Source: an uncultured virus (IMG/VR IMGVR_UViG_2675903599_000007)
Taxonomy: Duplodnaviria; Heunggongvirae; Uroviricota; Caudoviricetes
Length of the DNA stretch: 64,000 bases
Strand: one strand, 5' to 3'
IMG/VR virus record: IMGVR_UViG_2675903599_000007
The translations under genes were made by a program, and so were the position numbers. The notes below the pieces were generated by a model. It searched no databases. It was given only the letters and a program-made list of their open reading frames with translations, and was not told the DNA's origin. Below are positions 1 to 64,000 of the stretch, piece after piece (positions within the stretch are counted from its first letter, which is position 1; each line of letters opens with the position of its first letter).

Positions 1-3000
1 ACCCTGATGGCCCGGGAGCAGGGGCGTGACGTCCATATCCTGGCGGCCGATAACCGCTCACGTGATTTTCTCGCCGGTGATGTGCGTCTGGCCGGGGAAA
101 CGGTGACCGGTAAATCCGCCCTGCAGGACGGGACGGCGTTTATTCCGGGCGGAACACTCATCGTGGATCAGGCGGAGAAGCTGAGCCTGAAGGAAACGAT
201 TTCCCTGCTCGATGGCGCGATGCGCCATAACGTGCAGGTCCTGCTCTCAGACAGCGGGAAGCGCAGCGGGACCGGCAGTGCGCTGACGGTGCTGAAGGAC
301 AGCGGCGTGAATACGTATCGCTGGCAGGGCGGCCAACAGACCACAGCCGACATCATCAGTGAACCGGATAAAGGAGCACGCTACAGCCGGCTGGCACAGG
401 AGTTTGCCGTCAGCGTACGTGAAGGGCAGGAAAGCGTGGCCCAAATCAGCGGGACGCGTGAACAGAGCGTACTCAACGGCCTTATCCGTGACTCCCTCAG
501 ACAGGAGGGGGTGCTGGGTGAGAAAGACACGACCATTACAGCCCTGACGCCGGTGTGGCTGGACAGTAAAAGCCGGGGCGTGCGGGATTATTACCGGGAG
601 GGGATGGTGATGGAACGCTGGGATCCGGAGAACCGGACGCACGATCGCTTTGTCATTGACCGGGTGACCGCGAGCAGCAATATGCTGACCCTGAAAGACC
701 GGGATGGGGTCCGTCTGGATCTGAAGGTTTCCGCGGTCGACAGCCAGTGGACGCTGTTCCGGGCAGAGACACTGCCGGTGGCAGAGGGGGAACGTCTGGC
801 GGTGCTCGGGAAGATACCGGACACACGCCTGAAGGGCGGGGAAAGCATCACGGTGATGAAAGTGGAGGAAGGGCAGCTGACGGTACAGCGGCCGGGGCAG
901 AAAACCACGCAGACCCTGGCCGTGGGCGCGGGCGTGTTTGACGGTATTAAAATCGGCCACGGCTGGGTGGAAAGTCCCGGCAGGTCGGTTAGCGAGACGG
1001 CAACGGTCTTTGCGTCGGTGACGCAGCGTGAGCTGGATAACGCCACCCTCAACCAGCTGGCGCAGAGCGGAAGTCATCTCCGGCTGTACTCGGCGCAGGA
1101 TGCGGCGCGTACGACGGAGAAGCTGTCGCGGCATACCGCGTTCAGCGTGGTCTCAGAGCAGCTGAAGTCCCGATCCGGCGAGACGGACCTGGATGCGGCC
1201 ATTGCGCAGCAGAAGGCCGGGCTGCATACCCCGGCAGAACAGGCCATTCACCTGGCCATCCCGCTGCTTGAGAGCCAGGACCTGACCTTCTCCCGGCCCC
1301 AGCTGCTGGCGACGGCAATGGAAACCGGGGGCGGGAAGGTTTCGATGGCGGACATCGACACGACCATCCAGGCACAAATCAGGTCGGGGCAGTTGCTGAA
1401 TGTACCGGTGGCGCACGGCTACGGCAATGACCTGCTGATTTCCCGTCAGACCTGGGACGCCGAAAAAAGCATCCTGACCCACGTGCTGGAAGGTAAAGAC
1501 GCGGTGGCCCCCCTGATGGACCGCGTGCCGGCCAGTCTGATGACGGACCTGACCGCCGGACAGCGGGCGGCGACCCGGATGATTCTGGAAAGCACGGACC
1601 GCTTCACGGTGGTTCAGGGGTATGCCGGGGTGGGGAAAACCACCCAGTTCCGGGCAGTCATGAGTGCCATCAGTCTGCTGCCGGAAGAGACCCGTCCGCG
1701 CGTCATCGGTCTGGCGCCGACGCATCGCGCGGTCGGGGAAATGCAGAGTGCTGGCGTGGATGCGCGCACGACGGCATCGTTCCTCCACGACACGCAGCTG
1801 CTGCAGCGCAATGGCCAGACACCCGATTTCAGCAACACCCTGTTCCTGCTCGACGAGAGCTCAATGGTGGGGCTGGCCGATATGGCAAAAGCCCACTCCC
1901 TCATCGTCGCCGGCGGTGGACGGGCGGTGTCCAGTGGGGATAACGACCAGCTGCAGCCCATCGCGCCGGGCCAGCCGTTCAGGTTGATGCAGCAGCGCAG
2001 CGCCGCCGACGTTGCCATCATGAAAGAGATTGTACGCCAGATGCCTGAGCTGCGACCGGCGGTCTACAGCCTGATTGAGCGGGATGTGCACCGCGCCCTG
2101 ACCACCATCGAGCAGGTCACGCCGGAGCAGGTGCCGAGAAAAGAAGGCGCATGGGCGCCGGGCAGTTCTGTGGTGGAATTCACGCCAAAGCAGGAAAAGG
2201 CGATAGAAAAGGCGCTGAGCGAGGGGAAAACCCTGCCGGAAGGTCAGCCCGCGACGCTCTACGAGGCGCTGGTGAAGGACTATACCGGACGGACCCCGGA
2301 GGCACAGTCGCAGACGCTGGTGATCACCCATCTGAATAAGGACCGGCGGGCGCTGAACAGTCTGATCCATGACGCACGGCGGGAGAACGGGGAAACCGGC
2401 AAAGAGGAAATCACCCTGCCGGTGCTGGTCACGAGTAACATCCGTGACGGTGAACTGCGCAAACTGTCGACCTGGACGGCTCACAAGGAGGCGGTGGCGC
2501 TGGTTGATAACGTATACCACCGTATCAGCAAGGTGGATAAGGATAATCAGCTGATCACCCTGACAGACAGTGAAGGAAAGGAGCGATTTATCTCACCCCG
2601 GGAGGCATCGGCAGAAGGCGTCACGCTCTATCGTCAGGAAAAGATCACCGTGTCTCAGGGGGACCGAATGCGCTTCAGCAAAAGTGACCCGGAGCGCGGC
2701 TATGTGGCCAACAGTATCTGGGAAGTGCAGTCTGTTTCGGGTGACAGTGTCACGCTGTCTGATGGCAAAATCACCCGTACGCTGACCCCGAAGGCGGAGC
2801 AGGCACAGCAGCATATCGACCTCGCCTACGCCATCACCGCCCACGGTGCCCAGGGGGCCAGCGAACCGTATGCCATCGCGCTGGAAGGGGTGGCCGGTGG
2901 TCGGGAACAGATGGCCAGCTTTGAGTCTGCCTATGTGGCTTTATCCCGCATGAAACAGCATGTTCAGGTCTACACCGACAACCGTGAGGGCTGGATAAAG

Positions 3001-3900
3001 GCCATCAAGAATTCACCTGAGAAAGCGACGGCGCACGATATTCTTGAACCCCGTAACGACCGGGCGGTGAAAACAGCCGATCTGCTGTTCGGGCGGGCAA
3101 GGCCACTGGATGAAACCGCCGCGGGCCGGGCAGCCCTGCAGCAGTCCGGTCTGGCACAGGGAAGTTCACCAGGAAAATTCATTTCTCCGGGGAAAAAGTA
3201 CCCTCAGCCGCATGTGGCGCTGCCGGCATTTGATAAAAACGGGAAAGCCGCCGGTATCTGGCTCAGCCCGCTGACCGATCGGGACGGACGGCTGGAGGCT
3301 ATCGGCGGAGAGGGACGAATTATGGGCAATGAAGACGCCCGGTTCGTGGCGCTGCAGAACAGCCGCAACGGAGAAAGCCTGCTGGCCGGGAATATGGGGG
3401 AAGGCGTCAGAATGGCCCGCGACAATCCCGATACGGGGGTGGTGGTGCGGCTGGCCGGTGATGACCGCCCCTGGAACCCCGGGGCCATGACCGGTGGGCG
3501 GGTATGGGCTGAACCGGCGCCGGTGGCTCCGGTACCGCAGGCCGGGGCTGACATTATCCTCCCGCCAGAGGTACTGGCACAGCGGGCGGCAGAAGAACAG
3601 CAGCGCCGGGAAATGGAAAAAAAGGCGGAACAGACTGCCCGGGAAATGGCCGGGGAGGCGCGTAAAGCCGGCGAGCCGGCGGACCGGGTGAAAGAGGTTA
3701 TCGGGGACGTCATTCGCGGACTGGAGCGTGACCGGCCGGGTACGGAGAAAACGACGCTACCGGATGATCCTCAGTTCCGGCGCCAGGAGGAGGCGATTCA
3801 ACAGGTGGCCTCAGAACGTCTGCAGCGTGAGCGTCTGCAGGCTGTGGAGCGGGACATGGTTCGTGACCTTAACCGCGAGAAAACCCTCGGGGGCGACTGA
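1..3900 (+). CDS. traI: Conjugative relaxase/helicase TraI (F-type), 5'-truncated by window edge
   Basis: SF1 helicase motifs QGYAGVGKTT, LLDESSMV, YAITAHGAQG, YVALSR; C-terminus REKTLGGD typical of F TraI; followed by traX-finO. Confidence 0.96.
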   Translation, partial: TLMAREQGRDVHILAADNRSRDFLAGDVRLAGETVTGKSALQDGTAFIPGGTLIVDQAEKLSLKETISLLDGAMRHNVQVLLSDSGKRSGTGSALTVLKDSGVNTYRWQGGQQTTADIISEPDKGARYSRLAQEFAVSVREGQESVAQISGTREQSVLNGLIRDSLRQEGVLGEKDTTITALTPVWLDSKSRGVRDYYREGMVMERWDPENRTHDRFVIDRVTASSNMLTLKDRDGVRLDLKVSAVDSQWTLFRAETLPVAEGERLAVLGKIPDTRLKGGESITVMKVEEGQLTVQRPGQKTTQTLAVGAGVFDGIKIGHGWVESPGRSVSETATVFASVTQRELDNATLNQLAQSGSHLRLYSAQDAARTTEKLSRHTAFSVVSEQLKSRSGETDLDAAIAQQKAGLHTPAEQAIHLAIPLLESQDLTFSRPQLLATAMETGGGKVSMADIDTTIQAQIRSGQLLNVPVAHGYGNDLLISRQTWDAEKSILTHVLEGKDAVAPLMDRVPASLMTDLTAGQRAATRMILESTDRFTVVQGYAGVGKTTQFRAVMSAISLLPEETRPRVIGLAPTHRAVGEMQSAGVDARTTASFLHDTQLLQRNGQTPDFSNTLFLLDESSMVGLADMAKAHSLIVAGGGRAVSSGDNDQLQPIAPGQPFRLMQQRSAADVAIMKEIVRQMPELRPAVYSLIERDVHRALTTIEQVTPEQVPRKEGAWAPGSSVVEFTPKQEKAIEKALSEGKTLPEGQPATLYEALVKDYTGRTPEAQSQTLVITHLNKDRRALNSLIHDARRENGETGKEEITLPVLVTSNIRDGELRKLSTWTAHKEAVALVDNVYHRISKVDKDNQLITLTDSEGKERFISPREASAEGVTLYRQEKITVSQGDRMRFSKSDPERGYVANSIWEVQSVSGDSVTLSDGKITRTLTPKAEQAQQHIDLAYAITAHGAQGASEPYAIALEGVAGGREQMASFESAYVALSRMKQHVQVYTDNREGWIKAIKNSPEKATAHDILEPRNDRAVKTADLLFGRARPLDETAAGRAALQQSGLAQGSSPGKFISPGKKYPQPHVALPAFDKNGKAAGIWLSPLTDRDGRLEAIGGEGRIMGNEDARFVALQNSRNGESLLAGNMGEGVRMARDNPDTGVVVRLAGDDRPWNPGAMTGGRVWAEPAPVAPVPQAGADIILPPEVLAQRAAEEQQRREMEKKAEQTAREMAGEARKAGEPADRVKEVIGDVIRGLERDRPGTEKTTLPDDPQFRRQEEAIQQVASERLQRERLQAVERDMVRDLNREKTLGGD

Positions 3901-3979
3901 CGCGCCTGCGGCTTGTCTGCTCCGGCAGCCTCCCCGATTAAAATCGGGCAGTCTGCCGGAGCGCTAAAAGGAAAAAAAC

Positions 3980-4705
3980 ATGAGAGCACAACACACATTT
4001 CCAGGTGCGACAGACCGCTGGCTTCATCGCCTGCTGACCTGGGCACCGGGACAAACGGATATGATTAAAACGGTCGCACTGGTACTGATGGTGACTGACC
4101 ACACCGGCTTACTGCTGGCCGGAAACAATGAAGTGATGCGCCTGCTGGGACGGGGCTGTTTTCCGCTGTTCGGTCTGGCATGGGGAATGAATCTGGCCCG
4201 GCACGCGGAAATACGCCAGTCGCAGCTGAACAGCCTGTGGGGCTGGGCGCTGGTCGCCCAGGTGTCGTTTATGCTCATCGGGTACCCGTGGTATTCCGGG
4301 AATATTCTGTTTGCCTTTGCCGTCACGGGCCAGGTCCTGCGGTGGGTCAGCCAGCCGTCCTGGTATTACACCCTCCCGGCGGCTGGACTGCTGGTCGCCT
4401 GGATACCCCTGTCAACCGCCAGCTACGGCATGGCCGGAGTGGGCATGCTCACCGCCAGCTGGCTGCTTTGTCGCGCACAGCATGCACAGGAACGGCTGGG
4501 ATACGGGGTGCTGTGGGCCCTCATGGTGTTGCTGATGAATATGCATGACGTGAGTGAATCAGTGGCCGGGCTGGCGATTGCGCTGCTGACGCTGATGGTG
4601 TGCTCATCTGCCGGAGAACGTGTGAAACGCTTCTGGCCGCGGCAGTTCTTCGTGATGTTCTATGCGGTGCACCTGGCGGTACTCGGTATTGTCGTCTCGA
4701 TGTAA
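3980..4705 (+). CDS. traX: Pilin acetylase TraX
   Basis: Polytopic membrane protein with DxIKxxALVLMxxDH and GRxCFPLF motifs; lies between traI and finO. Confidence 0.92.
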   Translation: MRAQHTFPGATDRWLHRLLTWAPGQTDMIKTVALVLMVTDHTGLLLAGNNEVMRLLGRGCFPLFGLAWGMNLARHAEIRQSQLNSLWGWALVAQVSFMLIGYPWYSGNILFAFAVTGQVLRWVSQPSWYYTLPAAGLLVAWIPLSTASYGMAGVGMLTASWLLCRAQHAQERLGYGVLWALMVLLMNMHDVSESVAGLAIALLTLMVCSSAGERVKRFWPRQFFVMFYAVHLAVLGIVVSM

Positions 4706-4862
4706 AAAAAAAACCGGACACAGGTCCGGGGGGCGGGCACATTGCCCGTAAACGTGACAAAGGGGACATCATCGTTGTGTCCACTGCATTGCGAGGTGAA
4801 ACGATGATACCGTTAGCGTATCGTATAGCACAGACCTGTAGCTTTTATTGATATGGCCCCTT

Positions 4863-5459
4863 ATGAGTGAAGAAAAACGCCCTGTACTGAGCCTGAAACG
4901 AAAACCGGCGGAGAACAGTACGGCCCCCGCAGAGGCAACCCCTGCTCCTGGTGTGGTGCGCCGAAAGAAGGTCGTGGTGGTCTCGTCCCCGCCGGCCTGG
5001 AAGGCAAAAAAAGAGAAACTTGAGAAGGTTAAACAAGCGGCCGAAGCCGCCGCGCGCAACGCTGCGCCGGTGCCGGTTAAAGCGGTAAAGACGCCACCTC
5101 CGGTGCGTTATCTTCGCCTGCTGCCGCCGGAACAGGCCATTATGACGCTGAAGGCATTCTGGCCACAGCTGTTCGACGGAAACTCACCCCGTCTGCTGGC
5201 AACGGGCATGCGCGAACAGCTGTTTGCCGACATTGTGAACCGTGACCTGCCGCTGTCGCATAAACAGGTGATTAAGTGCCTGAAGAGTCTGACCCGGTCT
5301 GCGGGCTATCTGTCCCGGATGAAGGAGGGAGCCGCCCGCTATGATCTGCAGGGGAACGCCGTCGCGACCGTCACTGCAGGGGAAGCGCAGTACGCCAGCG
5401 AGCGCATGATGAAAGAACTCCTGCGAACTGAGCGTATGCGGAGCCAGTCAGCTGGCTGA
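4863..5459 (+). CDS. finO: Fertility inhibition RNA chaperone FinO
   Basis: N-terminal MSEEKRPVLSLKRK; ProQ/FinO domain (FWPQLF...YL...RYDLQG); last gene of tra region. Confidence 0.93.
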   Translation: MSEEKRPVLSLKRKPAENSTAPAEATPAPGVVRRKKVVVVSSPPAWKAKKEKLEKVKQAAEAAARNAAPVPVKAVKTPPPVRYLRLLPPEQAIMTLKAFWPQLFDGNSPRLLATGMREQLFADIVNRDLPLSHKQVIKCLKSLTRSAGYLSRMKEGAARYDLQGNAVATVTAGEAQYASERMMKELLRTERMRSQSAG

Positions 5460-5478
5460 ATACAATCGAGGAGAGGAA

Positions 5479-5826
5479 ATGGATTTTGAAGCGCGGAAAC
5501 AAAAGGCGCTGGCGATAATGGCCAGCTGTAAGATGTGGAAAAGCAATTATGCACCGCTTCTGATACGACTGTTGTGGCGGCTGGGGATAAACATTCCCCC
5601 GCTGCCGTTTGCTCCGTTCTGGCAGGTTTTTGGCGTGATGGCAGGCTCTTTCTCCGTCGGATACGGACTGTGGATGTACTGGATGGTGTGGCGGGCCCAG
5701 GGGATGCCACCCCTGTTCGCTTGCAAAATCAGTCTTATTGCGGGCGTGTTATTTGGCCTGACGATGGCACTGTTTCATCTGTGGCGCCGAAAGGTGAATA
5801 AATTACCTGACTGGAAAGATTTATAA
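5479..5826 (+). CDS. Small membrane protein (DUF6404-like)
   Basis: GGAG RBS; NYAP..RLLWRLG..IPP motif, two hydrophobic segments, KLPDWKDL end. Confidence 0.7.
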   Translation: MDFEARKQKALAIMASCKMWKSNYAPLLIRLLWRLGINIPPLPFAPFWQVFGVMAGSFSVGYGLWMYWMVWRAQGMPPLFACKISLIAGVLFGLTMALFHLWRRKVNKLPDWKDL

Positions 5827-5897
5827 CGGAATCAGAAGAACGCCGGAAACAGGACTTACCCTGGCTGAATGGCATGAATTTCCGCGCTATGCACTTG

Positions 5898-6030
5898 CGT
5901 GCATACTCATGCATGCCGTAAAAACAGCCCCTGCGCGTTTCTGGCGGGTTTTCGGTGTTTTGCCAGTTTCCCGTCAGAAACGCCCTGAGGCCGTTCTGGC
6001 GGTGCTTACAATTAAGGGATTATGGTAAAG
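5898..6030 (+). promoter_or_regulatory. cer-like XerCD recombination site (core 6001-6030) with upstream ArgR-box-like accessory sequence (5898-5915)
   Basis: GGTGCTTACAA-TTAAGGGA-TTATGGTAAAG differs at two positions from ColE1 cer core GGTGCGTACAA-TTAAGGGA-TTATGGTAAAT; palindrome cgTGCATactcATGCAtg about 85 bp upstream. Confidence 0.85.
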
Positions 6031-6040
6031 GGTGACTTGG

Positions 6041-6586
6041 TTAATCATAAATATCCTGGGGGATGGCATACACCAGCTGGATATCCGGTGCATCGTTGAG
6101 CCATCGACCTGATTTTTTCATCAGGTAGCCACCAATTTCTTCGGTAGTCAGCCGAGCATGAAACAATGCTTCATCATTGAACCAGCAGTCAGGGTGATAG
6201 ATGAGATCCAGTGGGTTTGCCCTGAAATTAATCTCCAGTAACTGGAGTACATAGCTGTGGTCAGATGCACTACCTTCTGCTTTGCGTATGAAGTTGATAA
6301 CGTCGTTCAGTTCTGTCCATGTAAAGTCATCAAGGTATTTTTCCTGATTAAGCGCCATCCTGGTGAAATCTAGTGCACTTGTCCAGGATGAAAAATCACG
6401 AAAATCAGAGAACCCGCAGGGTATGACGACCTGTGCATTCCAGTCTGCCATCATCTGTTTTAGTTCTTCATTGTTTTCGTCCATCCCGTTATCGATGTGA
6501 TCGAGAATGCCATTCAGCTGACTGACCAGTTCTTTCATCTGTTTACGGGTGACCCGTGCGGGTTTCATTCGCTCAGGTAATGGCAT
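6041..6586 (-). CDS. Hypothetical acidic protein, possibly bacteriocin-immunity-like
   Basis: 181-aa ORF divergent from the bacteriocin gene; contains DLIYHP, resembling DLIYYP of colicin DNase immunity proteins. Confidence 0.6.
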   Translation of the reverse strand: MPLPERMKPARVTRKQMKELVSQLNGILDHIDNGMDENNEELKQMMADWNAQVVIPCGFSDFRDFSSWTSALDFTRMALNQEKYLDDFTWTELNDVINFIRKAEGSASDHSYVLQLLEINFRANPLDLIYHPDCWFNDEALFHARLTTEEIGGYLMKKSGRWLNDAPDIQLVYAIPQDIYD

Positions 6587-6762
6587 CAGAAATACTCTCT
6601 TTTTTATCGTGCACTCGGGGGAACTAAGTAATCTATCGGGCTATGAATCAGAGCTCAAATCGTTTTTTTTCTTTCTGATGATCCGCATTCTGCCTCGGGT
6701 CCACCTCTGCTGTTATTTTTAAGTGAATGAAAATAAATAAAAATATTGTTAACCACGACATA

Positions 6763-6829
6763 TTGACAGAGCTGGTATATCAAGAGCAGCATCAAAATAC
6801 TGTATATAAATACATGCTTTTATATGCAG
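6763..6829 (+). promoter_or_regulatory. Bacteriocin promoter with TTGACA -35 and two overlapping LexA boxes
   Basis: TTGACA 6763-6768; CTGTATATAAATACAT 6800-6815 overlapping ATGCTTTTATATGCAG 6814-6829, the usual colicin arrangement. Confidence 0.75.
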
Positions 6830-6942
6830 TAACTGGCGTGGCAGAGAACTAATAACAGCCTCCGGATAGCTGTCCTGAAGCAATAAACCGCACGCCGTAT
6901 TTCAGAAAATTGGAAAACAAAAAAAACAAAAGAAGGAAATGT

Positions 6943-9264
6943 GTGATTGGTGGATTTAACTATAACGGTGAGGGTGCTACGAGCTCAGGCCTTAGCTCTC
7001 CTTCTGCCAGTGATGTGGCTAATCAGTTTAATAGTTTTGGTGGGACGCAAATCCGGGCATCAGATGTCTCGAATATTCGCAGTGATGGTAATGGTGGGTA
7101 TATGGCGGATATTCGGGGGCAGATTCACACTGTGTCCTCTGAGGAAGGCTCAACAACTGTCAGTGGCTTCGATGGTGTCCGCAGTTCTTCTACCGGTAAT
7201 GGCGGAAGTCAGGGTGGGCAGGGGCCACAGGGACAGTCTCTTGTTATGCATAACGGGCAGATGGGATACTGGGAAAACCGATCATCCGGGGCTGGTAATA
7301 ACGAACATACTACCCGCGCTTTTGTGGCTGTAGGTCCATCAGAAGCAGAAAAAGCTGCACGAGCGGAGAAGGTAGCTAAGGAAAAACAGCAAGCAGAAGA
7401 GGCTGCAAAAGCATTCGCAGCGAAAACAGCAGCGGCATCCGCCGCTGCTGAAAAAGAACGTCAGAATGCGATTTCTGCTGCGGCTGCTGCAGGTCAACAT
7501 CAAACTGTTCCTGATGCGCGTAATAATCTGAATCAGGCGACTGCTGAAGCATCACGCCTGAAAACAGTGGCAGATAATGCCCTTAATACAGCGAAGAATA
7601 AGCGAAAGGAAGCTATCGATGCCGTACCAGTAGCAACTCAGGCTGAGAAAAAATATCAGGATCTGCAGCAAAGCATTAAAGGCCTCACTCTAAATAATAA
7701 CGGCCAATACGGTACCCAAAAATGGGAGGTTATCAGTTCGAATAAAGAGCATGACCACTGGGGATACCGGTTCTATCCATCTGGGATCACAAAAGCTCAG
7801 GTTGATGCAGCGCAGAATGATGCGGTGAACAAACGAAATGCTGCTACCAGTCTTGCCAGTCAGGCAACGGCCGCTGAGCAGGCCAGTCTGCAGGCATCAG
7901 CTGCCTATAATGCTGCAGAAACGCGCCGTCAGGCTGCCCAGGCTGCATTAGCGTCCGCAGAACAAGCCGCCGCTGCTGAACGTAAACGCCAGGAGGCGGA
8001 AGCAGCAGCCGCCGCTGCGGCAGAAAAAAAACGACAGGCTGATGCAGCAGCGAAAGCCGCTGAGGAGGCCAGAGCCATTGCTGAAAAAGCAAAAGCGCTG
8101 CAGGCCCGTTGTACAGCCGCAGATAAACTGAAATCTTCAGAGATTCAGGCTGTCAGGGGTATCCCGGCTACAGCGGCACCTTTTGCTATTCCTCTGACCT
8201 GGTCAACTGCGTCACGTGGAGGTTTTACTCTGTCGGCTGATGCTGCGGCCAGCCTGGGAGCTTTCATCAGCGAGGCTCTGGCGACGTTAAGTGTCGCTGT
8301 GGTGGCTAACCCAGTAGCATTAACCATTGCCGGTCTTGTGTTATCGAAATCAGTTGGCGTCGGTAGTGATATGGTGCCCGGTCGGGATATCAGTTCGATG
8401 ATGCCTGGCGATGCGTTTGGTCTGCCTGATACCGCGGCATTGAATAAAGCAGCAGATCAGAAAACATCTGTCAGTATGCCGGTTCGTGGCCGTCTGGTTA
8501 TGAATGATAGCGGCATTCTGGATGTTCAGCTGGTCAAAACCAATACTGCCGGTGCCGTGAAGGTCGCTCGTGCTGTACTGGATAAGGAAACCGGCTACTG
8601 GGGCTATACTCTTCCCGCTGTCGCAGATGTACCGGCGCAAACTATTTTTGTCAGCCCGGCTGACGCACTTGGTGCAAATGGACCACTGACGCTAAGCGGG
8701 CCGGTACCACTACCGGAGCGTATTCTGCATACCGGTGATCAGATTTCGGCGCCACAGGCTACAGATAAAACCGTGACGCCGGTAGCGGATGACCTCGATT
8801 TTGACGATATTATTCTGGTGTTTCCACCGGAGTCCGGCCTAAAACCGCTGTATGTGATGTACCGTAGCCCTCGTAACATGCCCGGTACAGTAAGCGGCAA
8901 AGGGCAGAACGTTGGCAATAACTGGATGGGGGGGGCCAGTACCGGGGATGGTGCTCCTGTTCCTTCCCAGATTGCGGATAAATTACGCGGGAAGACTTTC
9001 GGTAGTTTTGATTCTTCCCGTCGGGCGTTCTGGAAAGCGGTTGCTGACGATTCTGCACTAAGCAAGCAATTTAGTGAAGCTGATATTAATCAGATGAAAG
9101 CTGGAAGGGCACCTACTGCGGACTTTTTAGAATCAGTAGGGAAACGTGTTAAAATTGAATTACACCACGAAAAAGAAATATCTCAAGGAGGGGCTGTTAT
9201 GGATGTCGATAACATTAAGGCGCTAACACCTAAAAATCATATTGAGACACATAAAGGAAAATAA
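6943..9264 (+). CDS. Nuclease bacteriocin (klebicin B-like): Gly-rich N-terminus, Ala-rich coiled coil, S-pyocin domain, HNH DNase
   Basis: LKPLYVMY..PRNMPGTVSGKG and ELHHEKEISQGG..DVDN...TPKNHIETH colicin E DNase motifs; GTG 6943 with AAGGA RBS (ORF open from 6910). Confidence 0.92.
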   Translation: MIGGFNYNGEGATSSGLSSPSASDVANQFNSFGGTQIRASDVSNIRSDGNGGYMADIRGQIHTVSSEEGSTTVSGFDGVRSSSTGNGGSQGGQGPQGQSLVMHNGQMGYWENRSSGAGNNEHTTRAFVAVGPSEAEKAARAEKVAKEKQQAEEAAKAFAAKTAAASAAAEKERQNAISAAAAAGQHQTVPDARNNLNQATAEASRLKTVADNALNTAKNKRKEAIDAVPVATQAEKKYQDLQQSIKGLTLNNNGQYGTQKWEVISSNKEHDHWGYRFYPSGITKAQVDAAQNDAVNKRNAATSLASQATAAEQASLQASAAYNAAETRRQAAQAALASAEQAAAAERKRQEAEAAAAAAAEKKRQADAAAKAAEEARAIAEKAKALQARCTAADKLKSSEIQAVRGIPATAAPFAIPLTWSTASRGGFTLSADAAASLGAFISEALATLSVAVVANPVALTIAGLVLSKSVGVGSDMVPGRDISSMMPGDAFGLPDTAALNKAADQKTSVSMPVRGRLVMNDSGILDVQLVKTNTAGAVKVARAVLDKETGYWGYTLPAVADVPAQTIFVSPADALGANGPLTLSGPVPLPERILHTGDQISAPQATDKTVTPVADDLDFDDIILVFPPESGLKPLYVMYRSPRNMPGTVSGKGQNVGNNWMGGASTGDGAPVPSQIADKLRGKTFGSFDSSRRAFWKAVADDSALSKQFSEADINQMKAGRAPTADFLESVGKRVKIELHHEKEISQGGAVMDVDNIKALTPKNHIETHKGK

Positions 9265-9265
9265 A

Positions 9266-9544
9266 ATGGCTGGTAATAAAATTTCAGATTTTACGGAAGA
9301 AGAATTTACTGCTTTTGTTAGTAAAATAATCGCTGCTGATTTTCCAACTGACAAAGAGAACGATGATGCTATTTATTCGTTCGCCCAACTAACAGAGCAT
9401 CCTGCTGGTTGGAACCTCATCTTCAAGCCTAAGGTAGGCGAAGATTCTTCGGCGAAAGGAATTGTTAAAACCGTAAAGGAATGGCGAGCTGCTAACGGTA
9501 AGCCAGGTTTTAAAAATCGTGATTGGATGTGCGGGTTCAGGTGA
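9266..9544 (+). CDS. DNase bacteriocin immunity protein (Im family)
   Basis: KISDFTEEEF...TEHPAG..LI...IVKTVKEWRAANGKPGFK; starts right after the toxin stop. Confidence 0.92.
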   Translation: MAGNKISDFTEEEFTAFVSKIIAADFPTDKENDDAIYSFAQLTEHPAGWNLIFKPKVGEDSSAKGIVKTVKEWRAANGKPGFKNRDWMCGFR

Positions 9545-9803
9545 TGAATCCGCACATTTTTAACTCTGGATTTGAAGAATAATTACTAGATATCCATTAT
9601 TTTTTCCTGTCTCCAAACTGACCCCATGATGGATGGTTTCTGGGCTCTGTCCACGATACCGGCGACGGACCCGTCTGCTACTGGTTTCGGCATACCACAA
9701 AATCCTGACGCCTCCGCATGGCGTCGTTGTCCAACCCCGGGAACGGGGAAAAGCCAGTTTCCCCCGCTCCCGGCGTTTCTTAAACACCCGTTAAGGAAAT
9801 ACT

Positions 9804-10364
9804 GTGAAAAAAATGAACCGTACACTCCACAAATGTTGTCTGTCGGGGCTTATCAGCCTGGCTTTGTGTGCACCTGTTCCGGCCGTGTATGCCGCCAGCA
9901 TCGAGACGGGATATTCTCCGGAAGGAACGGCTCTGCAGTTGGTCCTGAAGACTATTGATTCTGCGCAGCAGGAAATCCGACTGATGGGGTATTCCTTTAC
10001 CTCGCCTGAAGTCGCCGGTGCGCTTGTCAGGGCAAAGCGGCGTGGTGTCGATGTGAAAGTGGTTCTGGACTGGAAAGCCAATACCGGCAAGCAAAACCAG
10101 GCGAGCCTGGCGGCCATGAATCTTCTGGTCAATGCCGGCATCCCGGTTCGCACAGTGTCGCAGTACAAAATCATGCACGACAAAGTCATCATTGCCGACG
10201 GCCGCAATATTGAAGTCGGGTCTTTTAACTACACCCGCGCCGCTGATCGGGTAAATTCAGAGAACGTGCTTGTCGTATGGGATGATCCAGTCGTTGCTCA
10301 ACGCTATCTGCAGCACTGGTTGACTCGCTGGTCGCAGGGTACGGACTGGAAACGGGCTTATTAA
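9804..10364 (+). CDS. nuc: Secreted phospholipase D-family endonuclease Nuc
   Basis: Signal peptide; single HKD motif MHDKVIIAD...GSFNYT...NSEN. Confidence 0.88.
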   Translation: MKKMNRTLHKCCLSGLISLALCAPVPAVYAASIETGYSPEGTALQLVLKTIDSAQQEIRLMGYSFTSPEVAGALVRAKRRGVDVKVVLDWKANTGKQNQASLAAMNLLVNAGIPVRTVSQYKIMHDKVIIADGRNIEVGSFNYTRAADRVNSENVLVVWDDPVVAQRYLQHWLTRWSQGTDWKRAY

Positions 10365-10684
10365 TGCTCCTCAGACATAAAACGAGCATCAATACGGTTT
10401 ACTTACGTCCATGCTAAAGCGCCTGGTCCGCCCGTCGCTCGTATCTTATCTCTTAAGCCTTGCCCCTGAAGGTACTCACTTTTAGTTCAGGATGGGGCTA
10501 CTATCCCACTCTCTTAAAAGAGGACATAGGCATCTCATTCAGTTGAAATTTGTACGCCAATACAAATTACAATTTTAGAAAGGATCTCTTGCAAATTGAA
10601 AGTAAGTTATTGATTTGCAGGATCTGAGAGTTCTGTAGTATCCTCCGTTCCGAAGACATTTCTGAGGTGTCAGGAGAGCGATAA

Positions 10685-10963
10685 ATGTCACGTTCAGCAG
10701 ATAAAACCACTTCCTCTACGAATGCAAAACGTGCATACCGGAAAGGTAAGCCAATGTCTGCCAGTGAGAGGCAGCTTGCTGCAATTGCGCGGAAACGCGA
10801 AACTCATAAAGAAGTTAAGGTTTTTGTTAAAAACCCACTAAAGGACGTGATGATAGCGGTTTGTGAGGAAGAAGGTCTGACACAAGCCCAGTTTATCGAG
10901 AAACTCCTCGAGCGAGAGCTTACAGAACGTGGTCTTATAGATGTAAAGACTTCACATTCTTGA
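10685..10963 (+). CDS. copB: IncFII replication regulator CopB/RepA2
   Basis: [16 protein letters not shown]...RKRETHKE motif; upstream of CopA-tap-repA. Confidence 0.88.
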
Positions 10964-11071
10964 TCATGTTTTTATTGAGTGCTAGATTGTTGATGGTCTG
11001 AATAATTTTGGGTGTGCCACGCCCTAAGGTGGCAGGGAACTGGTTCTGATGAGGTATCTACCCGGGACCAG

Positions 11072-11163
11072 AAAAGCAAAAACCCCGATAATCTTCTTCA
11101 ATCTTGGCGGAAGGAAAAGATTAACGGGGCCTTCATAAACTGCATAGAACGTGTTGCTCTATG
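11072..11163 (-). ncRNA. copA: CopA antisense RNA (ends approximate)
   Basis: Hairpin CCCCGATAATCTTCTTCAATCTTGGCGGAAGGAAAAGATTAACGGGG (11083-11129) matches CopA/CopT of R1-type replicons. Confidence 0.85.
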
Positions 11164-11179
11164 CGGGGAGTATATGTAC

Positions 11180-11257
11180 ATGCTCAGAAAACTTCAAGAT
11201 CAGTTTCTGTGTCATTCGCTCCTTCCGTGCAACATAAGCGCAGGAAGCGGTGACTGA
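11180..11257 (+). CDS. tap: RepA leader peptide Tap
   Basis: 25 aa [25 protein letters not shown], stop overlapping the repA GTG. Confidence 0.85.
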
Positions 11258-12107
11258 TATCCTTCAAAACCACTATTCACAGGTTAAAAACCCGAATCCG
11301 GTATTCACGCCGCGTGAAGGGAAAAAGACCCTGCCGTTCTGCCGTAAGCTGATGGCGAAAGCCGAAGGCTTCACGTCCCGTTTTGATTTTTCCATTCATG
11401 TGGCGTTTTTGCGTTCGCTGGGTAAGCGGCACAGGATGCCACCCCTGTTGCGCCGGCGTGCAATTGACGCGCTACTGCAGGCAATGTGTTTTCACTATGA
11501 TCCGCTGGCCAATCGCGTGCAGCGCTCGATTACCAATATGGCCATCGAGTGTGGACTGGCCACCGAGTCCAGGAGCGGCAACCTGTCAGTCAGCCGTGCC
11601 ACCCGGGCGCTGAAGTTTCTGGCCGAGCTGGGGCTCATCACCTATCAGACTGAATATGACCCGCAGATCGGCTGTAACATCCCGACCGATATCACCTTCA
11701 CCCCGGCTCTGTTTTCCGCGCTTGACGTTTCTGAGGTGGCTGTGGTGGCCGCGCGCCGCAGCCGTGTGGAGTGGGAAAACCTGCAGCGCAAAAAGCAGAA
11801 ACTGAAACCCCTGGAGATGGACGAACTGATCGCAAAAGCGTGGCGGTTTGTGCGTGAGCGTTTTCGCAGCTATCAGGCTGAGCGTAAATCTCACGGCCGT
11901 AAGCGGGATACTGCACGGCGGGATGCATCACGGCAGCGTCATGACATCGAGACGCGCGTGCGTCAGCAACTGACCCGCGAATACGCCACCGGCCGCTTCA
12001 TGGGCGATAAAGAAGCGCTGAAGCGTGAGGTTGAGCGCCGTGTGCAGGAGCGCATGCTGCTGTCGCGCGGGAACAACTACACGCGACTGGCCACTGTCCC
12101 CCTATAA
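11250..12107 (+). CDS. repA: IncFII replication initiator RepA1
   Basis: [41 protein letters not shown] motifs. Confidence 0.96.
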
Positions 12108-12280
12108 CATTCCTTCCTTAAAAAATCCGGCCGGCGCCGGAGGCTTTCGCACGCCTGTTGGCCGGCTACTACGTATTATCTTATCTTCAGGCCTGCTTTC
12201 CTCACCATAATTCCGGTCTTCCTTGCGTCAACGTGGCCTTAAATGTTATCGCCGGCGTCACTTCTGACGGCCGATTTCTG

Positions 12281-12430
12281 TTATCCACATATAACTGCAA
12301 GGGAGTATTTCATTAGGCTACAACCGTGATACGTACAAAGCACATGCCGTCGGACTTTCAGGGCGCGTGGTTCCTTTTAAACACCAGCTCTGTATCTCTT
12401 TTAAAGATCCTTTAATAAATCCTGTAAACA
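12281..12430. other. IncFII origin region (DnaA box then AT-rich tract)
   Basis: TTATCCACA 12281-12289 downstream of repA; AT-rich tract near 12395-12430. Confidence 0.7.
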
Positions 12431-12569
12431 CATAACCTGTTCATCGCCTGCCCTGTGGACAGGCTGCGGAGAGTGCCCGCCCTTGCAGCGACCTGACGGT
12501 CGCGCCGGTTCGGCAACATCAGAGAGAGCTCCCATCGCTGCGCGACGGGCCCCGACCGGAGAACCACAT

Positions 12570-12712
12570 TAGTTACAGCATTCAAAAGGAAATCCGTCAT
12601 AAAACCGGCGCCGGTTTGCCAGCCGGGAGCCCCTCCCCACCACTGAAAAGCGCCGCCGCCCCCGGCCGAAGGCCGGGAGTAGTGTCGCTTTTAATGATGG
12701 GTGTTGTAACTA
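12570..12712. other. Inverted pair of Tus/Ter replication terminators
   Basis: TAGTTACAGCAT 12570-12581 and GTGTTGTAACTA 12701-12712 match the Ter core in opposite orientations. Confidence 0.7.
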
Positions 12713-12759
12713 TTCTTCTTCATCGCTGTGGGTGGTGCTGTGGTCAGTTGTTTAGTACA

Positions 12760-12852
12760 CGCTCGTAAGCGGCCCTGCGGCCCGCTAACGCGGAGATACG
12801 CCCCGACTGCGGCTGTCGCCTTGTCGGGACCACTCCGACCGCGTACAGAGGC
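12760..12852. other. Probable single-strand initiation (G-site-like) signal
   Basis: Multi-hairpin GC-rich block about 480 bp beyond the DnaA box, where IncFII plasmids carry a primase G-site; mostly positional inference. Confidence 0.45.
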
Positions 12853-13372
12853 GTCTGAGCTGTTTTAAGCGGGTATGGCTTTGCAGCTACCGTGTTAAGT
12901 TCCCTGGTGTCGCTGAAATAGTTGATGAACATCCCCCTAAGCGTCAGCAGCAAGCTGCCGCCGCTAAGGCCCCGGAAATCACGCCCTTTACGTCGTAAAC
13001 GCCGTAAAGCCCGCTCACCGGGGTTAAAAGGGATTACTTTGACTTCTTCATTGCTGTTAGATGGTTAAGGCTAATCAGGGCAGGGGGTAGGGTGGCAGAG
13101 TTTATAGCCAGGTAACCGGCTACGCCGGGCTTTCGGCGCCATTTGACTCCACAGACACATGTAACCTCATCTGGCGCCTCCATGCCGCTGACGCGGCATC
13201 CAGAAGTTTCCCGATGCTGTAAGTCTTAACGTCTGCTTTGTGCCAGAAGCGGACACTGTTCACAATATCGAGTTAATCATTGGATATGTTGATCGCTCCC
13301 ATTGAAAAATTTCACATTATCCAATATATCATTGTTGAGGCTTCCCTCTTACACCTCTAAAGGATAACTATC

Positions 13373-13501
13373 ATGGGTCTTAAACCTGGTCCAAAACCAA
13401 TTGCTAAATCGACAGGAAAACCGGATCAACGTCGACGTGATAATAAAGATACTCCTGGTAATACCCCGGGACTAAAGCCTAGTAAATCTACAGGGAAATA
13501 A
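13373..13501 (+). CDS. 42-aa basic microprotein (not in ORF track)
   Basis: AAGGA RBS; MGLKPGPKPIAKSTGKPDQRRRDNKDTPGNTPGLKPSKSTGK; hairpin at about 13507-13537 follows. Confidence 0.6.
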   Translation: MGLKPGPKPIAKSTGKPDQRRRDNKDTPGNTPGLKPSKSTGK

Positions 13502-13553
13502 AAAATTCAGGGTATATATGTCTTATTTATACCCTGATTACATATCCAGATTA

Positions 13554-15749
13554 CTAAAGATGTTTCTGCAACCAGATGCGCGTACCTTCTGTTTCATACG
13601 CCTTTGCACCATACCCTTTCGCAAGAAGGGACTCTGGTAAATACTCGTCATATTTATCTAAGTACTTTTCTGGAACATCTGTGGCAAGATCAAATGCAGA
13701 TGGCAAGCCTGACAACAGCATTTCTTTCAGCGCGTGCTGAACGGAAGCTACACTGGAGTTATCGATTTCTATAACGCCAGCAAATGAATTTGCTTTAAAA
13801 CCACAACGTATGAGCAAGGCTGTAATCGTATTGACAACTTTATCCCCCATCCAGGGTATTACGTAACAGTGTTGTCCACTCGTAATAAAACACTCATTTT
13901 GAAGTTTAAAACGCTGAAAGTTACTACAGCCTTCCGCAAATAGGTTTCTGGCGGCAGTATCGGCATAATCTACTTTCTTGCTACCTATTGCTATGCGGTA
14001 ATCACCTTCCCTATAGATAGCGAGCATTTCCTGACGAACGGCATCATGAACAGACATACCTCCCCCACTAAATTGTGGTGGCTGACCGCCTTTGGTTGCC
14101 TCTACATAGATAACTTTTTTCTCTGTCTCGATCTCTGTCACTTTCCAGCGCCGCCCACCGAAGATGATGTGTTGGTCTGGTAGCAGTGGGGAGTCCACAG
14201 GCACTGTTCCAAGGGTTCTGTTTCCGGTGATAATGCGGAACTCTTCTGGTGTATTGAACACGGCATAAAAAGTGTAATGGTTAGTCAGTTTCTCCCCCTC
14301 TGCCCCAACAACCATTTCGCCGCTAGCAAGTTGAGTGAGTAGGCCACATGCTCCCATATGTTTAAGCAGGCTTTTGAAATCGTTTAAATCTACATTTCTG
14401 AACGGCCCTGTCTGGCATAGTTGTGACCAGAGCTGGTCGGCACGAACTCCACCCCATTGTGCGGTAATTGCAAGAATCTGGTGTAGCAGCGTGGAGTAAT
14501 GCATCTGCCGGGAATCGGCAGGCTCAAACCATTGTTTAGAGATCATCAACCTGATCATTGCCATCGACTGCACCAACTGGAGTCGTAGGTGATCAACGAT
14601 ACTGCTACTCACAGTAAGCTCATTTTCTGTAATTAGCATTCTGAGTACTGACGGGGAATCGCGTCGCCCAGAACGCCCCATTCGCTGGCGCAAACTGGAA
14701 ACAGAATGCGGAGGCGTAACTTGGATAACCGATTTAACCTTACCGATATCAATTCCCAACTCAAGCGTCATTGTACAAACAGCTGTTGTGGGCAAATTTC
14801 CTTTCTGAAGACGAGATTCAAGCACCTCACGTAATTCCTTGGCAAGGGAACCATGGTGGGGGAAAAATTCATTCGGAACAATTTGTTCCTCACACATGTC
14901 GCTCAGCGTTGCCGCAATGCTTTCAGTGCGTTTTCGGCTGTTTGCAAAGACCAAATGAGAATCGCCACGGCAAAGTCTAAAAATGTCAGCGCAAACGTCA
15001 TGTTCAGCTGAACTCTGAAGTTCTTCCTCATTTTGGATCACTCGCTCCAGGTACCCTTTGACCTGTACCTGAAGAGTGGCCATGCTATTACTATCTGTAA
15101 CAGTTACGCAGGGGAGTCGTTTGTCCGGGCGCAACATTTCGGGCACTTTCTCCAGTTCCCCCAGCGTGGCACTCAACGCAACGCGGGGAATTGGATTTAC
15201 CTGGCATCCTAGCACATGGTCAATTCTATTGAGCAGAGAAAGCAGCTGTACACCACGCTCTGAACCAATAAAAGCATGAAACTCATCAATAACGATGTAT
15301 GCGACTGAAGAAAACGCCTGTTTGAGCCAGCCCATTGAATTTATGAGCAAAGACTCAAGTGACTCAGGTGTAATCAGTAAAATGCCAGCAGGGTTCGTCC
15401 GAGCCTTCTTCTTTTTGCTTTGTGGTACATCCCCGTGCCAGGGAGTCACTGGCATTTCCAATGCATCTCCAAGGCTCCCAAGACGACGGTACTGATCGTT
15501 AATCAATGCCTTCAACGGACTGATATAGACGATGCCAAATCCATTCGTGAGATCTGCAACTGCCGAACAGGCAGGAAGAAAGAAAGCCTCTGTTTTACCC
15601 GCTGCTGTACCTGCACTGATTAGCACGTCTCGATCACGGGCTAAAATTGCCGGGATAGAACTCTCCTGCAAGGGCCTTAATGTCGACCACCCCTGCTTGT
15701 AAACCCACTTACGGACGCGGGGATCGAGGCTATCGTAGGCACTGCTCAT
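13554..15749 (-). CDS. sngC: Lhr-like DEAD/DEAH helicase, Shango SngC-like
   Basis: GTAAGKTE, ISPLKAL, DEFH, SAT, TLELGIDIG, QRMGRSGRR motifs; overlaps upstream ATPase stop. Confidence 0.85.
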   Translation of the reverse strand: MSSAYDSLDPRVRKWVYKQGWSTLRPLQESSIPAILARDRDVLISAGTAAGKTEAFFLPACSAVADLTNGFGIVYISPLKALINDQYRRLGSLGDALEMPVTPWHGDVPQSKKKKARTNPAGILLITPESLESLLINSMGWLKQAFSSVAYIVIDEFHAFIGSERGVQLLSLLNRIDHVLGCQVNPIPRVALSATLGELEKVPEMLRPDKRLPCVTVTDSNSMATLQVQVKGYLERVIQNEEELQSSAEHDVCADIFRLCRGDSHLVFANSRKRTESIAATLSDMCEEQIVPNEFFPHHGSLAKELREVLESRLQKGNLPTTAVCTMTLELGIDIGKVKSVIQVTPPHSVSSLRQRMGRSGRRDSPSVLRMLITENELTVSSSIVDHLRLQLVQSMAMIRLMISKQWFEPADSRQMHYSTLLHQILAITAQWGGVRADQLWSQLCQTGPFRNVDLNDFKSLLKHMGACGLLTQLASGEMVVGAEGEKLTNHYTFYAVFNTPEEFRIITGNRTLGTVPVDSPLLPDQHIIFGGRRWKVTEIETEKKVIYVEATKGGQPPQFSGGGMSVHDAVRQEMLAIYREGDYRIAIGSKKVDYADTAARNLFAEGCSNFQRFKLQNECFITSGQHCYVIPWMGDKVVNTITALLIRCGFKANSFAGVIEIDNSSVASVQHALKEMLLSGLPSAFDLATDVPEKYLDKYDEYLPESLLAKGYGAKAYETEGTRIWLQKHL

Positions 15750-17062
15750 AGTTTGAAGTTCGCCAGTCCGTCGTCGTCATCGCTTTCCTCCGTAGTGGTG
15801 TCATCCATATCGCTGGGCCGGTCCTCTTCAATCGCCACACCCTCGATTAGTGTTTGCCAGTTCATCGTTCTGTTTTGTTCCAGCACGGCCAGCATGTCCA
15901 GGAAACCTTTTATGGTATTACGGGGGGTACGGAAGTAAGCGTCTCCAATGGTTTTACTACAGTGATGCAGGAATCCAGTCAGTGCCTCATCTGGTACCAG
16001 ATAATTCTCTGGATCTCCACCGGCATAAACATGACGAAGATTTCTCAGCAAAATATACAGTTCCTCAGGGGTGAGGCTGGCAAGATGCAAAGTGGGGGAT
16101 GAGTAGTCAATCACTCCTGCTTTTTGCGCGAACCGGTTTTCCGCCAGACGCGACTGGAGCGCCTCATAGCTGTAAAGACCTTTACGCGGATCGAAAAGAA
16201 ACTCTGGCGTACCCCCGAGGATAAAACCAATGTTCTCGGCTGAGCCTTGCAGGCAGTCATTCAGGATCCGCAAAATCTGTTCGTAGTTCGCTGTTCTTGC
16301 TTGCGTATTATTCAGCTTCAAGAGGTTCACCATTTCGTCGAGGCTGACCAAAAGACCGGCATAGCCTGCCTGGCGGACAAAAAGGCTCATCAGCTTCAAA
16401 GAATCATAGAATGATGCGTCTGAGATAATAGTCCGAACGTCGAGATCGTGACGGGCATCAGTTTTAGTAGTGTACTCTCCACGCAACCAGCGAATGGCAT
16501 TGGATTTTAGCGTTTCGTTATCCTGCTCATGCCCCCGCCAGAATGCATCAATGACCTTCGCAAAGTCATATCCACCGACCATATCTGATAGTGCTGCCAG
16601 GCGTTTATGAATAACTGATGAAACCTCGGAGCCGTCCGTGTCAGCTTCCTTCCTTGCCTCCGTAACGAACCTTTCAACAACGCTAAGTAACGCATTACCA
16701 TCCGGCTTGTTTCTGGTGGACATGTTTTTCATGAGCTCAGAATAAAGATTACGAGCCTGACCTCCCGATGAGTGAATACGTCTGTCAGGAGAAAGGTCAG
16801 CACTGACTGACACCAACTTCTTCTCCAGCGCAATAGAGCGCACAACACTCAGAAAGAACGTTTTACCAGAACCATATTCACCGATGATAAGTCTGAAGCT
16901 TGCACCACCGTCAGCAATCCTCTCAATATCCTGATGGAGAGCGGTGATCTCATTCACGCGGCCAACCTGGATATGCTGAATGCCTATCCTTGGCGTTACA
17001 CCTGACTTAAGTGACTGAATAATAGCGTCGCGTTCTTTCACTCTTATACGTGTTACAGACAT
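15746..17062 (-). CDS. sngB: P-loop ATPase (DUF2791/BrxD-like), Shango SngB-like
   Basis: SLKSGVTP, Walker A GEYGSGKT, Walker B LLVSLDE, YEALQSRL. Confidence 0.85.
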   Translation of the reverse strand: MSVTRIRVKERDAIIQSLKSGVTPRIGIQHIQVGRVNEITALHQDIERIADGGASFRLIIGEYGSGKTFFLSVVRSIALEKKLVSVSADLSPDRRIHSSGGQARNLYSELMKNMSTRNKPDGNALLSVVERFVTEARKEADTDGSEVSSVIHKRLAALSDMVGGYDFAKVIDAFWRGHEQDNETLKSNAIRWLRGEYTTKTDARHDLDVRTIISDASFYDSLKLMSLFVRQAGYAGLLVSLDEMVNLLKLNNTQARTANYEQILRILNDCLQGSAENIGFILGGTPEFLFDPRKGLYSYEALQSRLAENRFAQKAGVIDYSSPTLHLASLTPEELYILLRNLRHVYAGGDPENYLVPDEALTGFLHHCSKTIGDAYFRTPRNTIKGFLDMLAVLEQNRTMNWQTLIEGVAIEEDRPSDMDDTTTEESDDDDGLANFKL

Positions 17063-17065
17063 TCA

Positions 17066-19375
17066 CTATCCCTCTAATTCTTTGGCAATTTCCAGGTCAA
17101 CCCAGATATCATCATCGGCATCGTCCAGTACTGGAGCATCAACCACCGCATAGGACCAGTCATTGATCACCTCAAGCGCACCGCCGAGCATCAAATTCAA
17201 ATTTCCGCACAATTCTGTCGCCTCTTTTCGGGACCACTGTTCTTTCTCCAGCAAACTGCGATAAAGCTGGCTATGTGCGGAGTCAAGTCCCCCCGCCTCC
17301 GTTGATGAGGCTGGAGCGCTTTCTGGCTCTTCCGGTTCTTCTTCGGTGAAAATTGTGTTCAGCAATTTACGAACATCATCCGTGGCAGATTCGTGGCGGG
17401 CAAGTACATTAGCATCCAGTGTGAACCCTGCTGCTGGCTGATCAGTTGGTACAGACGAGACGAGATCATGTTCAGTTGCGGAATGCTGATGGATATTGCT
17501 CGAGACAGATGAGGGATCCAGCCCCAAACTTGAATAAATCTTCTCAAGCTGTTTGATTTCGGCAGGCGCTATTGTCCCATCCGAACAGGCAACACTAACG
17601 ATAACCTTACCCACAGCAGCTTTTTCCGCGGCCCCCATCAACTCAATCCTACTTTTCATTCCTGTCATATTGGCTGGGGTATGAAGTTGCCACGTTAAAT
17701 ACGCATGTAGAGAGCGTTTTTCATCATCGGTGAAGCCAGGATTGTTGTTGATGGCATTCTCAAGCACTTTCTGTTCAGCTTGATCAAGAGAATCGTCAAT
17801 CAAGGCGACCATCGCCCCTAATCTGAGCGTCATTACGGCTGAGATAAATTCAGGAGAAGGTGAGAAGCGTCCACCTTCGGCGGCAGGGAATAGAACAAGT
17901 GTCCCATCAACATCCGCCTTCACATGGTGATAATACGGGTCAGGTGCCAGACCGTAACCCATCTTCAGAGCAAAGGCCTGCATCAAATCGGCCTCTTTTT
18001 TATTGATCTTATTGGGGCAACTGGCATTCATATGTGCCCAAAAGTCAGCAACTGAGACTAACCCCTCCTTGACGAGGATCGCCTCATCAGCCCAGCGTTT
18101 GAATGAGCTTAATATTTTTTCTGCGCTTTCATTAACTATCTCTGAAGGGAGCAGCATAATTGCAGCCGTATCATTGACTGACGTACCTTTCCTACCAAGG
18201 TAGCGACTATAAGCATCAAGTTCATCTGTACATATATCGGCAAGAGCCATAATTTTCTGGACAGGGCTCTTCAACGCACTTGGATCAGGCAGGTCGGGAA
18301 CAGGAAGTCGAACACCTCGCAAACTAGGACTTGCTGGTGTGTAATCTAACCTCAGGCGCGTTTTATTCGCCTTAACGACCATCCCTTCACCATATTTGAG
18401 GGTGTAACGCCGTTTGAAAAGTGCAGCAAACTCTTTAGCACAGCGGCGAGCCGGGGTACGCAGCGAATACTCGGTGTGGTTTATTACCCAGTTCAACGCC
18501 AGTTCAGCTGATACAGGAACTCCTTCATGTACAGTTTTTGCAAGAGCCAGCTTAAATTGCATGCTGTTGCTGAAACCTGAATTGCTATCGAGCTCAGTGG
18601 CTAAGCCCATGTTCGGGCGCAGAATAGACATGGCTTCGAGTAATTGGGTCGAATATCCACGGAAGGAGCGGTTCTCAATGAATATCGATCTTAACCGAGC
18701 GACTTCATTGAACAGATTACGGAACTCAGCATCAGGGAATTTTGGGTCAGTGGAATCTACGAGCGCTTTTCTTTCCAGGCCGTAGAGGTAGATAAAAACA
18801 TAGCCGATAGGACACGATGGATCAGACCTATCGCTGGCAAGCCAACTGACATACGCACCGCGTGCTTCTGGGGAAAGAGAGGAAAAACTGGGCCAGTATC
18901 CTAATGAACTGTCCTCGTAAAGATAAGAAGTAGGTTTTATCTTACATGTGTCATCAATTAATGATGCCTCACTTCCATCGTCATAATAGCCGCCTGATTC
19001 CTGACCGGAGGGCTTCATACGTTGCCCCACGTAAATGTGGCCACCGCTAATTGCTACACCAGCTACAGTTATCATCTCACCCGGAAGTACCCATCGAGCT
19101 AGTGCACCTGCTGACTTTGAGGTGTTGCGGTAATGATTGGTTGTCACCCGAAGTTCAACACCCCGGCCACCGCTCAATGTAAAAGTTGCAAGGTTATCGT
19201 CTTCACTATCATCGTTTCGCACAACCGCCTCTTTTTTCTTGATGTCAGCGAGCCATTCTTTTGGCGGTGCTTTCACGGGGTCTGAAGCATAAGACTTTGG
19301 AGATTTACGTTTTTTCTTTCTAAAAAACAACAAGTAAATGACAAAAATCGCCGCCAAAAAATTCAATAACTCCAT
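17066..19375 (-). CDS. sngA: TerB-N/TerB/TerB-C protein with N-terminal TM anchor, Shango SngA-like
   Basis: YWPSFSSLSPEARGAYVSWLA and IGYVFIYLYGLER (TerB-N); DGTIAPAE (TerB); GGALEVINDWS (TerB-C); alternative start 19396. Confidence 0.85.
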   Translation of the reverse strand: MELLNFLAAIFVIYLLFFRKKKRKSPKSYASDPVKAPPKEWLADIKKKEAVVRNDDSEDDNLATFTLSGGRGVELRVTTNHYRNTSKSAGALARWVLPGEMITVAGVAISGGHIYVGQRMKPSGQESGGYYDDGSEASLIDDTCKIKPTSYLYEDSSLGYWPSFSSLSPEARGAYVSWLASDRSDPSCPIGYVFIYLYGLERKALVDSTDPKFPDAEFRNLFNEVARLRSIFIENRSFRGYSTQLLEAMSILRPNMGLATELDSNSGFSNSMQFKLALAKTVHEGVPVSAELALNWVINHTEYSLRTPARRCAKEFAALFKRRYTLKYGEGMVVKANKTRLRLDYTPASPSLRGVRLPVPDLPDPSALKSPVQKIMALADICTDELDAYSRYLGRKGTSVNDTAAIMLLPSEIVNESAEKILSSFKRWADEAILVKEGLVSVADFWAHMNASCPNKINKKEADLMQAFALKMGYGLAPDPYYHHVKADVDGTLVLFPAAEGGRFSPSPEFISAVMTLRLGAMVALIDDSLDQAEQKVLENAINNNPGFTDDEKRSLHAYLTWQLHTPANMTGMKSRIELMGAAEKAAVGKVIVSVACSDGTIAPAEIKQLEKIYSSLGLDPSSVSSNIHQHSATEHDLVSSVPTDQPAAGFTLDANVLARHESATDDVRKLLNTIFTEEEPEEPESAPASSTEAGGLDSAHSQLYRSLLEKEQWSRKEATELCGNLNLMLGGALEVINDWSYAVVDAPVLDDADDDIWVDLEIAKELEG

Positions 19376-19963
19376 GATATATAACCTTAAAATCATTCTT
19401 CACGCATATTTACAAGCAGTGATGAAGGCAGGGCAAGTGGATTAATCTCAAAATAATACTTCTAAATTGCGAGGGTTAAAAGCAAATCACAATTAAAATT
19501 AACCCAATGATTTAAATGATAAAAATCATTTAATAATGTGTTTAACCAGCAGTGAAATTTTAAGGTGTTAAAACCTGTTAGGCGATTCGTCTCTAAATGA
19601 TGTTGTACTACTGCTACGTTAACATGCGAGCAAATGTACTGCGGATGCACATCTGACCACTGTATGATGATACTTACCTATTCGCTGAGAATCTCGGCAA
19701 CTTTATGGCAGGGAAGCTTTTAGAGACTATACCGTCTCGAATTTCCGTTTATCGCTCTCAGCAGACCTTCAGCATCCTAAGCTTGTCTGCTGTAGGCCAG
19801 GAGCGGTCATTTATACGTAGTAGCTCAATGACTGCTTCGTACATAAAGCTGTCATTGGACTTTCTGACCTTACAAGGTAATCTGGCTTGCAAGGAAGCCG
19901 ACCTTGCGGGACCGGTATAACGCACTGTTATATGCCATAGGAGGACTAGTGGAAACGACAGAC

Positions 19964-21021
19964 GGCTTTGTTGAATAAATCAGATTTCGGGTAAGTCTCC
20001 CCCGTAGCGGGTTGTGTTTTCAGGCAATACGCACGCTTTCAGGCATACTTGCTTTCGTCATTTTGTTCAGCGCTCGTACCAGGGCCATAGCCTCCGCAAC
20101 CTGACCATCGTAGTCACGCAGCGTCAGTGAACCCCCGAACAGCTGTTTTACCCGGTACATCGCCGTTTCCGCTATCGAGCGACGGTTGTAATCTGTTGTC
20201 CATTTCCACCGCGCATTACTCCCGGTCATTCGCTGATTAGCCACTGCACGGTTACGGTCTGCATATTCACCGGGCCAGTAACCCGCACCTTTTCGGGGTG
20301 GGATAAGCGCGCTGATTTTCTTACGCCGCAGTTCATCGTGACAGAGCCGGGTGTCGTAAGCGCCGTCTGCCGATGCTGCCCTGATTTTTCTGTGAGTCTG
20401 CCGGATAAGACCCGGGGAAGGCCTCTGAGTCCGTAACGTTGTTCAGCGACAGGTCAGCGCAGATGATTTCATGTGTTTTACTGTCAACGGCGAGATGCAG
20501 CTTACGCCAGATACGGCGGCGTTCCTGGCCATGCTTTTTGACTTTCCACTCGCCTTCACCGAAGACCTTCATCCCGGTGGAATCAATTACCAGGTGTGCG
20601 ATTTCACCCCGGGTGGGCGTTTTGAAACTGACATTAACCGACTTTGCCCGCCTGCTGACACAGCTGTAATCCGGGCAGCGTAGCGGAACGTTCATCAGAG
20701 AAAAAATGGAATCAATAAAGCCCTGCGCAGCGCGCAGGGTCAGCCTGAATACGCGTTTAATGACCAGCACAGTCGTGATGGCAAGGTCAGAATAGCGCTG
20801 AGGTCTGCCTCGTGAAGAAGGTGTTGCTGACTCATACCAGGCCTGAATAGCTTCATCATCCAGCCAGAAAGTTATGGAGCCACGGTTGATGAGGGCTTTA
20901 TTGTAGGTGGGCCAGTTGGTGATTTTGAACTTTTGCTTTGCCACGGAACGGTCTGCGTTGTCGGGAAGATACGTGATCTGATCCTTCAACTCAGCAAAAG
21001 TTCGATTTATTCAACAAAGCC
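19964..21021 (-). mobile_element. IS903-type element (IS5 family), 1058 bp
   Basis: 18-bp terminal IRs GGCTTTGTTGAATAAATC at both ends; no 9-bp target duplication. Confidence 0.96.
20020..20989 (-). pseudogene. IS903 transposase, frameshifted near 20415
   Basis: Split into ORFs 20333-20989 and 20020-20244; frame lost after EAFPG, at a C run on the coding strand. Confidence 0.88.
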
Positions 21022-21320
21022 ATTTTGGGACTGGATATTCCTCTCTCAACTATCTAAGAGAATTTCCATTTGATGCGATTAAGTTAGACAGAACATTCAT
21101 TAGTGGTATTGCCCACGTTGCACGGGACTTATCTATTGTAAGAAGCATAGTGTCTCTTGGAAAAGCTTTCAGTTTAGGTATAGTCGCAGAAGGTGTGGAA
21201 AATAATGAACAGTTTGAATTGCTAAAAAATATGAATTGCGATGAATTTCAAGGTTATTATTATTCGAAGCCTTTGTCAGGTGATCAACTGATTGATTTTT
21301 TGAGGGGCCAAAAAAAATAG
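21022..21320 (+). pseudogene. 3' remnant of an EAL-domain c-di-GMP phosphodiesterase
   Basis: Reads FGTGYSSLNYL...DAIKLDRTFI...IVAEGVEN...QGYYYSKP to TAG 21320, starting at the IS903 end. Confidence 0.88.
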
Positions 21321-21346
21321 GGCTGTATGTCCTATTTTTTCATATA

Positions 21347-22303
21347 CTATCGTTTTCCCTTTTTAATTTCATACATTCTTTCGTCTGCATCCTGCATGAT
21401 AGCAGAGCATTCAGTATGAATTTTCTCATCATATTCAATAATCCCTGCAGAAAAATCTATGTTGTATTTTTTTTGAGAATTAAGATTGTAGCTGGTAATC
21501 CCGGCCCTCAATTTATGAAGGAATTCTTCTGCTTCTTTATAGGTTGACTCGGGTAATAGAACACCAAATTCATCACCTCCTAATCTTGCAACAACGCTTT
21601 TTGAACTACTAAGATCTTCCAGCATATCTGCAAAATTGCAAAGTACTTCATTACCTTCTGAATGACCGAAGTTATCATTGATTGGTTTAAAATTATCGAG
21701 ATCTATGATCAGAACACAGAATGTTTTTTTCTTTTTTTTGGCTTTTCTTAACGATTCATCCGTCATTAGGGCGAAAGAACGCCGGTTACATATACCTGTC
21801 AAAGGATCAGTAGTTGCTTCGTTTATTATTCTAAACTCATCCTCTACGATTTCTGCTAAATCTTTAAGCAATAAGAAGTCATCTCTGGTTAATACTCTTG
21901 GTTCTGTATCAATAATACATATTGTTCCAGCTATCTCACCATCTGGCAGTCTTACGGGATGCCCTGCATAAAACCGGATATAAGGATCATTTTTAACTAA
22001 TTTATTTTCTTTGAATCTTGGATCAAGGCTTGCATCGGGCACTATTAATGGTTCACTAAGATCTACTGCTATTGTACAAAATGAATCACTTCTATCTGTC
22101 TCTTTTATCTTCAGCCCATAACATGACTTAAACCATTGCCTGTCTCTATCAATTAATGAAACAAGTGCTATTGGTACATCAAAGAGTTTGGTGGCAATCC
22201 TCGTCAATCTGTCAAATCGTTCTTCATATTTTGTATCAAGGATCCCCATAGAATATAATGATAATAACCTGTTCTCTTCTTTATGGTTTGTCATAATTTT
22301 CAT
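21347..22303 (-). CDS. GAF + GGDEF diguanylate cyclase
   Basis: ERFDRLTRIA...RQWFKS...IRFYAG GAF; DPLTGICNRR, DLDNFKPINDNFGH, RLGGDEF. Confidence 0.93.
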   Translation of the reverse strand: MKIMTNHKEENRLLSLYSMGILDTKYEERFDRLTRIATKLFDVPIALVSLIDRDRQWFKSCYGLKIKETDRSDSFCTIAVDLSEPLIVPDASLDPRFKENKLVKNDPYIRFYAGHPVRLPDGEIAGTICIIDTEPRVLTRDDFLLLKDLAEIVEDEFRIINEATTDPLTGICNRRSFALMTDESLRKAKKKKKTFCVLIIDLDNFKPINDNFGHSEGNEVLCNFADMLEDLSSSKSVVARLGGDEFGVLLPESTYKEAEEFLHKLRAGITSYNLNSQKKYNIDFSAGIIEYDEKIHTECSAIMQDADERMYEIKKGKR

Positions 22304-22599
22304 CTTGAGTGGTTATTGCAGGGTAGTGTTGGTTATCGCTATCTTATCAGAATTGTCCTGGAACTCAATAATCCCAATATCTCATAATCATATAAAACTT
22401 AACAAGTTTCCAATAAATCATGATGAATAGTGAACTGTTACATCTAATCATCTGTGACCTGAAGCGCTCATTATACACTTCCATGTATTCAGAATGCATA
22501 ATGATTTGTATATTAAAAATCGCCATAACTTACAATGACTTATTTTTTGTGGCACAATTAAAGCGCATCTGTTCAAATAAATGTAAAGACATTAATGCT

Positions 22600-23050
22600 T
22601 GATCTTCATGGTTTCTTATGAAAACCAGTGGCTGAAGAAACGTATGGCAGTTCTGAATCTGAACAAGACGAGACGGCATGAAAGGTTCAAGAAAATTGTC
22701 CAGGAAGGTACATAGTTTCCTTATCCAATATTTTCTACTGAGGGTATATTGTATCAGCTTAAGACAGGAACTGTTGATACAGAACAGAAAAGTTCAACAC
22801 AGCCTGAATCTGCGCGACGCTAAATTTTTTCCTTCTGGCGAACCAACAAACAGCCCGTTTATAGAGAGATTCTGCAGACGACAAAAGGATTAATCCCTGA
22901 AATTGCACTGAATTGTCACCTGAAGATGTGCAGGACAAGCCAGATTACTCTTACAAGGGATACCATCGTAATTTAGCAAAAACACCTAAGACCTAAACGA
23001 CAGCTAAGTACATAGTGCCGGACGGATCATGATTTTTTATTTAACTTACG
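22600..23050 (+). pseudogene. Heavily decayed IS3-family transposase remnant (bounds approximate)
   Basis: FFPSGEPTNSPFIERF resembles IS3 core PGKPTDNxFIESF; downstream EDVQDK resembles LEDAQEK; broken frames. Confidence 0.45.
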
Positions 23051-23437
23051 GACTTCATTTTTCAGCAATTATCTTTTCTCTTCTGTTGTAAACTTATGAA
23101 AGCGTTACGCGAAATCCCGCAAGGTTACAGGGGTGTACCAGGCCGGAAATCGCGTAGCGCTCTCTTCTCTTCTGTTTCCTGCCTAACATGTACATCCTGG
23201 CATTACTCCAATTCTCCCAAAAACCGTAAAACAGCCATCAACCCGCGTCATTACTGGCTTCATGGAGGATCTGAGCAGAAAAACGATCCTTTACGCATTT
23301 GGTTTTACCCGCAATAATGCGGGATAAGACAACAAAAGGATCCGCGCGCTGCGATTTATTGTCATGGCAGGATCGGCCCGTCAGGTGCAAAATACCTGTA
23401 TCCATAAACAGTGCGTGCGCTACGTGAAAAATAACTC

Positions 23438-24178
23438 ATGAACAGCATCATTCCCTTGCAGAATTCACCAGAACGCGTCTCTCTGCTGCCGATCGCCCCG
23501 GGCGTTGATTTTGCGACCGCGGTGGCACTCCGGCGGATGGCCACCTCAACAGGTGCCACGCCGGCTTACCTCCTGGCGCCGGAAGTGAGCGCCCTCCTCT
23601 GGTATATGCCTGACCAGCGTCACCACATGTTGTTCGCCACCATGTGGAATACCGGGATCCGTATCGGTGAAGCCCGGACGCTCACCCCGGAATCGTTCGA
23701 CCTGGATGGTCTGCGCCCTTTTGTTCGGGTGCTGTCGGAAAAAGTGCGGGCACGTCGTGGCCGGCCGCCAAAAGATGAAGTGCGTCTGGTACCGCTGACG
23801 GATGCCAGTTTTGTGCGTCAGATGGAGAGCTGGATGGTGACCACCCGCCCCCGCCGGCGGGAGCCGTTATGGCCGGTCACGGATGAGACAATGCGCAACT
23901 GGCTGAAACAGGCGGTGAAGCGGGCTGAAGCTGACGGCGTGCATTTTTCGATCCCCGTGACGCCGCATACTTTCCGTCACAGCTATATTATGCACATGCT
24001 TTATCACCGGCAGCCCAGGAAGGTCATCCAGGCACTGGCCGGGCATAAGGATCCGCGCTCGATGGAAGTCTATACCCGGGTATTTGCGCTGGACATGGCT
24101 GCCACCCTGGCCGTTCCCTTTACCGGTGATGGTCGAGATGCCGCGGAGATCCTTCGCTCCCTGCCCCCGGCCGGCTGA
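23438..24178 (+). CDS. Plasmid tyrosine recombinase/resolvase (ResD-like)
   Basis: TGIRIGE, HTFRH, LAGH, EVYT catalytic motifs; adjacent to FIB replicon. Confidence 0.9.
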
Positions 24179-24652
24179 GATTGACGGCCCTGGCATGACG
24201 TCCTGTATTCCGCTAATACGGAATACAGGAGCAGAGAGCATTCAGCCCCCTCCCTGCTCCAGCACACCAGGCCATCATGCTGATGACTGAACCGCCATGG
24301 TCTTACCCGGTGACCTGCAATCCTGCAGGCATCAACATACCGCAGTCAAGACAGGGCACAATGCAGGCATACTGGCCGTGCATCCCACTGTGCGTTTTTC
24401 CTGGAAGCTCAGCAAATCATCCCGTTAACCGCGAAAGTCATTCACCATCTGTGGCCAACACCTTTCTGCCATCCGGCTCCCGTTTCCTAATCGCATTTAG
24501 CAGTGTGAAGCTGGCGCCGGGTTATACAGACAGCTGCAGTCTCATCCTGCCGGGCTAAACCTGCAGTACACAGGGGAACGGATACCGTCAGGTAACATGA
24601 CCGTCTCAGCACCCGATTGAGATTTTCGTAAGGGGTATAGAGCTTTACTGAA

Positions 24653-24899
24653 AAATTGACTGTGGCATGTTATCACCCATGGAATGGTTAACAGACCAGG
24701 GATTACCCCCATTTAACCCGCATGCCGTAGTCAATATCTGCGTATCACGACCCCAAATCACATATTACAGTCAATATTGTTCGATCCGGGCAGAGATGAT
24801 AGAGAATAAATATTGACTGCGGTATGCGTGATGCATATCACAGTCAATGGAATGTCCTTAGCGGCATACGGCAGTCATGATATGCATATCGCAGTCAAT
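24653..24899. repeat. Downstream iteron cluster (consensus CATAycrCAGTCAA, both orientations)
   Basis: About 7 copies near 24655, 24721, 24761, 24813, 24834, 24865, 24885; a lone copy near 24336. Confidence 0.8.
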
Positions 24900-25905
24900 T
24901 TTCTGGCTTCATCGCTGAGAGGGCTTCAGCCAGTTTAAGAGGATCGATGCCAGCAGCCTTCAGCGCCTTAATGACTTCGTCATAATTTTGCTCTGGCGCC
25001 TTCTCTTCTTCCGCTTTGCGCGGAACCTTCACAGGACCACTGATGAGTTTGGGGTTGCGATAATGCACGCTGAAATAGGTGGCTCGGCCACGTTTAAACT
25101 CGGTGTAATCCAGATAACCAATATCCCGCAGCTGCTCCATCGCCTTACGCACCGTGTGGTTCTGCGTATAGACATTTGAGGTGAGATTCAGCCGGTCACG
25201 CATCCGTTTCATGGAAATAGGTGCAGGATTCTGGGGAAGACTTTCGATGTAGGTATAAAGCGCCTGGGCTGATTCCTTGCGCTGCAGGGCGTCAATGGCT
25301 TTCAGCCGCAGCAGTACCCTTCTGTCCATGTGGTAAAGCTCAAACAGCTTAGGTTCAGCCTTTATCTCAACGATATCCTCGGTGATGTCATAATAGGCTG
25401 ACTGCACCAGATGGGTGGTCCATCCTTTGGTCTCGCTCTGGAACTTCAGCGTAACCGAGGCAAGTTTAAACAGGGAATTACTGATGCGATCGCGCATTTT
25501 TTTGTTTGAACGACGGGAGTTAAATCCGCACATCTTAACGAATTCGACGAACGACAGTTCCAGGGTGTCACTTTTTACCCCATACTCCGACATGGAGCGA
25601 ATTATCCCCAGCCAGACTTTAAAATCCGTGTCCATATCAAGACGCGAACCGGTGATCTTAACGTCAGTGTACCCTTCGCTTTTGGCAATAGACAGCTGTA
25701 CAAGCTCCTCAGTCGCGTCTGTAACGTTTTTCCGGTTCGCCTTGCTCTTCCCTGTTGATTTCAGAGTTGGGACGAAGAGACCGAGTCTCATGAGCGCTAC
25801 TGGCTGCACGGTACTGGTGCTGTTGACATCCAGCTTAACAACTTCGCCGGTTGTCTTATCAACTTCCTGAAGGTTCAGAAGTAAGCTGTTATTTTCGCTC
25901 GTCAT
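24895..25905 (-). CDS. repA: RepFIB-type replication initiator
   Basis: [10 protein letters not shown]...[46 protein letters not shown]. Confidence 0.92.
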
Positions 25906-25920
25906 CTTGATCCTCAACGG

Positions 25921-26356
25921 TTATCCACAAAAGGATGTAGTAATACGTATCGCAGTCAACGGATATACATACCTCAGTAAATACCGTTGCATATCACAGT
26001 ATTAGATTATGCATATAACAGTCAACATTTTACATTCCGCAGTCGATCCAGACAGACGTTAAAGCCAGTTACAGCGCATGCTGGAGCGATCCGGGGATCT
26101 CTTTTGGATCTCACTATGATCTCCTTGGGATCAATTATTGGATCGAGACCTTGAATAACTCAGATACAAGGCCGGAAGCGCCACACCAGGTATCCAGAAC
26201 CCTGGCCTGATTTTCCTGAATACGCTCTGGAAGATTGAGATCTACAGGTACAACAATGAAACATTGACTGCGGTATGCTGAGTCGTCTTTCCTCTTTCTC
26301 GACACAGATACAGTAAGTATCATGCCACAGTCAATATATTACATATCGCAGTCAAT
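25921..26356. repeat. FIB origin: DnaA box, iterons and GATC cluster
   Basis: TTATCCACA 25921; five spaced iterons 25946-26047; dense GATCs 26045-26145; three more iterons 26263-26356. Confidence 0.8.
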
Positions 26357-26647
26357 TTCATTATAACTGGCTGATCCCGAGCCATCTTAAGCAACCCGAC
26401 GTACGTGCAATCTGTGAATTCTGTGATTTTCCGCTTCCTCGCCGCTTTCTCACTCCGTGAGATCGCTTACTGCGGCGAGCGGCAGTGATTAATATTGGCT
26501 GCGGTATGTACTCTTTTGTACTCCCCTGCGGTCTTTGCATCACCCAATGCGGTTCACTTTGCACTTTTTCGTGCACTTTGCGTTTTTATTGTTGCTTTGC
26601 AATAAATTCCAAGATTTAATAAAATAATGCAAAGTGATGATTAAAGG

Positions 26648-27823
26648 ATGTTCAGTATGGGACTCATGGATACACTCAACCAGTGCATAAGTGCTGGTCA
26701 TGAAATGACGAAAGCAATCGCCATTGCGCAGTTTAATGATGACAGTCCGGAAGCCCGGAAAATAACCCGGCGCTGGAGGATTGGTGAAGCAGCTGATTTA
26801 GTTGGCGTGTCATCTCAGGCTATCAGGGATGCCGAGAAAGCTGGCCGGCTGCCTCACCCTGATATGGAAACCCGTGGAAGAGTTGAGCAACGCGTTGGTT
26901 ATACCATCGAGCAAATCAATCACATGCGGGATGTATTTGGTACACGACTGCGCCGTGCTGAAGATGCGTTTCCGCCGGTGATTGGTGTTGCTGCTCACAA
27001 AGGTGGTGTTTACAAAACCTCCGTTTCTGTTCACCTGGCTCAGGACCTGGCCCTGAAAGGATTACGCGTTCTGCTTGTCGAGGGTAATGATCCTCAGGGC
27101 ACAGCCTCGATGTATCACGGATGGGTGCCCGATCTTCATATACACGCGGAAGATACTCTCCTGCCCTTTTATCTTGGTGAAAAGGATGATGCCAGTTATG
27201 CGATAAAACCAACCTGCTGGCCTGGCCTTGATATCATTCCGTCCTGCCTGGCACTGCATCGCATTGAAACTGAACTGATGGGCAAATTTGATGAAGGAAA
27301 ACTGCCCACCGACCCGCATCTGATGCTCCGCCTTGCTATTGAAACGGTCGCTCATGACTATGATGTGATTGTTATCGACAGCGCACCGAACCTCGGTATT
27401 GGCACGATCAATGTCGTATGCGCTGCTGATGTGCTGATTGTTCCCACCCCGGCAGAGCTGTTCGATTACACTTCTGCACTGCAGTTTTTCGATATGCTTC
27501 GTGATCTGCTCAGGAATGTGGATCTTAAAGGCTTTGAGCCGGATGTCCGTATTCTCCTTACCAAATACAGTAATAACAATGGTTCGCAGTCACCGTGGAT
27601 GGAAGAACAAATTCGCGATGCATGGGGAAGCATGGTTCTTAAAAATGTGGTACGTGAAACCGATGAAGTTGGTAAAGGCCAGATCCGCATGAGAACCGTT
27701 TTCGAACAGGCGATTGATCAACGTTCTTCGACCGGCGCATGGCGAAACGCACTTTCAATCTGGGAACCTGTTTGTAATGAGATTTTTGATCGTCTGATTA
27801 AACCACGCTGGGAGATTAGATAA
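26648..27823 (+). CDS. sopA: Partition ATPase SopA
   Basis: Closely matches F SopA ([30 protein letters not shown]). Confidence 0.97.
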
Positions 27824-28794
27824 TGAAGCGTGCCCCTGTCATTCCAAGGCATACCACACATACTCAATCGACTGAAGATACTTCATCACCGGCGCCGGCC
27901 GCGCCGATGGTGGATTCATTAATTGCGCGCGTGGGTGCTATGGCCCGCGGTAATGCTATCTCTCTTCCGGTATGTGGACGGGAAGTAAAATTTACCCTTG
28001 AGGTGCTCCGGGGAGACTCTGTTGAGAGCGCCTCACGCGTATGGTCAGGAAATGAGCGTGATCAGGAACTACTTACCGAAGATGCTCTGGATGATCTCAT
28101 ACCTTCATTTTTACTGACCGGTCAGCAGACTCCAGCTTTCGGCCGCCGGGTTTCTGATGTCATAGAAATTGCAGACGGCAGCCGTCGCCGTAAAGCCGCA
28201 ATCCTGACGGAAAGTGATTATCGCGTTCTGGTTGGTGAACTGGACGATGAGCAGATGGCTGCATTGTCCCGGCTGGGTAACGATTATCGGCCGACGAGTG
28301 CTTATGAACGTGGCCTGCGTTATACAAGCCGGCTGCAGAATGAGTTTGCAGGAAATATTTCTGCGCTTGCCGATGCGGAAAACATTTCTCGTAAGATCAT
28401 TACCCGCTGTATTAATACGGCCAAACTGCCTAAATCCGTTGTTGCCCTGTTTGCACATCCTGGAGAACTGTCTGCCCGGTCAGGTGAAGCCCTTCAGAAG
28501 GCTTTTGCAGATAAAGAAGAATTACTGAAGCAGCAGGCTGAGACTCTCCACGATCAGAAGAAAGCGGGACTAATCTTTGAAGCTGAAGAGGTCATTAGTC
28601 TTTTAACATCCGTACTGAAACAATCTCCCGCATCAAGAGTTAATCTGAGCTCACGTCATCAGTTTGCTCCAGGGGCAACAGCATTGTATAAGGGCGATAA
28701 AATGGTGCTTAACCTGGATAAGTCCCGCATTCCTGCGGAGTGTATAGAGAAAATAGAAGCCATTCTTAAGGAGCTTGAGAAACCAGGAGTCTAA
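27823..28794 (+). CDS. sopB: Centromere-binding protein SopB
   Basis: [31 protein letters not shown]. Confidence 0.97.
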
Positions 28795-28883
28795 TGCGGA
28801 CACGCTTTAGTCTACGGTTATCTCCCTTTACTTCATTTCCTTTCTCACAGGCCAGAAAACATAACTGGCCTGAATATTCTCTC

Positions 28884-29558
28884 TGGGACCACGGTCCCAC
28901 CTGCATCGTCGGTCAGGTTATCTGCCTGGGACCACGGTCTCACCTGCGTCATCGGTCAGGTTATCTGCCTGGGACCACGGTCCCACCTGCGTCGTCGGTC
29001 AGGTTATCTGTCTGGGACCACGGTCCCACCTGCGTCATCTGTCAGGTAATCTGTCTGGGACCACGGTCCCACCTGCGTCATCTGTCAGGTAATCTGTCTG
29101 GGACCACGGTCCCACCTGCGTCATCGGTCAGGTTATCTGACTGGGACCACGGGCCCACCTGCGTCGTCGGTCAGGTTATCTGCCTGGGACCACGGTCCCA
29201 CCTGCGTCATCGGTCAGCTTATCTGTCTGGGACCACGGTCTCACCTGCGTCATCGGTCAGCTTATCTGTCTGGGACCACGGTCCCACCTGCGTCGTCGGT
29301 CAGGTTATCTGTCTGGGACCACGGTCCCACCTGCGTCATCGGTCAGGTAATCTGCCTGGGACCACGGTCCCACCTGTATCGCCGGTCAGGTTATCTCCCT
29401 GGGACCACGGTCCCACCTGCGTCATCGGTCAGGTTATCTGCCTGGGACCATGGTCCCACCTGCGTCGTCGGTCAGCTTATCTGCCTGGGACCACGGTCCC
29501 ACCTGCGTCATCTGTCAGCTTATCTGCCTGGGACCACGGTCCCACCTGCATCGTCGGC
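28884..29558 (+). repeat. sopC: sopC centromere: 16 tandem 43-bp repeats with palindrome TGGGACCACGGTCCCA
   Basis: Palindrome starts every 43 bp from 28884 to 29529. Confidence 0.97.
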
Positions 29559-30150
29559 ACATTATTAGTTAGGGATAACGGTTCAATCAATGCCTGTCAC
29601 GAACAGGTATTGGCTTGTCGCCAGCAACCCGATGAGCGGAGTAATCACGCAGCAGGGCGGCTATTACAGGCGATGGTGAAAGCTCTATTGGGATCTGAAC
29701 GAAGCATGTTGAGTGAAATTTGCAAAATTTCGCAGAGTATGCAGCTTAATCTTTAAGTTTCCGCCGGCATTTTTAAAGCCAGCTACCGACGCTGCGCGTT
29801 GGCCGGCCCTTCGTCCGGCGGGTAACCAGTACCGGCCGATCTTACGACCCTGGATGAACATCATCCCGTCAGCAGCGTCTCCACTGTGATGTCGTTTTTC
29901 ACACTGTGCGATCACAAAATAGAACGGGGAGGGACAACATATGGTAGGAAAAGCAACTGCCAGAGACACAATATATTGATTATCCACAGTAACGGGGGAT
30001 AACCGTGTGGGTAACATATTGAAAGTCCGTCACGTTATCGTATTAATTGACTTTGTAGACACCACTGGACCATAAAAAGAATCCGGGGGAATCATCACAG
30101 CGCATAAACATACCGTTTGTTTTTGGGGGACGGCAAGAGGCCCCTGTTAT

Positions 30151-31472
30151 CCAGTGCGCCGTAAAACCCCGACCTTCAGGGCGGGGATATAAGGCGCGGT
30201 TTTCCGACTAACTTCGGTTAAAATAGCCTCATGAAACGACTTCAAGCCTTCAAATTCCAGTTAAGACCGAATGGTCAGCAGGAGCGCGATATGCGGCGCT
30301 TCGCTGGGGCTTGTCGCTTCGTCTTTAACCGTGCGCTGGCGCTTCAAAACGAAAACCATGAAGCGGGGAACAAATATGTTTCCTACACCAAAATGGCTTC
30401 ATGGCTCATTGAGTGGAAATCACACCCTGATACCCAGTGGCTAAAAGACACGCCATCACTGCCGTTGCAGCAGTCGCTCAAAGATCTGGAGCGCGGCTAC
30501 AAGAATTTCTTCCAGAAGCGTGCAGCATTCCCTCGTTTCAAGAAACGCGGCCAAAACGATGCCCGCAAGGCGTGAAGCTCGATCAGACCAACAATCGTAT
30601 ATCGCTTCCTAAGTTGGGCTGGATACGCTATCGCAATAGCCGTGAAGTCATCGGCGAAGTTAAAAACGTCACGGTCATCCAGTCATGCGGCAAATGGTAC
30701 GTTAGCATCCAGACGGAATACGAAGTGCCTGAACAGGTTCATAAGGCAGCGTCAATGGTCGGTTTGGACGCCGGAGTCACGAAACTTGCCACGCTTTCTG
30801 ATGGCACCGTATACCAGCCAGTCAACAGCTTCAAAGCAAGCCAGCGTAAGCTGGCTATGCTTCAACGGCAGTTAAGCCGCAAAGTTAAATTCAGTGCCAG
30901 TTGGCAGAAACAGAAGAAAAAAATCCAGCGTCTGCACTCACACATTGCCAATATCCGGCGCGACTACCTTCACAAAGTCACCAGTGAAATCAGCAAAAAC
31001 CACGCGATGATCGTCATTGAGGACTTGAAGGTCAGTAACATGTCGAAATCGGCAAAAGGTACGGCAGAGCGGCCCGGACGAAACATCAGAGCCAAATCAG
31101 GCTTAAACCGTTCGATACTGGATCAGGGCTGGTACGAAATGCGCAGACAGCTTGAGTACAAGCAGCTCTGGCGTGGTGGTCAGGTACTGGCGATACCTCC
31201 GGCATACACAAGCCAGCGTTGTGCCTGCTGTGGTCATACGGCGAAAGAAAACCGTCAAACGCAAAGTAAATTCGTGTGTCAGGTATGCGGCTATACCGAG
31301 AACGCCGATATCAACGGAGCACGTAACATTTTAGCGGCAGGACATGCCGTGCTTGCCTGTGGAGGGATGATACAGTCGGGCCGCCCGCTGAAGCAGGAAC
31401 CCACCGAGGCGAGTCAGGCTCCGGTCTGAACGCTGTAGGAATCCTCGCCCTTCAGGGCGGGGAGGATGTCAA
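30151..31472 (+). mobile_element. tnpB-only IS200/IS605-family element (IS1341-type organisation)
   Basis: Subterminal hairpins CCCCGACCTTCAGGGCGGGG and CCTCGCCCTTCAGGGCGGGG; inserted after TTAT, ends TCAA; no tnpA. Confidence 0.88.
30231..31429 (+). pseudogene. tnpB: RNA-guided nuclease TnpB, frameshifted near 30562
   Basis: HTH N-terminus in one frame; RuvC (VGLDAG, IVIEDL, NADINGA) and Zn finger in another; conserved DAFRYPQ segment short by about 10 nt. Confidence 0.88.
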
Positions 31473-31667
31473 CAATTGCACCAGGTCTTTTTCGTCCAGC
31501 GCATCGAGCATTTGTTCATACAGAGCCGCGGGCACACAATAAAAAACAGGGCGGTTGCGGTCAATAATCGCGACCGGGTAGCCGCCGCCGGCACTGGCGG
31601 TGGCCACCGGATCGTTTTTAAGTTCTCAGACGCTGGCAGTCACATCACACAGAATGATGTTTGTCAT
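31473..31667 (-). pseudogene. StbD/Phd-type antitoxin remnant
   Basis: MTNIILCDVTASV*ELKNDP...YPVAIIDRNRPVFYCVPAALYE; GGAGG RBS; in-frame TGA; 3' end cut by the IS. Confidence 0.75.
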
Positions 31668-31745
31668 GGTTCCCTCCTGAGACAAGTCATCTGTATGATC
31701 GGTAAAGTAAGCTCTGGCGGCAAGTCCCGTCTGTCATTTCGACGG

Positions 31746-33017
31746 TCAGAAACGGGCAACCGGCAGCTCCTTCCAGCGGGTGGTATATGCCGGTGACAGC
31801 ATCTCCCGTTTCATCTGCCAGTCCGGCGCAATACCCCGTCCGGCAAACCAGACTTTCCCGAGTCCGGAATGATTAATGCCGTCGAGTACCTTCATCAGCG
31901 CATCGCTGTGCGGCCGTGGCTGCACGTCATCGAACAGATTCAGCTGCGCGACGCCGTTCGGACTGAAATCATTGAGCATTATCCCCGCTTTTGCGTAGCG
32001 GTGGCCATCGAGCCAGATCCTGTCCAGAGACCTGACCGCTGCCGCGATAATGTCCCGGGTGTCACGGGTAGGGGTGTTCAGTTTTTCCGTGGCCACGTTA
32101 CCGTAATACGGCTCATTAACCGCAAAAGGGGATGTCTTGATGAAGGTGCTGATATGCCGGCAGTACTGTCGCTCACCGCGCAACTTTTCCGACGCGCGCT
32201 CGGCATACTGGCAGACGGCCTGGCGCATTTCTTCGTAGGTGGTGATCCGCTGCCCGAAGCTACGACTGCAGACAATCTGCTGTTTCGGCGGCGGCGCTTC
32301 CTCCAGTGAAATGCAACTCTCGCCGTTCAGCTCACGTACCGTGCGCTCCAGCACTACGTTGAAGTTTTTCCGGATAAATGTGGGGTTCGTCAGCGACAGC
32401 TGCAGGGCGGTGGTGATCCCCATAACGTGCAGCTTTTTCGCTATCCGGTTCCCCACGCCCCAGATTTCTTCCACCGGCTGCAGGCTGAGTAATTTTGCCG
32501 TTCTGCGTGGATTTTCGGGCGACAGCGCCAGTACCCCCCTGAATTGTGGCCATTCCTTTGACGCCCACTGCGCCGATTTGGCCAGTGTTTTTGTGGCGCC
32601 GAAGCCGACACCGATCGTCAGTCCGGTTCCACTGAGAACATGCCCACGCAGCTGCCTGCCAAAATCCTCCAGATCCATACAGTGGCCAATTCCCCGGGCA
32701 TCCAGGAAACATTCGTCAATTGAGTATTGTTCGACGCGGGGCGACAGCTCTTCCAGCAGGGCGACCACACGGTTACTCAGGCTCGCGTAGAGCTCGTAGT
32801 TGCTGGAAAAAACGTACAATTTTTCAGGAAACTGCGCCTCTTTGAGCTGGAACCAGGGGGTTCCCATCTTTATACCCAGCAGTTTGGCTTCAGCACTCCG
32901 GGCAATAACGCAGCCATCGTTGTTACTGAGAACGACGACAGGTTTGCCGCGCAAATCCGGCCTGAAAACCTTCTCGCAACTGGCGTAGAAGGAGTTGACG
33001 TCAGCCAGGGCGAACAT
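31746..33017 (-). CDS. umuC: Y-family DNA polymerase V subunit UmuC
   Basis: [31 protein letters not shown] clamp motif, LSPAYTTRW. Confidence 0.96.
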
Positions 33018-33442
33018 CAGTCTGCCCTCCGGGTTTTATGAATGAAGGCTGTCACCACGCCGAAAATTTGCAGCGTTTCCGGATCCGGGTACAGGGAAGG
33101 GAAGTCCGGGTTCATCGCCTGCAGGGCTGGCCGCGGCGTCAGAAGCAGGCGTTTTACCGTAAATTCACCCTCAATTTCCGCGATAACAATATCCCCGTGC
33201 CGCGGCTGTTCTGCTTTATCCACGACCAACAGATCGCCGGAATAGAGGCCAATATCAGTCATTGAGTTGCCAATCGCCCTGACAAAATAGGTGGAGTGGC
33301 GCCGGTGAATGCAGTACTCATTCAGATCCAGTTCAGACTCAGTGTAGTCTGATGCCGGTGACGGAAAACCCGCAGGGCATCGCTCTGTGAACAAAGGAAT
33401 TTTTACTATGCTGGCTTCTGATACTGCAGGAATGAACTTCAT
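33017..33442 (-). CDS. umuD: UmuD (S24 autopeptidase)
   Basis: AGFPSPA cleavage site; GNSM serine and TVKRL lysine. Confidence 0.95.
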
Positions 33443-33463
33443 CGTTTTTTTCCTCGCTTAAAG

Positions 33464-33479
33464 CTGTATATNTATACAG
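33464..33479. promoter_or_regulatory. LexA (SOS) box of umuDC
   Basis: CTGTATATNTATACAG, 21 bp upstream of the umuD ATG. Confidence 0.92.
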
Positions 33480-33480
33480 T

Positions 33481-35390
33481 GTGCGCCGGGAGACCGGTTA
33501 GAGATCAAGGGGTGAAAGTCCCCGACCATTGAAGGACCAGCAATCCACAAGGTCCCCGAGTCATGCGTTGCATACCGCGAGGTATGGGGCGAAGCGTTGA
33601 CAGGGGTGTTGACAGGCCAGCCATTGAGCCACGAAATGTATATTAAATTACCGGGTGCCGACGTTGTACTGTTAACGGAAGGCAACATCATAGGGTGCGA
33701 TACTGCGAGTGCCACATGGACCCGGCGGGGTCTGAGACCCTGGCATGTCAATACGATCTCTACGCGGGAACCGGGAGATCTCCCCTCTGACCATCTGCCA
33801 GTGTCGGAGATGGCCCGCACCGGGAAGACGAGGAGTCATAGCCGGTGATGTACGGAGAGGAGAAGTCGGACTCGCTCATAGTAGCGGCGAAGCAGGCGAA
33901 CAACCCGAAAGGAGCGGAGTCAGTGGAGCGAAGGAGCGGGGCCAAGGGGAACGCGGAACAGCCACACATGCGCCGGACACAGAGCCGGGAAAGCATGTCA
34001 CAGAGGCTGTCACGCGTGCGGGAAGCTGCGAAGCAGCGGAAGAAAGAACGGTTTACAGCATTGTTCCACCTGCTGACAGTCGAAGCACTGGAAGCCGCAT
34101 TCCTCTCCCTGAGCAGGAAAGCGGCCGCCGGAGTGGATGGCATCAGGTGGATGGACTACGCCGGAAACATGAAGAACAACATAACAGATCTGCACCGGAG
34201 GCTACATCAGGGCAGCTACAGGGCGCAGCCCGGCAGGCGTCACTACATCCCAAAAGCGGATGGAAAACAACGCCCGCTCGGCATCGCCTCGCTGGAGGAC
34301 AAGATCGTCCAGTATGCGCTGGTGAAAATCCTGAACGCAGTCTATGAAAACGACTTTATGGGGTTCTCATACGGGTTCAGACCCGGGCGAAGCCAGCACG
34401 ATGCACTGGACGCACTGGCCACAGGGCTGGTACGCACTAACGTAAACTGGGTACTGGATGCCGACATCAGTCAGTTCTTCGACAGGGTGAGCCACGAATG
34501 GCTGATCAGGTTCACAGAGCATCGGATCGGCGACCGGAGGGTAATCAGGCTCATACGTAAGTGGCTCACAGCCGGGACGTCGGAGGAGGGTCAATGGCGA
34601 GCAACGGAGGAAGGCACCCCACAGGGTGCGGTCATCTCACCGCTGCTGGCAAACATATACCTCCACTACGTCTTCGATCTGTGGGCGCATCAGTGGCGAC
34701 GTCGCTATGCCACAGGCAATGTGGTAATGGTCAGATACGCCGATGACATCGTCATCGGGTTCGACAAACGATACGATGCCCGGCGCTTCCGTATAGCCAT
34801 GCAGCGCAGACTGAGGGAGTTCGGACTCACGGTTCACCCGGAGAAAACCCGTCTGATGGAGTTCGGCCGCTTCGCTGCCGAAAACCGTGCCATCAGGGGA
34901 AAAGGCAAACCAGAAACGTTCAACTTCCTCGGGTTCACGCACATCAGCGGGAAAGATCGCAACGGCAGGTTCATGCTGATACGAAANACCCGCCGGGATC
35001 GGATGACGGCAACTCTGAAAGCCATCAAAGACGGTCTGCGAAGGCGCTGGCATTACTCAATCCCCGAACAGGGAAAATGGCTCAGGAGAGTGGTTCAGGG
35101 ATACCTGAACTATCACTCGGTACCGGGCAACTTCCCCACCATGCAGAAGTTCAGGACACACGTAACAAACCTCTGGCGCCGGGCGCTCAGGCGCAGGAGC
35201 CAGAAGGATGATACGACCTGGACGAAAGCAAACAAACTGGCAGCCGCATGGCTACCAAGGGTTCGGGTTCTTCATCCATGGCCTGTGGAGCGGTTCACCG
35301 CCAGACACCCGAGGCAGGAGCCCGGTGCGTAAATCGCGCACGCCGGGATCTGTGCGGGGGGTATCCGGTAACGGGTATCCCTACCGCGAC
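33481..35390 (+). mobile_element. Group II intron, 1910 nt (IIB-like, probably bacterial class E)
   Basis: 5' GTGCG; domain V GAGCCCGGTGCGTAAATCGCGCACGCCGGGATC near 35318; domain VI ending CCTACCGCGAC; internal RT ORF. Confidence 0.93.
33848..35332 (+). CDS. ltrA: Group II intron reverse transcriptase/maturase, no En domain
   Basis: IPKADGKQRPLGI, SYGFRPGR, GTPQGAVISPLLANIYL, RYADD, FNFLGF; maturase GYLNYH. Confidence 0.95.
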   Translation: MYGEEKSDSLIVAAKQANNPKGAESVERRSGAKGNAEQPHMRRTQSRESMSQRLSRVREAAKQRKKERFTALFHLLTVEALEAAFLSLSRKAAAGVDGIRWMDYAGNMKNNITDLHRRLHQGSYRAQPGRRHYIPKADGKQRPLGIASLEDKIVQYALVKILNAVYENDFMGFSYGFRPGRSQHDALDALATGLVRTNVNWVLDADISQFFDRVSHEWLIRFTEHRIGDRRVIRLIRKWLTAGTSEEGQWRATEEGTPQGAVISPLLANIYLHYVFDLWAHQWRRRYATGNVVMVRYADDIVIGFDKRYDARRFRIAMQRRLREFGLTVHPEKTRLMEFGRFAAENRAIRGKGKPETFNFLGFTHISGKDRNGRFMLIRXTRRDRMTATLKAIKDGLRRRWHYSIPEQGKWLRRVVQGYLNYHSVPGNFPTMQKFRTHVTNLWRRALRRRSQKDDTTWTKANKLAAAWLPRVRVLHPWPVERFTARHPRQEPGA

Positions 35391-35430
35391 ATTCAATGTA
35401 TTTTTTACTTAGGAGCATACATGTTCATGA

Positions 35431-36375
35431 TTAATCTGTTTCTTTATCACTTCCAGTTACTTTAACTTTGTCTTTGATTGTATTCAAAAATGACGCAAAG
35501 CTCGGTGGTTGCTCTGTCTGACCTGAAAATGCAGAGTCACCTGAAATATTCCAATCCTTAAAGACTTCTATTGCATCCTCTTTAGTTGCTGTAGAACCGT
35601 ATATCTGCAAAAAAACTTGACCAAACATCAAAGCATGTCGACGATCTTTTCGCCTGATCGATTCATGTGTGTACTTTTTTGAGTTACTAAGGCAGATATA
35701 TGATAGCCATGAAAGAATGGCGATTCCAACTAATCCTCGCGTGAAGATATATATTAACTGAAGGTTAGTGAGATTTTTTAAATCTAAGTTCATGTATAAT
35801 GTAAAAAAAGCAGATATTACCGCAAGGAAGCCAAAAAATACCCCAGCAATAGACCAGATAATAGACATCAATATAAAATGTTTGTCATCACTAGCAAGAT
35901 CTGATTTAACATCGTTAACATAGGTGGGGATTTTTTCATCGATTCTTTGTTGCTGTACTTGGCTACGGAGTTCCTTATTTTCACTAATCAAAGAATTAAC
36001 TTGTTTTACGTTTTTTTCGATTATTGCGTTTTTTCTATTAAGATCCTGAGTATAATGCTCTAACTGTAGAGTTAATATGCTGTTTCGTTCTTCTAATTGT
36101 ATTATATGTTCTACATAATTATTAGGTTCAAGTGATTTTACATTTTTTCTTTTATTAGTTTCATTTTCATTTATATTGGGTTCTTCATCCATCTGTGGCC
36201 TAGTCATGTATTTTTCAATTAGTGCTAGGTTATTATGAGCTTCAGAAAACTCTCCTGCTTCTATTAAGTTTTTTATATGAGAGTAGAAGTGTTTTGCTAT
36301 ATTTTCAGACTGTGAATTAAGCAAGTCTAATAGGTGTTTTTTTATTTCGCTATCTTTATTGGTTGGTTCAGTCAT
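35431..36375 (-). CDS. AT-rich accessory protein, coiled coil plus two TM segments
   Basis: 314 aa, 11 bp downstream of cI; heptad-rich middle then two hydrophobic helices. Confidence 0.8.
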   Translation of the reverse strand: MTEPTNKDSEIKKHLLDLLNSQSENIAKHFYSHIKNLIEAGEFSEAHNNLALIEKYMTRPQMDEEPNINENETNKRKNVKSLEPNNYVEHIIQLEERNSILTLQLEHYTQDLNRKNAIIEKNVKQVNSLISENKELRSQVQQQRIDEKIPTYVNDVKSDLASDDKHFILMSIIWSIAGVFFGFLAVISAFFTLYMNLDLKNLTNLQLIYIFTRGLVGIAILSWLSYICLSNSKKYTHESIRRKDRRHALMFGQVFLQIYGSTATKEDAIEVFKDWNISGDSAFSGQTEQPPSFASFLNTIKDKVKVTGSDKETD

Positions 36376-36386
36376 GATGTTTCTCT

Positions 36387-37322
36387 TTATACATTTTTAG
36401 TAAAAACTCTTTTACATTTTGCCAAAACGATAATGTCAGTAAGTAAGCATTCAAAACTTGCGTTAGTGCCTACAACTTTAACCATACCAACGGGTATGCG
36501 AGTCAAATCTTTGATGCTTATTTTCCCTTCAATATTCACAAGCCACTTGCCATCAGTAACTTCATTAAATTTTGATTCTACAATATATATTTCCTCATCA
36601 ATGAATACTGCTAAAGGTTGCAGAAAGGTTCCTTCTAACAACTTAGAGTCAAAAGTCAAAACGGTTTCTTGAGCAAGAGATCCATCAATTATTTTATGAT
36701 ATGGGATAGTGATAGTATTGATTCGAGGCTTTTCAAACATTGCCCCGTTACCAGTGGTTAGCCATGTTAATGAAGCACCAGTTTCCAGTGAGCATTGAAT
36801 AATCCAGTCAGCAGGAAAGGTATCTCTCATGTAACGATTGGCTAATGTACTTTTTGATACACCAATATGATCAGCTAAAGCTTGTCTTGTCTTAAATCCA
36901 TAAGCCAAAACGATTCGCTCTATTGCTGCTTTTCCGCCTTGGTTAATAGTAAAAAAGTTCTCATTTTGGATGTCTTGTTCTCTATTGAGATGTTGATGCT
37001 TGCTGTCACAATTGTTGTGACTTTTTTCTGCATTATTTGTAATTCTTCCCTTCTCTGTATCAGTGCCAAATGCCAACCACTCGACCGGCACTCCAGTCTC
37101 CATGCTACAGATAACGACCCAATCAGCAGGGAAAGTGTCACGGGCATACCTGTTCGCCATTGTACTTTGCGATATACCTAGGTGATTACAGAATGCTTGT
37201 CGGGAAGAAAAACCATAGGCTTTCAGTATCCGAGCTATAACCGATTGCCCTCCGCGATTCTGCATGATTAAGGATTTCTTTTTTTCGTCCACATGGCGAA
37301 ATGTGATTTCGTGTGTTGACAT
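36387..37322 (-). CDS. cI: Phage 186-type CI repressor with two tandem HTH domains
   Basis: AYGF..RQA...H.G.S.ST.ANRY.RDTFPADW...CS.ETG occurs twice; C-terminal DGKWLVNIEG...RIP. Confidence 0.88.
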   Translation of the reverse strand: MSTHEITFRHVDEKKKSLIMQNRGGQSVIARILKAYGFSSRQAFCNHLGISQSTMANRYARDTFPADWVVICSMETGVPVEWLAFGTDTEKGRITNNAEKSHNNCDSKHQHLNREQDIQNENFFTINQGGKAAIERIVLAYGFKTRQALADHIGVSKSTLANRYMRDTFPADWIIQCSLETGASLTWLTTGNGAMFEKPRINTITIPYHKIIDGSLAQETVLTFDSKLLEGTFLQPLAVFIDEEIYIVESKFNEVTDGKWLVNIEGKISIKDLTRIPVGMVKVVGTNASFECLLTDIIVLAKCKRVFTKNV

Positions 37323-37410
37323 AACCGATTTGTGATCCTATTCTCCGAAATGTGAAGTTGAAGCCACGATTAAAACTGACTCACCACAAGCCAATAGGAG
37401 ATGTTGCATC

Positions 37411-37632
37411 ATGACCCCTAACATTTCAATAACCCTGAATACGCCACATGTCACAATTGAGCGTTATAGCGAACTTACTGGTCTTTCAATCGACACAATT
37501 AACGATATGCTGGCTGACGGTCGCATCCCTCGGCATCGCCTTCGGAAAGACAAGAAAAGAGAAAAGGTGATGATCAACCTTGCTGCTCTTACCGTTGATG
37601 CACTTACTGATTGCAATGTTGTATTCAACTAG
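37411..37632 (+). CDS. Apl/Cox-like regulator/excisionase
   Basis: [30 protein letters not shown], divergent from cI. Confidence 0.8.
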
Positions 37633-37664
37633 TTCCATTTTGGGATGCATCAGGGGTGTCGACC

Positions 37665-38174
37665 ATGTTTGATTACCAAGTTTCCAAACATCCACATTTT
37701 GATGAAGCCTGTCGTGCATTCGCATTGCGCCACAACCTGGTGCAACTGGCAGAACGTGCTGGCATGAATGTGCAGATTCTGCGGAACAAGCTGAACCCAG
37801 CTCAACCTCATTTATTAACCGCACCAGAAATCTGGCTGCTTACCGATCTGACTGAAGATTCAACGCTGGTAGATGGTTTTCTGGCACAGATTCATTGTCT
37901 GCCATGTGTACCGATTAATGAGGTGGCAAAAGAGAAACTGCCACATTACGTCATGAGTGCAACCGCAGAGATCGGGCGTGTTGCAGCAGGTGCGGTATCT
38001 GGCGATGTAAAAACCAGTGCAGGTCGTCGTGATGCTATCAGCAGCATTAACTCTGTAACACGACTGATGGCGCTGGCCGCTGTTTCATTGCAGGCCCGTT
38101 TACAGGCTAATCCTGCGATGGCGAGTGCAGTTGATACCGTGACTGGCCTCGGTGCTTCATTCGGTTTGCTGTGA
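37665..38174 (+). CDS. cII: Phage regulatory CII
   Basis: [20 protein letters not shown]...LRNKLNP. Confidence 0.87.
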
Positions 38175-38181
38175 GGTGCTT

Positions 38182-38382
38182 ATGCTGACGAAAGAACCAT
38201 CATTTGCATCGCTGCTGGTAAAACAAAGTCCGGCAATGCACTACGGGCACGGCTGGATCATGGGTGAGGATGGTAAACGCTGGCATCCGTGCCGTTCACA
38301 AGATGAATTGCTGGCAGAACTATCTACGAAAAAACAGGGGAACAAATGGCTATTGAAGGCGCTGCGGCGACTGTTCCATTAA
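38182..38382 (+). CDS. Phage early protein (Fil/DUF2724-like)
   Basis: PSFASLL...YGHGWI...GKRWHP. Confidence 0.75.
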   Translation: MLTKEPSFASLLVKQSPAMHYGHGWIMGEDGKRWHPCRSQDELLAELSTKKQGNKWLLKALRRLFH

Positions 38383-38687
38383 GCCCCGGTGAACGCCTGA
38401 ACGGACTTAATCACATTGCGGAATTAAGGGCGAAAGTATTTGGCCTGAATATTGAGTCAGAGCTTGAGCGGTTTATTAAAGATATGCGTGATCCACGGGA
38501 TATCAATAATGAACAAAATAAACGGGCACTGGCTGCCATATTCTTTATGGCAAAAATCCCAGCTGAACGTCATAGCATCAGCATTAATGAGCTGACCACT
38601 GACGAAAAGCGGGAGCTGATTAAAGCAATGAATCATTTTCGTGCAGTGGTGAGCTTATTTCCCAGACGGCTAACCATGCCGAATTAA
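38346..38687 (+). CDS. Phage early protein (DUF5347-like)
   Basis: GLNHIAELRAKVF...LAAIFFMAKIP; conserved position. Confidence 0.7.
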   Translation: MAIEGAAATVPLSPGERLNGLNHIAELRAKVFGLNIESELERFIKDMRDPRDINNEQNKRALAAIFFMAKIPAERHSISINELTTDEKRELIKAMNHFRAVVSLFPRRLTMPN

Positions 38688-38754
38688 CCAACTAATGAAA
38701 TTCATGGCGTAAACCCGCCGGGCATCCCTTTATCTAAATTCAGGAGAATTGATT

Positions 38755-38988
38755 ATGCGTAGTATTGAAACCCTCACGACTAAAACCGGACCGGATGATG
38801 CAGGGCTTAATATTTTACTGACAGAGGCTCGTCTGGAAGACCGCCGGGCAAGGGCTGAAGCAATGGCAGCTCGCCTTGATAGCCTGGCGTGTCATATCAC
38901 ATCCCGCCAGCTAAACCACGTCGAAGCGGCAGAACTGCTGCGTGTGACTGCTGAAGCAATCCAGAACGAAGCGCAGGAGATCCACTGA
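38755..38988 (+). CDS. Phage protein (DUF2732-like)
   Basis: LLTEARLE.RRARA...EAAELLR; AGGAG RBS. Confidence 0.75.
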   Translation: MRSIETLTTKTGPDDAGLNILLTEARLEDRRARAEAMAARLDSLACHITSRQLNHVEAAELLRVTAEAIQNEAQEIH

Positions 38989-39215
38989 TGGCTGATGCAA
39001 TGGATCTCGTACAGCAGCGCGTTGAAGAAGAACGCCAGCGTCATATCCGTACTGCCCGCGCCAAAACGCCGGGCGTATCCCGCGTGCTTTGCATTGAGTG
39101 TGAAGCACCAATTCCGCCAGCACGACGTCGCGCCATTCCGGGTGTGCAGCTTTGCATTACCTGTCAGGAAATCGCAGAGCTGAAAGGCAAACATTACAAC
39201 GGAGGTGCTGTATGA
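38988..39215 (+). CDS. TraR/DksA C4 zinc-finger protein
   Basis: MADAMD...CIEC..PIP.ARR.AIPGVQLCITCQ. Confidence 0.88.
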   Translation: MADAMDLVQQRVEEERQRHIRTARAKTPGVSRVLCIECEAPIPPARRRAIPGVQLCITCQEIAELKGKHYNGGAV

Positions 39216-40069
39216 GCACCATCCTGAAATGGGCGGGTAATAAAACCGCCATTATGCCAGAACTGAAAAAATACCTTCCTGCTGGCCCGCGACTGGTTGA
39301 ACCTTTCGCGGGTTCTTGTGCTGTGATGATAGAGACGGATTACCCCAGCTATCTTGTTGCGGATATTAATCCTGATTTAATCAACCTCTATAAAAAGGTT
39401 GCTGCTGATTGCGAGGCGTTTATATCTCGTGCCAGAGCTTTATTTGAGGAAGCAAACAGGGAGGTGGCTTATTACAACATAAGGCAGGAGTTTAATTACT
39501 CCACTGAAATTACTGATTTCATGAAAGCGGTATATTTCCTGTATCTCAATCGTCATGGTTACCGTGGGTTATGTCGCTATAACAAGAGCGGGCATTTCAA
39601 CATTCCCTATGGGAATTATAAAAATCCGTATTTCCCTGAAAAAGAAATTCGCAAATTTGCAGAAAAAGCCCAGCGAGCAACGTTTATCTGCGCCAGCTTT
39701 GATGAAACGCTGGCGATGTTGAAGGCGGGGGATGTGGTGTATTGCGATCCGCCTTATTACGGTACGTTTTCCGGCTATCACACTGATGGCTTCACTAAGG
39801 ATGACCAGTATCACCTGGCATCCGTTCTTGAACATCGATCATCTGAAGGTCATCCGGTCATTGTTTCTAACAGTGACACATCCCTGATTCGTTCGCTGTA
39901 TCGCAATTTCACTCACCACTACATCAAGGCAAAACGCAGCATCGGCGTGTCGGCTGGCGAGAGTAAATCTGCAACAGAAATCATTGCTGTTTCCGGGGCG
40001 CGCTGCTGGGTGGGATTTGCTCCTTCGCGTGGCGTAGATAGTTCTGCTGTGTACGAGGTGCGTGTATGA
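39212..40069 (+). CDS. dam: Phage DNA adenine methylase (Dam family)
   Basis: LKWAGNK, VEPFAGS, YCDPPY. Confidence 0.92.
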
Positions 40070-42480
40070 GTCATGACGATATGAGCAACTCTAGCGGCTT
40101 TAACGAGGCCGCTGCATCATTTTCATGGAACGGCCCGAAAAAGGCCATTAATCCTTATCTGGACCCGGCGGAAGTTGCGCCGGAGTCTGCACTTTCAAAC
40201 CTGATCACTCTGTATGCTGCCGATAACGAGCAGGAACAACTGCGCCGCGAGGCACTGAGTGAGCAGGTCTGGGAGCGTTATTTCTTTAATGAATCCCGTG
40301 ATCCTGTCCAGCGCGAAATGGAGCAGGATAAGCTCATTAGCCGGGTAAAGCTGGCGCATGAGCAGCAGCGTTTTAATCCAGACATGGTCATTCTGGCTGA
40401 CGTCAACGCCCAGCCTTCCCATATCAGCAAGCCGCTGATGCAACGTATTGAATACTTCAGCAGCCTGGGCAGGCCAAAGGCTTATTCCCGCTATTTGCGT
40501 GAGACGATTAAGCCATGTCTGGAACGACTGGAGCATGTACGCGACAGTCAGCTATCCACTTCTTTTCGCTTTATGGCAAGCCATGAAGGGCTGGACGGCC
40601 TGCTGATCCTGCCTGAAATGAGTCAGGATCAGGTGAAACGCCTGTCTACCCTTGTCGCTGCGCATATGAGCATGTGTCTTGATGCCGCTTGTGGTGATTT
40701 GTACGCCACCGATGATGTTAAGCCAGAAGAAATCCGCAAGACATGGGAAAAGGTGGCAGCGGAAACCCTACGTTTGGATGTCATCCCGCCTGCGTTTGAG
40801 CAACTCCGTCGGAAAAGAAACCGCCGTTAACCAGTGCCCTATGAACTCATTCCGGGCTCGCTGGCGCGTATGCTGTGCGCCGACTGGTGGTATCGGAAAT
40901 TGTGGAAGATGCGTTGTGAATGGCGGGAAGAGCAGTTGCGTGCTGTCTGCCTGGTCAGCAAAAAAGCATCTCCCTATGTCAGCTATGAAGCTGTGATGCA
41001 TAAACGTGAGCAGCGCCGTAAGTCGCTGGAGTTTTTCCGTTCTCATGAACTGGTGAACGAAGACGGCGACACGCTGGACATGGAAGATGTGGTAAACGCC
41101 AGCTGCAGCAACCCGGCGCATCGCCGCAATGAGATGATGGCCTGTGTTAAAGGTCTGGAGCTTATCGCGGAAATGCGCGGTGACTGCGCCGTTTTCTACA
41201 CCATTACCTGTCCGTCACGTTTCCATTCCACGCTCAATAACGGCAGACCCAATCCGACCTGGAAAAACGCGACGGTAAGACAAAGCAGCGATTATCTGGT
41301 CGATATGTTTGCTGCATTTCGTAAGGCGATGCACAAAGCCGGGTTGCGCTGGTATGGCGTGCGGGTGGCTGAGCCGCATCACGACGGCACAGTTCACTGG
41401 CACCTGTTGTGTTTCATGCGCAAAAAAGACCGCCGCGCCATTACTGCATTGTTGCGTAAGTTTGCTATCCGTGAAGACCGCGAGGAGCTGGGCAATAACA
41501 CGGGGCCGCGCTTTAAGTCTGAGCTGATTAACCCGCGCAAAGGAACGCCGACAAGCTACATAGCGAAATACATCAGTAAGAACATTGACGGGCGTGGTCT
41601 GGCTGGCGAGATCAGCAAGGAAACGGGTAAATCTCTTCGTGATAACGCTGAATACGTGAATGCCTGGGCGTCTTTGCATCGTGTTCAGCAATTCCGCTTC
41701 TTTGGTATTCCGGGGCGTCAGGCTTACCGTGAACTGCGATTGCTGGCTGGTCAGGCGGCAAGGCAGCAGGGTGACAAAAAAGCAGGTGTGCCGGTACTGG
41801 ATAACCCGCGCCTTGATGCCATTCTGGCTGCTGCTGATGCTGGTTGTTTTGCCACCTATATCATGAAGCAGGGAGGTGTACTGGTTCCCCGTAAATATCA
41901 CCTCATCAGAACTGCTTATGAAATTAACGAAGAGCCGACCGCCTATGGCGATCACGGTATTCGTATTTATGGCATCTGGTCACCCATTGCAGAGGGCAAG
42001 ATCTGCACTCATGCAGTGAAGTGGAAAATGGTTCGTAAGGCCGTTGACGTTCAGGAGGCGGCAGCCGACCAGGGCGCTTGCGCCCCTTGGACTCGTGGCA
42101 ATAACTGTCCCCTTGCTGAAAATTTGAACCAACAAGGGAAAGACAAATCAGCTGATGGGGATACCAGGACGGACATTACCCGCATGGATGACAAGGAGTT
42201 GCACGATTACCTGCACAGTATGAGCAAAAAAGAGCGCCGGGAACTGGCTGCAAGGTTACGCCTGGTGAAACCGAAACGGCGTAAAGACTACAAACAGCGA
42301 ATTACAGACCATCAGCGACAGCAGCTCGTCTATGAACTGAAGTCCAGAGGATTTGATGGCAGCGAGAAAGAGGTCGATTTACTCCTTCGCGGCGGCAGTA
42401 TTCCATCAGGAGCAGGCCTGCGTATCTTCTATCGGAACCAGCGTTTGCAGGAAGATGATAAGTGGCGAAACCTGTATTAA
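40066..42480 (+). pseudogene. A: P2-type replication endonuclease gpA with in-frame TAA at 40828-40830
   Basis: Two in-frame ORFs separated by one stop (RNRR*PVPYEL); [27 protein letters not shown] motifs. Confidence 0.9.
42080..42110 (+). other. P2-type rolling-circle origin inside gene A
   Basis: GCGCCCCTTGGACTCGTGGCAATAACTGT resembles P2 ori GCGCCTCGGAGTCCTGTCAATAACTGT. Confidence 0.65.
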
Positions 42481-42574
42481 TTACGCGGGTTAACAATTCG
42501 TGCTCTTAATAATACCAGGCATATCAGGCTGATGAACGTAAAAAAACGTTTTACATCAGTAATATTATTATATA

Positions 42575-42605
42575 CTGTAAATATAAACAGTGGCTATACA
42601 TACAG
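42575..42605 (+). promoter_or_regulatory. Overlapping LexA boxes of the tum-dinI operon
   Basis: CTGTAAATATAAACAG 42575-42590 and GTGGCTATACATACAG 42590-42605. Confidence 0.85.
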
Positions 42606-42633
42606 TGTTGCTTGTGGTGTCATAGGAGGAAAG

Positions 42634-42822
42634 ATGCAGGACTATTTTTTGGAGTCTTTGAAGCTCCAGCGCATTGATTTTTTTCTTAAGCTTGTAGCGG
42701 CTAGTGAGTGTAGTGATGAAGAGAAGGGGCTGGCTTTGCAGTGGGTTTCTGAACTGACAGATGAACTCATGGCAAAAATCAGAACCCACGAATACAACCG
42801 CTCAATGGATGTCATCAGCTGA
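42634..42822 (+). CDS. SOS-inducible antirepressor (Tum-like)
   Basis: LQRIDF..KLVAA...EKGLALQWVSEL; AGGAGG RBS; follows LexA boxes. Confidence 0.7.
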   Translation: MQDYFLESLKLQRIDFFLKLVAASECSDEEKGLALQWVSELTDELMAKIRTHEYNRSMDVIS

Positions 42823-42832
42823 GGTGACTTTT

Positions 42833-43066
42833 ATGCGCATTGAAATAATGATCGATAAAGAGCAGAAGATTAGCCAGTCTACCCTGGACGCCCTTGAATC
42901 CGAGCTTTACCGCAATCTGCGCCCCCTGTATCCCAAAACGGTAATCCGTATCCGTAAAGGTAGCTCTAACGGTGTGGAACTGACCGGACTGCAACTGGAC
43001 GAAGAAAGAAAACAAGTGATGAAAATTATGCAGAAGGTGTGGGAAGACGACAGCTGGCTGCATTGA
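42833..43066 (+). CDS. DinI-family protein
   Basis: MRIEIMIDK...ALESEL...IMQKVWEDDSWLH. Confidence 0.85.
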   Translation: MRIEIMIDKEQKISQSTLDALESELYRNLRPLYPKTVIRIRKGSSNGVELTGLQLDEERKQVMKIMQKVWEDDSWLH

Positions 43067-43180
43067 TTTTGTCAATAGACGCTTGTTTTTTCTAATCAAA
43101 AAGGGTTACATATGAGTGAGAGGCGATGATCAATCAGATATCGCCTTGTTTTTTGTCAAGAAAAGAATAATAGGCTAAAA

Positions 43181-43858
43181 ATGAAAATTAATAATGTAGC
43201 GTTACCAATATCTCTTGCTGTAATCCTAACTGGTTGCGTACCACATGCTTCTAACCGAAATATCACTGCTATTGAAGTGGTGAAGCCTGCTATTGGGCAA
43301 AGTGCTACCGCCTACATGGGCGATCCCATTATCACATCTGCTACTGGATTTAAAACGGACGTATTAGAACTTGGTGCGGCTAATGGTGCATTGTCTTCTA
43401 TCGCTGCTGGTACATATTGCAGTGAGGGGAATGGAATTTATCGCAATTATCATAACCCTCAAGCTGTTGCGTTAAAAAATCTCTATGGGCAAATCGGTAA
43501 CTATGTTGATTATGTTAGTTACGATGCTGCAAAAAATGAGATATCACCGCCAAATGGCACTTCTTATACTGCATCAGAAATTTCTATCAAACGTGTTCCT
43601 GATGGGCTGTGTCGAGTGAGTAACTCATTGGTTAAGACTATCGAATACAATGGAAATGCAGGCGGTGTAATGAAGTTCACCTATCGTGAATTTGCAAACG
43701 ATATGGCTCGTGCAGCATTTACAACAGATTTTTCTGTAGATTCTAAAGGAAGTGATGTTATCGCTTACAAAGGTGCCAAGTTCAAAGTGAACAAGGCTGA
43801 TAACTCGTCTATTTCTTATACCATTATTTCTGGCTTTGACAAGGCTGTCACGTTCTAG
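43181..43858 (+). CDS. Moron lipoprotein of unknown function
   Basis: Lipobox LTG-C at residue 19; AT-rich; C-terminal IEYNG...KFTYREF..DMARAAF. Confidence 0.8.
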   Translation: MKINNVALPISLAVILTGCVPHASNRNITAIEVVKPAIGQSATAYMGDPIITSATGFKTDVLELGAANGALSSIAAGTYCSEGNGIYRNYHNPQAVALKNLYGQIGNYVDYVSYDAAKNEISPPNGTSYTASEISIKRVPDGLCRVSNSLVKTIEYNGNAGGVMKFTYREFANDMARAAFTTDFSVDSKGSDVIAYKGAKFKVNKADNSSISYTIISGFDKAVTF

Positions 43859-44031
43859 GTTTCACGCTTACTGAGTATGTTACGATTTTGCACATTCTGC
43901 ATAAACGCGCATGTCTATGCTGCATGAGATCGCATGATCGTTTGAGGATCTTTTGTGTTAAGGCCCGCCAGTTCTAGCGGGCTTTTGCGTAGATCATGCA
44001 GGTGCATGAAAACCACTACATAAAGTGGGCA

Positions 44032-44050
44032 GGCGTGGCGGGGATACGAG
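44032..44050 (+). other. cos site (19-nt cohesive end)
   Basis: GGCGTGGCGGGGATACGAG resembles phage 186 GGCGTGGCGGGGAAAGCAT; lies between A and Q. Confidence 0.8.
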
Positions 44051-44133
44051 CGCGCGCTGGAGGGATAAATGGAATTGAAAATGTACCTTCTTAGAGATAA
44101 CCTTCGCTAAAACTTTATTACTAAGGAGTGATA

Positions 44134-45876
44134 ATGAGTACCTGGAACCAAGCCTATTCTGCAAGAGAAGATTTGAAATCGTATGGTGATAATGGACTGG
44201 CTTTGTTTGCGTTAGCATTACATTTCAGAATTGATGATATTGATAGTGTCGCAGCAGAGTCCATTACCGATGGACATGACGATAAGAAATGTGACCTTGT
44301 GTATATTAATGAAGAAGAAGAATTTGCTGTACTTGCTCAATGCTATTTCTCAAGCAAAGATAGACAGGAAGCTCCAGCAAATAAAGCGAGTGATCTTAAT
44401 ATTGCTTTAGCATGGCTTCTGCAAAGAGATTTGCATGATGTACCCGATAGAATAAAATCTTCTGCTCAACAGATACGGACATCAATCAAACAAGGGAAAA
44501 TTAAAACTCTGTACGTTTGGTATGTTCATAACTTACCATCTTCAACAAATGTGGCTCAAGAGCTAATTACGGTTCAGCAGACAGCAGCAACTATTTTAAA
44601 ACATGATTTTGAAGATGCTAAAATACAAGTGCATGCAATGGAAGTAGGCACTGAAAAGTTGACGGAATGGTATAGTGAATCACTATCACCAATACTGGTT
44701 GATGAGATTTTCAATATTAAAGTCAGTGATGGTGGCTATGAAATAAAAGGAGATAATTGGAATGCATTCTGTACTACCATTCAGGGAAGAGATTTAGCTA
44801 GAGCGTACAAAAAGCATAAATTAAAAATATTTTCAGCAAATGTTAGAGACTACCTTGGATCAAGGTCATCTGATTCAAATATCAATAATGGTATCCGTAA
44901 CAGTGCGGAAAATTCAGCATCAGAATTTTGGGCATACAATAATGGCGTAACTGTTTTGGTTCATGAATATAAATTCAATGAAGCATCAAAGAATCTTGAA
45001 ATCAGAGGGATGTCAATAGTTAATGGAGCACAGACAACAGGTGCTTTAGGAACGCTGCCACGATTACCTCCAGAATCAGTTAAAGTCCAAGCTAGATTTA
45101 TAAAAGTCAAAGATGCGGATGCTGATCTAATTCAGAATATAATTCAGTATAATAACAGTCAGAATAAAGTTGAAGCATCTGATTTCAGAAGCACAGACAA
45201 AATTCAAAAACGACTTAAAAATGAATTTGCTTCTATTCCTGATGCTGAATATGATGGAGGAAGACGAGGAGGTGCTGAAAGTGTCATTCGTCGAAAAACT
45301 AATCTACTGCCTTCTTATACTGTTGGTCAAGCTTTGATGAGTTTCCATGGAGAGCCGACGATAGCTTATAATCAGCGATCTGCAATTTGGACTAATGACT
45401 CTCATTATTCTAAGATTTTTAATGACAGTACAAAAGCTTCACATATTGTTTGTGCGTATTCTCTCATGCGGTGTATTGAGAACAAGAAAATAGCTTTGGC
45501 AAAGAAAGATACTCTTTCAAAAAATGATAGCGCTCAATTGGGATATCTCAGGCATCGTGGTTCAATACCTTTATTGTGCTCGGCTATTGCCGAATGTTTG
45601 GAAAACTTTTTGGGCCGTCCCGTTCCTAATTTATTTAGAGTTTCGTTTGGAAGTACGGTCTCTCCTTCTCAGGCTGAAAGTATTTGGGAGCCAATTGTAG
45701 ATGTGTGTCTGGCTTTAAGTAATCAGTTGCTGCCTGCACTGGTTGAAGGAGGGTTGAAAAGTCCTACAAAAGTTAAAGATTGTATATCAAATTTTTCACA
45801 GCTTATTACTGCAACGGCCCAAATGAACCAGCCTGTATATGAGGCATTTGAGAAAAAAATCAAATCCGCATTCTAA
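44134..45876 (+). CDS. AIPR-family (abortive infection phage resistance) protein
   Basis: ANVRDYLG, FWAYNNGVT, SIVNGAQT, NNSQN motifs; N-terminal DGHDDKKCD...Q nuclease-like motif; AAGGAG RBS. Confidence 0.88.
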   Translation: MSTWNQAYSAREDLKSYGDNGLALFALALHFRIDDIDSVAAESITDGHDDKKCDLVYINEEEEFAVLAQCYFSSKDRQEAPANKASDLNIALAWLLQRDLHDVPDRIKSSAQQIRTSIKQGKIKTLYVWYVHNLPSSTNVAQELITVQQTAATILKHDFEDAKIQVHAMEVGTEKLTEWYSESLSPILVDEIFNIKVSDGGYEIKGDNWNAFCTTIQGRDLARAYKKHKLKIFSANVRDYLGSRSSDSNINNGIRNSAENSASEFWAYNNGVTVLVHEYKFNEASKNLEIRGMSIVNGAQTTGALGTLPRLPPESVKVQARFIKVKDADADLIQNIIQYNNSQNKVEASDFRSTDKIQKRLKNEFASIPDAEYDGGRRGGAESVIRRKTNLLPSYTVGQALMSFHGEPTIAYNQRSAIWTNDSHYSKIFNDSTKASHIVCAYSLMRCIENKKIALAKKDTLSKNDSAQLGYLRHRGSIPLLCSAIAECLENFLGRPVPNLFRVSFGSTVSPSQAESIWEPIVDVCLALSNQLLPALVEGGLKSPTKVKDCISNFSQLITATAQMNQPVYEAFEKKIKSAF

Positions 45877-45880
45877 CTAA

Positions 45881-45906
45881 AAGAAGGCCTTGTAAGAGGC
45901 CTTCTT
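45881..45906. terminator. Hairpin between convergent AIPR and portal genes
   Basis: AAGAAGGCCT-TGTAAG-AGGCCTTCTT. Confidence 0.65.
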
Positions 45907-45937
45907 GATATTTTACTGATCAGCGAACATATTGTCG

Positions 45938-46963
45938 TCATAATGAGTATGTCGCAAAACGAATAATTTCATCTTTCAACCATCTATTTAGTTCCTGTAG
46001 CCGTTTCTGTAGCGGCATTAATTCGTTACGAACAAAAACGCAACTGGCTTTCTCTACATCCCCAAACCCTCCAACATTATTAGGCATAATCCCCATCATT
46101 TGCGGCGGCACGCGGTGCGCAGCCATCATGTCGTCGCGGCTGACATTTTTGATATTCAGAAATTCATCCTTCGCCGCGACTTCTGATAACGGGATGATTT
46201 GAAGCCCGTCTTTTTTACCGTTAGGCGAGTACATAAACAGGTTACGGAAGTTACCAGGACCTTTGGCACTTTTCATCGCGTTGCGGAGATTGTTCACATC
46301 CTCCTGATTCTGCGCGGCATCGGTCATATACATGATGAAGCCTGCATGGCTGCCGTTGATGTAATACTTGCGGCGGAACAGCGTGGCGGACTCGTTGAGC
46401 AAAGCGGATGGGATGGCAGAAAGATAACCGGGCAGGCCGTAGATCTCCTGGTTGATGTCCGGTTCCATCAGATGAAAAATGCTGCCTTTCGTGAACTGAT
46501 ACGGCTGGGTTGTCATACCATATTGCACAAACCAGTAAGTATCCATGTCTAATCCGCGTCGGGTGTATTTTGCCAGAGCAGGCTCAAGGGCGATAACTTC
46601 ACCGAAGCGGTTAGTGCGTTTCTCCAGGTAGGCGTTACCAAAAACCAGATAGTCCTGCACAAAACGTGAAAAAGCCTGCTGGCTGAGCAGCGGGTGAGGG
46701 ATATAGGTGCTGGTCAGAATATTGCACTTTACTGCAATCGGTGAGCTGTGATGCACGGCGGCGCGGAAGGTTCGCGCCAGTCCGTCAAAACTCACTGGCG
46801 GCTCATACCAGCGATCTGTCTGTACGCATTCCACATAGTCCAGTAGTTCGCGGCGATCCAGAACTGGAATGGGATCGCCGAAGCTGAATGCTTCGGCTGA
46901 AGTCTGGCTTTTATGCTGGGTCTGGTTCTGCGACGCAGCGCGGTTCTTCTTACTCTTTCCCAT
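45938..46963 (-). CDS. Q: Portal protein gpQ
   Basis: AFSFGDP, WYEPPVS, QEIYGLPGY, AAHRVPPQMMG. Confidence 0.94.
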   Translation of the reverse strand: MGKSKKNRAASQNQTQHKSQTSAEAFSFGDPIPVLDRRELLDYVECVQTDRWYEPPVSFDGLARTFRAAVHHSSPIAVKCNILTSTYIPHPLLSQQAFSRFVQDYLVFGNAYLEKRTNRFGEVIALEPALAKYTRRGLDMDTYWFVQYGMTTQPYQFTKGSIFHLMEPDINQEIYGLPGYLSAIPSALLNESATLFRRKYYINGSHAGFIMYMTDAAQNQEDVNNLRNAMKSAKGPGNFRNLFMYSPNGKKDGLQIIPLSEVAAKDEFLNIKNVSRDDMMAAHRVPPQMMGIMPNNVGGFGDVEKASCVFVRNELMPLQKRLQELNRWLKDEIIRFATYSL

Positions 46964-48729
46964 CAAAAAATCTCCACAATATTACTGGTATTGGCGGACT
47001 CGCCCTGCAGTGGTTCGTTAAACAGTGCGTGCATTGTTGCCCACGCCAGATCGGCGTGGCTGGTTTCTTCGCTGCGGCTGGCTTCATACGTCGGGCGGTT
47101 GCCACTGGCGGTGGTGGCGCGACGGATTGCCATGAATGACTGCGCAATGTCGGTGTGCCCGGCGTCAAACTCCAGACGGCGGTGGCTGATAATGTCGTAG
47201 GCCTTGAGTACCAGAGCGTTTTTAACGTTGGGGTTGTAGACAAACTCCCGGACGGCAGGAAAAAACGCTTTCACGTTCTCGTAAACCCCGTGACCGACGC
47301 CGGTTGAGTCGATACCGATGTATGTCACGTTGTACTGTTCAGTCAGTTTTTTGATGGCGTCAGCCTGGGCGCGGAAGTCCATCCCGCGCCACTGGTGACG
47401 CTCAAGAATGCGGAACTTACCGCCCGGCACGGCTGGCGGTGCCACCACCACGCACCCGGCGCTGTCGCCGTTTTGCGTACCTTTTGCCGGGTCATAACCG
47501 ATCCACACTTCGCGCCAGCCAAACGGGCGCAGGGCCAGTGCATGAAAGTCGGTCCAGACTTCCCAGCTGTCCACCATGCACGCCTGCAGCTCGCTGAGCG
47601 GAAACACGGACGCGAGATCGTCCACAAACTCGCACATCAGCAGGTTCTGGTATTCGTCCGGGCTGTACTCCATGCGCAACTGGTCGAGATCGAACAGGTT
47701 ACATCCGCCGCGCACAGCATCTTCCACGGTGACTATCTGGCGGTATTGCCCGTCTGCGCACAGCAGGCCGGGGGCCAGATTGCTGTGGGACAGGTCGATG
47801 TCCACCTTATCGGCTTTGTTGCGCCCACGGTTGAACAGCGCACCGGACCAGAACGGATAAGCACTGTGTGTCAGGCTGGATGGTGTGGAAAAATAGGTTT
47901 GTCGCCATTTTTTGTGAATAGCCATACCGGAAGCCACTTTGCGCAGCTCCTGGAATTTCGGTATCCAGAAATATTCATCCAGATACAGGTTGCCGTGGTA
48001 ACTCTGGGCCGTGCGGGCATTGGTGCCGAGGAAGTAAAGCGTAGCCCCGCTGGGAAGCACCATCGGATCGCCTTTCAGCTCCACTTCCACTTCTTTGGCG
48101 AAGTCGATGATGTACTGTTTAAAGACGTGGGCCTGTGCCTTACTGGCGGAAAGGAAAATCTGGTTACGTCCGGTAAGCAGGGCGTCAATCAGGGCTTCAC
48201 GGGCAAAGTAAAAGGTCGCGCCGACCTGGCGTGACTTCAGCAGGTTGCGGATGCGGTTGGTTTTTCCGGCTTCCCACCAGTGGCGCTGGTAGTTGAACAT
48301 GGAGGAATGGAAGATTTCTTCCAGCTTCTCAATCTGTTCATCGGTGAAAACGTTCTTTTCCGGCTGACGACGCGGGCCTTTGTTGCGGTTGGCGACGTTA
48401 GGGTTTAAGTCGGCTTCGTTGCCGCCATTGTTAAACTTGCCGATCCGCGCGTGGCGCTCCGACTGGCGCGCCAGCAGGTCAATCTCTTTGAAATCTTTCC
48501 CTTCTTTGTGCTCCTTCATGATGAGCTGGCAGTAGCGTGCGGCGGTGGTGAGCTGCATCTGATCCAGCGGCCCATAGTCACCCCACTTGTCGCGTTTCTT
48601 CCAGCTGTGAACGGTTGCAACTTTCTCGCCCAGCATTTCAGCAATGCGGGCTACGCGATATCCCTGAAAGTACAGCAGCATGGCCTGCCGACGGGGATCG
48701 AGATCTGCGGATGTCAGTGTGGTGTTCAT
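46963..48729 (-). CDS. P: Terminase ATPase subunit gpP
   Basis: LKSRQVGAT, YLDEYFW, GYDPA, HADLAWA. Confidence 0.95.
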   Translation of the reverse strand: MNTTLTSADLDPRRQAMLLYFQGYRVARIAEMLGEKVATVHSWKKRDKWGDYGPLDQMQLTTAARYCQLIMKEHKEGKDFKEIDLLARQSERHARIGKFNNGGNEADLNPNVANRNKGPRRQPEKNVFTDEQIEKLEEIFHSSMFNYQRHWWEAGKTNRIRNLLKSRQVGATFYFAREALIDALLTGRNQIFLSASKAQAHVFKQYIIDFAKEVEVELKGDPMVLPSGATLYFLGTNARTAQSYHGNLYLDEYFWIPKFQELRKVASGMAIHKKWRQTYFSTPSSLTHSAYPFWSGALFNRGRNKADKVDIDLSHSNLAPGLLCADGQYRQIVTVEDAVRGGCNLFDLDQLRMEYSPDEYQNLLMCEFVDDLASVFPLSELQACMVDSWEVWTDFHALALRPFGWREVWIGYDPAKGTQNGDSAGCVVVAPPAVPGGKFRILERHQWRGMDFRAQADAIKKLTEQYNVTYIGIDSTGVGHGVYENVKAFFPAVREFVYNPNVKNALVLKAYDIISHRRLEFDAGHTDIAQSFMAIRRATTASGNRPTYEASRSEETSHADLAWATMHALFNEPLQGESANTSNIVEIF

Positions 48730-48775
48730 GGCACAAACCTACAGCCTTGAATGAAGGCTTTCCCCGCCTGCGGTT

Positions 48776-48793
48776 TGTGTGGTTGTCGGTACA
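48776..48793. promoter_or_regulatory. Ogr-type late activator site (TGT-N12-ACA) between P and O
   Basis: TGTgtggttgtcggtACA; same motif before V (55404-55421) and FI (62933-62950). Confidence 0.7.
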
Positions 48794-48871
48794 AATACCG
48801 TGCATTGTTTCACTGCCCTCATCACCGCAACCATAAGGCTCCAGTAAGTTTTTTCTAACGGAGCACGGCTC

Positions 48872-49705
48872 ATGACAGTGAAAGCAAAGCGTTTTCGCAT
48901 CGGGGTGGAAGGTGCCACCACCGACGGACGCGAAATCCAGCGTGAATGGCTGGAACAGATGGCAGCCAGCTACAACCCGGCAGTGTATACCGCGCTGATT
49001 AACCTTGAGCACATCAAGTCTTATCTGCCGGACAGCACCTTTAACCGCTACGGCAAGGTAACGGCGCTGTTTGCTGAAGAAATCACGGAAGGTCCGCTGG
49101 CAGGCAAGATGGCGCTGTATGCCGACGTTGAGCCAACGGAGTCCCTGGTGGAGCTGGTGAAAAAAGGCCAGAAATTATTCACTTCTATGGAAGTCAGCCC
49201 GAAGTTCGCTGATACGGGCAAAGCCTACCTGGTTGGCCTGGCTGCCACTGATGATCCAGCCAGTCTGGGTACGGAAATGCTGACATTCAGCGCCAGTGCA
49301 GCCCATAACCCGCTGGCAAACCGCAAGCAGAATCCCGCCAATCTCTTTACCGCCGCAGAGGAAACGGTGATCGAACTGGAAGAAATCCAGGAGGACAAGC
49401 CGTCCCTGTTTGCCCGCGTCACGGCGCTGTTCACCAAAAAAGAGCAGTCCGACGATGCCCGGTTCTCTGATGTGCATAAGGCCGTGGAGCTGGTCGCCAC
49501 TGAGCAGCAAAACCTGAGCGCACGCACCGAAAAATCCCTGTCTGAGCAGGAAGAACGCCTGTCTGAGCTGGAGACAGCCCTGCAGGCACAACAGGCCGCC
49601 TTTAACGAACTGGTGGACAAGCTGAGCCATGAGGACTGCCGCCAGGACTACCGCCAGCGTGCAACAGGCGGTAACGCCCCCGCTGACACTCTGACCAATT
49701 GCTGA
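48872..49705 (+). CDS. O: Capsid scaffolding protein gpO
   Basis: FRIGVEGATTDGR, INLEH, YLVGLAATDDPASLGTE. Confidence 0.94.
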   Translation: MTVKAKRFRIGVEGATTDGREIQREWLEQMAASYNPAVYTALINLEHIKSYLPDSTFNRYGKVTALFAEEITEGPLAGKMALYADVEPTESLVELVKKGQKLFTSMEVSPKFADTGKAYLVGLAATDDPASLGTEMLTFSASAAHNPLANRKQNPANLFTAAEETVIELEEIQEDKPSLFARVTALFTKKEQSDDARFSDVHKAVELVATEQQNLSARTEKSLSEQEERLSELETALQAQQAAFNELVDKLSHEDCRQDYRQRATGGNAPADTLTNC

Positions 49706-49721
49706 TGGAGCATAAAACCCG

Positions 49722-50780
49722 ATGAAGAAGAATACCCGCTTTGCTTTTAACGCTTACCTGCAGCAGCTGGCGCGTCTGAACGGTGTGGCAGCTGAAGAAC
49801 TGTCCAGCAAGTTCACCGTGGAGCCGTCTGTACAGCAGACGCTGGAAGACCAGATCCAGCAGTCCGCCGCTTTCCTGACGCTGATTAACGTCACGCCAGT
49901 GACTGAGCAGTCCGGTCAGCTGCTGGGGCTGGGGGTTGGCAGCACCATTGCCGGAACCACTGACACCACCGCGAAAGAGCGTGAACCTGTCGATCCGACG
50001 CTGATGGTCGATGTGGAATACAAATGCGAACAGACCAACTTTGACACGGTGCTGACCTACGCGAAGCTGGACCTGTGGGCGAAGTTTCAGGATTTCCAGG
50101 TGCGTATCCGTAACGCCATCGTGAAACGTCAGGCACTGGACCGCATCATGATCGGCTTTAACGGCGTGAAGCGTGCGAAAACCTCCAACCGTAGCGAAAA
50201 CCCGCTGCTGCAGGATGTGAACAAAGGCTGGCTGCAGAAAATCCGTGAGGATGCACCGGAGCACGTCATGGGCAGCACCACCACGGGCGGTGAAACCACA
50301 CCGGGTGCGGTGAAAGTCGGTAAAGGTGGCGAATATGCCAACCTGGACGCCGTGGTGATGGATGCCGTTAATGAGCTTATCGACGTGGTCTACCAGGACG
50401 ATGACGATCTGGTGGTGATTTGCGGTCGTGAACTGCTGTCTGACAAGTATTTCCCGCTGGTCAACAAAGAGCAGGAAAACAGTGAAAAACTGGCAGCCGA
50501 TATGATTATCAGTCAGAAACGCATGGGCGGTCTGCAGGCCGTGCGTGCGCCGTTCTTCCCGCCGAATGCGCTGCTGATCACCCGTCTGGATAACCTGTCC
50601 ATCTACTGGCAGGAAGACACCCGCCGCCGTTCAGTTATCGACAACCCGAAACGTGACCGGATTGAAAACTTTGAATCTGTTAACGAAGCCTATGTGGTTG
50701 AGGACTACCGCTGCGCCGCACTGGTGGAAAACATCCAGATTGGCGATTTCAGCGCCGCCGCAGCAGAAGCCGGAGCGTAA
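49722..50780 (+). CDS. N: Major capsid protein gpN
   Basis: QALDRIMIGFNG, NPLLQDVNKGWLQ, SVNEAYVVED. Confidence 0.95.
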   Translation: MKKNTRFAFNAYLQQLARLNGVAAEELSSKFTVEPSVQQTLEDQIQQSAAFLTLINVTPVTEQSGQLLGLGVGSTIAGTTDTTAKEREPVDPTLMVDVEYKCEQTNFDTVLTYAKLDLWAKFQDFQVRIRNAIVKRQALDRIMIGFNGVKRAKTSNRSENPLLQDVNKGWLQKIREDAPEHVMGSTTTGGETTPGAVKVGKGGEYANLDAVVMDAVNELIDVVYQDDDDLVVICGRELLSDKYFPLVNKEQENSEKLAADMIISQKRMGGLQAVRAPFFPPNALLITRLDNLSIYWQEDTRRRSVIDNPKRDRIENFESVNEAYVVEDYRCAALVENIQIGDFSAAAAEAGA

Positions 50781-50783
50781 CCT

Positions 50784-51434
50784 ATGAGCCTGAGTCCCGC
50801 ACGGCAGCATCGCCTGCGCGTTCAGGCTGAACAGGCCGCCCGTGAAGGCGGCAGTGTTCGCCACGCGTCGGGCTATGACCTGATGCTGCTGCAACTGGCG
50901 GAAGACCGCCGCCGTCTCAAGGGCGTTCAGTCCACGGTGAAAAAAGCGGAAATAAAGGTGGAGCTGCTGCCGAAATATGCCGCCTGGGCGGAGGGCGTCC
51001 TGGCTGCCGGAGGCGCTCAACAGGATGACGTGCTGATGTACGTGATGCTGTGGCGCATTGATGCCGGAGATTATGCCGGGGCGCTGGAGATCGGGCGTCA
51101 TGCCCTGCGTCATGGCTGGGTGATGCCGCTGGGTAACCGCAACGTGCAGACCGTGCTGGCAGAGGAAATGGCAGATGCAGCCCAGAGCGCAATGCTTGCC
51201 GCCACCGGCTTTGATGCCGATCTGTTGCTGCAGACGCTGGAGCTGACAGACGGTCTGGATATGCCGGACCAGTCACGGGCGCGTCTGCATAAAGCGATTG
51301 GCGCTGTCCTGAGTGAAAGCAATCCGGCTTCCGCCCTTAATCATCTTAACCATGCGTTACAGCTCGATCCCCGCTGTGGCGTGAAAAAAGACAAACAGCA
51401 GCTGGAGCGCAGACTGCGCAATGACAGCCGCTGA
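50784..51434 (+). CDS. M: Terminase endonuclease subunit gpM
   Basis: SPARQHR, WRIDAGD, GVKKD. Confidence 0.92.
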   Translation: MSLSPARQHRLRVQAEQAAREGGSVRHASGYDLMLLQLAEDRRRLKGVQSTVKKAEIKVELLPKYAAWAEGVLAAGGAQQDDVLMYVMLWRIDAGDYAGALEIGRHALRHGWVMPLGNRNVQTVLAEEMADAAQSAMLAATGFDADLLLQTLELTDGLDMPDQSRARLHKAIGAVLSESNPASALNHLNHALQLDPRCGVKKDKQQLERRLRNDSR

Positions 51435-51529
51435 CAGAACGTGCCCCCGCGCACGGGCGGCACGGGGTGGCGAAAGGCACCGCCACATCAAAACCCCGTC
51501 CACCGCCCTCTATTTCAGGAGAAAGCAGC

Positions 51530-51994
51530 ATGAAGTTTGTTGCGCCAGAACAGGCACCGGAACAGGCGGAAATCATCAGAAATACGCCGTTCTGGCCTGA
51601 TGTGGACCTGTCGGAGTTTCGCAGCGTGATGCGCACTGACGGCACGGTGACGCAGCCGCGTTTAAAGCAGGTTGCGCTGTCGGCAATTTCGGAGGTCAAC
51701 GCAGAGCTGTATGAGTTTCGCAGACGCCAGCAGATGCTGGGGTATGCCTCGCTGGCAGAGGTTCCGGCAGAACAGCTGGACGGGAAAAGTGAGCGCATTC
51801 AGCACTATTTCAACGCGGTTTACTGCTGGGCACGCGCCATGCTCAACGAACGATACCAGGACTATGACGCCACGGCATCCGGTGTGAAGCGCGGCGAAGA
51901 ACTGGCAGAAGCCAGCGGTGATTTGTGGCGTGACGCCCGCTGGGCCGTCAGCCGGGTGCAGGATGCGCCGCACTGCACAGTGGAGCTGATCTGA
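51530..51994 (+). CDS. L: Head completion protein gpL
   Basis: FWPDVDL...RDARWAV...VELI. Confidence 0.9.
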   Translation: MKFVAPEQAPEQAEIIRNTPFWPDVDLSEFRSVMRTDGTVTQPRLKQVALSAISEVNAELYEFRRRQQMLGYASLAEVPAEQLDGKSERIQHYFNAVYCWARAMLNERYQDYDATASGVKRGEELAEASGDLWRDARWAVSRVQDAPHCTVELI

Positions 51995-52197
51995 TGAAAG
52001 TGCGTGCGTACCAGGGTGACACGGTGGACGCGCTTTGCTGGCGTCATTACGGACGCACGCAGGGCGTCACGGAGCAGGTACTGCAGGCAAATCCGGGGCT
52101 GGCTGAGCACGGCCCGTTCTTACCACACGGGCTGCAGGTGGATCTGCCGGATATTGCCACCACCTCCACGGTGCAGACCGTCCAGTTATGGGACTGA
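51994..52197 (+). CDS. X: Tail protein gpX
   Basis: QGDTVDALCWRHYG...ANPGLA...VQLWD. Confidence 0.92.
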   Translation: MKVRAYQGDTVDALCWRHYGRTQGVTEQVLQANPGLAEHGPFLPHGLQVDLPDIATTSTVQTVQLWD

Positions 52198-52200
52198 AAT

Positions 52201-52416
52201 ATGACGCTTGAACGGATCAGCGCCTTCATCACGTACTGCATCGCTGTACTGCTGGCATGGATGGGAGATTTATCGCTTAAGGATGTGTCGACAGTGGGCG
52301 GTGTGTTGATTGGCGTGCTGATGCTGGCCATCAACTGGTACTACAAACACAAAACCTACCAGCTGCTGCGCGGCGGAAAAATTACACGGGGGGAATATGA
52401 ATCCTTCAACCGTTAA
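52201..52416 (+). CDS. Holin (HP1-like)
   Basis: Two TM segments and NWYYK; overlaps the lysin start. Confidence 0.85.
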   Translation: MTLERISAFITYCIAVLLAWMGDLSLKDVSTVGGVLIGVLMLAINWYYKHKTYQLLRGGKITRGEYESFNR

Positions 52417-52906
52417 ACGCTGCCTGGTAGGGGCGGTGCTGGCGATTGCCGCCACCCTGCCGGGCTTTCAGCAACTTCATACCTCAATGGAAGGGTTGAA
52501 GCTGATAGCCGATTACGAGGGCTGCCGCCTGCAGCCGTATCAGTGTGATGCGGGGGTGTGGACCGATGGCATTGGCAATACGTCCGGCGTGGTGCCGGGG
52601 AAGACCATCACGGAACGGCAGGCCGCCGGGAGTTTCATCACCAACGTTTTAAGGGTGGAGAAGGCGCTGGATCGCTGTGTCCTGGTGAGCGTACCGCAGA
52701 ACGTCTATGACGCGCTGGTATCGCTGGCCTTCAACGTGGGAACCGGCAATGCCTGCGGTTCAACCATGGTGAAGTTTATCAATCAGAAGCGCTGGCGCGA
52801 GGCCTGCTATCAGTTGCCACGCTGGGTATACGTCAAAGGCGTATTTAATCCGGGACTGGACAACCGCCGCGCGCGGGAGCTGTCCTGGTGCTTAAAAGGA
52901 GCGTAA
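52397..52906 (+). CDS. Endolysin (GH24 lysozyme, likely SAR-type)
   Basis: Basic plus hydrophobic N-terminus; EGC...DAGVWT catalytic region; AFNVG, GLDNRR. Confidence 0.9.
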   Translation: MNPSTVKRCLVGAVLAIAATLPGFQQLHTSMEGLKLIADYEGCRLQPYQCDAGVWTDGIGNTSGVVPGKTITERQAAGSFITNVLRVEKALDRCVLVSVPQNVYDALVSLAFNVGTGNACGSTMVKFINQKRWREACYQLPRWVYVKGVFNPGLDNRRARELSWCLKGA

Positions 52907-52910
52907 CGAA

Positions 52911-53294
52911 ATGAAAAAGAAACTGATCGGTGGGTTATTTTCGGTGCTGTACACGGCTCTGATGATTTTTAGTCTCTTTGTTCCAAACAATATTGTTCCG
53001 GCACTGGTTACAGCCTTGACCTGGATAGCCTGCCTGCTGAGCTGGGGAGCGGTGCTACTATGCCTGGCTGGATGGTATGCGGGCGGCACTCATCGGCGGG
53101 AGGCAAAGCAGGCGCTGACGCGCTTTTTCAGCACGCCAGGAAACCAGGTGATCCGATGGGCCAGGTGTTCACTACTTGTGATTTTTCTCCCCTTTACGGG
53201 CCACGTTGTCACCCTGGTATTTTATCTGCTGACGCTGGCCGCGCTTAAGGTTCTGCGTGCGCAGATTATTGATGCGGAGCCGGTGACGGTATGA
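52911..53294 (+). CDS. Membrane protein in the LysA position
   Basis: Multi-TM ORF between lysin and lysB. Confidence 0.65.
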   Translation: MKKKLIGGLFSVLYTALMIFSLFVPNNIVPALVTALTWIACLLSWGAVLLCLAGWYAGGTHRREAKQALTRFFSTPGNQVIRWARCSLLVIFLPFTGHVVTLVFYLLTLAALKVLRAQIIDAEPVTV

Positions 53295-53719
53295 CGAAGG
53301 CGCTGGCGGTAATTCTGGCGCTGGTAGTGCTGGCGCTTGGCTGGCAGTCATGGCGGATGAAGGAGGCCAGCCAGACCATCGAGCGGCAAGGGCGGGATCT
53401 GAAAACGACAGGCGAAAAACTGGCAAAGACGAACAGCCAGCTGATCGCCCTGTCCATCTTGTCCGAAACCAATAACCGGGAACAGGCAAGGCTTTACGCG
53501 GTGGCAGAAAGTACAAACGCGCTGCTGCGAAGCCGTCAGCGCAGAATTGAGGAGTTAAAACGTGAAAATGAGGATTTACGCCGCTGGGCTGACACTCTTC
53601 TGCCTGCTGACGTTATCAGGATGCGCGAACGTCCAGCCCTCGCCGGAGGTGCTGCTTACCGTGAATGGTTGTCCCAGAGTGACGCAGTGCCGCCTGGAAA
53701 AGTCGGTGGCACGCACTAA
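53291..53719 (+). CDS. lysB: LysB family i-spanin
   Basis: N-terminal TM, coiled coil, ENEDLRRWADT.LP. Confidence 0.87.
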   Translation: MTKALAVILALVVLALGWQSWRMKEASQTIERQGRDLKTTGEKLAKTNSQLIALSILSETNNREQARLYAVAESTNALLRSRQRRIEELKRENEDLRRWADTLLPADVIRMRERPALAGGAAYREWLSQSDAVPPGKVGGTH

Positions 53720-53852
53720 CGGCGATCTGCTGACCGCGCTGGATGAAGCGGAGGCGGCCTGGGCGGTCTGCGCCGATAAAGTGGACACGATAATTTCCTG
53801 TCAGGAGCGAAACAGTGAACAAGCCTCAATCCTTACGCCGCGCCCTGAATAA
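53562..53852 (+). CDS. lysC: LysC/Rz1-like o-spanin lipoprotein
   Basis: Lipobox LSG-C, CP.V..C, TNGDL...W..CA; overlaps lysB. Confidence 0.8.
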   Translation: MKMRIYAAGLTLFCLLTLSGCANVQPSPEVLLTVNGCPRVTQCRLEKSVARTNGDLLTALDEAEAAWAVCADKVDTIISCQERNSEQASILTPRPE

Positions 53853-54246
53853 CGCGGTGCCATATGTCCGTGATAACCCGGATAAGCTGCATTTGTTCGT
53901 TGATAACGGATCGGTGGTGGCAACCGGGGCAGCGTCACTTTCATGGGAATATCGTTACACCCTGAATGTGGTGATTGTGGATTTCAGCGGCGATCAGGGG
54001 TTATTGATGGCGCCGGTGGTGGCCTGGCTCATGGAGAATCAGCCGGATGCCATTCATAACCCGGAGCTGCGGGAAAAGTTGCTTTCCTTTGAAGTCGATA
54101 TTTTGCGCAATGATATCTGTGATATCAGCCTGAACCTGCAACTGACAGAGCGTGTGATAGTCAGCGCTGACGGTGACGTGTCCAGCGTCGAAGCAGTGCC
54201 GGAACCGGACGAACCGGACGAAATGTGGGCGGTGAGCCGTGGCTGA
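53815..54246 (+). CDS. R: Tail completion protein gpR
   Basis: MNKPQSLR...LHLFVD...LTERV. Confidence 0.9.
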   Translation: MNKPQSLRRALNNAVPYVRDNPDKLHLFVDNGSVVATGAASLSWEYRYTLNVVIVDFSGDQGLLMAPVVAWLMENQPDAIHNPELREKLLSFEVDILRNDICDISLNLQLTERVIVSADGDVSSVEAVPEPDEPDEMWAVSRG

Positions 54247-54685
54247 TCTGCAGGAAGTTGACGCCTGGTTAGATGCGCTCTTGGCGGGTCTGGAGCCTGC
54301 CGCACGTAAGCGCATGATGCGGGAGCTGGCGCAGCAGCTGCGCCTCAACCAGCAGAAAAATATCAGGATGCAGCGCAACCCGGACGGGACGGCTTACGAG
54401 CCGCGTCGCGTGACGGCCAGAACGAAACAGGGCCGCATCCGTCGGCAGATGTTTGCAAAACTCCGCACAACAAAATACCTGAAAGCCGTCGCCAGCCAGG
54501 ACTCGGCAAGCGTCGAGTTTGAGAGCCGTGTGCAGCGCATAGCCCGTGTGCATCACTATGGCTTGCGTGATCGGGTCAGCCGTAAAGGCCCTGTGATTAC
54601 TTATCCGCATCGACGATTACTAGGAGCTAATCATCATGTCATTGAGTTAATTCACAATAGTTTATATAGATGGTTGTTTAATTAA
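54239..54685 (+). CDS. S: Virion morphogenesis protein gpS
   Basis: QRNPDG..YEPR, IARVHHYG, RRLLG. Confidence 0.9.
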   Translation: MADLQEVDAWLDALLAGLEPAARKRMMRELAQQLRLNQQKNIRMQRNPDGTAYEPRRVTARTKQGRIRRQMFAKLRTTKYLKAVASQDSASVEFESRVQRIARVHHYGLRDRVSRKGPVITYPHRRLLGANHHVIELIHNSLYRWLFN

Positions 54686-55374
54686 TTTTCATTTTTAAAT
54701 TTACTTTTTGTTTGTGCTGCTATAGCCTCTGTTAGCCCTGCAATTAATTTTTCTTGTGGAGGATGCGGGGTTTTATCAAAGCTGATATTGTGATTCCTTA
54801 AGGCATCTAGAGTAGACGAGAATTTTGATATATCTCCCCGAGATAGCATATATGCTATCTTTTGGTTCTCATAATCATTGCTAAGTTGCATGTAATATTT
54901 GGTAAAAATAACAAATATGCGTGTTACATATCCTATAAATAAAAGAACGGAAAAGCTAATTAATATAGAGGCTATTGAATCGGCTATTTTTTCTGACTTG
55001 TCTTTTTTGAGGTAAATTAAATCATCAGGTTGTAACTTGAATCTATCATTTCTAGCGGTGTTGGCATCGCTAACGCTATTATTTTTGTCATGTAGGTTTT
55101 GTGTTTTTGTATTGAAAAAGGCCTCTAAGGCTTTTGTGTAGTTATTTAGAATAGTGGTTGCTTGATATAGTTCATTATTTCCATCAATCATGCTTGATAT
55201 GAAATTTGTTATTGGGTTGTTGTTTTTTGATTTGATTGCGAAGATTCCGGTTAATACTAGGGCAGTGGCCAACAAAAGAATGTATATAAAAGTGATTGTT
55301 ATTCTTCTTGTGCTAATACTTCTTGTGTTTAACTCTTTTAAAGTTTCTAAATAAATTTTTTGTTCTTCGTCCAT
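54682..55374 (-). CDS. AT-rich moron, two-TM membrane protein
   Basis: Antisense ORF between S and V; start 55374 or 55422; two hydrophobic helices. Confidence 0.75.
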   Translation of the reverse strand: MDEEQKIYLETLKELNTRSISTRRITITFIYILLLATALVLTGIFAIKSKNNNPITNFISSMIDGNNELYQATTILNNYTKALEAFFNTKTQNLHDKNNSVSDANTARNDRFKLQPDDLIYLKKDKSEKIADSIASILISFSVLLFIGYVTRIFVIFTKYYMQLSNDYENQKIAYMLSRGDISKFSSTLDALRNHNISFDKTPHPPQEKLIAGLTEAIAAQTKSKFKNEN

Positions 55375-55468
55375 ATCTTTCTCTCTTGCTGTACCAGAAG
55401 TATTGTACTGTTGTTCATACAATCTACCTGAACTATCTAAAAAGTCGACAAACAGTCATCCTGATTGG

Positions 55469-56041
55469 ATGAATACTCAACTAACCGAAATCATGCGCCT
55501 TATCACTAATCTGATCCGCACCGGCATTGTGACCGAAGTGGACCGGGACAGCTGGCTGTGCCGGGTGAAAACGGGCGACCTCGAAACCAACTGGATTAAC
55601 TGGCTGACCTACCGTGCAGGTAAATCCCGCACCTGGTGGTGCCCGTCTCCAGGGGAGCAGGTGGTGCTGTTCAGCCTGGGCGGCAATCTGGAGACAGCCT
55701 TTGCGCTTCCGGCCATCTACTCCAACGCCTGCCCGCCGCCGTCAGACTCTGAAAGTGCGGACGTGACCGCATACGAGGATGGCGGCTGGTTCGAATACGA
55801 CCCCGCCACCGGGCGCTGGATTATTCGCGGCGTGAAAAGCGTGCTGATTGAGTCTTCGCAGGTTGTCTCCTGCAAAACCGGTGAGTTTGTGATCGAGGCT
55901 GACACCACCCGTATTAACAGCAATGTGATCCTGAATGGCGATGTGACCCACGGCGGCGGCGCGATGACGTCAAACGGCGTCGTTGCTGATAAGCATAAAC
56001 ACCCTGGCGACAGTGGCGGAACGACAGGAGACCCATTTTGA
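55469..56041 (+). CDS. V: Baseplate spike gpV
   Basis: NLIRTG, WWCPSPGEQV, HKH metal motif. Confidence 0.92.
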   Translation: MNTQLTEIMRLITNLIRTGIVTEVDRDSWLCRVKTGDLETNWINWLTYRAGKSRTWWCPSPGEQVVLFSLGGNLETAFALPAIYSNACPPPSDSESADVTAYEDGGWFEYDPATGRWIIRGVKSVLIESSQVVSCKTGEFVIEADTTRINSNVILNGDVTHGGGAMTSNGVVADKHKHPGDSGGTTGDPF

Positions 56042-56400
56042 CGCTCTATATCGGGATGAGCCGCGATACCGGCAGAGCTATTACGGAATCTGACCACCTG
56101 CGTCAGTCGGTGCGTGACATTTTGCTGACCCCGCAAGGGAGCCGGCTTGCGCGCCGGGAGTATGGTTCCCTGCTTTCAGCGCTCATTGACCAGCCGCAAA
56201 ACCCGGCGCTGCGCCTGCAAATCATGGCTGCGGTGTATGTGGCGCTGCGGCGCTGGGAGCCGCGGCTGCAACTGGACACCATCACGGTTAACAGCAGCAA
56301 CATGGATGGCGCAATGGTTATTGAGCTGGCAGGCCAGCGTAATGACGGCGTGCCCGTGTCCCTTTCCGTATCGACAGGAGCAGACAATGGCCGTTATTGA
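56038..56400 (+). CDS. W: Baseplate protein gpW
   Basis: HLRQSVRDILLTPQGSR..RREYGS...WEPR. Confidence 0.92.
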   Translation: MTLYIGMSRDTGRAITESDHLRQSVRDILLTPQGSRLARREYGSLLSALIDQPQNPALRLQIMAAVYVALRRWEPRLQLDTITVNSSNMDGAMVIELAGQRNDGVPVSLSVSTGADNGRY

Positions 56401-57295
56401 CCTTTCCCAGCTGCCGCCGCCGCAAATTGTGGATGTGCCGGATTTTGAAACCCTGCTGACTGAGCGCAAGGCTGAATTTGTCGCGTTATTTCCGGCAGAA
56501 GAACAGGAGGCCGTGGCCCGCACCTTAACGCTTGAGTCTGAGCCGGTGGTGAAAATGCTGCAGGAAAATGTGTACCGGGAGTTGCTGCTGCGCCAGAGGA
56601 TTAACGAGGCAGCGAGAGCCGTGATGGTGGCCTATTCCGGCGGGGATGACCTGGACAATTTAGGCGCAAATAACAACGTACAGCGCCGGGTGATTACAGC
56701 TGCAGATGACACCACAACACCACCCACGGAGGCGGTAATGGAATCTGACGCGGATTATCGCCAGCGCATTCCTGCTGCATTTGAGGGGATGAGCGTTGCC
56801 GGACCAGTCGGAGCCTATGAATATCACGCGCTTAGCTCGGATGGTCGGGTGGCGGATGCGTCAGCGTTCAGCCCGTCACCGGCAGAAGTCGTGGTGACTA
56901 TTCTGGCCCGCGACGGCGATGGTACTGCGCCTGAAGACTTACTGCAGGTCGTCGGTGAGGCCCTGAATGATGAGGCTGTGCGGCCAGTGGCGGATCGGGT
57001 GAGCGTCCGATCTGCTGAGATTGTCCCCTATGAAATTGATGCGGTTCTTTATGTCTACCCCGGCCCGGCTAAGGAACCCATCCTGGCGGCAGCGAAAGCG
57101 CAGGGCACGGCATACATCAACGAGCAGCGTCGCCTGGGGCGTGATGTGCGGTTGTCCGCGATCTATGCCGCGCTGCATGTTCAGGGTGTCCAGCGCGTCG
57201 AACTGATAAAGCCACTGACGGACATGGTGCTAGATAAAACGCAGGCGTCATATTGCACCGATTTTAAAGCAGAAATTGGTGGCTCTGATGACTAG
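56387..57295 (+). CDS. J: Baseplate protein gpJ
   Basis: IDLSQLPPP, ESDADYR, SVAGP.GAY, RPVADRV. Confidence 0.93.
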   Translation: MAVIDLSQLPPPQIVDVPDFETLLTERKAEFVALFPAEEQEAVARTLTLESEPVVKMLQENVYRELLLRQRINEAARAVMVAYSGGDDLDNLGANNNVQRRVITAADDTTTPPTEAVMESDADYRQRIPAAFEGMSVAGPVGAYEYHALSSDGRVADASAFSPSPAEVVVTILARDGDGTAPEDLLQVVGEALNDEAVRPVADRVSVRSAEIVPYEIDAVLYVYPGPAKEPILAAAKAQGTAYINEQRRLGRDVRLSAIYAALHVQGVQRVELIKPLTDMVLDKTQASYCTDFKAEIGGSDD

Positions 57296-57887
57296 CAGCC
57301 TGTTGCCGCCGGGGTCGTCTGCGCTGGAGCGCAGGCTGGCGCAAGCCTGTTCAGGTATCAGTGATTTAAACGTGCCGCTGCGTGACCTGTGGAACCCGTG
57401 GAAATGCCCGGCAAAGTTTCTGCCGTACCTGGCCTGGGCTTTCTCCGTTGATCGATGGGAGGAAACCTGGACAGAAACCGCTAAGCGGCAGGCAGTAAGT
57501 GATGCGTTCTGGATCCATCAGCGAAAAGGAACGGTGGCGGCAGTTAAGCGGGTGATCGAGGGGCTGGGGTATTCGATGACCATTGAGGAATGGTGGGAGG
57601 TGGCCGACCCCGCCGGGACGTTTCGGCTTGAGATCGATCTGAATGAAATCGGCATCACTGAGCCGATGATTTATGAGCTTGAGAGGATTATAGGTGATGC
57701 CAAACCGGCGAGCAGACACATCTCTCAGATGACATTGTCTACTACCTCTCGCGGTATTGCGCATCTTGGTGCTGCCGCAATTATTGGCGACGAAGTAAGT
57801 GTTTATCCGCAGCAATATAAGCCGGGCAACGATATTTTTTACGATGGCCTGATTTTCCATGACGGCAATTATCAGTATGAGGAATGA
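57288..57887 (+). CDS. I: Tail protein gpI
   Basis: SLLPPGSS.LER, LPYLAWAFSVDRW, KGT, AKPASRH. Confidence 0.92.
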   Translation: MTSSLLPPGSSALERRLAQACSGISDLNVPLRDLWNPWKCPAKFLPYLAWAFSVDRWEETWTETAKRQAVSDAFWIHQRKGTVAAVKRVIEGLGYSMTIEEWWEVADPAGTFRLEIDLNEIGITEPMIYELERIIGDAKPASRHISQMTLSTTSRGIAHLGAAAIIGDEVSVYPQQYKPGNDIFYDGLIFHDGNYQYEE

Positions 57888-57888
57888 T

Positions 57889-60840
57889 ATGGCGAGCATA
57901 AAAGAATTGCCGCGCTGGGAAGATGAGGTCTATCAGATCGCGCGTGGTGATAAAGTAGAAGGTGGTGTCGGTGGTATAGCGAATATGCAGGCGAAGACGC
58001 TGGCAGAACGTACCCGGTATCTAAAAAACGTTGTTGAATCTATTCCGGATTACCGCGAATTCACATTTTATAAAACTGAAAATGATCCGGAAGGAAAGTT
58101 AGCTGGAATCGCTGAAACCCATGACGGCCAGCTATTTCGTGTTGCTCAGGGGATCGATAGCGAAAACTCTTTTATCTATTATCGGAATGATGATGGTGAT
58201 GCTGTTCCGGTTGCATGGCAGCCTGGCACAGAGTTAGTCAAAATATTGAGCAACCTGATTAGTGATCAGGGAGATAACCCATTTTCTGTCGTTTTCGATA
58301 ATGGGCTTTCTCCGTTGGGCTATAAAAATGGACGCTTATACGCTGATGAATTTGAAAAGCTATACTCCTCAGATTCCGGGTTAGAGTTTGGTGGCAGCAT
58401 AATTGATAATAATCCTCCAGAAGGTTGGAGATTTGTTATTTACTACCGCAACGGGTTAGTGATGTGTGGTCAAAAAGATGACGGCACAATGATCGGTTTT
58501 GGTGAGGGGGGGAGCGGTGGCGGTTCTATTGAACCAGGTGATACAGCTCCTGACTATGATTCAATTCGAATGTATTCAGGTACAGCGACAGTGCGTGACG
58601 TAGTTGGGAAACGCGCTGGCGGTCGTTTTGTTGTTAATCCGGATGACACCACATCGGAGGAGATCCCCGGAGGGATACTGGTCGATGTGCTGGGGCGTCG
58701 ATGGTATCGACAGGCTGATTTTGTTTCCTATGATATGTTTCTTGCGCCGCGAATACCCGCAGCGACTCTGTTGTCCGTACAGGTTGCACTGGCAATGGGG
58801 AACAGGTCATCAGCAATAGCATACCTCGCAGGAGTGGAGGCAGCAGATAAAGCTATCCAGGCGGCTCACCGCTTTGCGAACATCATGAAAATCCCCGTAC
58901 GTCAGAATGACGGTGCATTCCTGATGTTGGTTGATCATGAAGCAGAAGTACGAACAAATACCGACCTGTCAGGGGCGATAATTCTTACCTCTGCAAATTC
59001 CGGTGTGAACGAGATACGCTGGGGACCTTTACGACTGCTTGACCCTTCAGCACCTGAACCGATGCGCATGTTCAACATAAAAGGTAAACCGCGTATTGAA
59101 CTGACAGCTGAAGAGTTAGCGACATTTAACGCAACGTATTCAAAGTATCTGAAAAAAGGCTCTCAGTACCTGCCTTATCCGAAACTGTACGCGTATTACG
59201 GTGGGATGTTCTATGCGCTGTCGCATGAAGTGGAAATTTACCGCAATGGAGAAAGGAATAAGCCGCGTGACCGCGTGTTATACCGAGAGTTTTCACGTAT
59301 TGGAAAAAATGGCGCATTGACCGAGAGGATTGTGAAAGACATTCCAGACGGGACGATTGGATATGCCGCCATTATACAGAAAGAAGATGATTTTCTGGAA
59401 TTTAAATGCCCGCATTTTATTGAACTGGGCGACAGTCGTCGATTCCTGAATATCGAAGTCTCCAGGCCGATGGTGCGCATTAAAAATCTGGTGCATACGT
59501 CATGGCAGACTAACGCAACAAGCCTCGAAAGCCGCGTGGTTATTTCTGCGCGAGAGGTTTTTGACGTATTTTGCGAATACGGAGAAACCACTTGTCACCC
59601 GGCCGAGAACGGTTCATATGTCATTTGCATTCGTGATACCTGTAACGTGCATATCGATAACTATTACGGACTGCATGGCTGGGGGTTACAGGGGCATCAC
59701 GGAATAAAGGGTTTATACGGCAACAGAAATACGTTTAACCGCGTTGATTTCCACAGCTTCGGGTACGATGTTTTCTTCAAAGATCTGACTGTGAAAGGCA
59801 GGCAAATCAACCTGCAGGGAGGTAATGAGTGGTCGATAGAGAAACTTCGGCTGTATATCACCCGTACCAGTGGCGATGCAGTGGAGTATTTCCTTAACTA
59901 CGCCATCGGCATGAGGCAGGACTATGCCAGTGACTGTGATGGCATTCTCAATATTGATGGTGTCACGGTGATGTGGGACAGAGGGCTACCCGCATGGTAC
60001 AACACGACCCGGTCATTTGACCTTGTCAGAATTATCGATACAGCCAACTCTCTTGATCAGGGGATTGACAGCAAATTACCCCCCGTTATCAGAATTCGCA
60101 ATGTCGTGTTTGACCTTGCCGGCATCCAGACCGGAAGACCGAATGACAATTTTGAGTTCTGCGCTGTTACGGCCTTACGTTCTCAGTTTACCGACTACTC
60201 GGTAACCGGACGTAAAACGCTGCTACCCGACAATATCACCGTTGACGGAATGACAGCTATTAACGTTCAGCCCACGCAGAACGCGGTGATGTGCGGCATC
60301 AAATTGCCTGCCGACCTCTATCAGAACACTGTGGGCTCACGCAACAAAAAGGGCAGCGACGGGACGAACGCCCGCATAACGCTGCGCAACCTGCACAGCG
60401 TTATCAACAATCCGTCTATCGAGCTGGCTGCAGCCCAGACCGTCGATATTCCGGGAAACGCGGCAACCTGGACCGCTGATTACCTGAACAGTGATTACAG
60501 CTGGATACCGCGGATTATCCTGGAAAATTGTATCCCGGCAATTATCCATGCTCCTGGCGCAAAAGCTGTTGTCGATATTCATGGCGGCAAGCTGGCGCGG
60601 GTCTACACCAACGGCAATAGCAACCGCTGCCGGGTCACTGGTGCTGATATTGAGCTGATACCTGATGCGGCGGGTGTGACCTATTTCGCAGCAGATAAAA
60701 CGCTGGTGACGGGCTGTTCATGGCTGAACCCGGCCAGTGGTGCAACCTATCCAGGTACGTTACGTGGTTCAGGAAACGAAATGATCGGAGAAAGTGCTAA
60801 AGCACCAAACCTTCCTGCAAAAGCTTTTATTGAGGAATAA
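57889..60840 (+). CDS. Large tailspike/receptor-binding protein, putative polysaccharide depolymerase
   Basis: N-terminal anchor (WEDEVYQI..GD.V.GG..GIAN.QA..LA.RT.YLK); AIQAAH helix followed by a long beta-rich region; in tail locus. Confidence 0.7.
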   Translation: MASIKELPRWEDEVYQIARGDKVEGGVGGIANMQAKTLAERTRYLKNVVESIPDYREFTFYKTENDPEGKLAGIAETHDGQLFRVAQGIDSENSFIYYRNDDGDAVPVAWQPGTELVKILSNLISDQGDNPFSVVFDNGLSPLGYKNGRLYADEFEKLYSSDSGLEFGGSIIDNNPPEGWRFVIYYRNGLVMCGQKDDGTMIGFGEGGSGGGSIEPGDTAPDYDSIRMYSGTATVRDVVGKRAGGRFVVNPDDTTSEEIPGGILVDVLGRRWYRQADFVSYDMFLAPRIPAATLLSVQVALAMGNRSSAIAYLAGVEAADKAIQAAHRFANIMKIPVRQNDGAFLMLVDHEAEVRTNTDLSGAIILTSANSGVNEIRWGPLRLLDPSAPEPMRMFNIKGKPRIELTAEELATFNATYSKYLKKGSQYLPYPKLYAYYGGMFYALSHEVEIYRNGERNKPRDRVLYREFSRIGKNGALTERIVKDIPDGTIGYAAIIQKEDDFLEFKCPHFIELGDSRRFLNIEVSRPMVRIKNLVHTSWQTNATSLESRVVISAREVFDVFCEYGETTCHPAENGSYVICIRDTCNVHIDNYYGLHGWGLQGHHGIKGLYGNRNTFNRVDFHSFGYDVFFKDLTVKGRQINLQGGNEWSIEKLRLYITRTSGDAVEYFLNYAIGMRQDYASDCDGILNIDGVTVMWDRGLPAWYNTTRSFDLVRIIDTANSLDQGIDSKLPPVIRIRNVVFDLAGIQTGRPNDNFEFCAVTALRSQFTDYSVTGRKTLLPDNITVDGMTAINVQPTQNAVMCGIKLPADLYQNTVGSRNKKGSDGTNARITLRNLHSVINNPSIELAAAQTVDIPGNAATWTADYLNSDYSWIPRIILENCIPAIIHAPGAKAVVDIHGGKLARVYTNGNSNRCRVTGADIELIPDAAGVTYFAADKTLVTGCSWLNPASGATYPGTLRGSGNEMIGESAKAPNLPAKAFIEE

Positions 60841-60843
60841 TAA

Positions 60844-61575
60844 ATGGGAAACGGAACGCGTATTTTACTTAACTCGGACGGTGTTATTACTAACTGGGAA
60901 AAGCAATATTTTGAACCAGTAAAGTCACCACTGGCAGCAATTGCAAACCCGATCGTGGCTTTTGATTTACTGACTCCTGTAGATAACTCACGACATGGTT
61001 TCAGCGTGCAGCAAGGTGTGCAGATCCTGAAAGGGTATGGACTTGAATTTCCTGGTTCCGCCGGTAGCCAGACTACGTTTGCAAAGTCCGGACTGTCCGG
61101 ACTGTCTTTTCTTACTGCATTTCGGTTAAGCGCAGTTGATGTATTTCAGTACGTGCTTGACTGCAGGGATCTGACACCAGGTACAGGCCATGGTTACGCC
61201 ATTACGTTTAACCCTGCCGGTCAGCGGCTTGAGCTTCGTGTCGGCTGGCCTGACGGTAGTCAGGGTATCTATTTTCAGGAAGGTAAGACGATTGTTGCGG
61301 GGCAATGGTATGTGGCATGCGGTGTCATTTCTCCTAACCGCAATCACAAATTAACGTTGTCAGATGGGACTGCAATTGCTGCAAGCCCTGCGGGTTATCT
61401 GTTAAACGTGGCGGGAAACAAGCTAATGCTGGGTGCCAGTGCTGCCGGTTCATCAATGATGAAAGGTGATCTGGCTTTCTTTGGTGCATGGGAAAAAGAA
61501 TTTACCGCAGGCGACACTCTGACGGCTGTCGCGCTGGGTAAAAACATCATGGCTTTAAGAGGGCAGGCAGTATGA
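60844..61575 (+). CDS. Tail-associated beta-sandwich (ConA/LamG-like) protein
   Basis: AGQWYVACGV...LMLGA...GDLAFFGAW pattern; follows the spike gene. Confidence 0.5.
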   Translation: MGNGTRILLNSDGVITNWEKQYFEPVKSPLAAIANPIVAFDLLTPVDNSRHGFSVQQGVQILKGYGLEFPGSAGSQTTFAKSGLSGLSFLTAFRLSAVDVFQYVLDCRDLTPGTGHGYAITFNPAGQRLELRVGWPDGSQGIYFQEGKTIVAGQWYVACGVISPNRNHKLTLSDGTAIAASPAGYLLNVAGNKLMLGASAAGSSMMKGDLAFFGAWEKEFTAGDTLTAVALGKNIMALRGQAV

Positions 61576-61775
61576 CAACCGTAGAAGTACGCATTGAAAC
61601 AGTTAATGGCAGCATGGTCACTTTTTCGCGTGTATCTGAAAACTGGGTAAATCTGAACCAGTACGAACGGGATGACATTATCAGCGGATGGATAAATGAG
61701 GATAAAAACAGCCAGGCCGCATTATCGGCTAGTGATGGATATACCCTGAGCTATCACGTTTTAGCTCAAGAATAG
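61572..61775 (+). CDS. Small hypothetical tail-region protein
   Basis: 67-aa ORF overlapping the upstream stop (ATGA). Confidence 0.6.
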   Translation: MTTVEVRIETVNGSMVTFSRVSENWVNLNQYERDDIISGWINEDKNSQAALSASDGYTLSYHVLAQE

Positions 61776-61804
61776 CCGAGGCGCCAGACAGAAAAGGATA
61801 AGAG

Positions 61805-62881
61805 ATGAGCACAGCCTTTTATACAAAACTGACCGCGGCGGGAGTTAATGCCATGACTCGCGCAGTCATGAATAATGAACCAATCTCTATTACTGAAATG
61901 GCTGTTGGAGATGGTGGCGGTAATAATATTAATCCTGACGGAATGCAGGGACTAGTTAATGAAGTTTACCGCGCTCCGTTAAACAGGCTGGTTATTGCTG
62001 ATCTGGACAGAAATGTCATCCGGGCAGAAATGCTGATGATGCCCCAGGTTGGCGGATGGTGGCTGCGTGAAGCGGCGTTATTTGATGACAGAGGGATCTG
62101 TCTGGCCGTAGCAAGTTTACCTCCATCCTATAAGCCATTGCTGGAACAAGGGGCAGGGCGTATGAGCACGGTGAATATTTACATCACCGTCAACAATATT
62201 GCCGATGTGCAACTAATTACTGACCCGGCGATCATTCTGGCAACGATAACTGAGGTTGATAAGGCTAAGGGTGAGGCAAAGGATTACGCCGACGAAATTG
62301 TAGGTAACTTAGACAAGAATATTCAGCAGGTGATTGCTGATGCTATAACGGCGGCAAAGCGAGATTTCTGGGAAGATGATAATCCGGTTGGCACCACCCG
62401 CTTTTTTAACCAGAACCTCAATCCCAATGAGCGCTGGCCGTGGTCGCAATGGGTGTACACCGGCGAAAACAAAACGATCCGCGTCGGCAGGGCTGACGGT
62501 TCGGACGTCGGGCAGACAGGCGGCAGCGATACTGTCACACTCCAGCAGGCTAACCTGCCCGCTGTGCAGGTTAACGTCAGTGGCGAAACCAGTGAACTCC
62601 CCGGGCAGGAGCTGACCACCAGGGAGGCGGGACGGCATAAACACAAAGGCGGAATGCTCGCCCCTGGCGAGGCCTGGGATGATAATTACATAGTCGGTTC
62701 GGATAACGACAGCCGCCGCACCAGAAATTATACGGATGAGGTGGCCGATCATAGCCATATTGTGGACTTGCCAGCCCACAAACACACGACCACCGGCAAA
62801 ACCGATAACCTCGGTGAAGGGAAATCATTCAGCGTGGTTGAAGCCCACACACTGCTGATGTGCTGGAGCCGCGTTGCCTGA
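61805..62881 (+). CDS. Short gpH-like tail fibre/collar protein
   Basis: P2 gpH N-terminal domain (MAVGDGGG, GGWWLRE, SYKPLL.QG); C-terminal TGGSDTVTL...NLP...H.H. Confidence 0.82.
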   Translation: MSTAFYTKLTAAGVNAMTRAVMNNEPISITEMAVGDGGGNNINPDGMQGLVNEVYRAPLNRLVIADLDRNVIRAEMLMMPQVGGWWLREAALFDDRGICLAVASLPPSYKPLLEQGAGRMSTVNIYITVNNIADVQLITDPAIILATITEVDKAKGEAKDYADEIVGNLDKNIQQVIADAITAAKRDFWEDDNPVGTTRFFNQNLNPNERWPWSQWVYTGENKTIRVGRADGSDVGQTGGSDTVTLQQANLPAVQVNVSGETSELPGQELTTREAGRHKHKGGMLAPGEAWDDNYIVGSDNDSRRTRNYTDEVADHSHIVDLPAHKHTTTGKTDNLGEGKSFSVVEAHTLLMCWSRVA

Positions 62882-62900
62882 TAAATCCCGGTATCAGTCT

Positions 62901-62922
62901 GCCCCGATAAGGGGCTTTTTTC
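62901..62922 (+). terminator. Rho-independent terminator
   Basis: GCCCC-GATAA-GGGGC followed by a T run. Confidence 0.65.
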
Positions 62923-63019
62923 TGTCTGCGGTTGTGCCATTGACGGTACAACGGCCATCAACGGCTTGCGGTGCATGATTTCCCTACCATGGGTGAACCC
63001 CTAAACAGGAGATTCATTC

Positions 63020-64000
63020 ATGGCGCAAGACTATCACCATGGCGTGCGTGTTGTTGAAGTTAACGACGGCACCCGCTCTATCACGACGGTGAGCACGGCG
63101 ATTGTGGGCATGGTATGCACCGGCGATGATGCCGATGCCTCAGTGTTCCCGCTCAATAAGCCGGTTCTGCTTACCGATGTACTGACCGCCAGCGGTAAAG
63201 CGGGCGAGTCCGGCACGCTGGCCCGCTCACTGGATGCCATCGCAGACCAGGCAAAACCCGTCACCGTTGTGGTGCGTGTTGCCCAGGGCGAAACCGAAGC
63301 GGAAACCACCTCCAATATTATCGGCGGCGTAACCGCTGACGGTAAGAAAACGGGCATCAAAGCGCTGCTTTCGGCGCAGTCGCAGCTGGGTTTAAAGCCG
63401 CGCATTCTTGGTGTGCCGGGCCATGACACGCAGGCTGTTTCCACTGAACTGTTAAGCGTGGCGCAGAGCCTGCGCGGCTTTGCGTACCTGTCTGCCTACG
63501 GTTGTAAAACCGTGGAAGAAGCGATTGCCTACCGCGAAAATTTCAGTCAGCGAGAAGGGATGCTGATCTGGCCTGATTTCATCAACTTTGACACGGTGCT
63601 GCAGGCGGATGCGACTGCTTACGCCACTGCCCGCGCGCTGGGTCTGCGTGCAAAAATCGACGAGCAGACCGGCTGGCACAAAACCCTTTCTAACGTGGGC
63701 GTCAACGGCGTAACCGGCTTGTCTGCGGATGTGTTCTGGGATCTGCAGGACCCGGCAACCGATGCCGGACTGCTGAACCAGAACGACGTCACCACCTTGA
63801 TCCGCAAGGATGGTTTCCGCTTCTGGGGTTCCCGCTGCCTGAGCGATGACCCGTTATTCCAGTTTGAAAACTACACCCGTACCGCGCAGGTGCTGGCAGA
63901 CACCATGGCGGAGGCGCATATGTGGGCGGTGGACATGCCGCTTAACCCTTCGCTGGCTCGCGACATTATCGAAGGTATCCGCGCCAAAATGCGCAGCCTG
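63020..64000 (+). CDS. FI: Tail sheath protein gpFI, 3'-truncated by window edge (not in ORF track)
   Basis: AGGAG RBS; MAQDYHHGVRVVEVNDGTRSI...KPRILGVPG...GWHKTLSN...GFRFWG. Confidence 0.94.
   Translation, partial: MAQDYHHGVRVVEVNDGTRSITTVSTAIVGMVCTGDDADASVFPLNKPVLLTDVLTASGKAGESGTLARSLDAIADQAKPVTVVVRVAQGETEAETTSNIIGGVTADGKKTGIKALLSAQSQLGLKPRILGVPGHDTQAVSTELLSVAQSLRGFAYLSAYGCKTVEEAIAYRENFSQREGMLIWPDFINFDTVLQADATAYATARALGLRAKIDEQTGWHKTLSNVGVNGVTGLSADVFWDLQDPATDAGLLNQNDVTTLIRKDGFRFWGSRCLSDDPLFQFENYTRTAQVLADTMAEAHMWAVDMPLNPSLARDIIEGIRAKMRSL

Follow-up and report, generated by a model that had tools for sequence, protein, structure and literature searches.

The window, which is the whole stretch of 64,000 nucleotides analysed here, carries a full-length group II intron on its plus strand, next to a umuD-like and a umuC-like gene that are read in the opposite direction (Table 1). 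The intron has 1910 nt, starts with GTGCG at 33481 and ends with ...CGAC at 35387–35390, in agreement with the GUGYG and AY boundaries of group II introns, and its termini are identical in all full copies compared. It lies antisense to the umuD-like gene, whose LexA box (33464–33479, CTGT-N8-ACAG) precedes the start of that gene by 21 nt.

Table 1. Coordinates of the genes, intron parts and exon ends discussed in the text.
Feature	Position	Strand	Remarks
umuC-like Y-family polymerase gene	31746..33017	-	IMS, IMS_C, DUF4113
umuD-like gene (S24 peptidase), owner of the targeted operator	33017..33442	-	RefSeq calls the same junction umuD
LexA-box core CTG-N10-CAG plus T, end of 5' exon	33464..33480	+	IBS2 33468-33474, IBS1 33475-33480
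Group II intron Kl.pn.I5 / Se.ma.I1	33481..35390	+	sequence, RF02005, identity to named copy
EBS2 UGUAUAU (predicted)	33637..33643	+	canonical internal loop, unpaired; pairs with -13..-7
EBS1 ACUGUU (predicted)	33668..33673	+	terminal loop GTACTGTT of hairpin GCCGACGTT...AACGGAAGGC (33657-33683); pairs with -6..-1
Candidate EBS3, U in GGUCUGAGACC	33733..33733	+	pairs with +1 A; putative
Intron-encoded protein, 495 aa	33845..35332	+	RVT_1 4.6e-47; YADD in VRYADDIV
Domain V hairpin GAGCCCGGUGCG UAAAU CGCGC AC GCCGGGAUC	35318..35350	+	by eye
Domain VI	35351..35390	+	bulged A at 35383, 8 nt from 3' splice site; sequence and comparison with L030
3' exon ATTCAATG...	35391..35430	+	derives from another site: P2-like prophage LexA box

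The fold of domains I–IV is recognized by the Rfam covariance model RF02005, which matches 33515–33740 with 186.6 bits (E 2.5e-55; gathering score 49) and is complete over model positions 1–225. Read by eye, the putative domain V hairpin has the AGC triad, the AC bulge and two helices, with a UAAAU loop rather than a GNRA one. The model for domains V–VI, RF00029, gave no match at E<=1 to the 3' end of the window copy; the segment read here as domain V aligns with the domain V of the relative L030, for which RF00029 gives a score of 41.6 bits. The domain VI stem shows compensatory changes in relation to L030 (UAUCCG/CGGGUA versus UGGCAG/CUGCCA), and A35383 occupies the place of the branch point, a bulged A 7–8 nt from the 3' end.

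The intron encodes a protein with a single X, due to an N at 34988, and its stop codon falls within the domain V loop. RVT_1 is the sole Pfam match at E<=0.001, with no endonuclease domain, and the protein terminates about 130 aa past the RT domain. Its closest solved relatives are group II reverse transcriptases: the GsI-IIC RT (9.4e-43), 6me0 (6e-42) and LtrA (7.9e-36). A promoter scan inside the intron returned one antisense promoter-like site (33715 to 33687), against 1.1 expected from shuffles.

The intron presents 99.9% identity across 1910 nt to a copy in CP023932.1, which carries the name Se.ma.I1 or Kl.pn.I5 in PMC6764390. Kl.pn.I5 of the Zimmerly group II intron database, as tabulated in PMC3522654, has 1910 nt at NC_009649 119263–121172 and E1 in the class column. 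By its sequence, the window intron is this already catalogued mobile element, itself not new. It occurs in 4313 of 72,556 plasmid records and in 219 of 5426 complete E. coli genomes; any match was present in just 9 of 401 genomes of the family (species representatives). The intron stretch also appears as contigs in 24 RNA runs. The contigs of four RNA runs, which by their nature cannot show expression, held no spliced exon joint, and their loose ends correspond to further intron copies at other boxes.

At the 5' junction the 16-bp operator core is intact: CTGTATATNTATACAG occupies 33464–33479, T follows at 33480 and the intron begins directly after it, exactly as the earlier note had read the umuD SOS box plus one base. 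The insertion point is between positions 19 and 20 (CAGT|A) of the 20-bp LexA box in front of the umuDC-like operon, and position 20 (A) is now 35391; the intron interrupts dozens of different LexA boxes at this same point. The window contains four occurrences of the CTGT-N8-ACAG pattern, whereas 0.81 would be expected, and none of 100 shuffles attains this count. LexA presumably binds the box, judging by its consensus and by known members of the regulon.

Plasmid DNA lies on one side of the window copy and a P2-like prophage on the other; a search of a phage collection with the 3' flank gave no match. Each of the two flanking exons derives from a different occupied site, and the copy is therefore a recombination or assembly join and not a fresh insertion; the plasmid–prophage join points to recombination between copies or to mis-assembly.

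The earlier note had proposed that this intron homes to an operator rather than to a gene, and that the 5' flanks of other copies should be enriched in the same motif. Insertion sites were pooled from genome contigs, E. coli regions, and metagenome and viral scans, and grouped by flank context, so that 176 close copies gave 64 flank contexts with 44 distinct 19-mers; the true count of independent events is below 64, because many prophage contexts look homologous. CTG-N10-CAG is found at −17 to −2 in 58 of the 64 contexts and in none of 55 unrelated introns with the same 18-nt 5' end, while the per-site chance is about 1/4096. The association between the intron and LexA boxes is far beyond chance, and the enrichment that the earlier note asked for is present.

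The end of a LexA-like box adjoins the intron at all nine genome-contig loci. The 12 annotated E. coli regions comprise chromosomal umuD (6), tisB (2), sbmC, a prophage S24 gene, a site after hipA, and gltS, the last being a non-box site. Copies are present on chromosomes, plasmids and prophages, all three of which had been predicted as targets. The noncanonical boxes are six of the 64 contexts (L049, L021, L093, L119, L100 and L068): L021, L093, L119 and L100 keep two of the three bases of CTG, L068 has a spacing of N9, and L049 (three members) has no left arm.

Among the 64 sites, the logo has A50 at −13, T60 at −12, A58 at −11, T60 at −10, A45 at −9, T33/C12 at −8 and A60 at −7, followed by A61 at −5, CAG in all 64 at −4 to −2 and T63 at −1. 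The IBS1 WACAGT is kept at −6 in 62 of 64 sites and at −5 to −1 in 61–64; the first base of the 3' exon is A in 13 of 13 distinct 3' exons. An empty site was found on a plasmid contig of genome G001 (...CTGTATATATATACAGT|ATTATTTTGCGG), which is identical to the 3' exon of L022, a relative with 92% identity. In the umuD sense this empty site reads TTGAAA-16-AATAAT with the box immediately after.

The guide loops offer an explanation for this specificity. In the RF02005 alignment, ACUGUU falls in a terminal loop and AAAUGUAUAUUAAAUUA in the unpaired 5' strand of an internal loop, where the earlier note had put EBS1 and EBS2; the MFE and centroid folds of 33618–33742 concur with this placement, at a stability not above that of shuffles (z −0.76). 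EBS2 and EBS1 are jointly complementary to positions 7–19 of the 20-bp LexA consensus (ATATAYA + WACAGT). The pairing register proposed from the window (IBS2 at −13 to −7, IBS1 at −6 to −1) fits the 64-site logo. The window copy has 12 of 13 determinable EBS–IBS pairs, one target base being N; the T at −6 may find a partner in A33636. All 64 sites have 9–13 of the 13 pairs, with at least 11 at 53 of them.

Three relatives covary with their targets at the same loops. L030 has the EBS1 UAAGCG and the target CGCTTA; L025 combines UAAGCG with CGTTTA, and an EBS2 UCGGU with ACCGG; L287, 73% identical, has the EBS1 ACUGUA facing TACAGT and the EBS2 UGGAUAC facing its own ATATCCA, the U to G change in EBS2 being matched by A to C at −9 of the target. 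The base at the position of U33733 is U in L022 and L287, where +1 is A, and G in L030 and L025, where +1 is C, a single covariation event that is suggestive of U33733 as the EBS3 reading the +1 A. A delta–delta' pair between the U just 5' of EBS1 and the +1 A was rejected, as relatives sharing that U have C at +1.

The strand occupied pairs better than the opposite strand at 34 sites, equally at 18 and worse at 12 (Wilcoxon p 3e-4); the opposite strand is nearly as good a partner, with 10.6 versus 11.4 of 13 pairs. The intron is in the sense orientation to umuD and sbmC and antisense to tisB and plasmid umuD. Targeting of either strand of the palindrome, as the earlier note expected, is thus plausible. 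We consider it very likely that 33481–35390 represents an intact class-E mobile intron, Kl.pn.I5, for which the LexA (SOS) operator is the natural target of homing; its intactness and its near-identical copies in 64 contexts point to splicing and mobility.

The predicted reading of the operator by the loops extends over positions 7–19, and the left arm TACTGT (−19 to −14) is covered by neither EBS. This arm is mostly conserved (C-17 in 59, T-16 in 61 and G-15 in 62 of the 64 contexts), so that something beyond pairing may contribute to recognition; the search for an intron RNA segment complementary to it found just the 4-nt ACAG, at chance level. The proteins of Ll.LtrB (LtrA), EcI5 and RmInt1 read the distal 5' exon, and in the same way EBS1 and EBS2 could read the right two-thirds of the box while the protein reads the left half-site. 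With a relaxed right part (WWWNNAWACAGT), CTG is present in 46 of 51 occupied sites versus 85 of 535 sites in five genomes (OR 49, p 9e-28), and in 7 of 8 occupied sites of the relaxed-but-not-strict class. With the strict right part (TATNNAWACAGT(A)), however, the figures are 39 of 43 occupied and 23 of 30 unoccupied genomic sites, which do not differ (p 0.18). Good IBS matches in these genomes are mostly LexA boxes in any case. Purifying selection against insertions within genes would yield the same enrichment, and L049 is a clean ectopic site that lacks the left arm. A role of the protein is a tentative proposal, to which we give somewhat less than even credence, and it could be a refinement compatible with homing by EBS pairing.

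Selection alone could also be considered: every WACAGT|A preceded by AT-rich sequence would be open to the intron, and just the intergenic copies in SOS promoters would persist. In genomes, matches to the relaxed right part do not exceed those to its reversed control (1849 versus 2222, one mismatch allowed), so that random sites abound, mostly within genes, and ectopic copies such as gltS and L049 do exist. This explanation is improbable, however, as the number of pairs at occupied sites is far above random, the same boxes were struck repeatedly in unrelated replicons, the better-pairing strand is preferred and the EBS2 of L287 fits the particular box variant that this relative occupies.

Less probable still is the recognition of structure, in which the palindrome would be read as a DNA hairpin or cruciform, as by class C (IIC) introns, and not by sequence pairing. 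The target is palindromic, the intron-encoded protein lacks an endonuclease as in IIC introns, and single-stranded DNA at forks could fold. However, an EBS2 is present and covaries, whereas IIC introns are without it, and boxes with mismatched arms (CTGG...ACAG, CTGT...CCAG and CTGT...TCAG) are uncompensated. The palindrome has IBS1 itself as its 3' arm, and this segment cannot at once form a hairpin and pair with EBS1. Recruitment of the particle, or opening of the site, by DNA-bound LexA has co-location alone in its favour and is the most doubtful of these explanations, since pairing already accounts for position and register and LexA on the DNA would rather be expected to block access.

In homing by EBS pairing, the RNA–protein particle would base-pair with one DNA strand of the LexA box and reverse-splice after the T, with U33733 in the coordination loop probably reading the +1 A. 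The intron would then be copied into DNA from a primer given by the replication fork, as for RmInt1 and IIC introns, a source suggested by the absence of an endonuclease domain in its protein. According to the earlier note, such an intron may also profit from the single-stranded DNA of the SOS response. On the E. coli K-12 map, insertions in umuD (sense), sbmC (sense) and tisB (antisense) would presumably all put the intron on the lagging-strand template. A sense landing, as in umuD and sbmC, would keep the LexA-controlled promoter whole, with the intron downstream of it in the 5' UTR; the intron would be transcribed from this promoter upon SOS induction and spliced out. An antisense landing, as in the plasmid umuDC box of the window, would put it between the −10 element and the operator, with the operon severed from its promoter.

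In Ll.LtrB and EcI5, about 13–14 nt of the target are read by EBS2, EBS1 and delta/EBS3, and the distal 5' exon by the protein, for which PMC3522654 cites its refs 32 and 33. Kl.pn.I5 would read its target by comparable elements over a similar length. Those introns differ in having an endonuclease domain and sites in single genes, whereas the paired segment of Kl.pn.I5 coincides with a transcription-factor consensus. Retrohoming of RmInt1 is presumed to be primed at replication forks. RmInt1, a class D intron of Sinorhizobium meliloti (PMC5010178, PMC1802570), has an intron-encoded protein that is naturally without an endonuclease domain. Kl.pn.I5 resembles it in the IIB-type EBS1/EBS2/EBS3 pairing and in a reverse transcriptase/maturase without that domain. 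Unlike the single RmInt1 site in ISRm2011-2, the target of Kl.pn.I5 is an operator with many occurrences per genome and across replicons.

The IIC and IIC-attC introns, which insert after terminators or within integron attC sites, share with Kl.pn.I5 the lack of an endonuclease and the use of a recurrent, functionally defined palindromic non-coding motif in place of a gene. PMC3522654 describes IIC introns as devoid of EBS2, their recognition relying on a hairpin that precedes a short IBS1. Kl.pn.I5, in contrast, has an EBS2, an IBS1 inside the palindrome and a match to the D1–D4 model RF02005; the combination of no EBS2 with insertion just after a hairpin, typical of class IIC, is not found in the window intron.

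Leclercq and Cordaux (2012, PMC3522654) reported for Kl.pn.I5 a conserved IBS with extra conserved bases at −25 to +10 from three copies, and 0 free sites in one genome by a perfect-match search. Their main text has no occurrence of LexA, SOS, operator or palindrom-, and does not call the site a LexA box; dozens of occupied boxes, and unoccupied ones, are identified here. A literature search, made partly on best matches by title and abstract, found no paper linking group II introns to LexA boxes, and the portions covered of PMC8233155 and PMC6805351 have nothing relevant to this link. The earlier note knew of no description of such targeting; within the scope of that search the operator link is undescribed, and the intron itself is known, as Kl.pn.I5.

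We propose that, in a lineage of class-E group II introns, the guide loops have become adapted to a global regulator's operator. The lineage would thereby gain a landing pad on every enterobacterial chromosome and on many plasmids and prophages, as well as SOS-inducible expression when in sense. SOS genes, namely plasmid umuDC, tisB/istR and the S24 genes of prophages, would be rewired or silenced by the intron, whose copies would supply mobile stretches of homology through which plasmids, prophages and chromosomes become fused in clinical Klebsiella and E. coli. For this broader model as a whole, the arguments for and against seem to us evenly balanced.

The known homing targets of group II introns are single genes, insertion sequences, terminators and attC sites. 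To these, a natural intron with RNA guides matching a transcription-factor operator adds a new target niche. It also suggests a route by which a retroelement could spread across replicons, with expression tied to DNA damage, including that caused by antibiotics. As the intron is located in the promoters of mutagenesis, toxin and prophage genes, it may alter the SOS outputs of clinical strains.

The group II intron Kl.pn.I5 / Se.ma.I1 begins, as the earlier note had observed, right after the umuD SOS box plus one base. The Rfam model RF02005 (group II D1-D4-6) matched over its full length at 33515-33740 with 186.6 bits. RVT_1 is the sole Pfam match of the 495-aa intron protein, whose top matches among solved structures are RTs of group II introns, and the Pfam search found no endonuclease domain. 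Domains V and VI present compensatory changes in relation to a relative; RF00029, the Rfam domain V-VI model, gave no match to this copy at E<=1. A promoter-like GTGGCA-17-TATGAT within the intron (33687-33715, minus strand) is oriented toward the LexA box and umuDC, and is not above shuffle expectation.

Features of the intron, its target site and the neighboring genes in the window
Feature	Position	Strand	Remarks
umuC-like gene	31746-33017	-	downstream of umuD-like gene
umuD-like gene (S24 peptidase)	33017-33442	-	start 21 nt from box
5' exon end, CTGTATATNTATACAGT	33464-33480	+	LexA box core plus T
Intron	33481-35390	+	5' start GTGCG directly behind CTGTATATNTATACAGT; 3' end ...CCCTACCGCGAC
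EBS2, 5'-UGUAUAU	33637-33643	+	partner ATATAYA, -13 to -7; G-T wobble at -8
EBS1, 5'-ACUGUU	33668-33673	+	partner WACAGT, -6 to -1
Candidate EBS3, U	33733	+	G in relatives having +1 C
RT ORF, 495 aa	33845-35332	+	RVT_1 4.6e-47; YADD motif
Domains V and VI	35318-35390	+	by eye; bulged A at 35383
AIPR-family (abortive-infection type) protein gene	44128-45876	+	in P2-like prophage

The census of insertion sites supported the proposed homing to the LexA operator. A scan of genome contigs for exact matches to the first 30 intron nucleotides revealed nine loci; the 5' flank ends in CAGT in all of them, and the eight with at least 20 nt of flank carry the full CTG-N10-CAG box. In twelve annotated E. 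coli regions, the intron occupies chromosomal umuD (six records, sense), tisB (two, antisense), sbmC (one, sense), a prophage S24-peptidase gene (one, antisense), a box site after hipA (one), and the 3' end of plasmid gltS in E. coli ATCC BAA-196 (one; locus L021), where an incomplete box, TTG-N10-CAGT, precedes the intron and A follows it. The gltS copy is ectopic, with poor IBS2 pairing, and its record has four intron-matching places.

Scans with the first 18 nt gave at least 116 metagenome loci and 102 viral loci, which were pooled with those from the earlier scans. To count as a close copy, a match needed a crude identity of 75% or more across the first 120 nt and no less than 25 nt of flank; five tandem junctions between introns were excluded. 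Among the matches listed, 176 were close copies, and 55 other introns having only the 18-mer in common served as controls. The copies fell into 65 contexts when clustered greedily by the 20 nt outside the box, and into 64 after removal of L104, another intron; independent insertion events are fewer than 64, since several prophage contexts look homologous. Among the matches listed, CTG-N10-CAG stands at -17 to -2 of the 5' exon in 58 of the 64 contexts and in 0 of the 55 controls, and the occupied sites comprise 44 distinct 19-mers. As exceptions, L049 lacks the left arm, L021, L093 and L119 have two of the three bases of CTG, L100 reads CAG...TCAGT, and L068 has N9 spacing. The first 3' exon base, +1, is A in 13/13 distinct 3' exons.

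Two more CTGT-N8-ACAG boxes in the window, at 42575-42590 and 23396-23411, are unoccupied; the first shares its 5' context with occupied sites of viral contigs L210, L220 and L246, and its next base is G, not A. Locus L077 has two adjacent LexA-like boxes (CCTGTATATAAAAACAGTACTGTAAATTTATACAGT), with a diverged intron relative behind the second. A different intron, which has the same 18-nt 5' end and a crude identity of about 65-69% across the first 120 nt (L045, L057, L062, L085, L127, L142), always lies behind (A/T)TCA; it is a relative whose conserved target differs.

Base counts over the 64 contexts among the matches listed were T 53, A 56, C 59, T 61, G 62 and T 54 at -19 to -14; A 50, T 60, A 58, T 60 and A 45 at -13 to -9; T 33, A 19 or C 12 at -8; A 60 at -7; T 37 or A 25 at -6; and A 61, C 64, A 64, G 64 and T 63 at -5 to -1. 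The positions predicted earlier for EBS1 and EBS2 agree with the fold, as both segments are unpaired in the covariance-model alignment and in the centroid fold, with EBS1 occupying a terminal loop and EBS2 the 5' strand of the internal loop that precedes it. The A at 33636 could extend the pairing to T at -6. Among the matches listed, EBS1 and EBS2 form 9-13 of 13 possible pairs per site, with at least 11 in 53 of 64 sites; pairing with the occupied strand is better than with the opposite one at 34 sites, equal at 18 and worse at 12 (means 11.38 versus 10.64 pairs; Wilcoxon p 3e-4). The candidate EBS3 is suggested by a covariation that represents one event only.

Relatives covary at the locations of both guides. 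In L030, whose intron-encoded protein is 58% identical, EBS1 UAAGCG corresponds to its own exon end CGCTTA. The more distant L025 pairs UAAGCG with CGTTTA (one G-T) and EBS2 UCGGU with ACCGG at -12 to -8. L287, 73% identical and also within a LexA box, pairs ACUGUA with TACAGT and UGGAUAC with ATATCCA, its U to G change in EBS2 being matched by A to C at -9 in the target.

The left half-site, TACTGT (-19 to -14), is covered by no EBS. Against a background of five genomes of the nearest genus, the strict right-part pattern TATNNAWACAGTA had 48 matches versus 30 for a reversed-pattern control, and CTG accompanied 23/30 sampled genomic matches versus 39/43 occupied sites, these scored without the +1 A (Fisher p 0.18). 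With one mismatch, the strict right part minus its final A occurred 1849 times (control 2222), and the version including CTG 146 times (control 43). Well-paired sites are therefore mostly LexA boxes anyway. With the relaxed pattern WWWNNAWACAGT, CTG was present in 85/535 genomic matches versus 46/51 occupied sites (p 9e-28), and occupied sites with poorer pairing are still LexA boxes; either the left arm is read by the intron-encoded protein, or insertions elsewhere, mostly within genes, are lost.

The intron is present in 4313 of 72,556 plasmid records, 3778 of them from Klebsiella, with identities of at least 99% in 3552 and of 90-95% in 675. It also occurs in 219/5426 complete E. coli genomes, at 275 places (45 chromosomal, 230 plasmid). 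At L001-L009, the enterobacterial intron with enterobacterial LexA-box flanks lies on short contigs in assemblies of culture-collection actinobacteria, Bacteroidota and others, which are probably contaminated. Head-to-tail introns with 1909-nt spacing, the 3' end of one abutting the 5' end of the next, are found in IMGVR_UViG_2880021599_000003 (four, L175-L178) and IMGVR_UViG_2588253736_000002 (two, L215-L216); they could be genuine multimers or arise from assembly errors.

In the window, a plasmid backbone meets a P2-like prophage exactly at the intron, whose exons come from different occupied LexA boxes. On the left (24895-33442) are plasmid genes for a Rep3 initiator, ParA/SopB, an IS605-type TnpB and umuDC; on the right (35431-46966) are prophage genes for CI, CII, Dam methylase, gpA, AIPR and portal. 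The 5' junction is at least 80% covered in 1246 of 4608 matching plasmid records, and the 3' junction in only 2 of 4162. The 3' flank was found in three records; in CP125156.1 it follows an intron copy with a different box as 5' exon, AACTGTATATAAAAACAGT, in a P2-like prophage. Mixed flanks occur at other loci too, L005 combining the umuD 5' exon with the L003 3' exon, and the window has N bases at 33472 and 34988. Given the mismatched origins of its exons, the window's copy arose either when intron copies recombined or when the assembly went wrong across a 1.9-kb repeat. Within the prophage, a 225-aa ORF (43181-43858) beside the AIPR-family gene had no Pfam match, and a 314-aa ORF between the intron and the CI gene (35431-36375, minus strand) matched no Pfam family; the equivalent ltrA-CI interval of CP125156.1 (L288) has no annotated feature.

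Leclercq and Cordaux (2012; PMC3522654) deduced a conserved Kl.pn.I5 homing site from three copies and left it unnamed, the words LexA, SOS and operator occurring 0 times in their main text; their supplement lists copies 1910 nt long, with 'E1' in a column read as class. A full-text search of the literature outside subscription journals found no paper tying a group II intron to LexA or an SOS box. The intron is a known element, its LexA-box target class not found in print, and the sequence data give good support to a real link between the two.

The 5' junction keeps the 16-bp operator core and three more operator positions, only position 20 being altered, from A to G. A homologue of the plasmid site without the intron reads TTGAAA-16 nt-AATAAT-A-CTG in the umuD sense, so that the predicted -10 element and the operator come to lie on opposite sides of the antisense intron. 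Where the intron is inserted in sense orientation (umuD, sbmC), promoter and operator are still upstream of intron and gene, from which we infer that transcription of a sense-inserted intron would be under SOS control.
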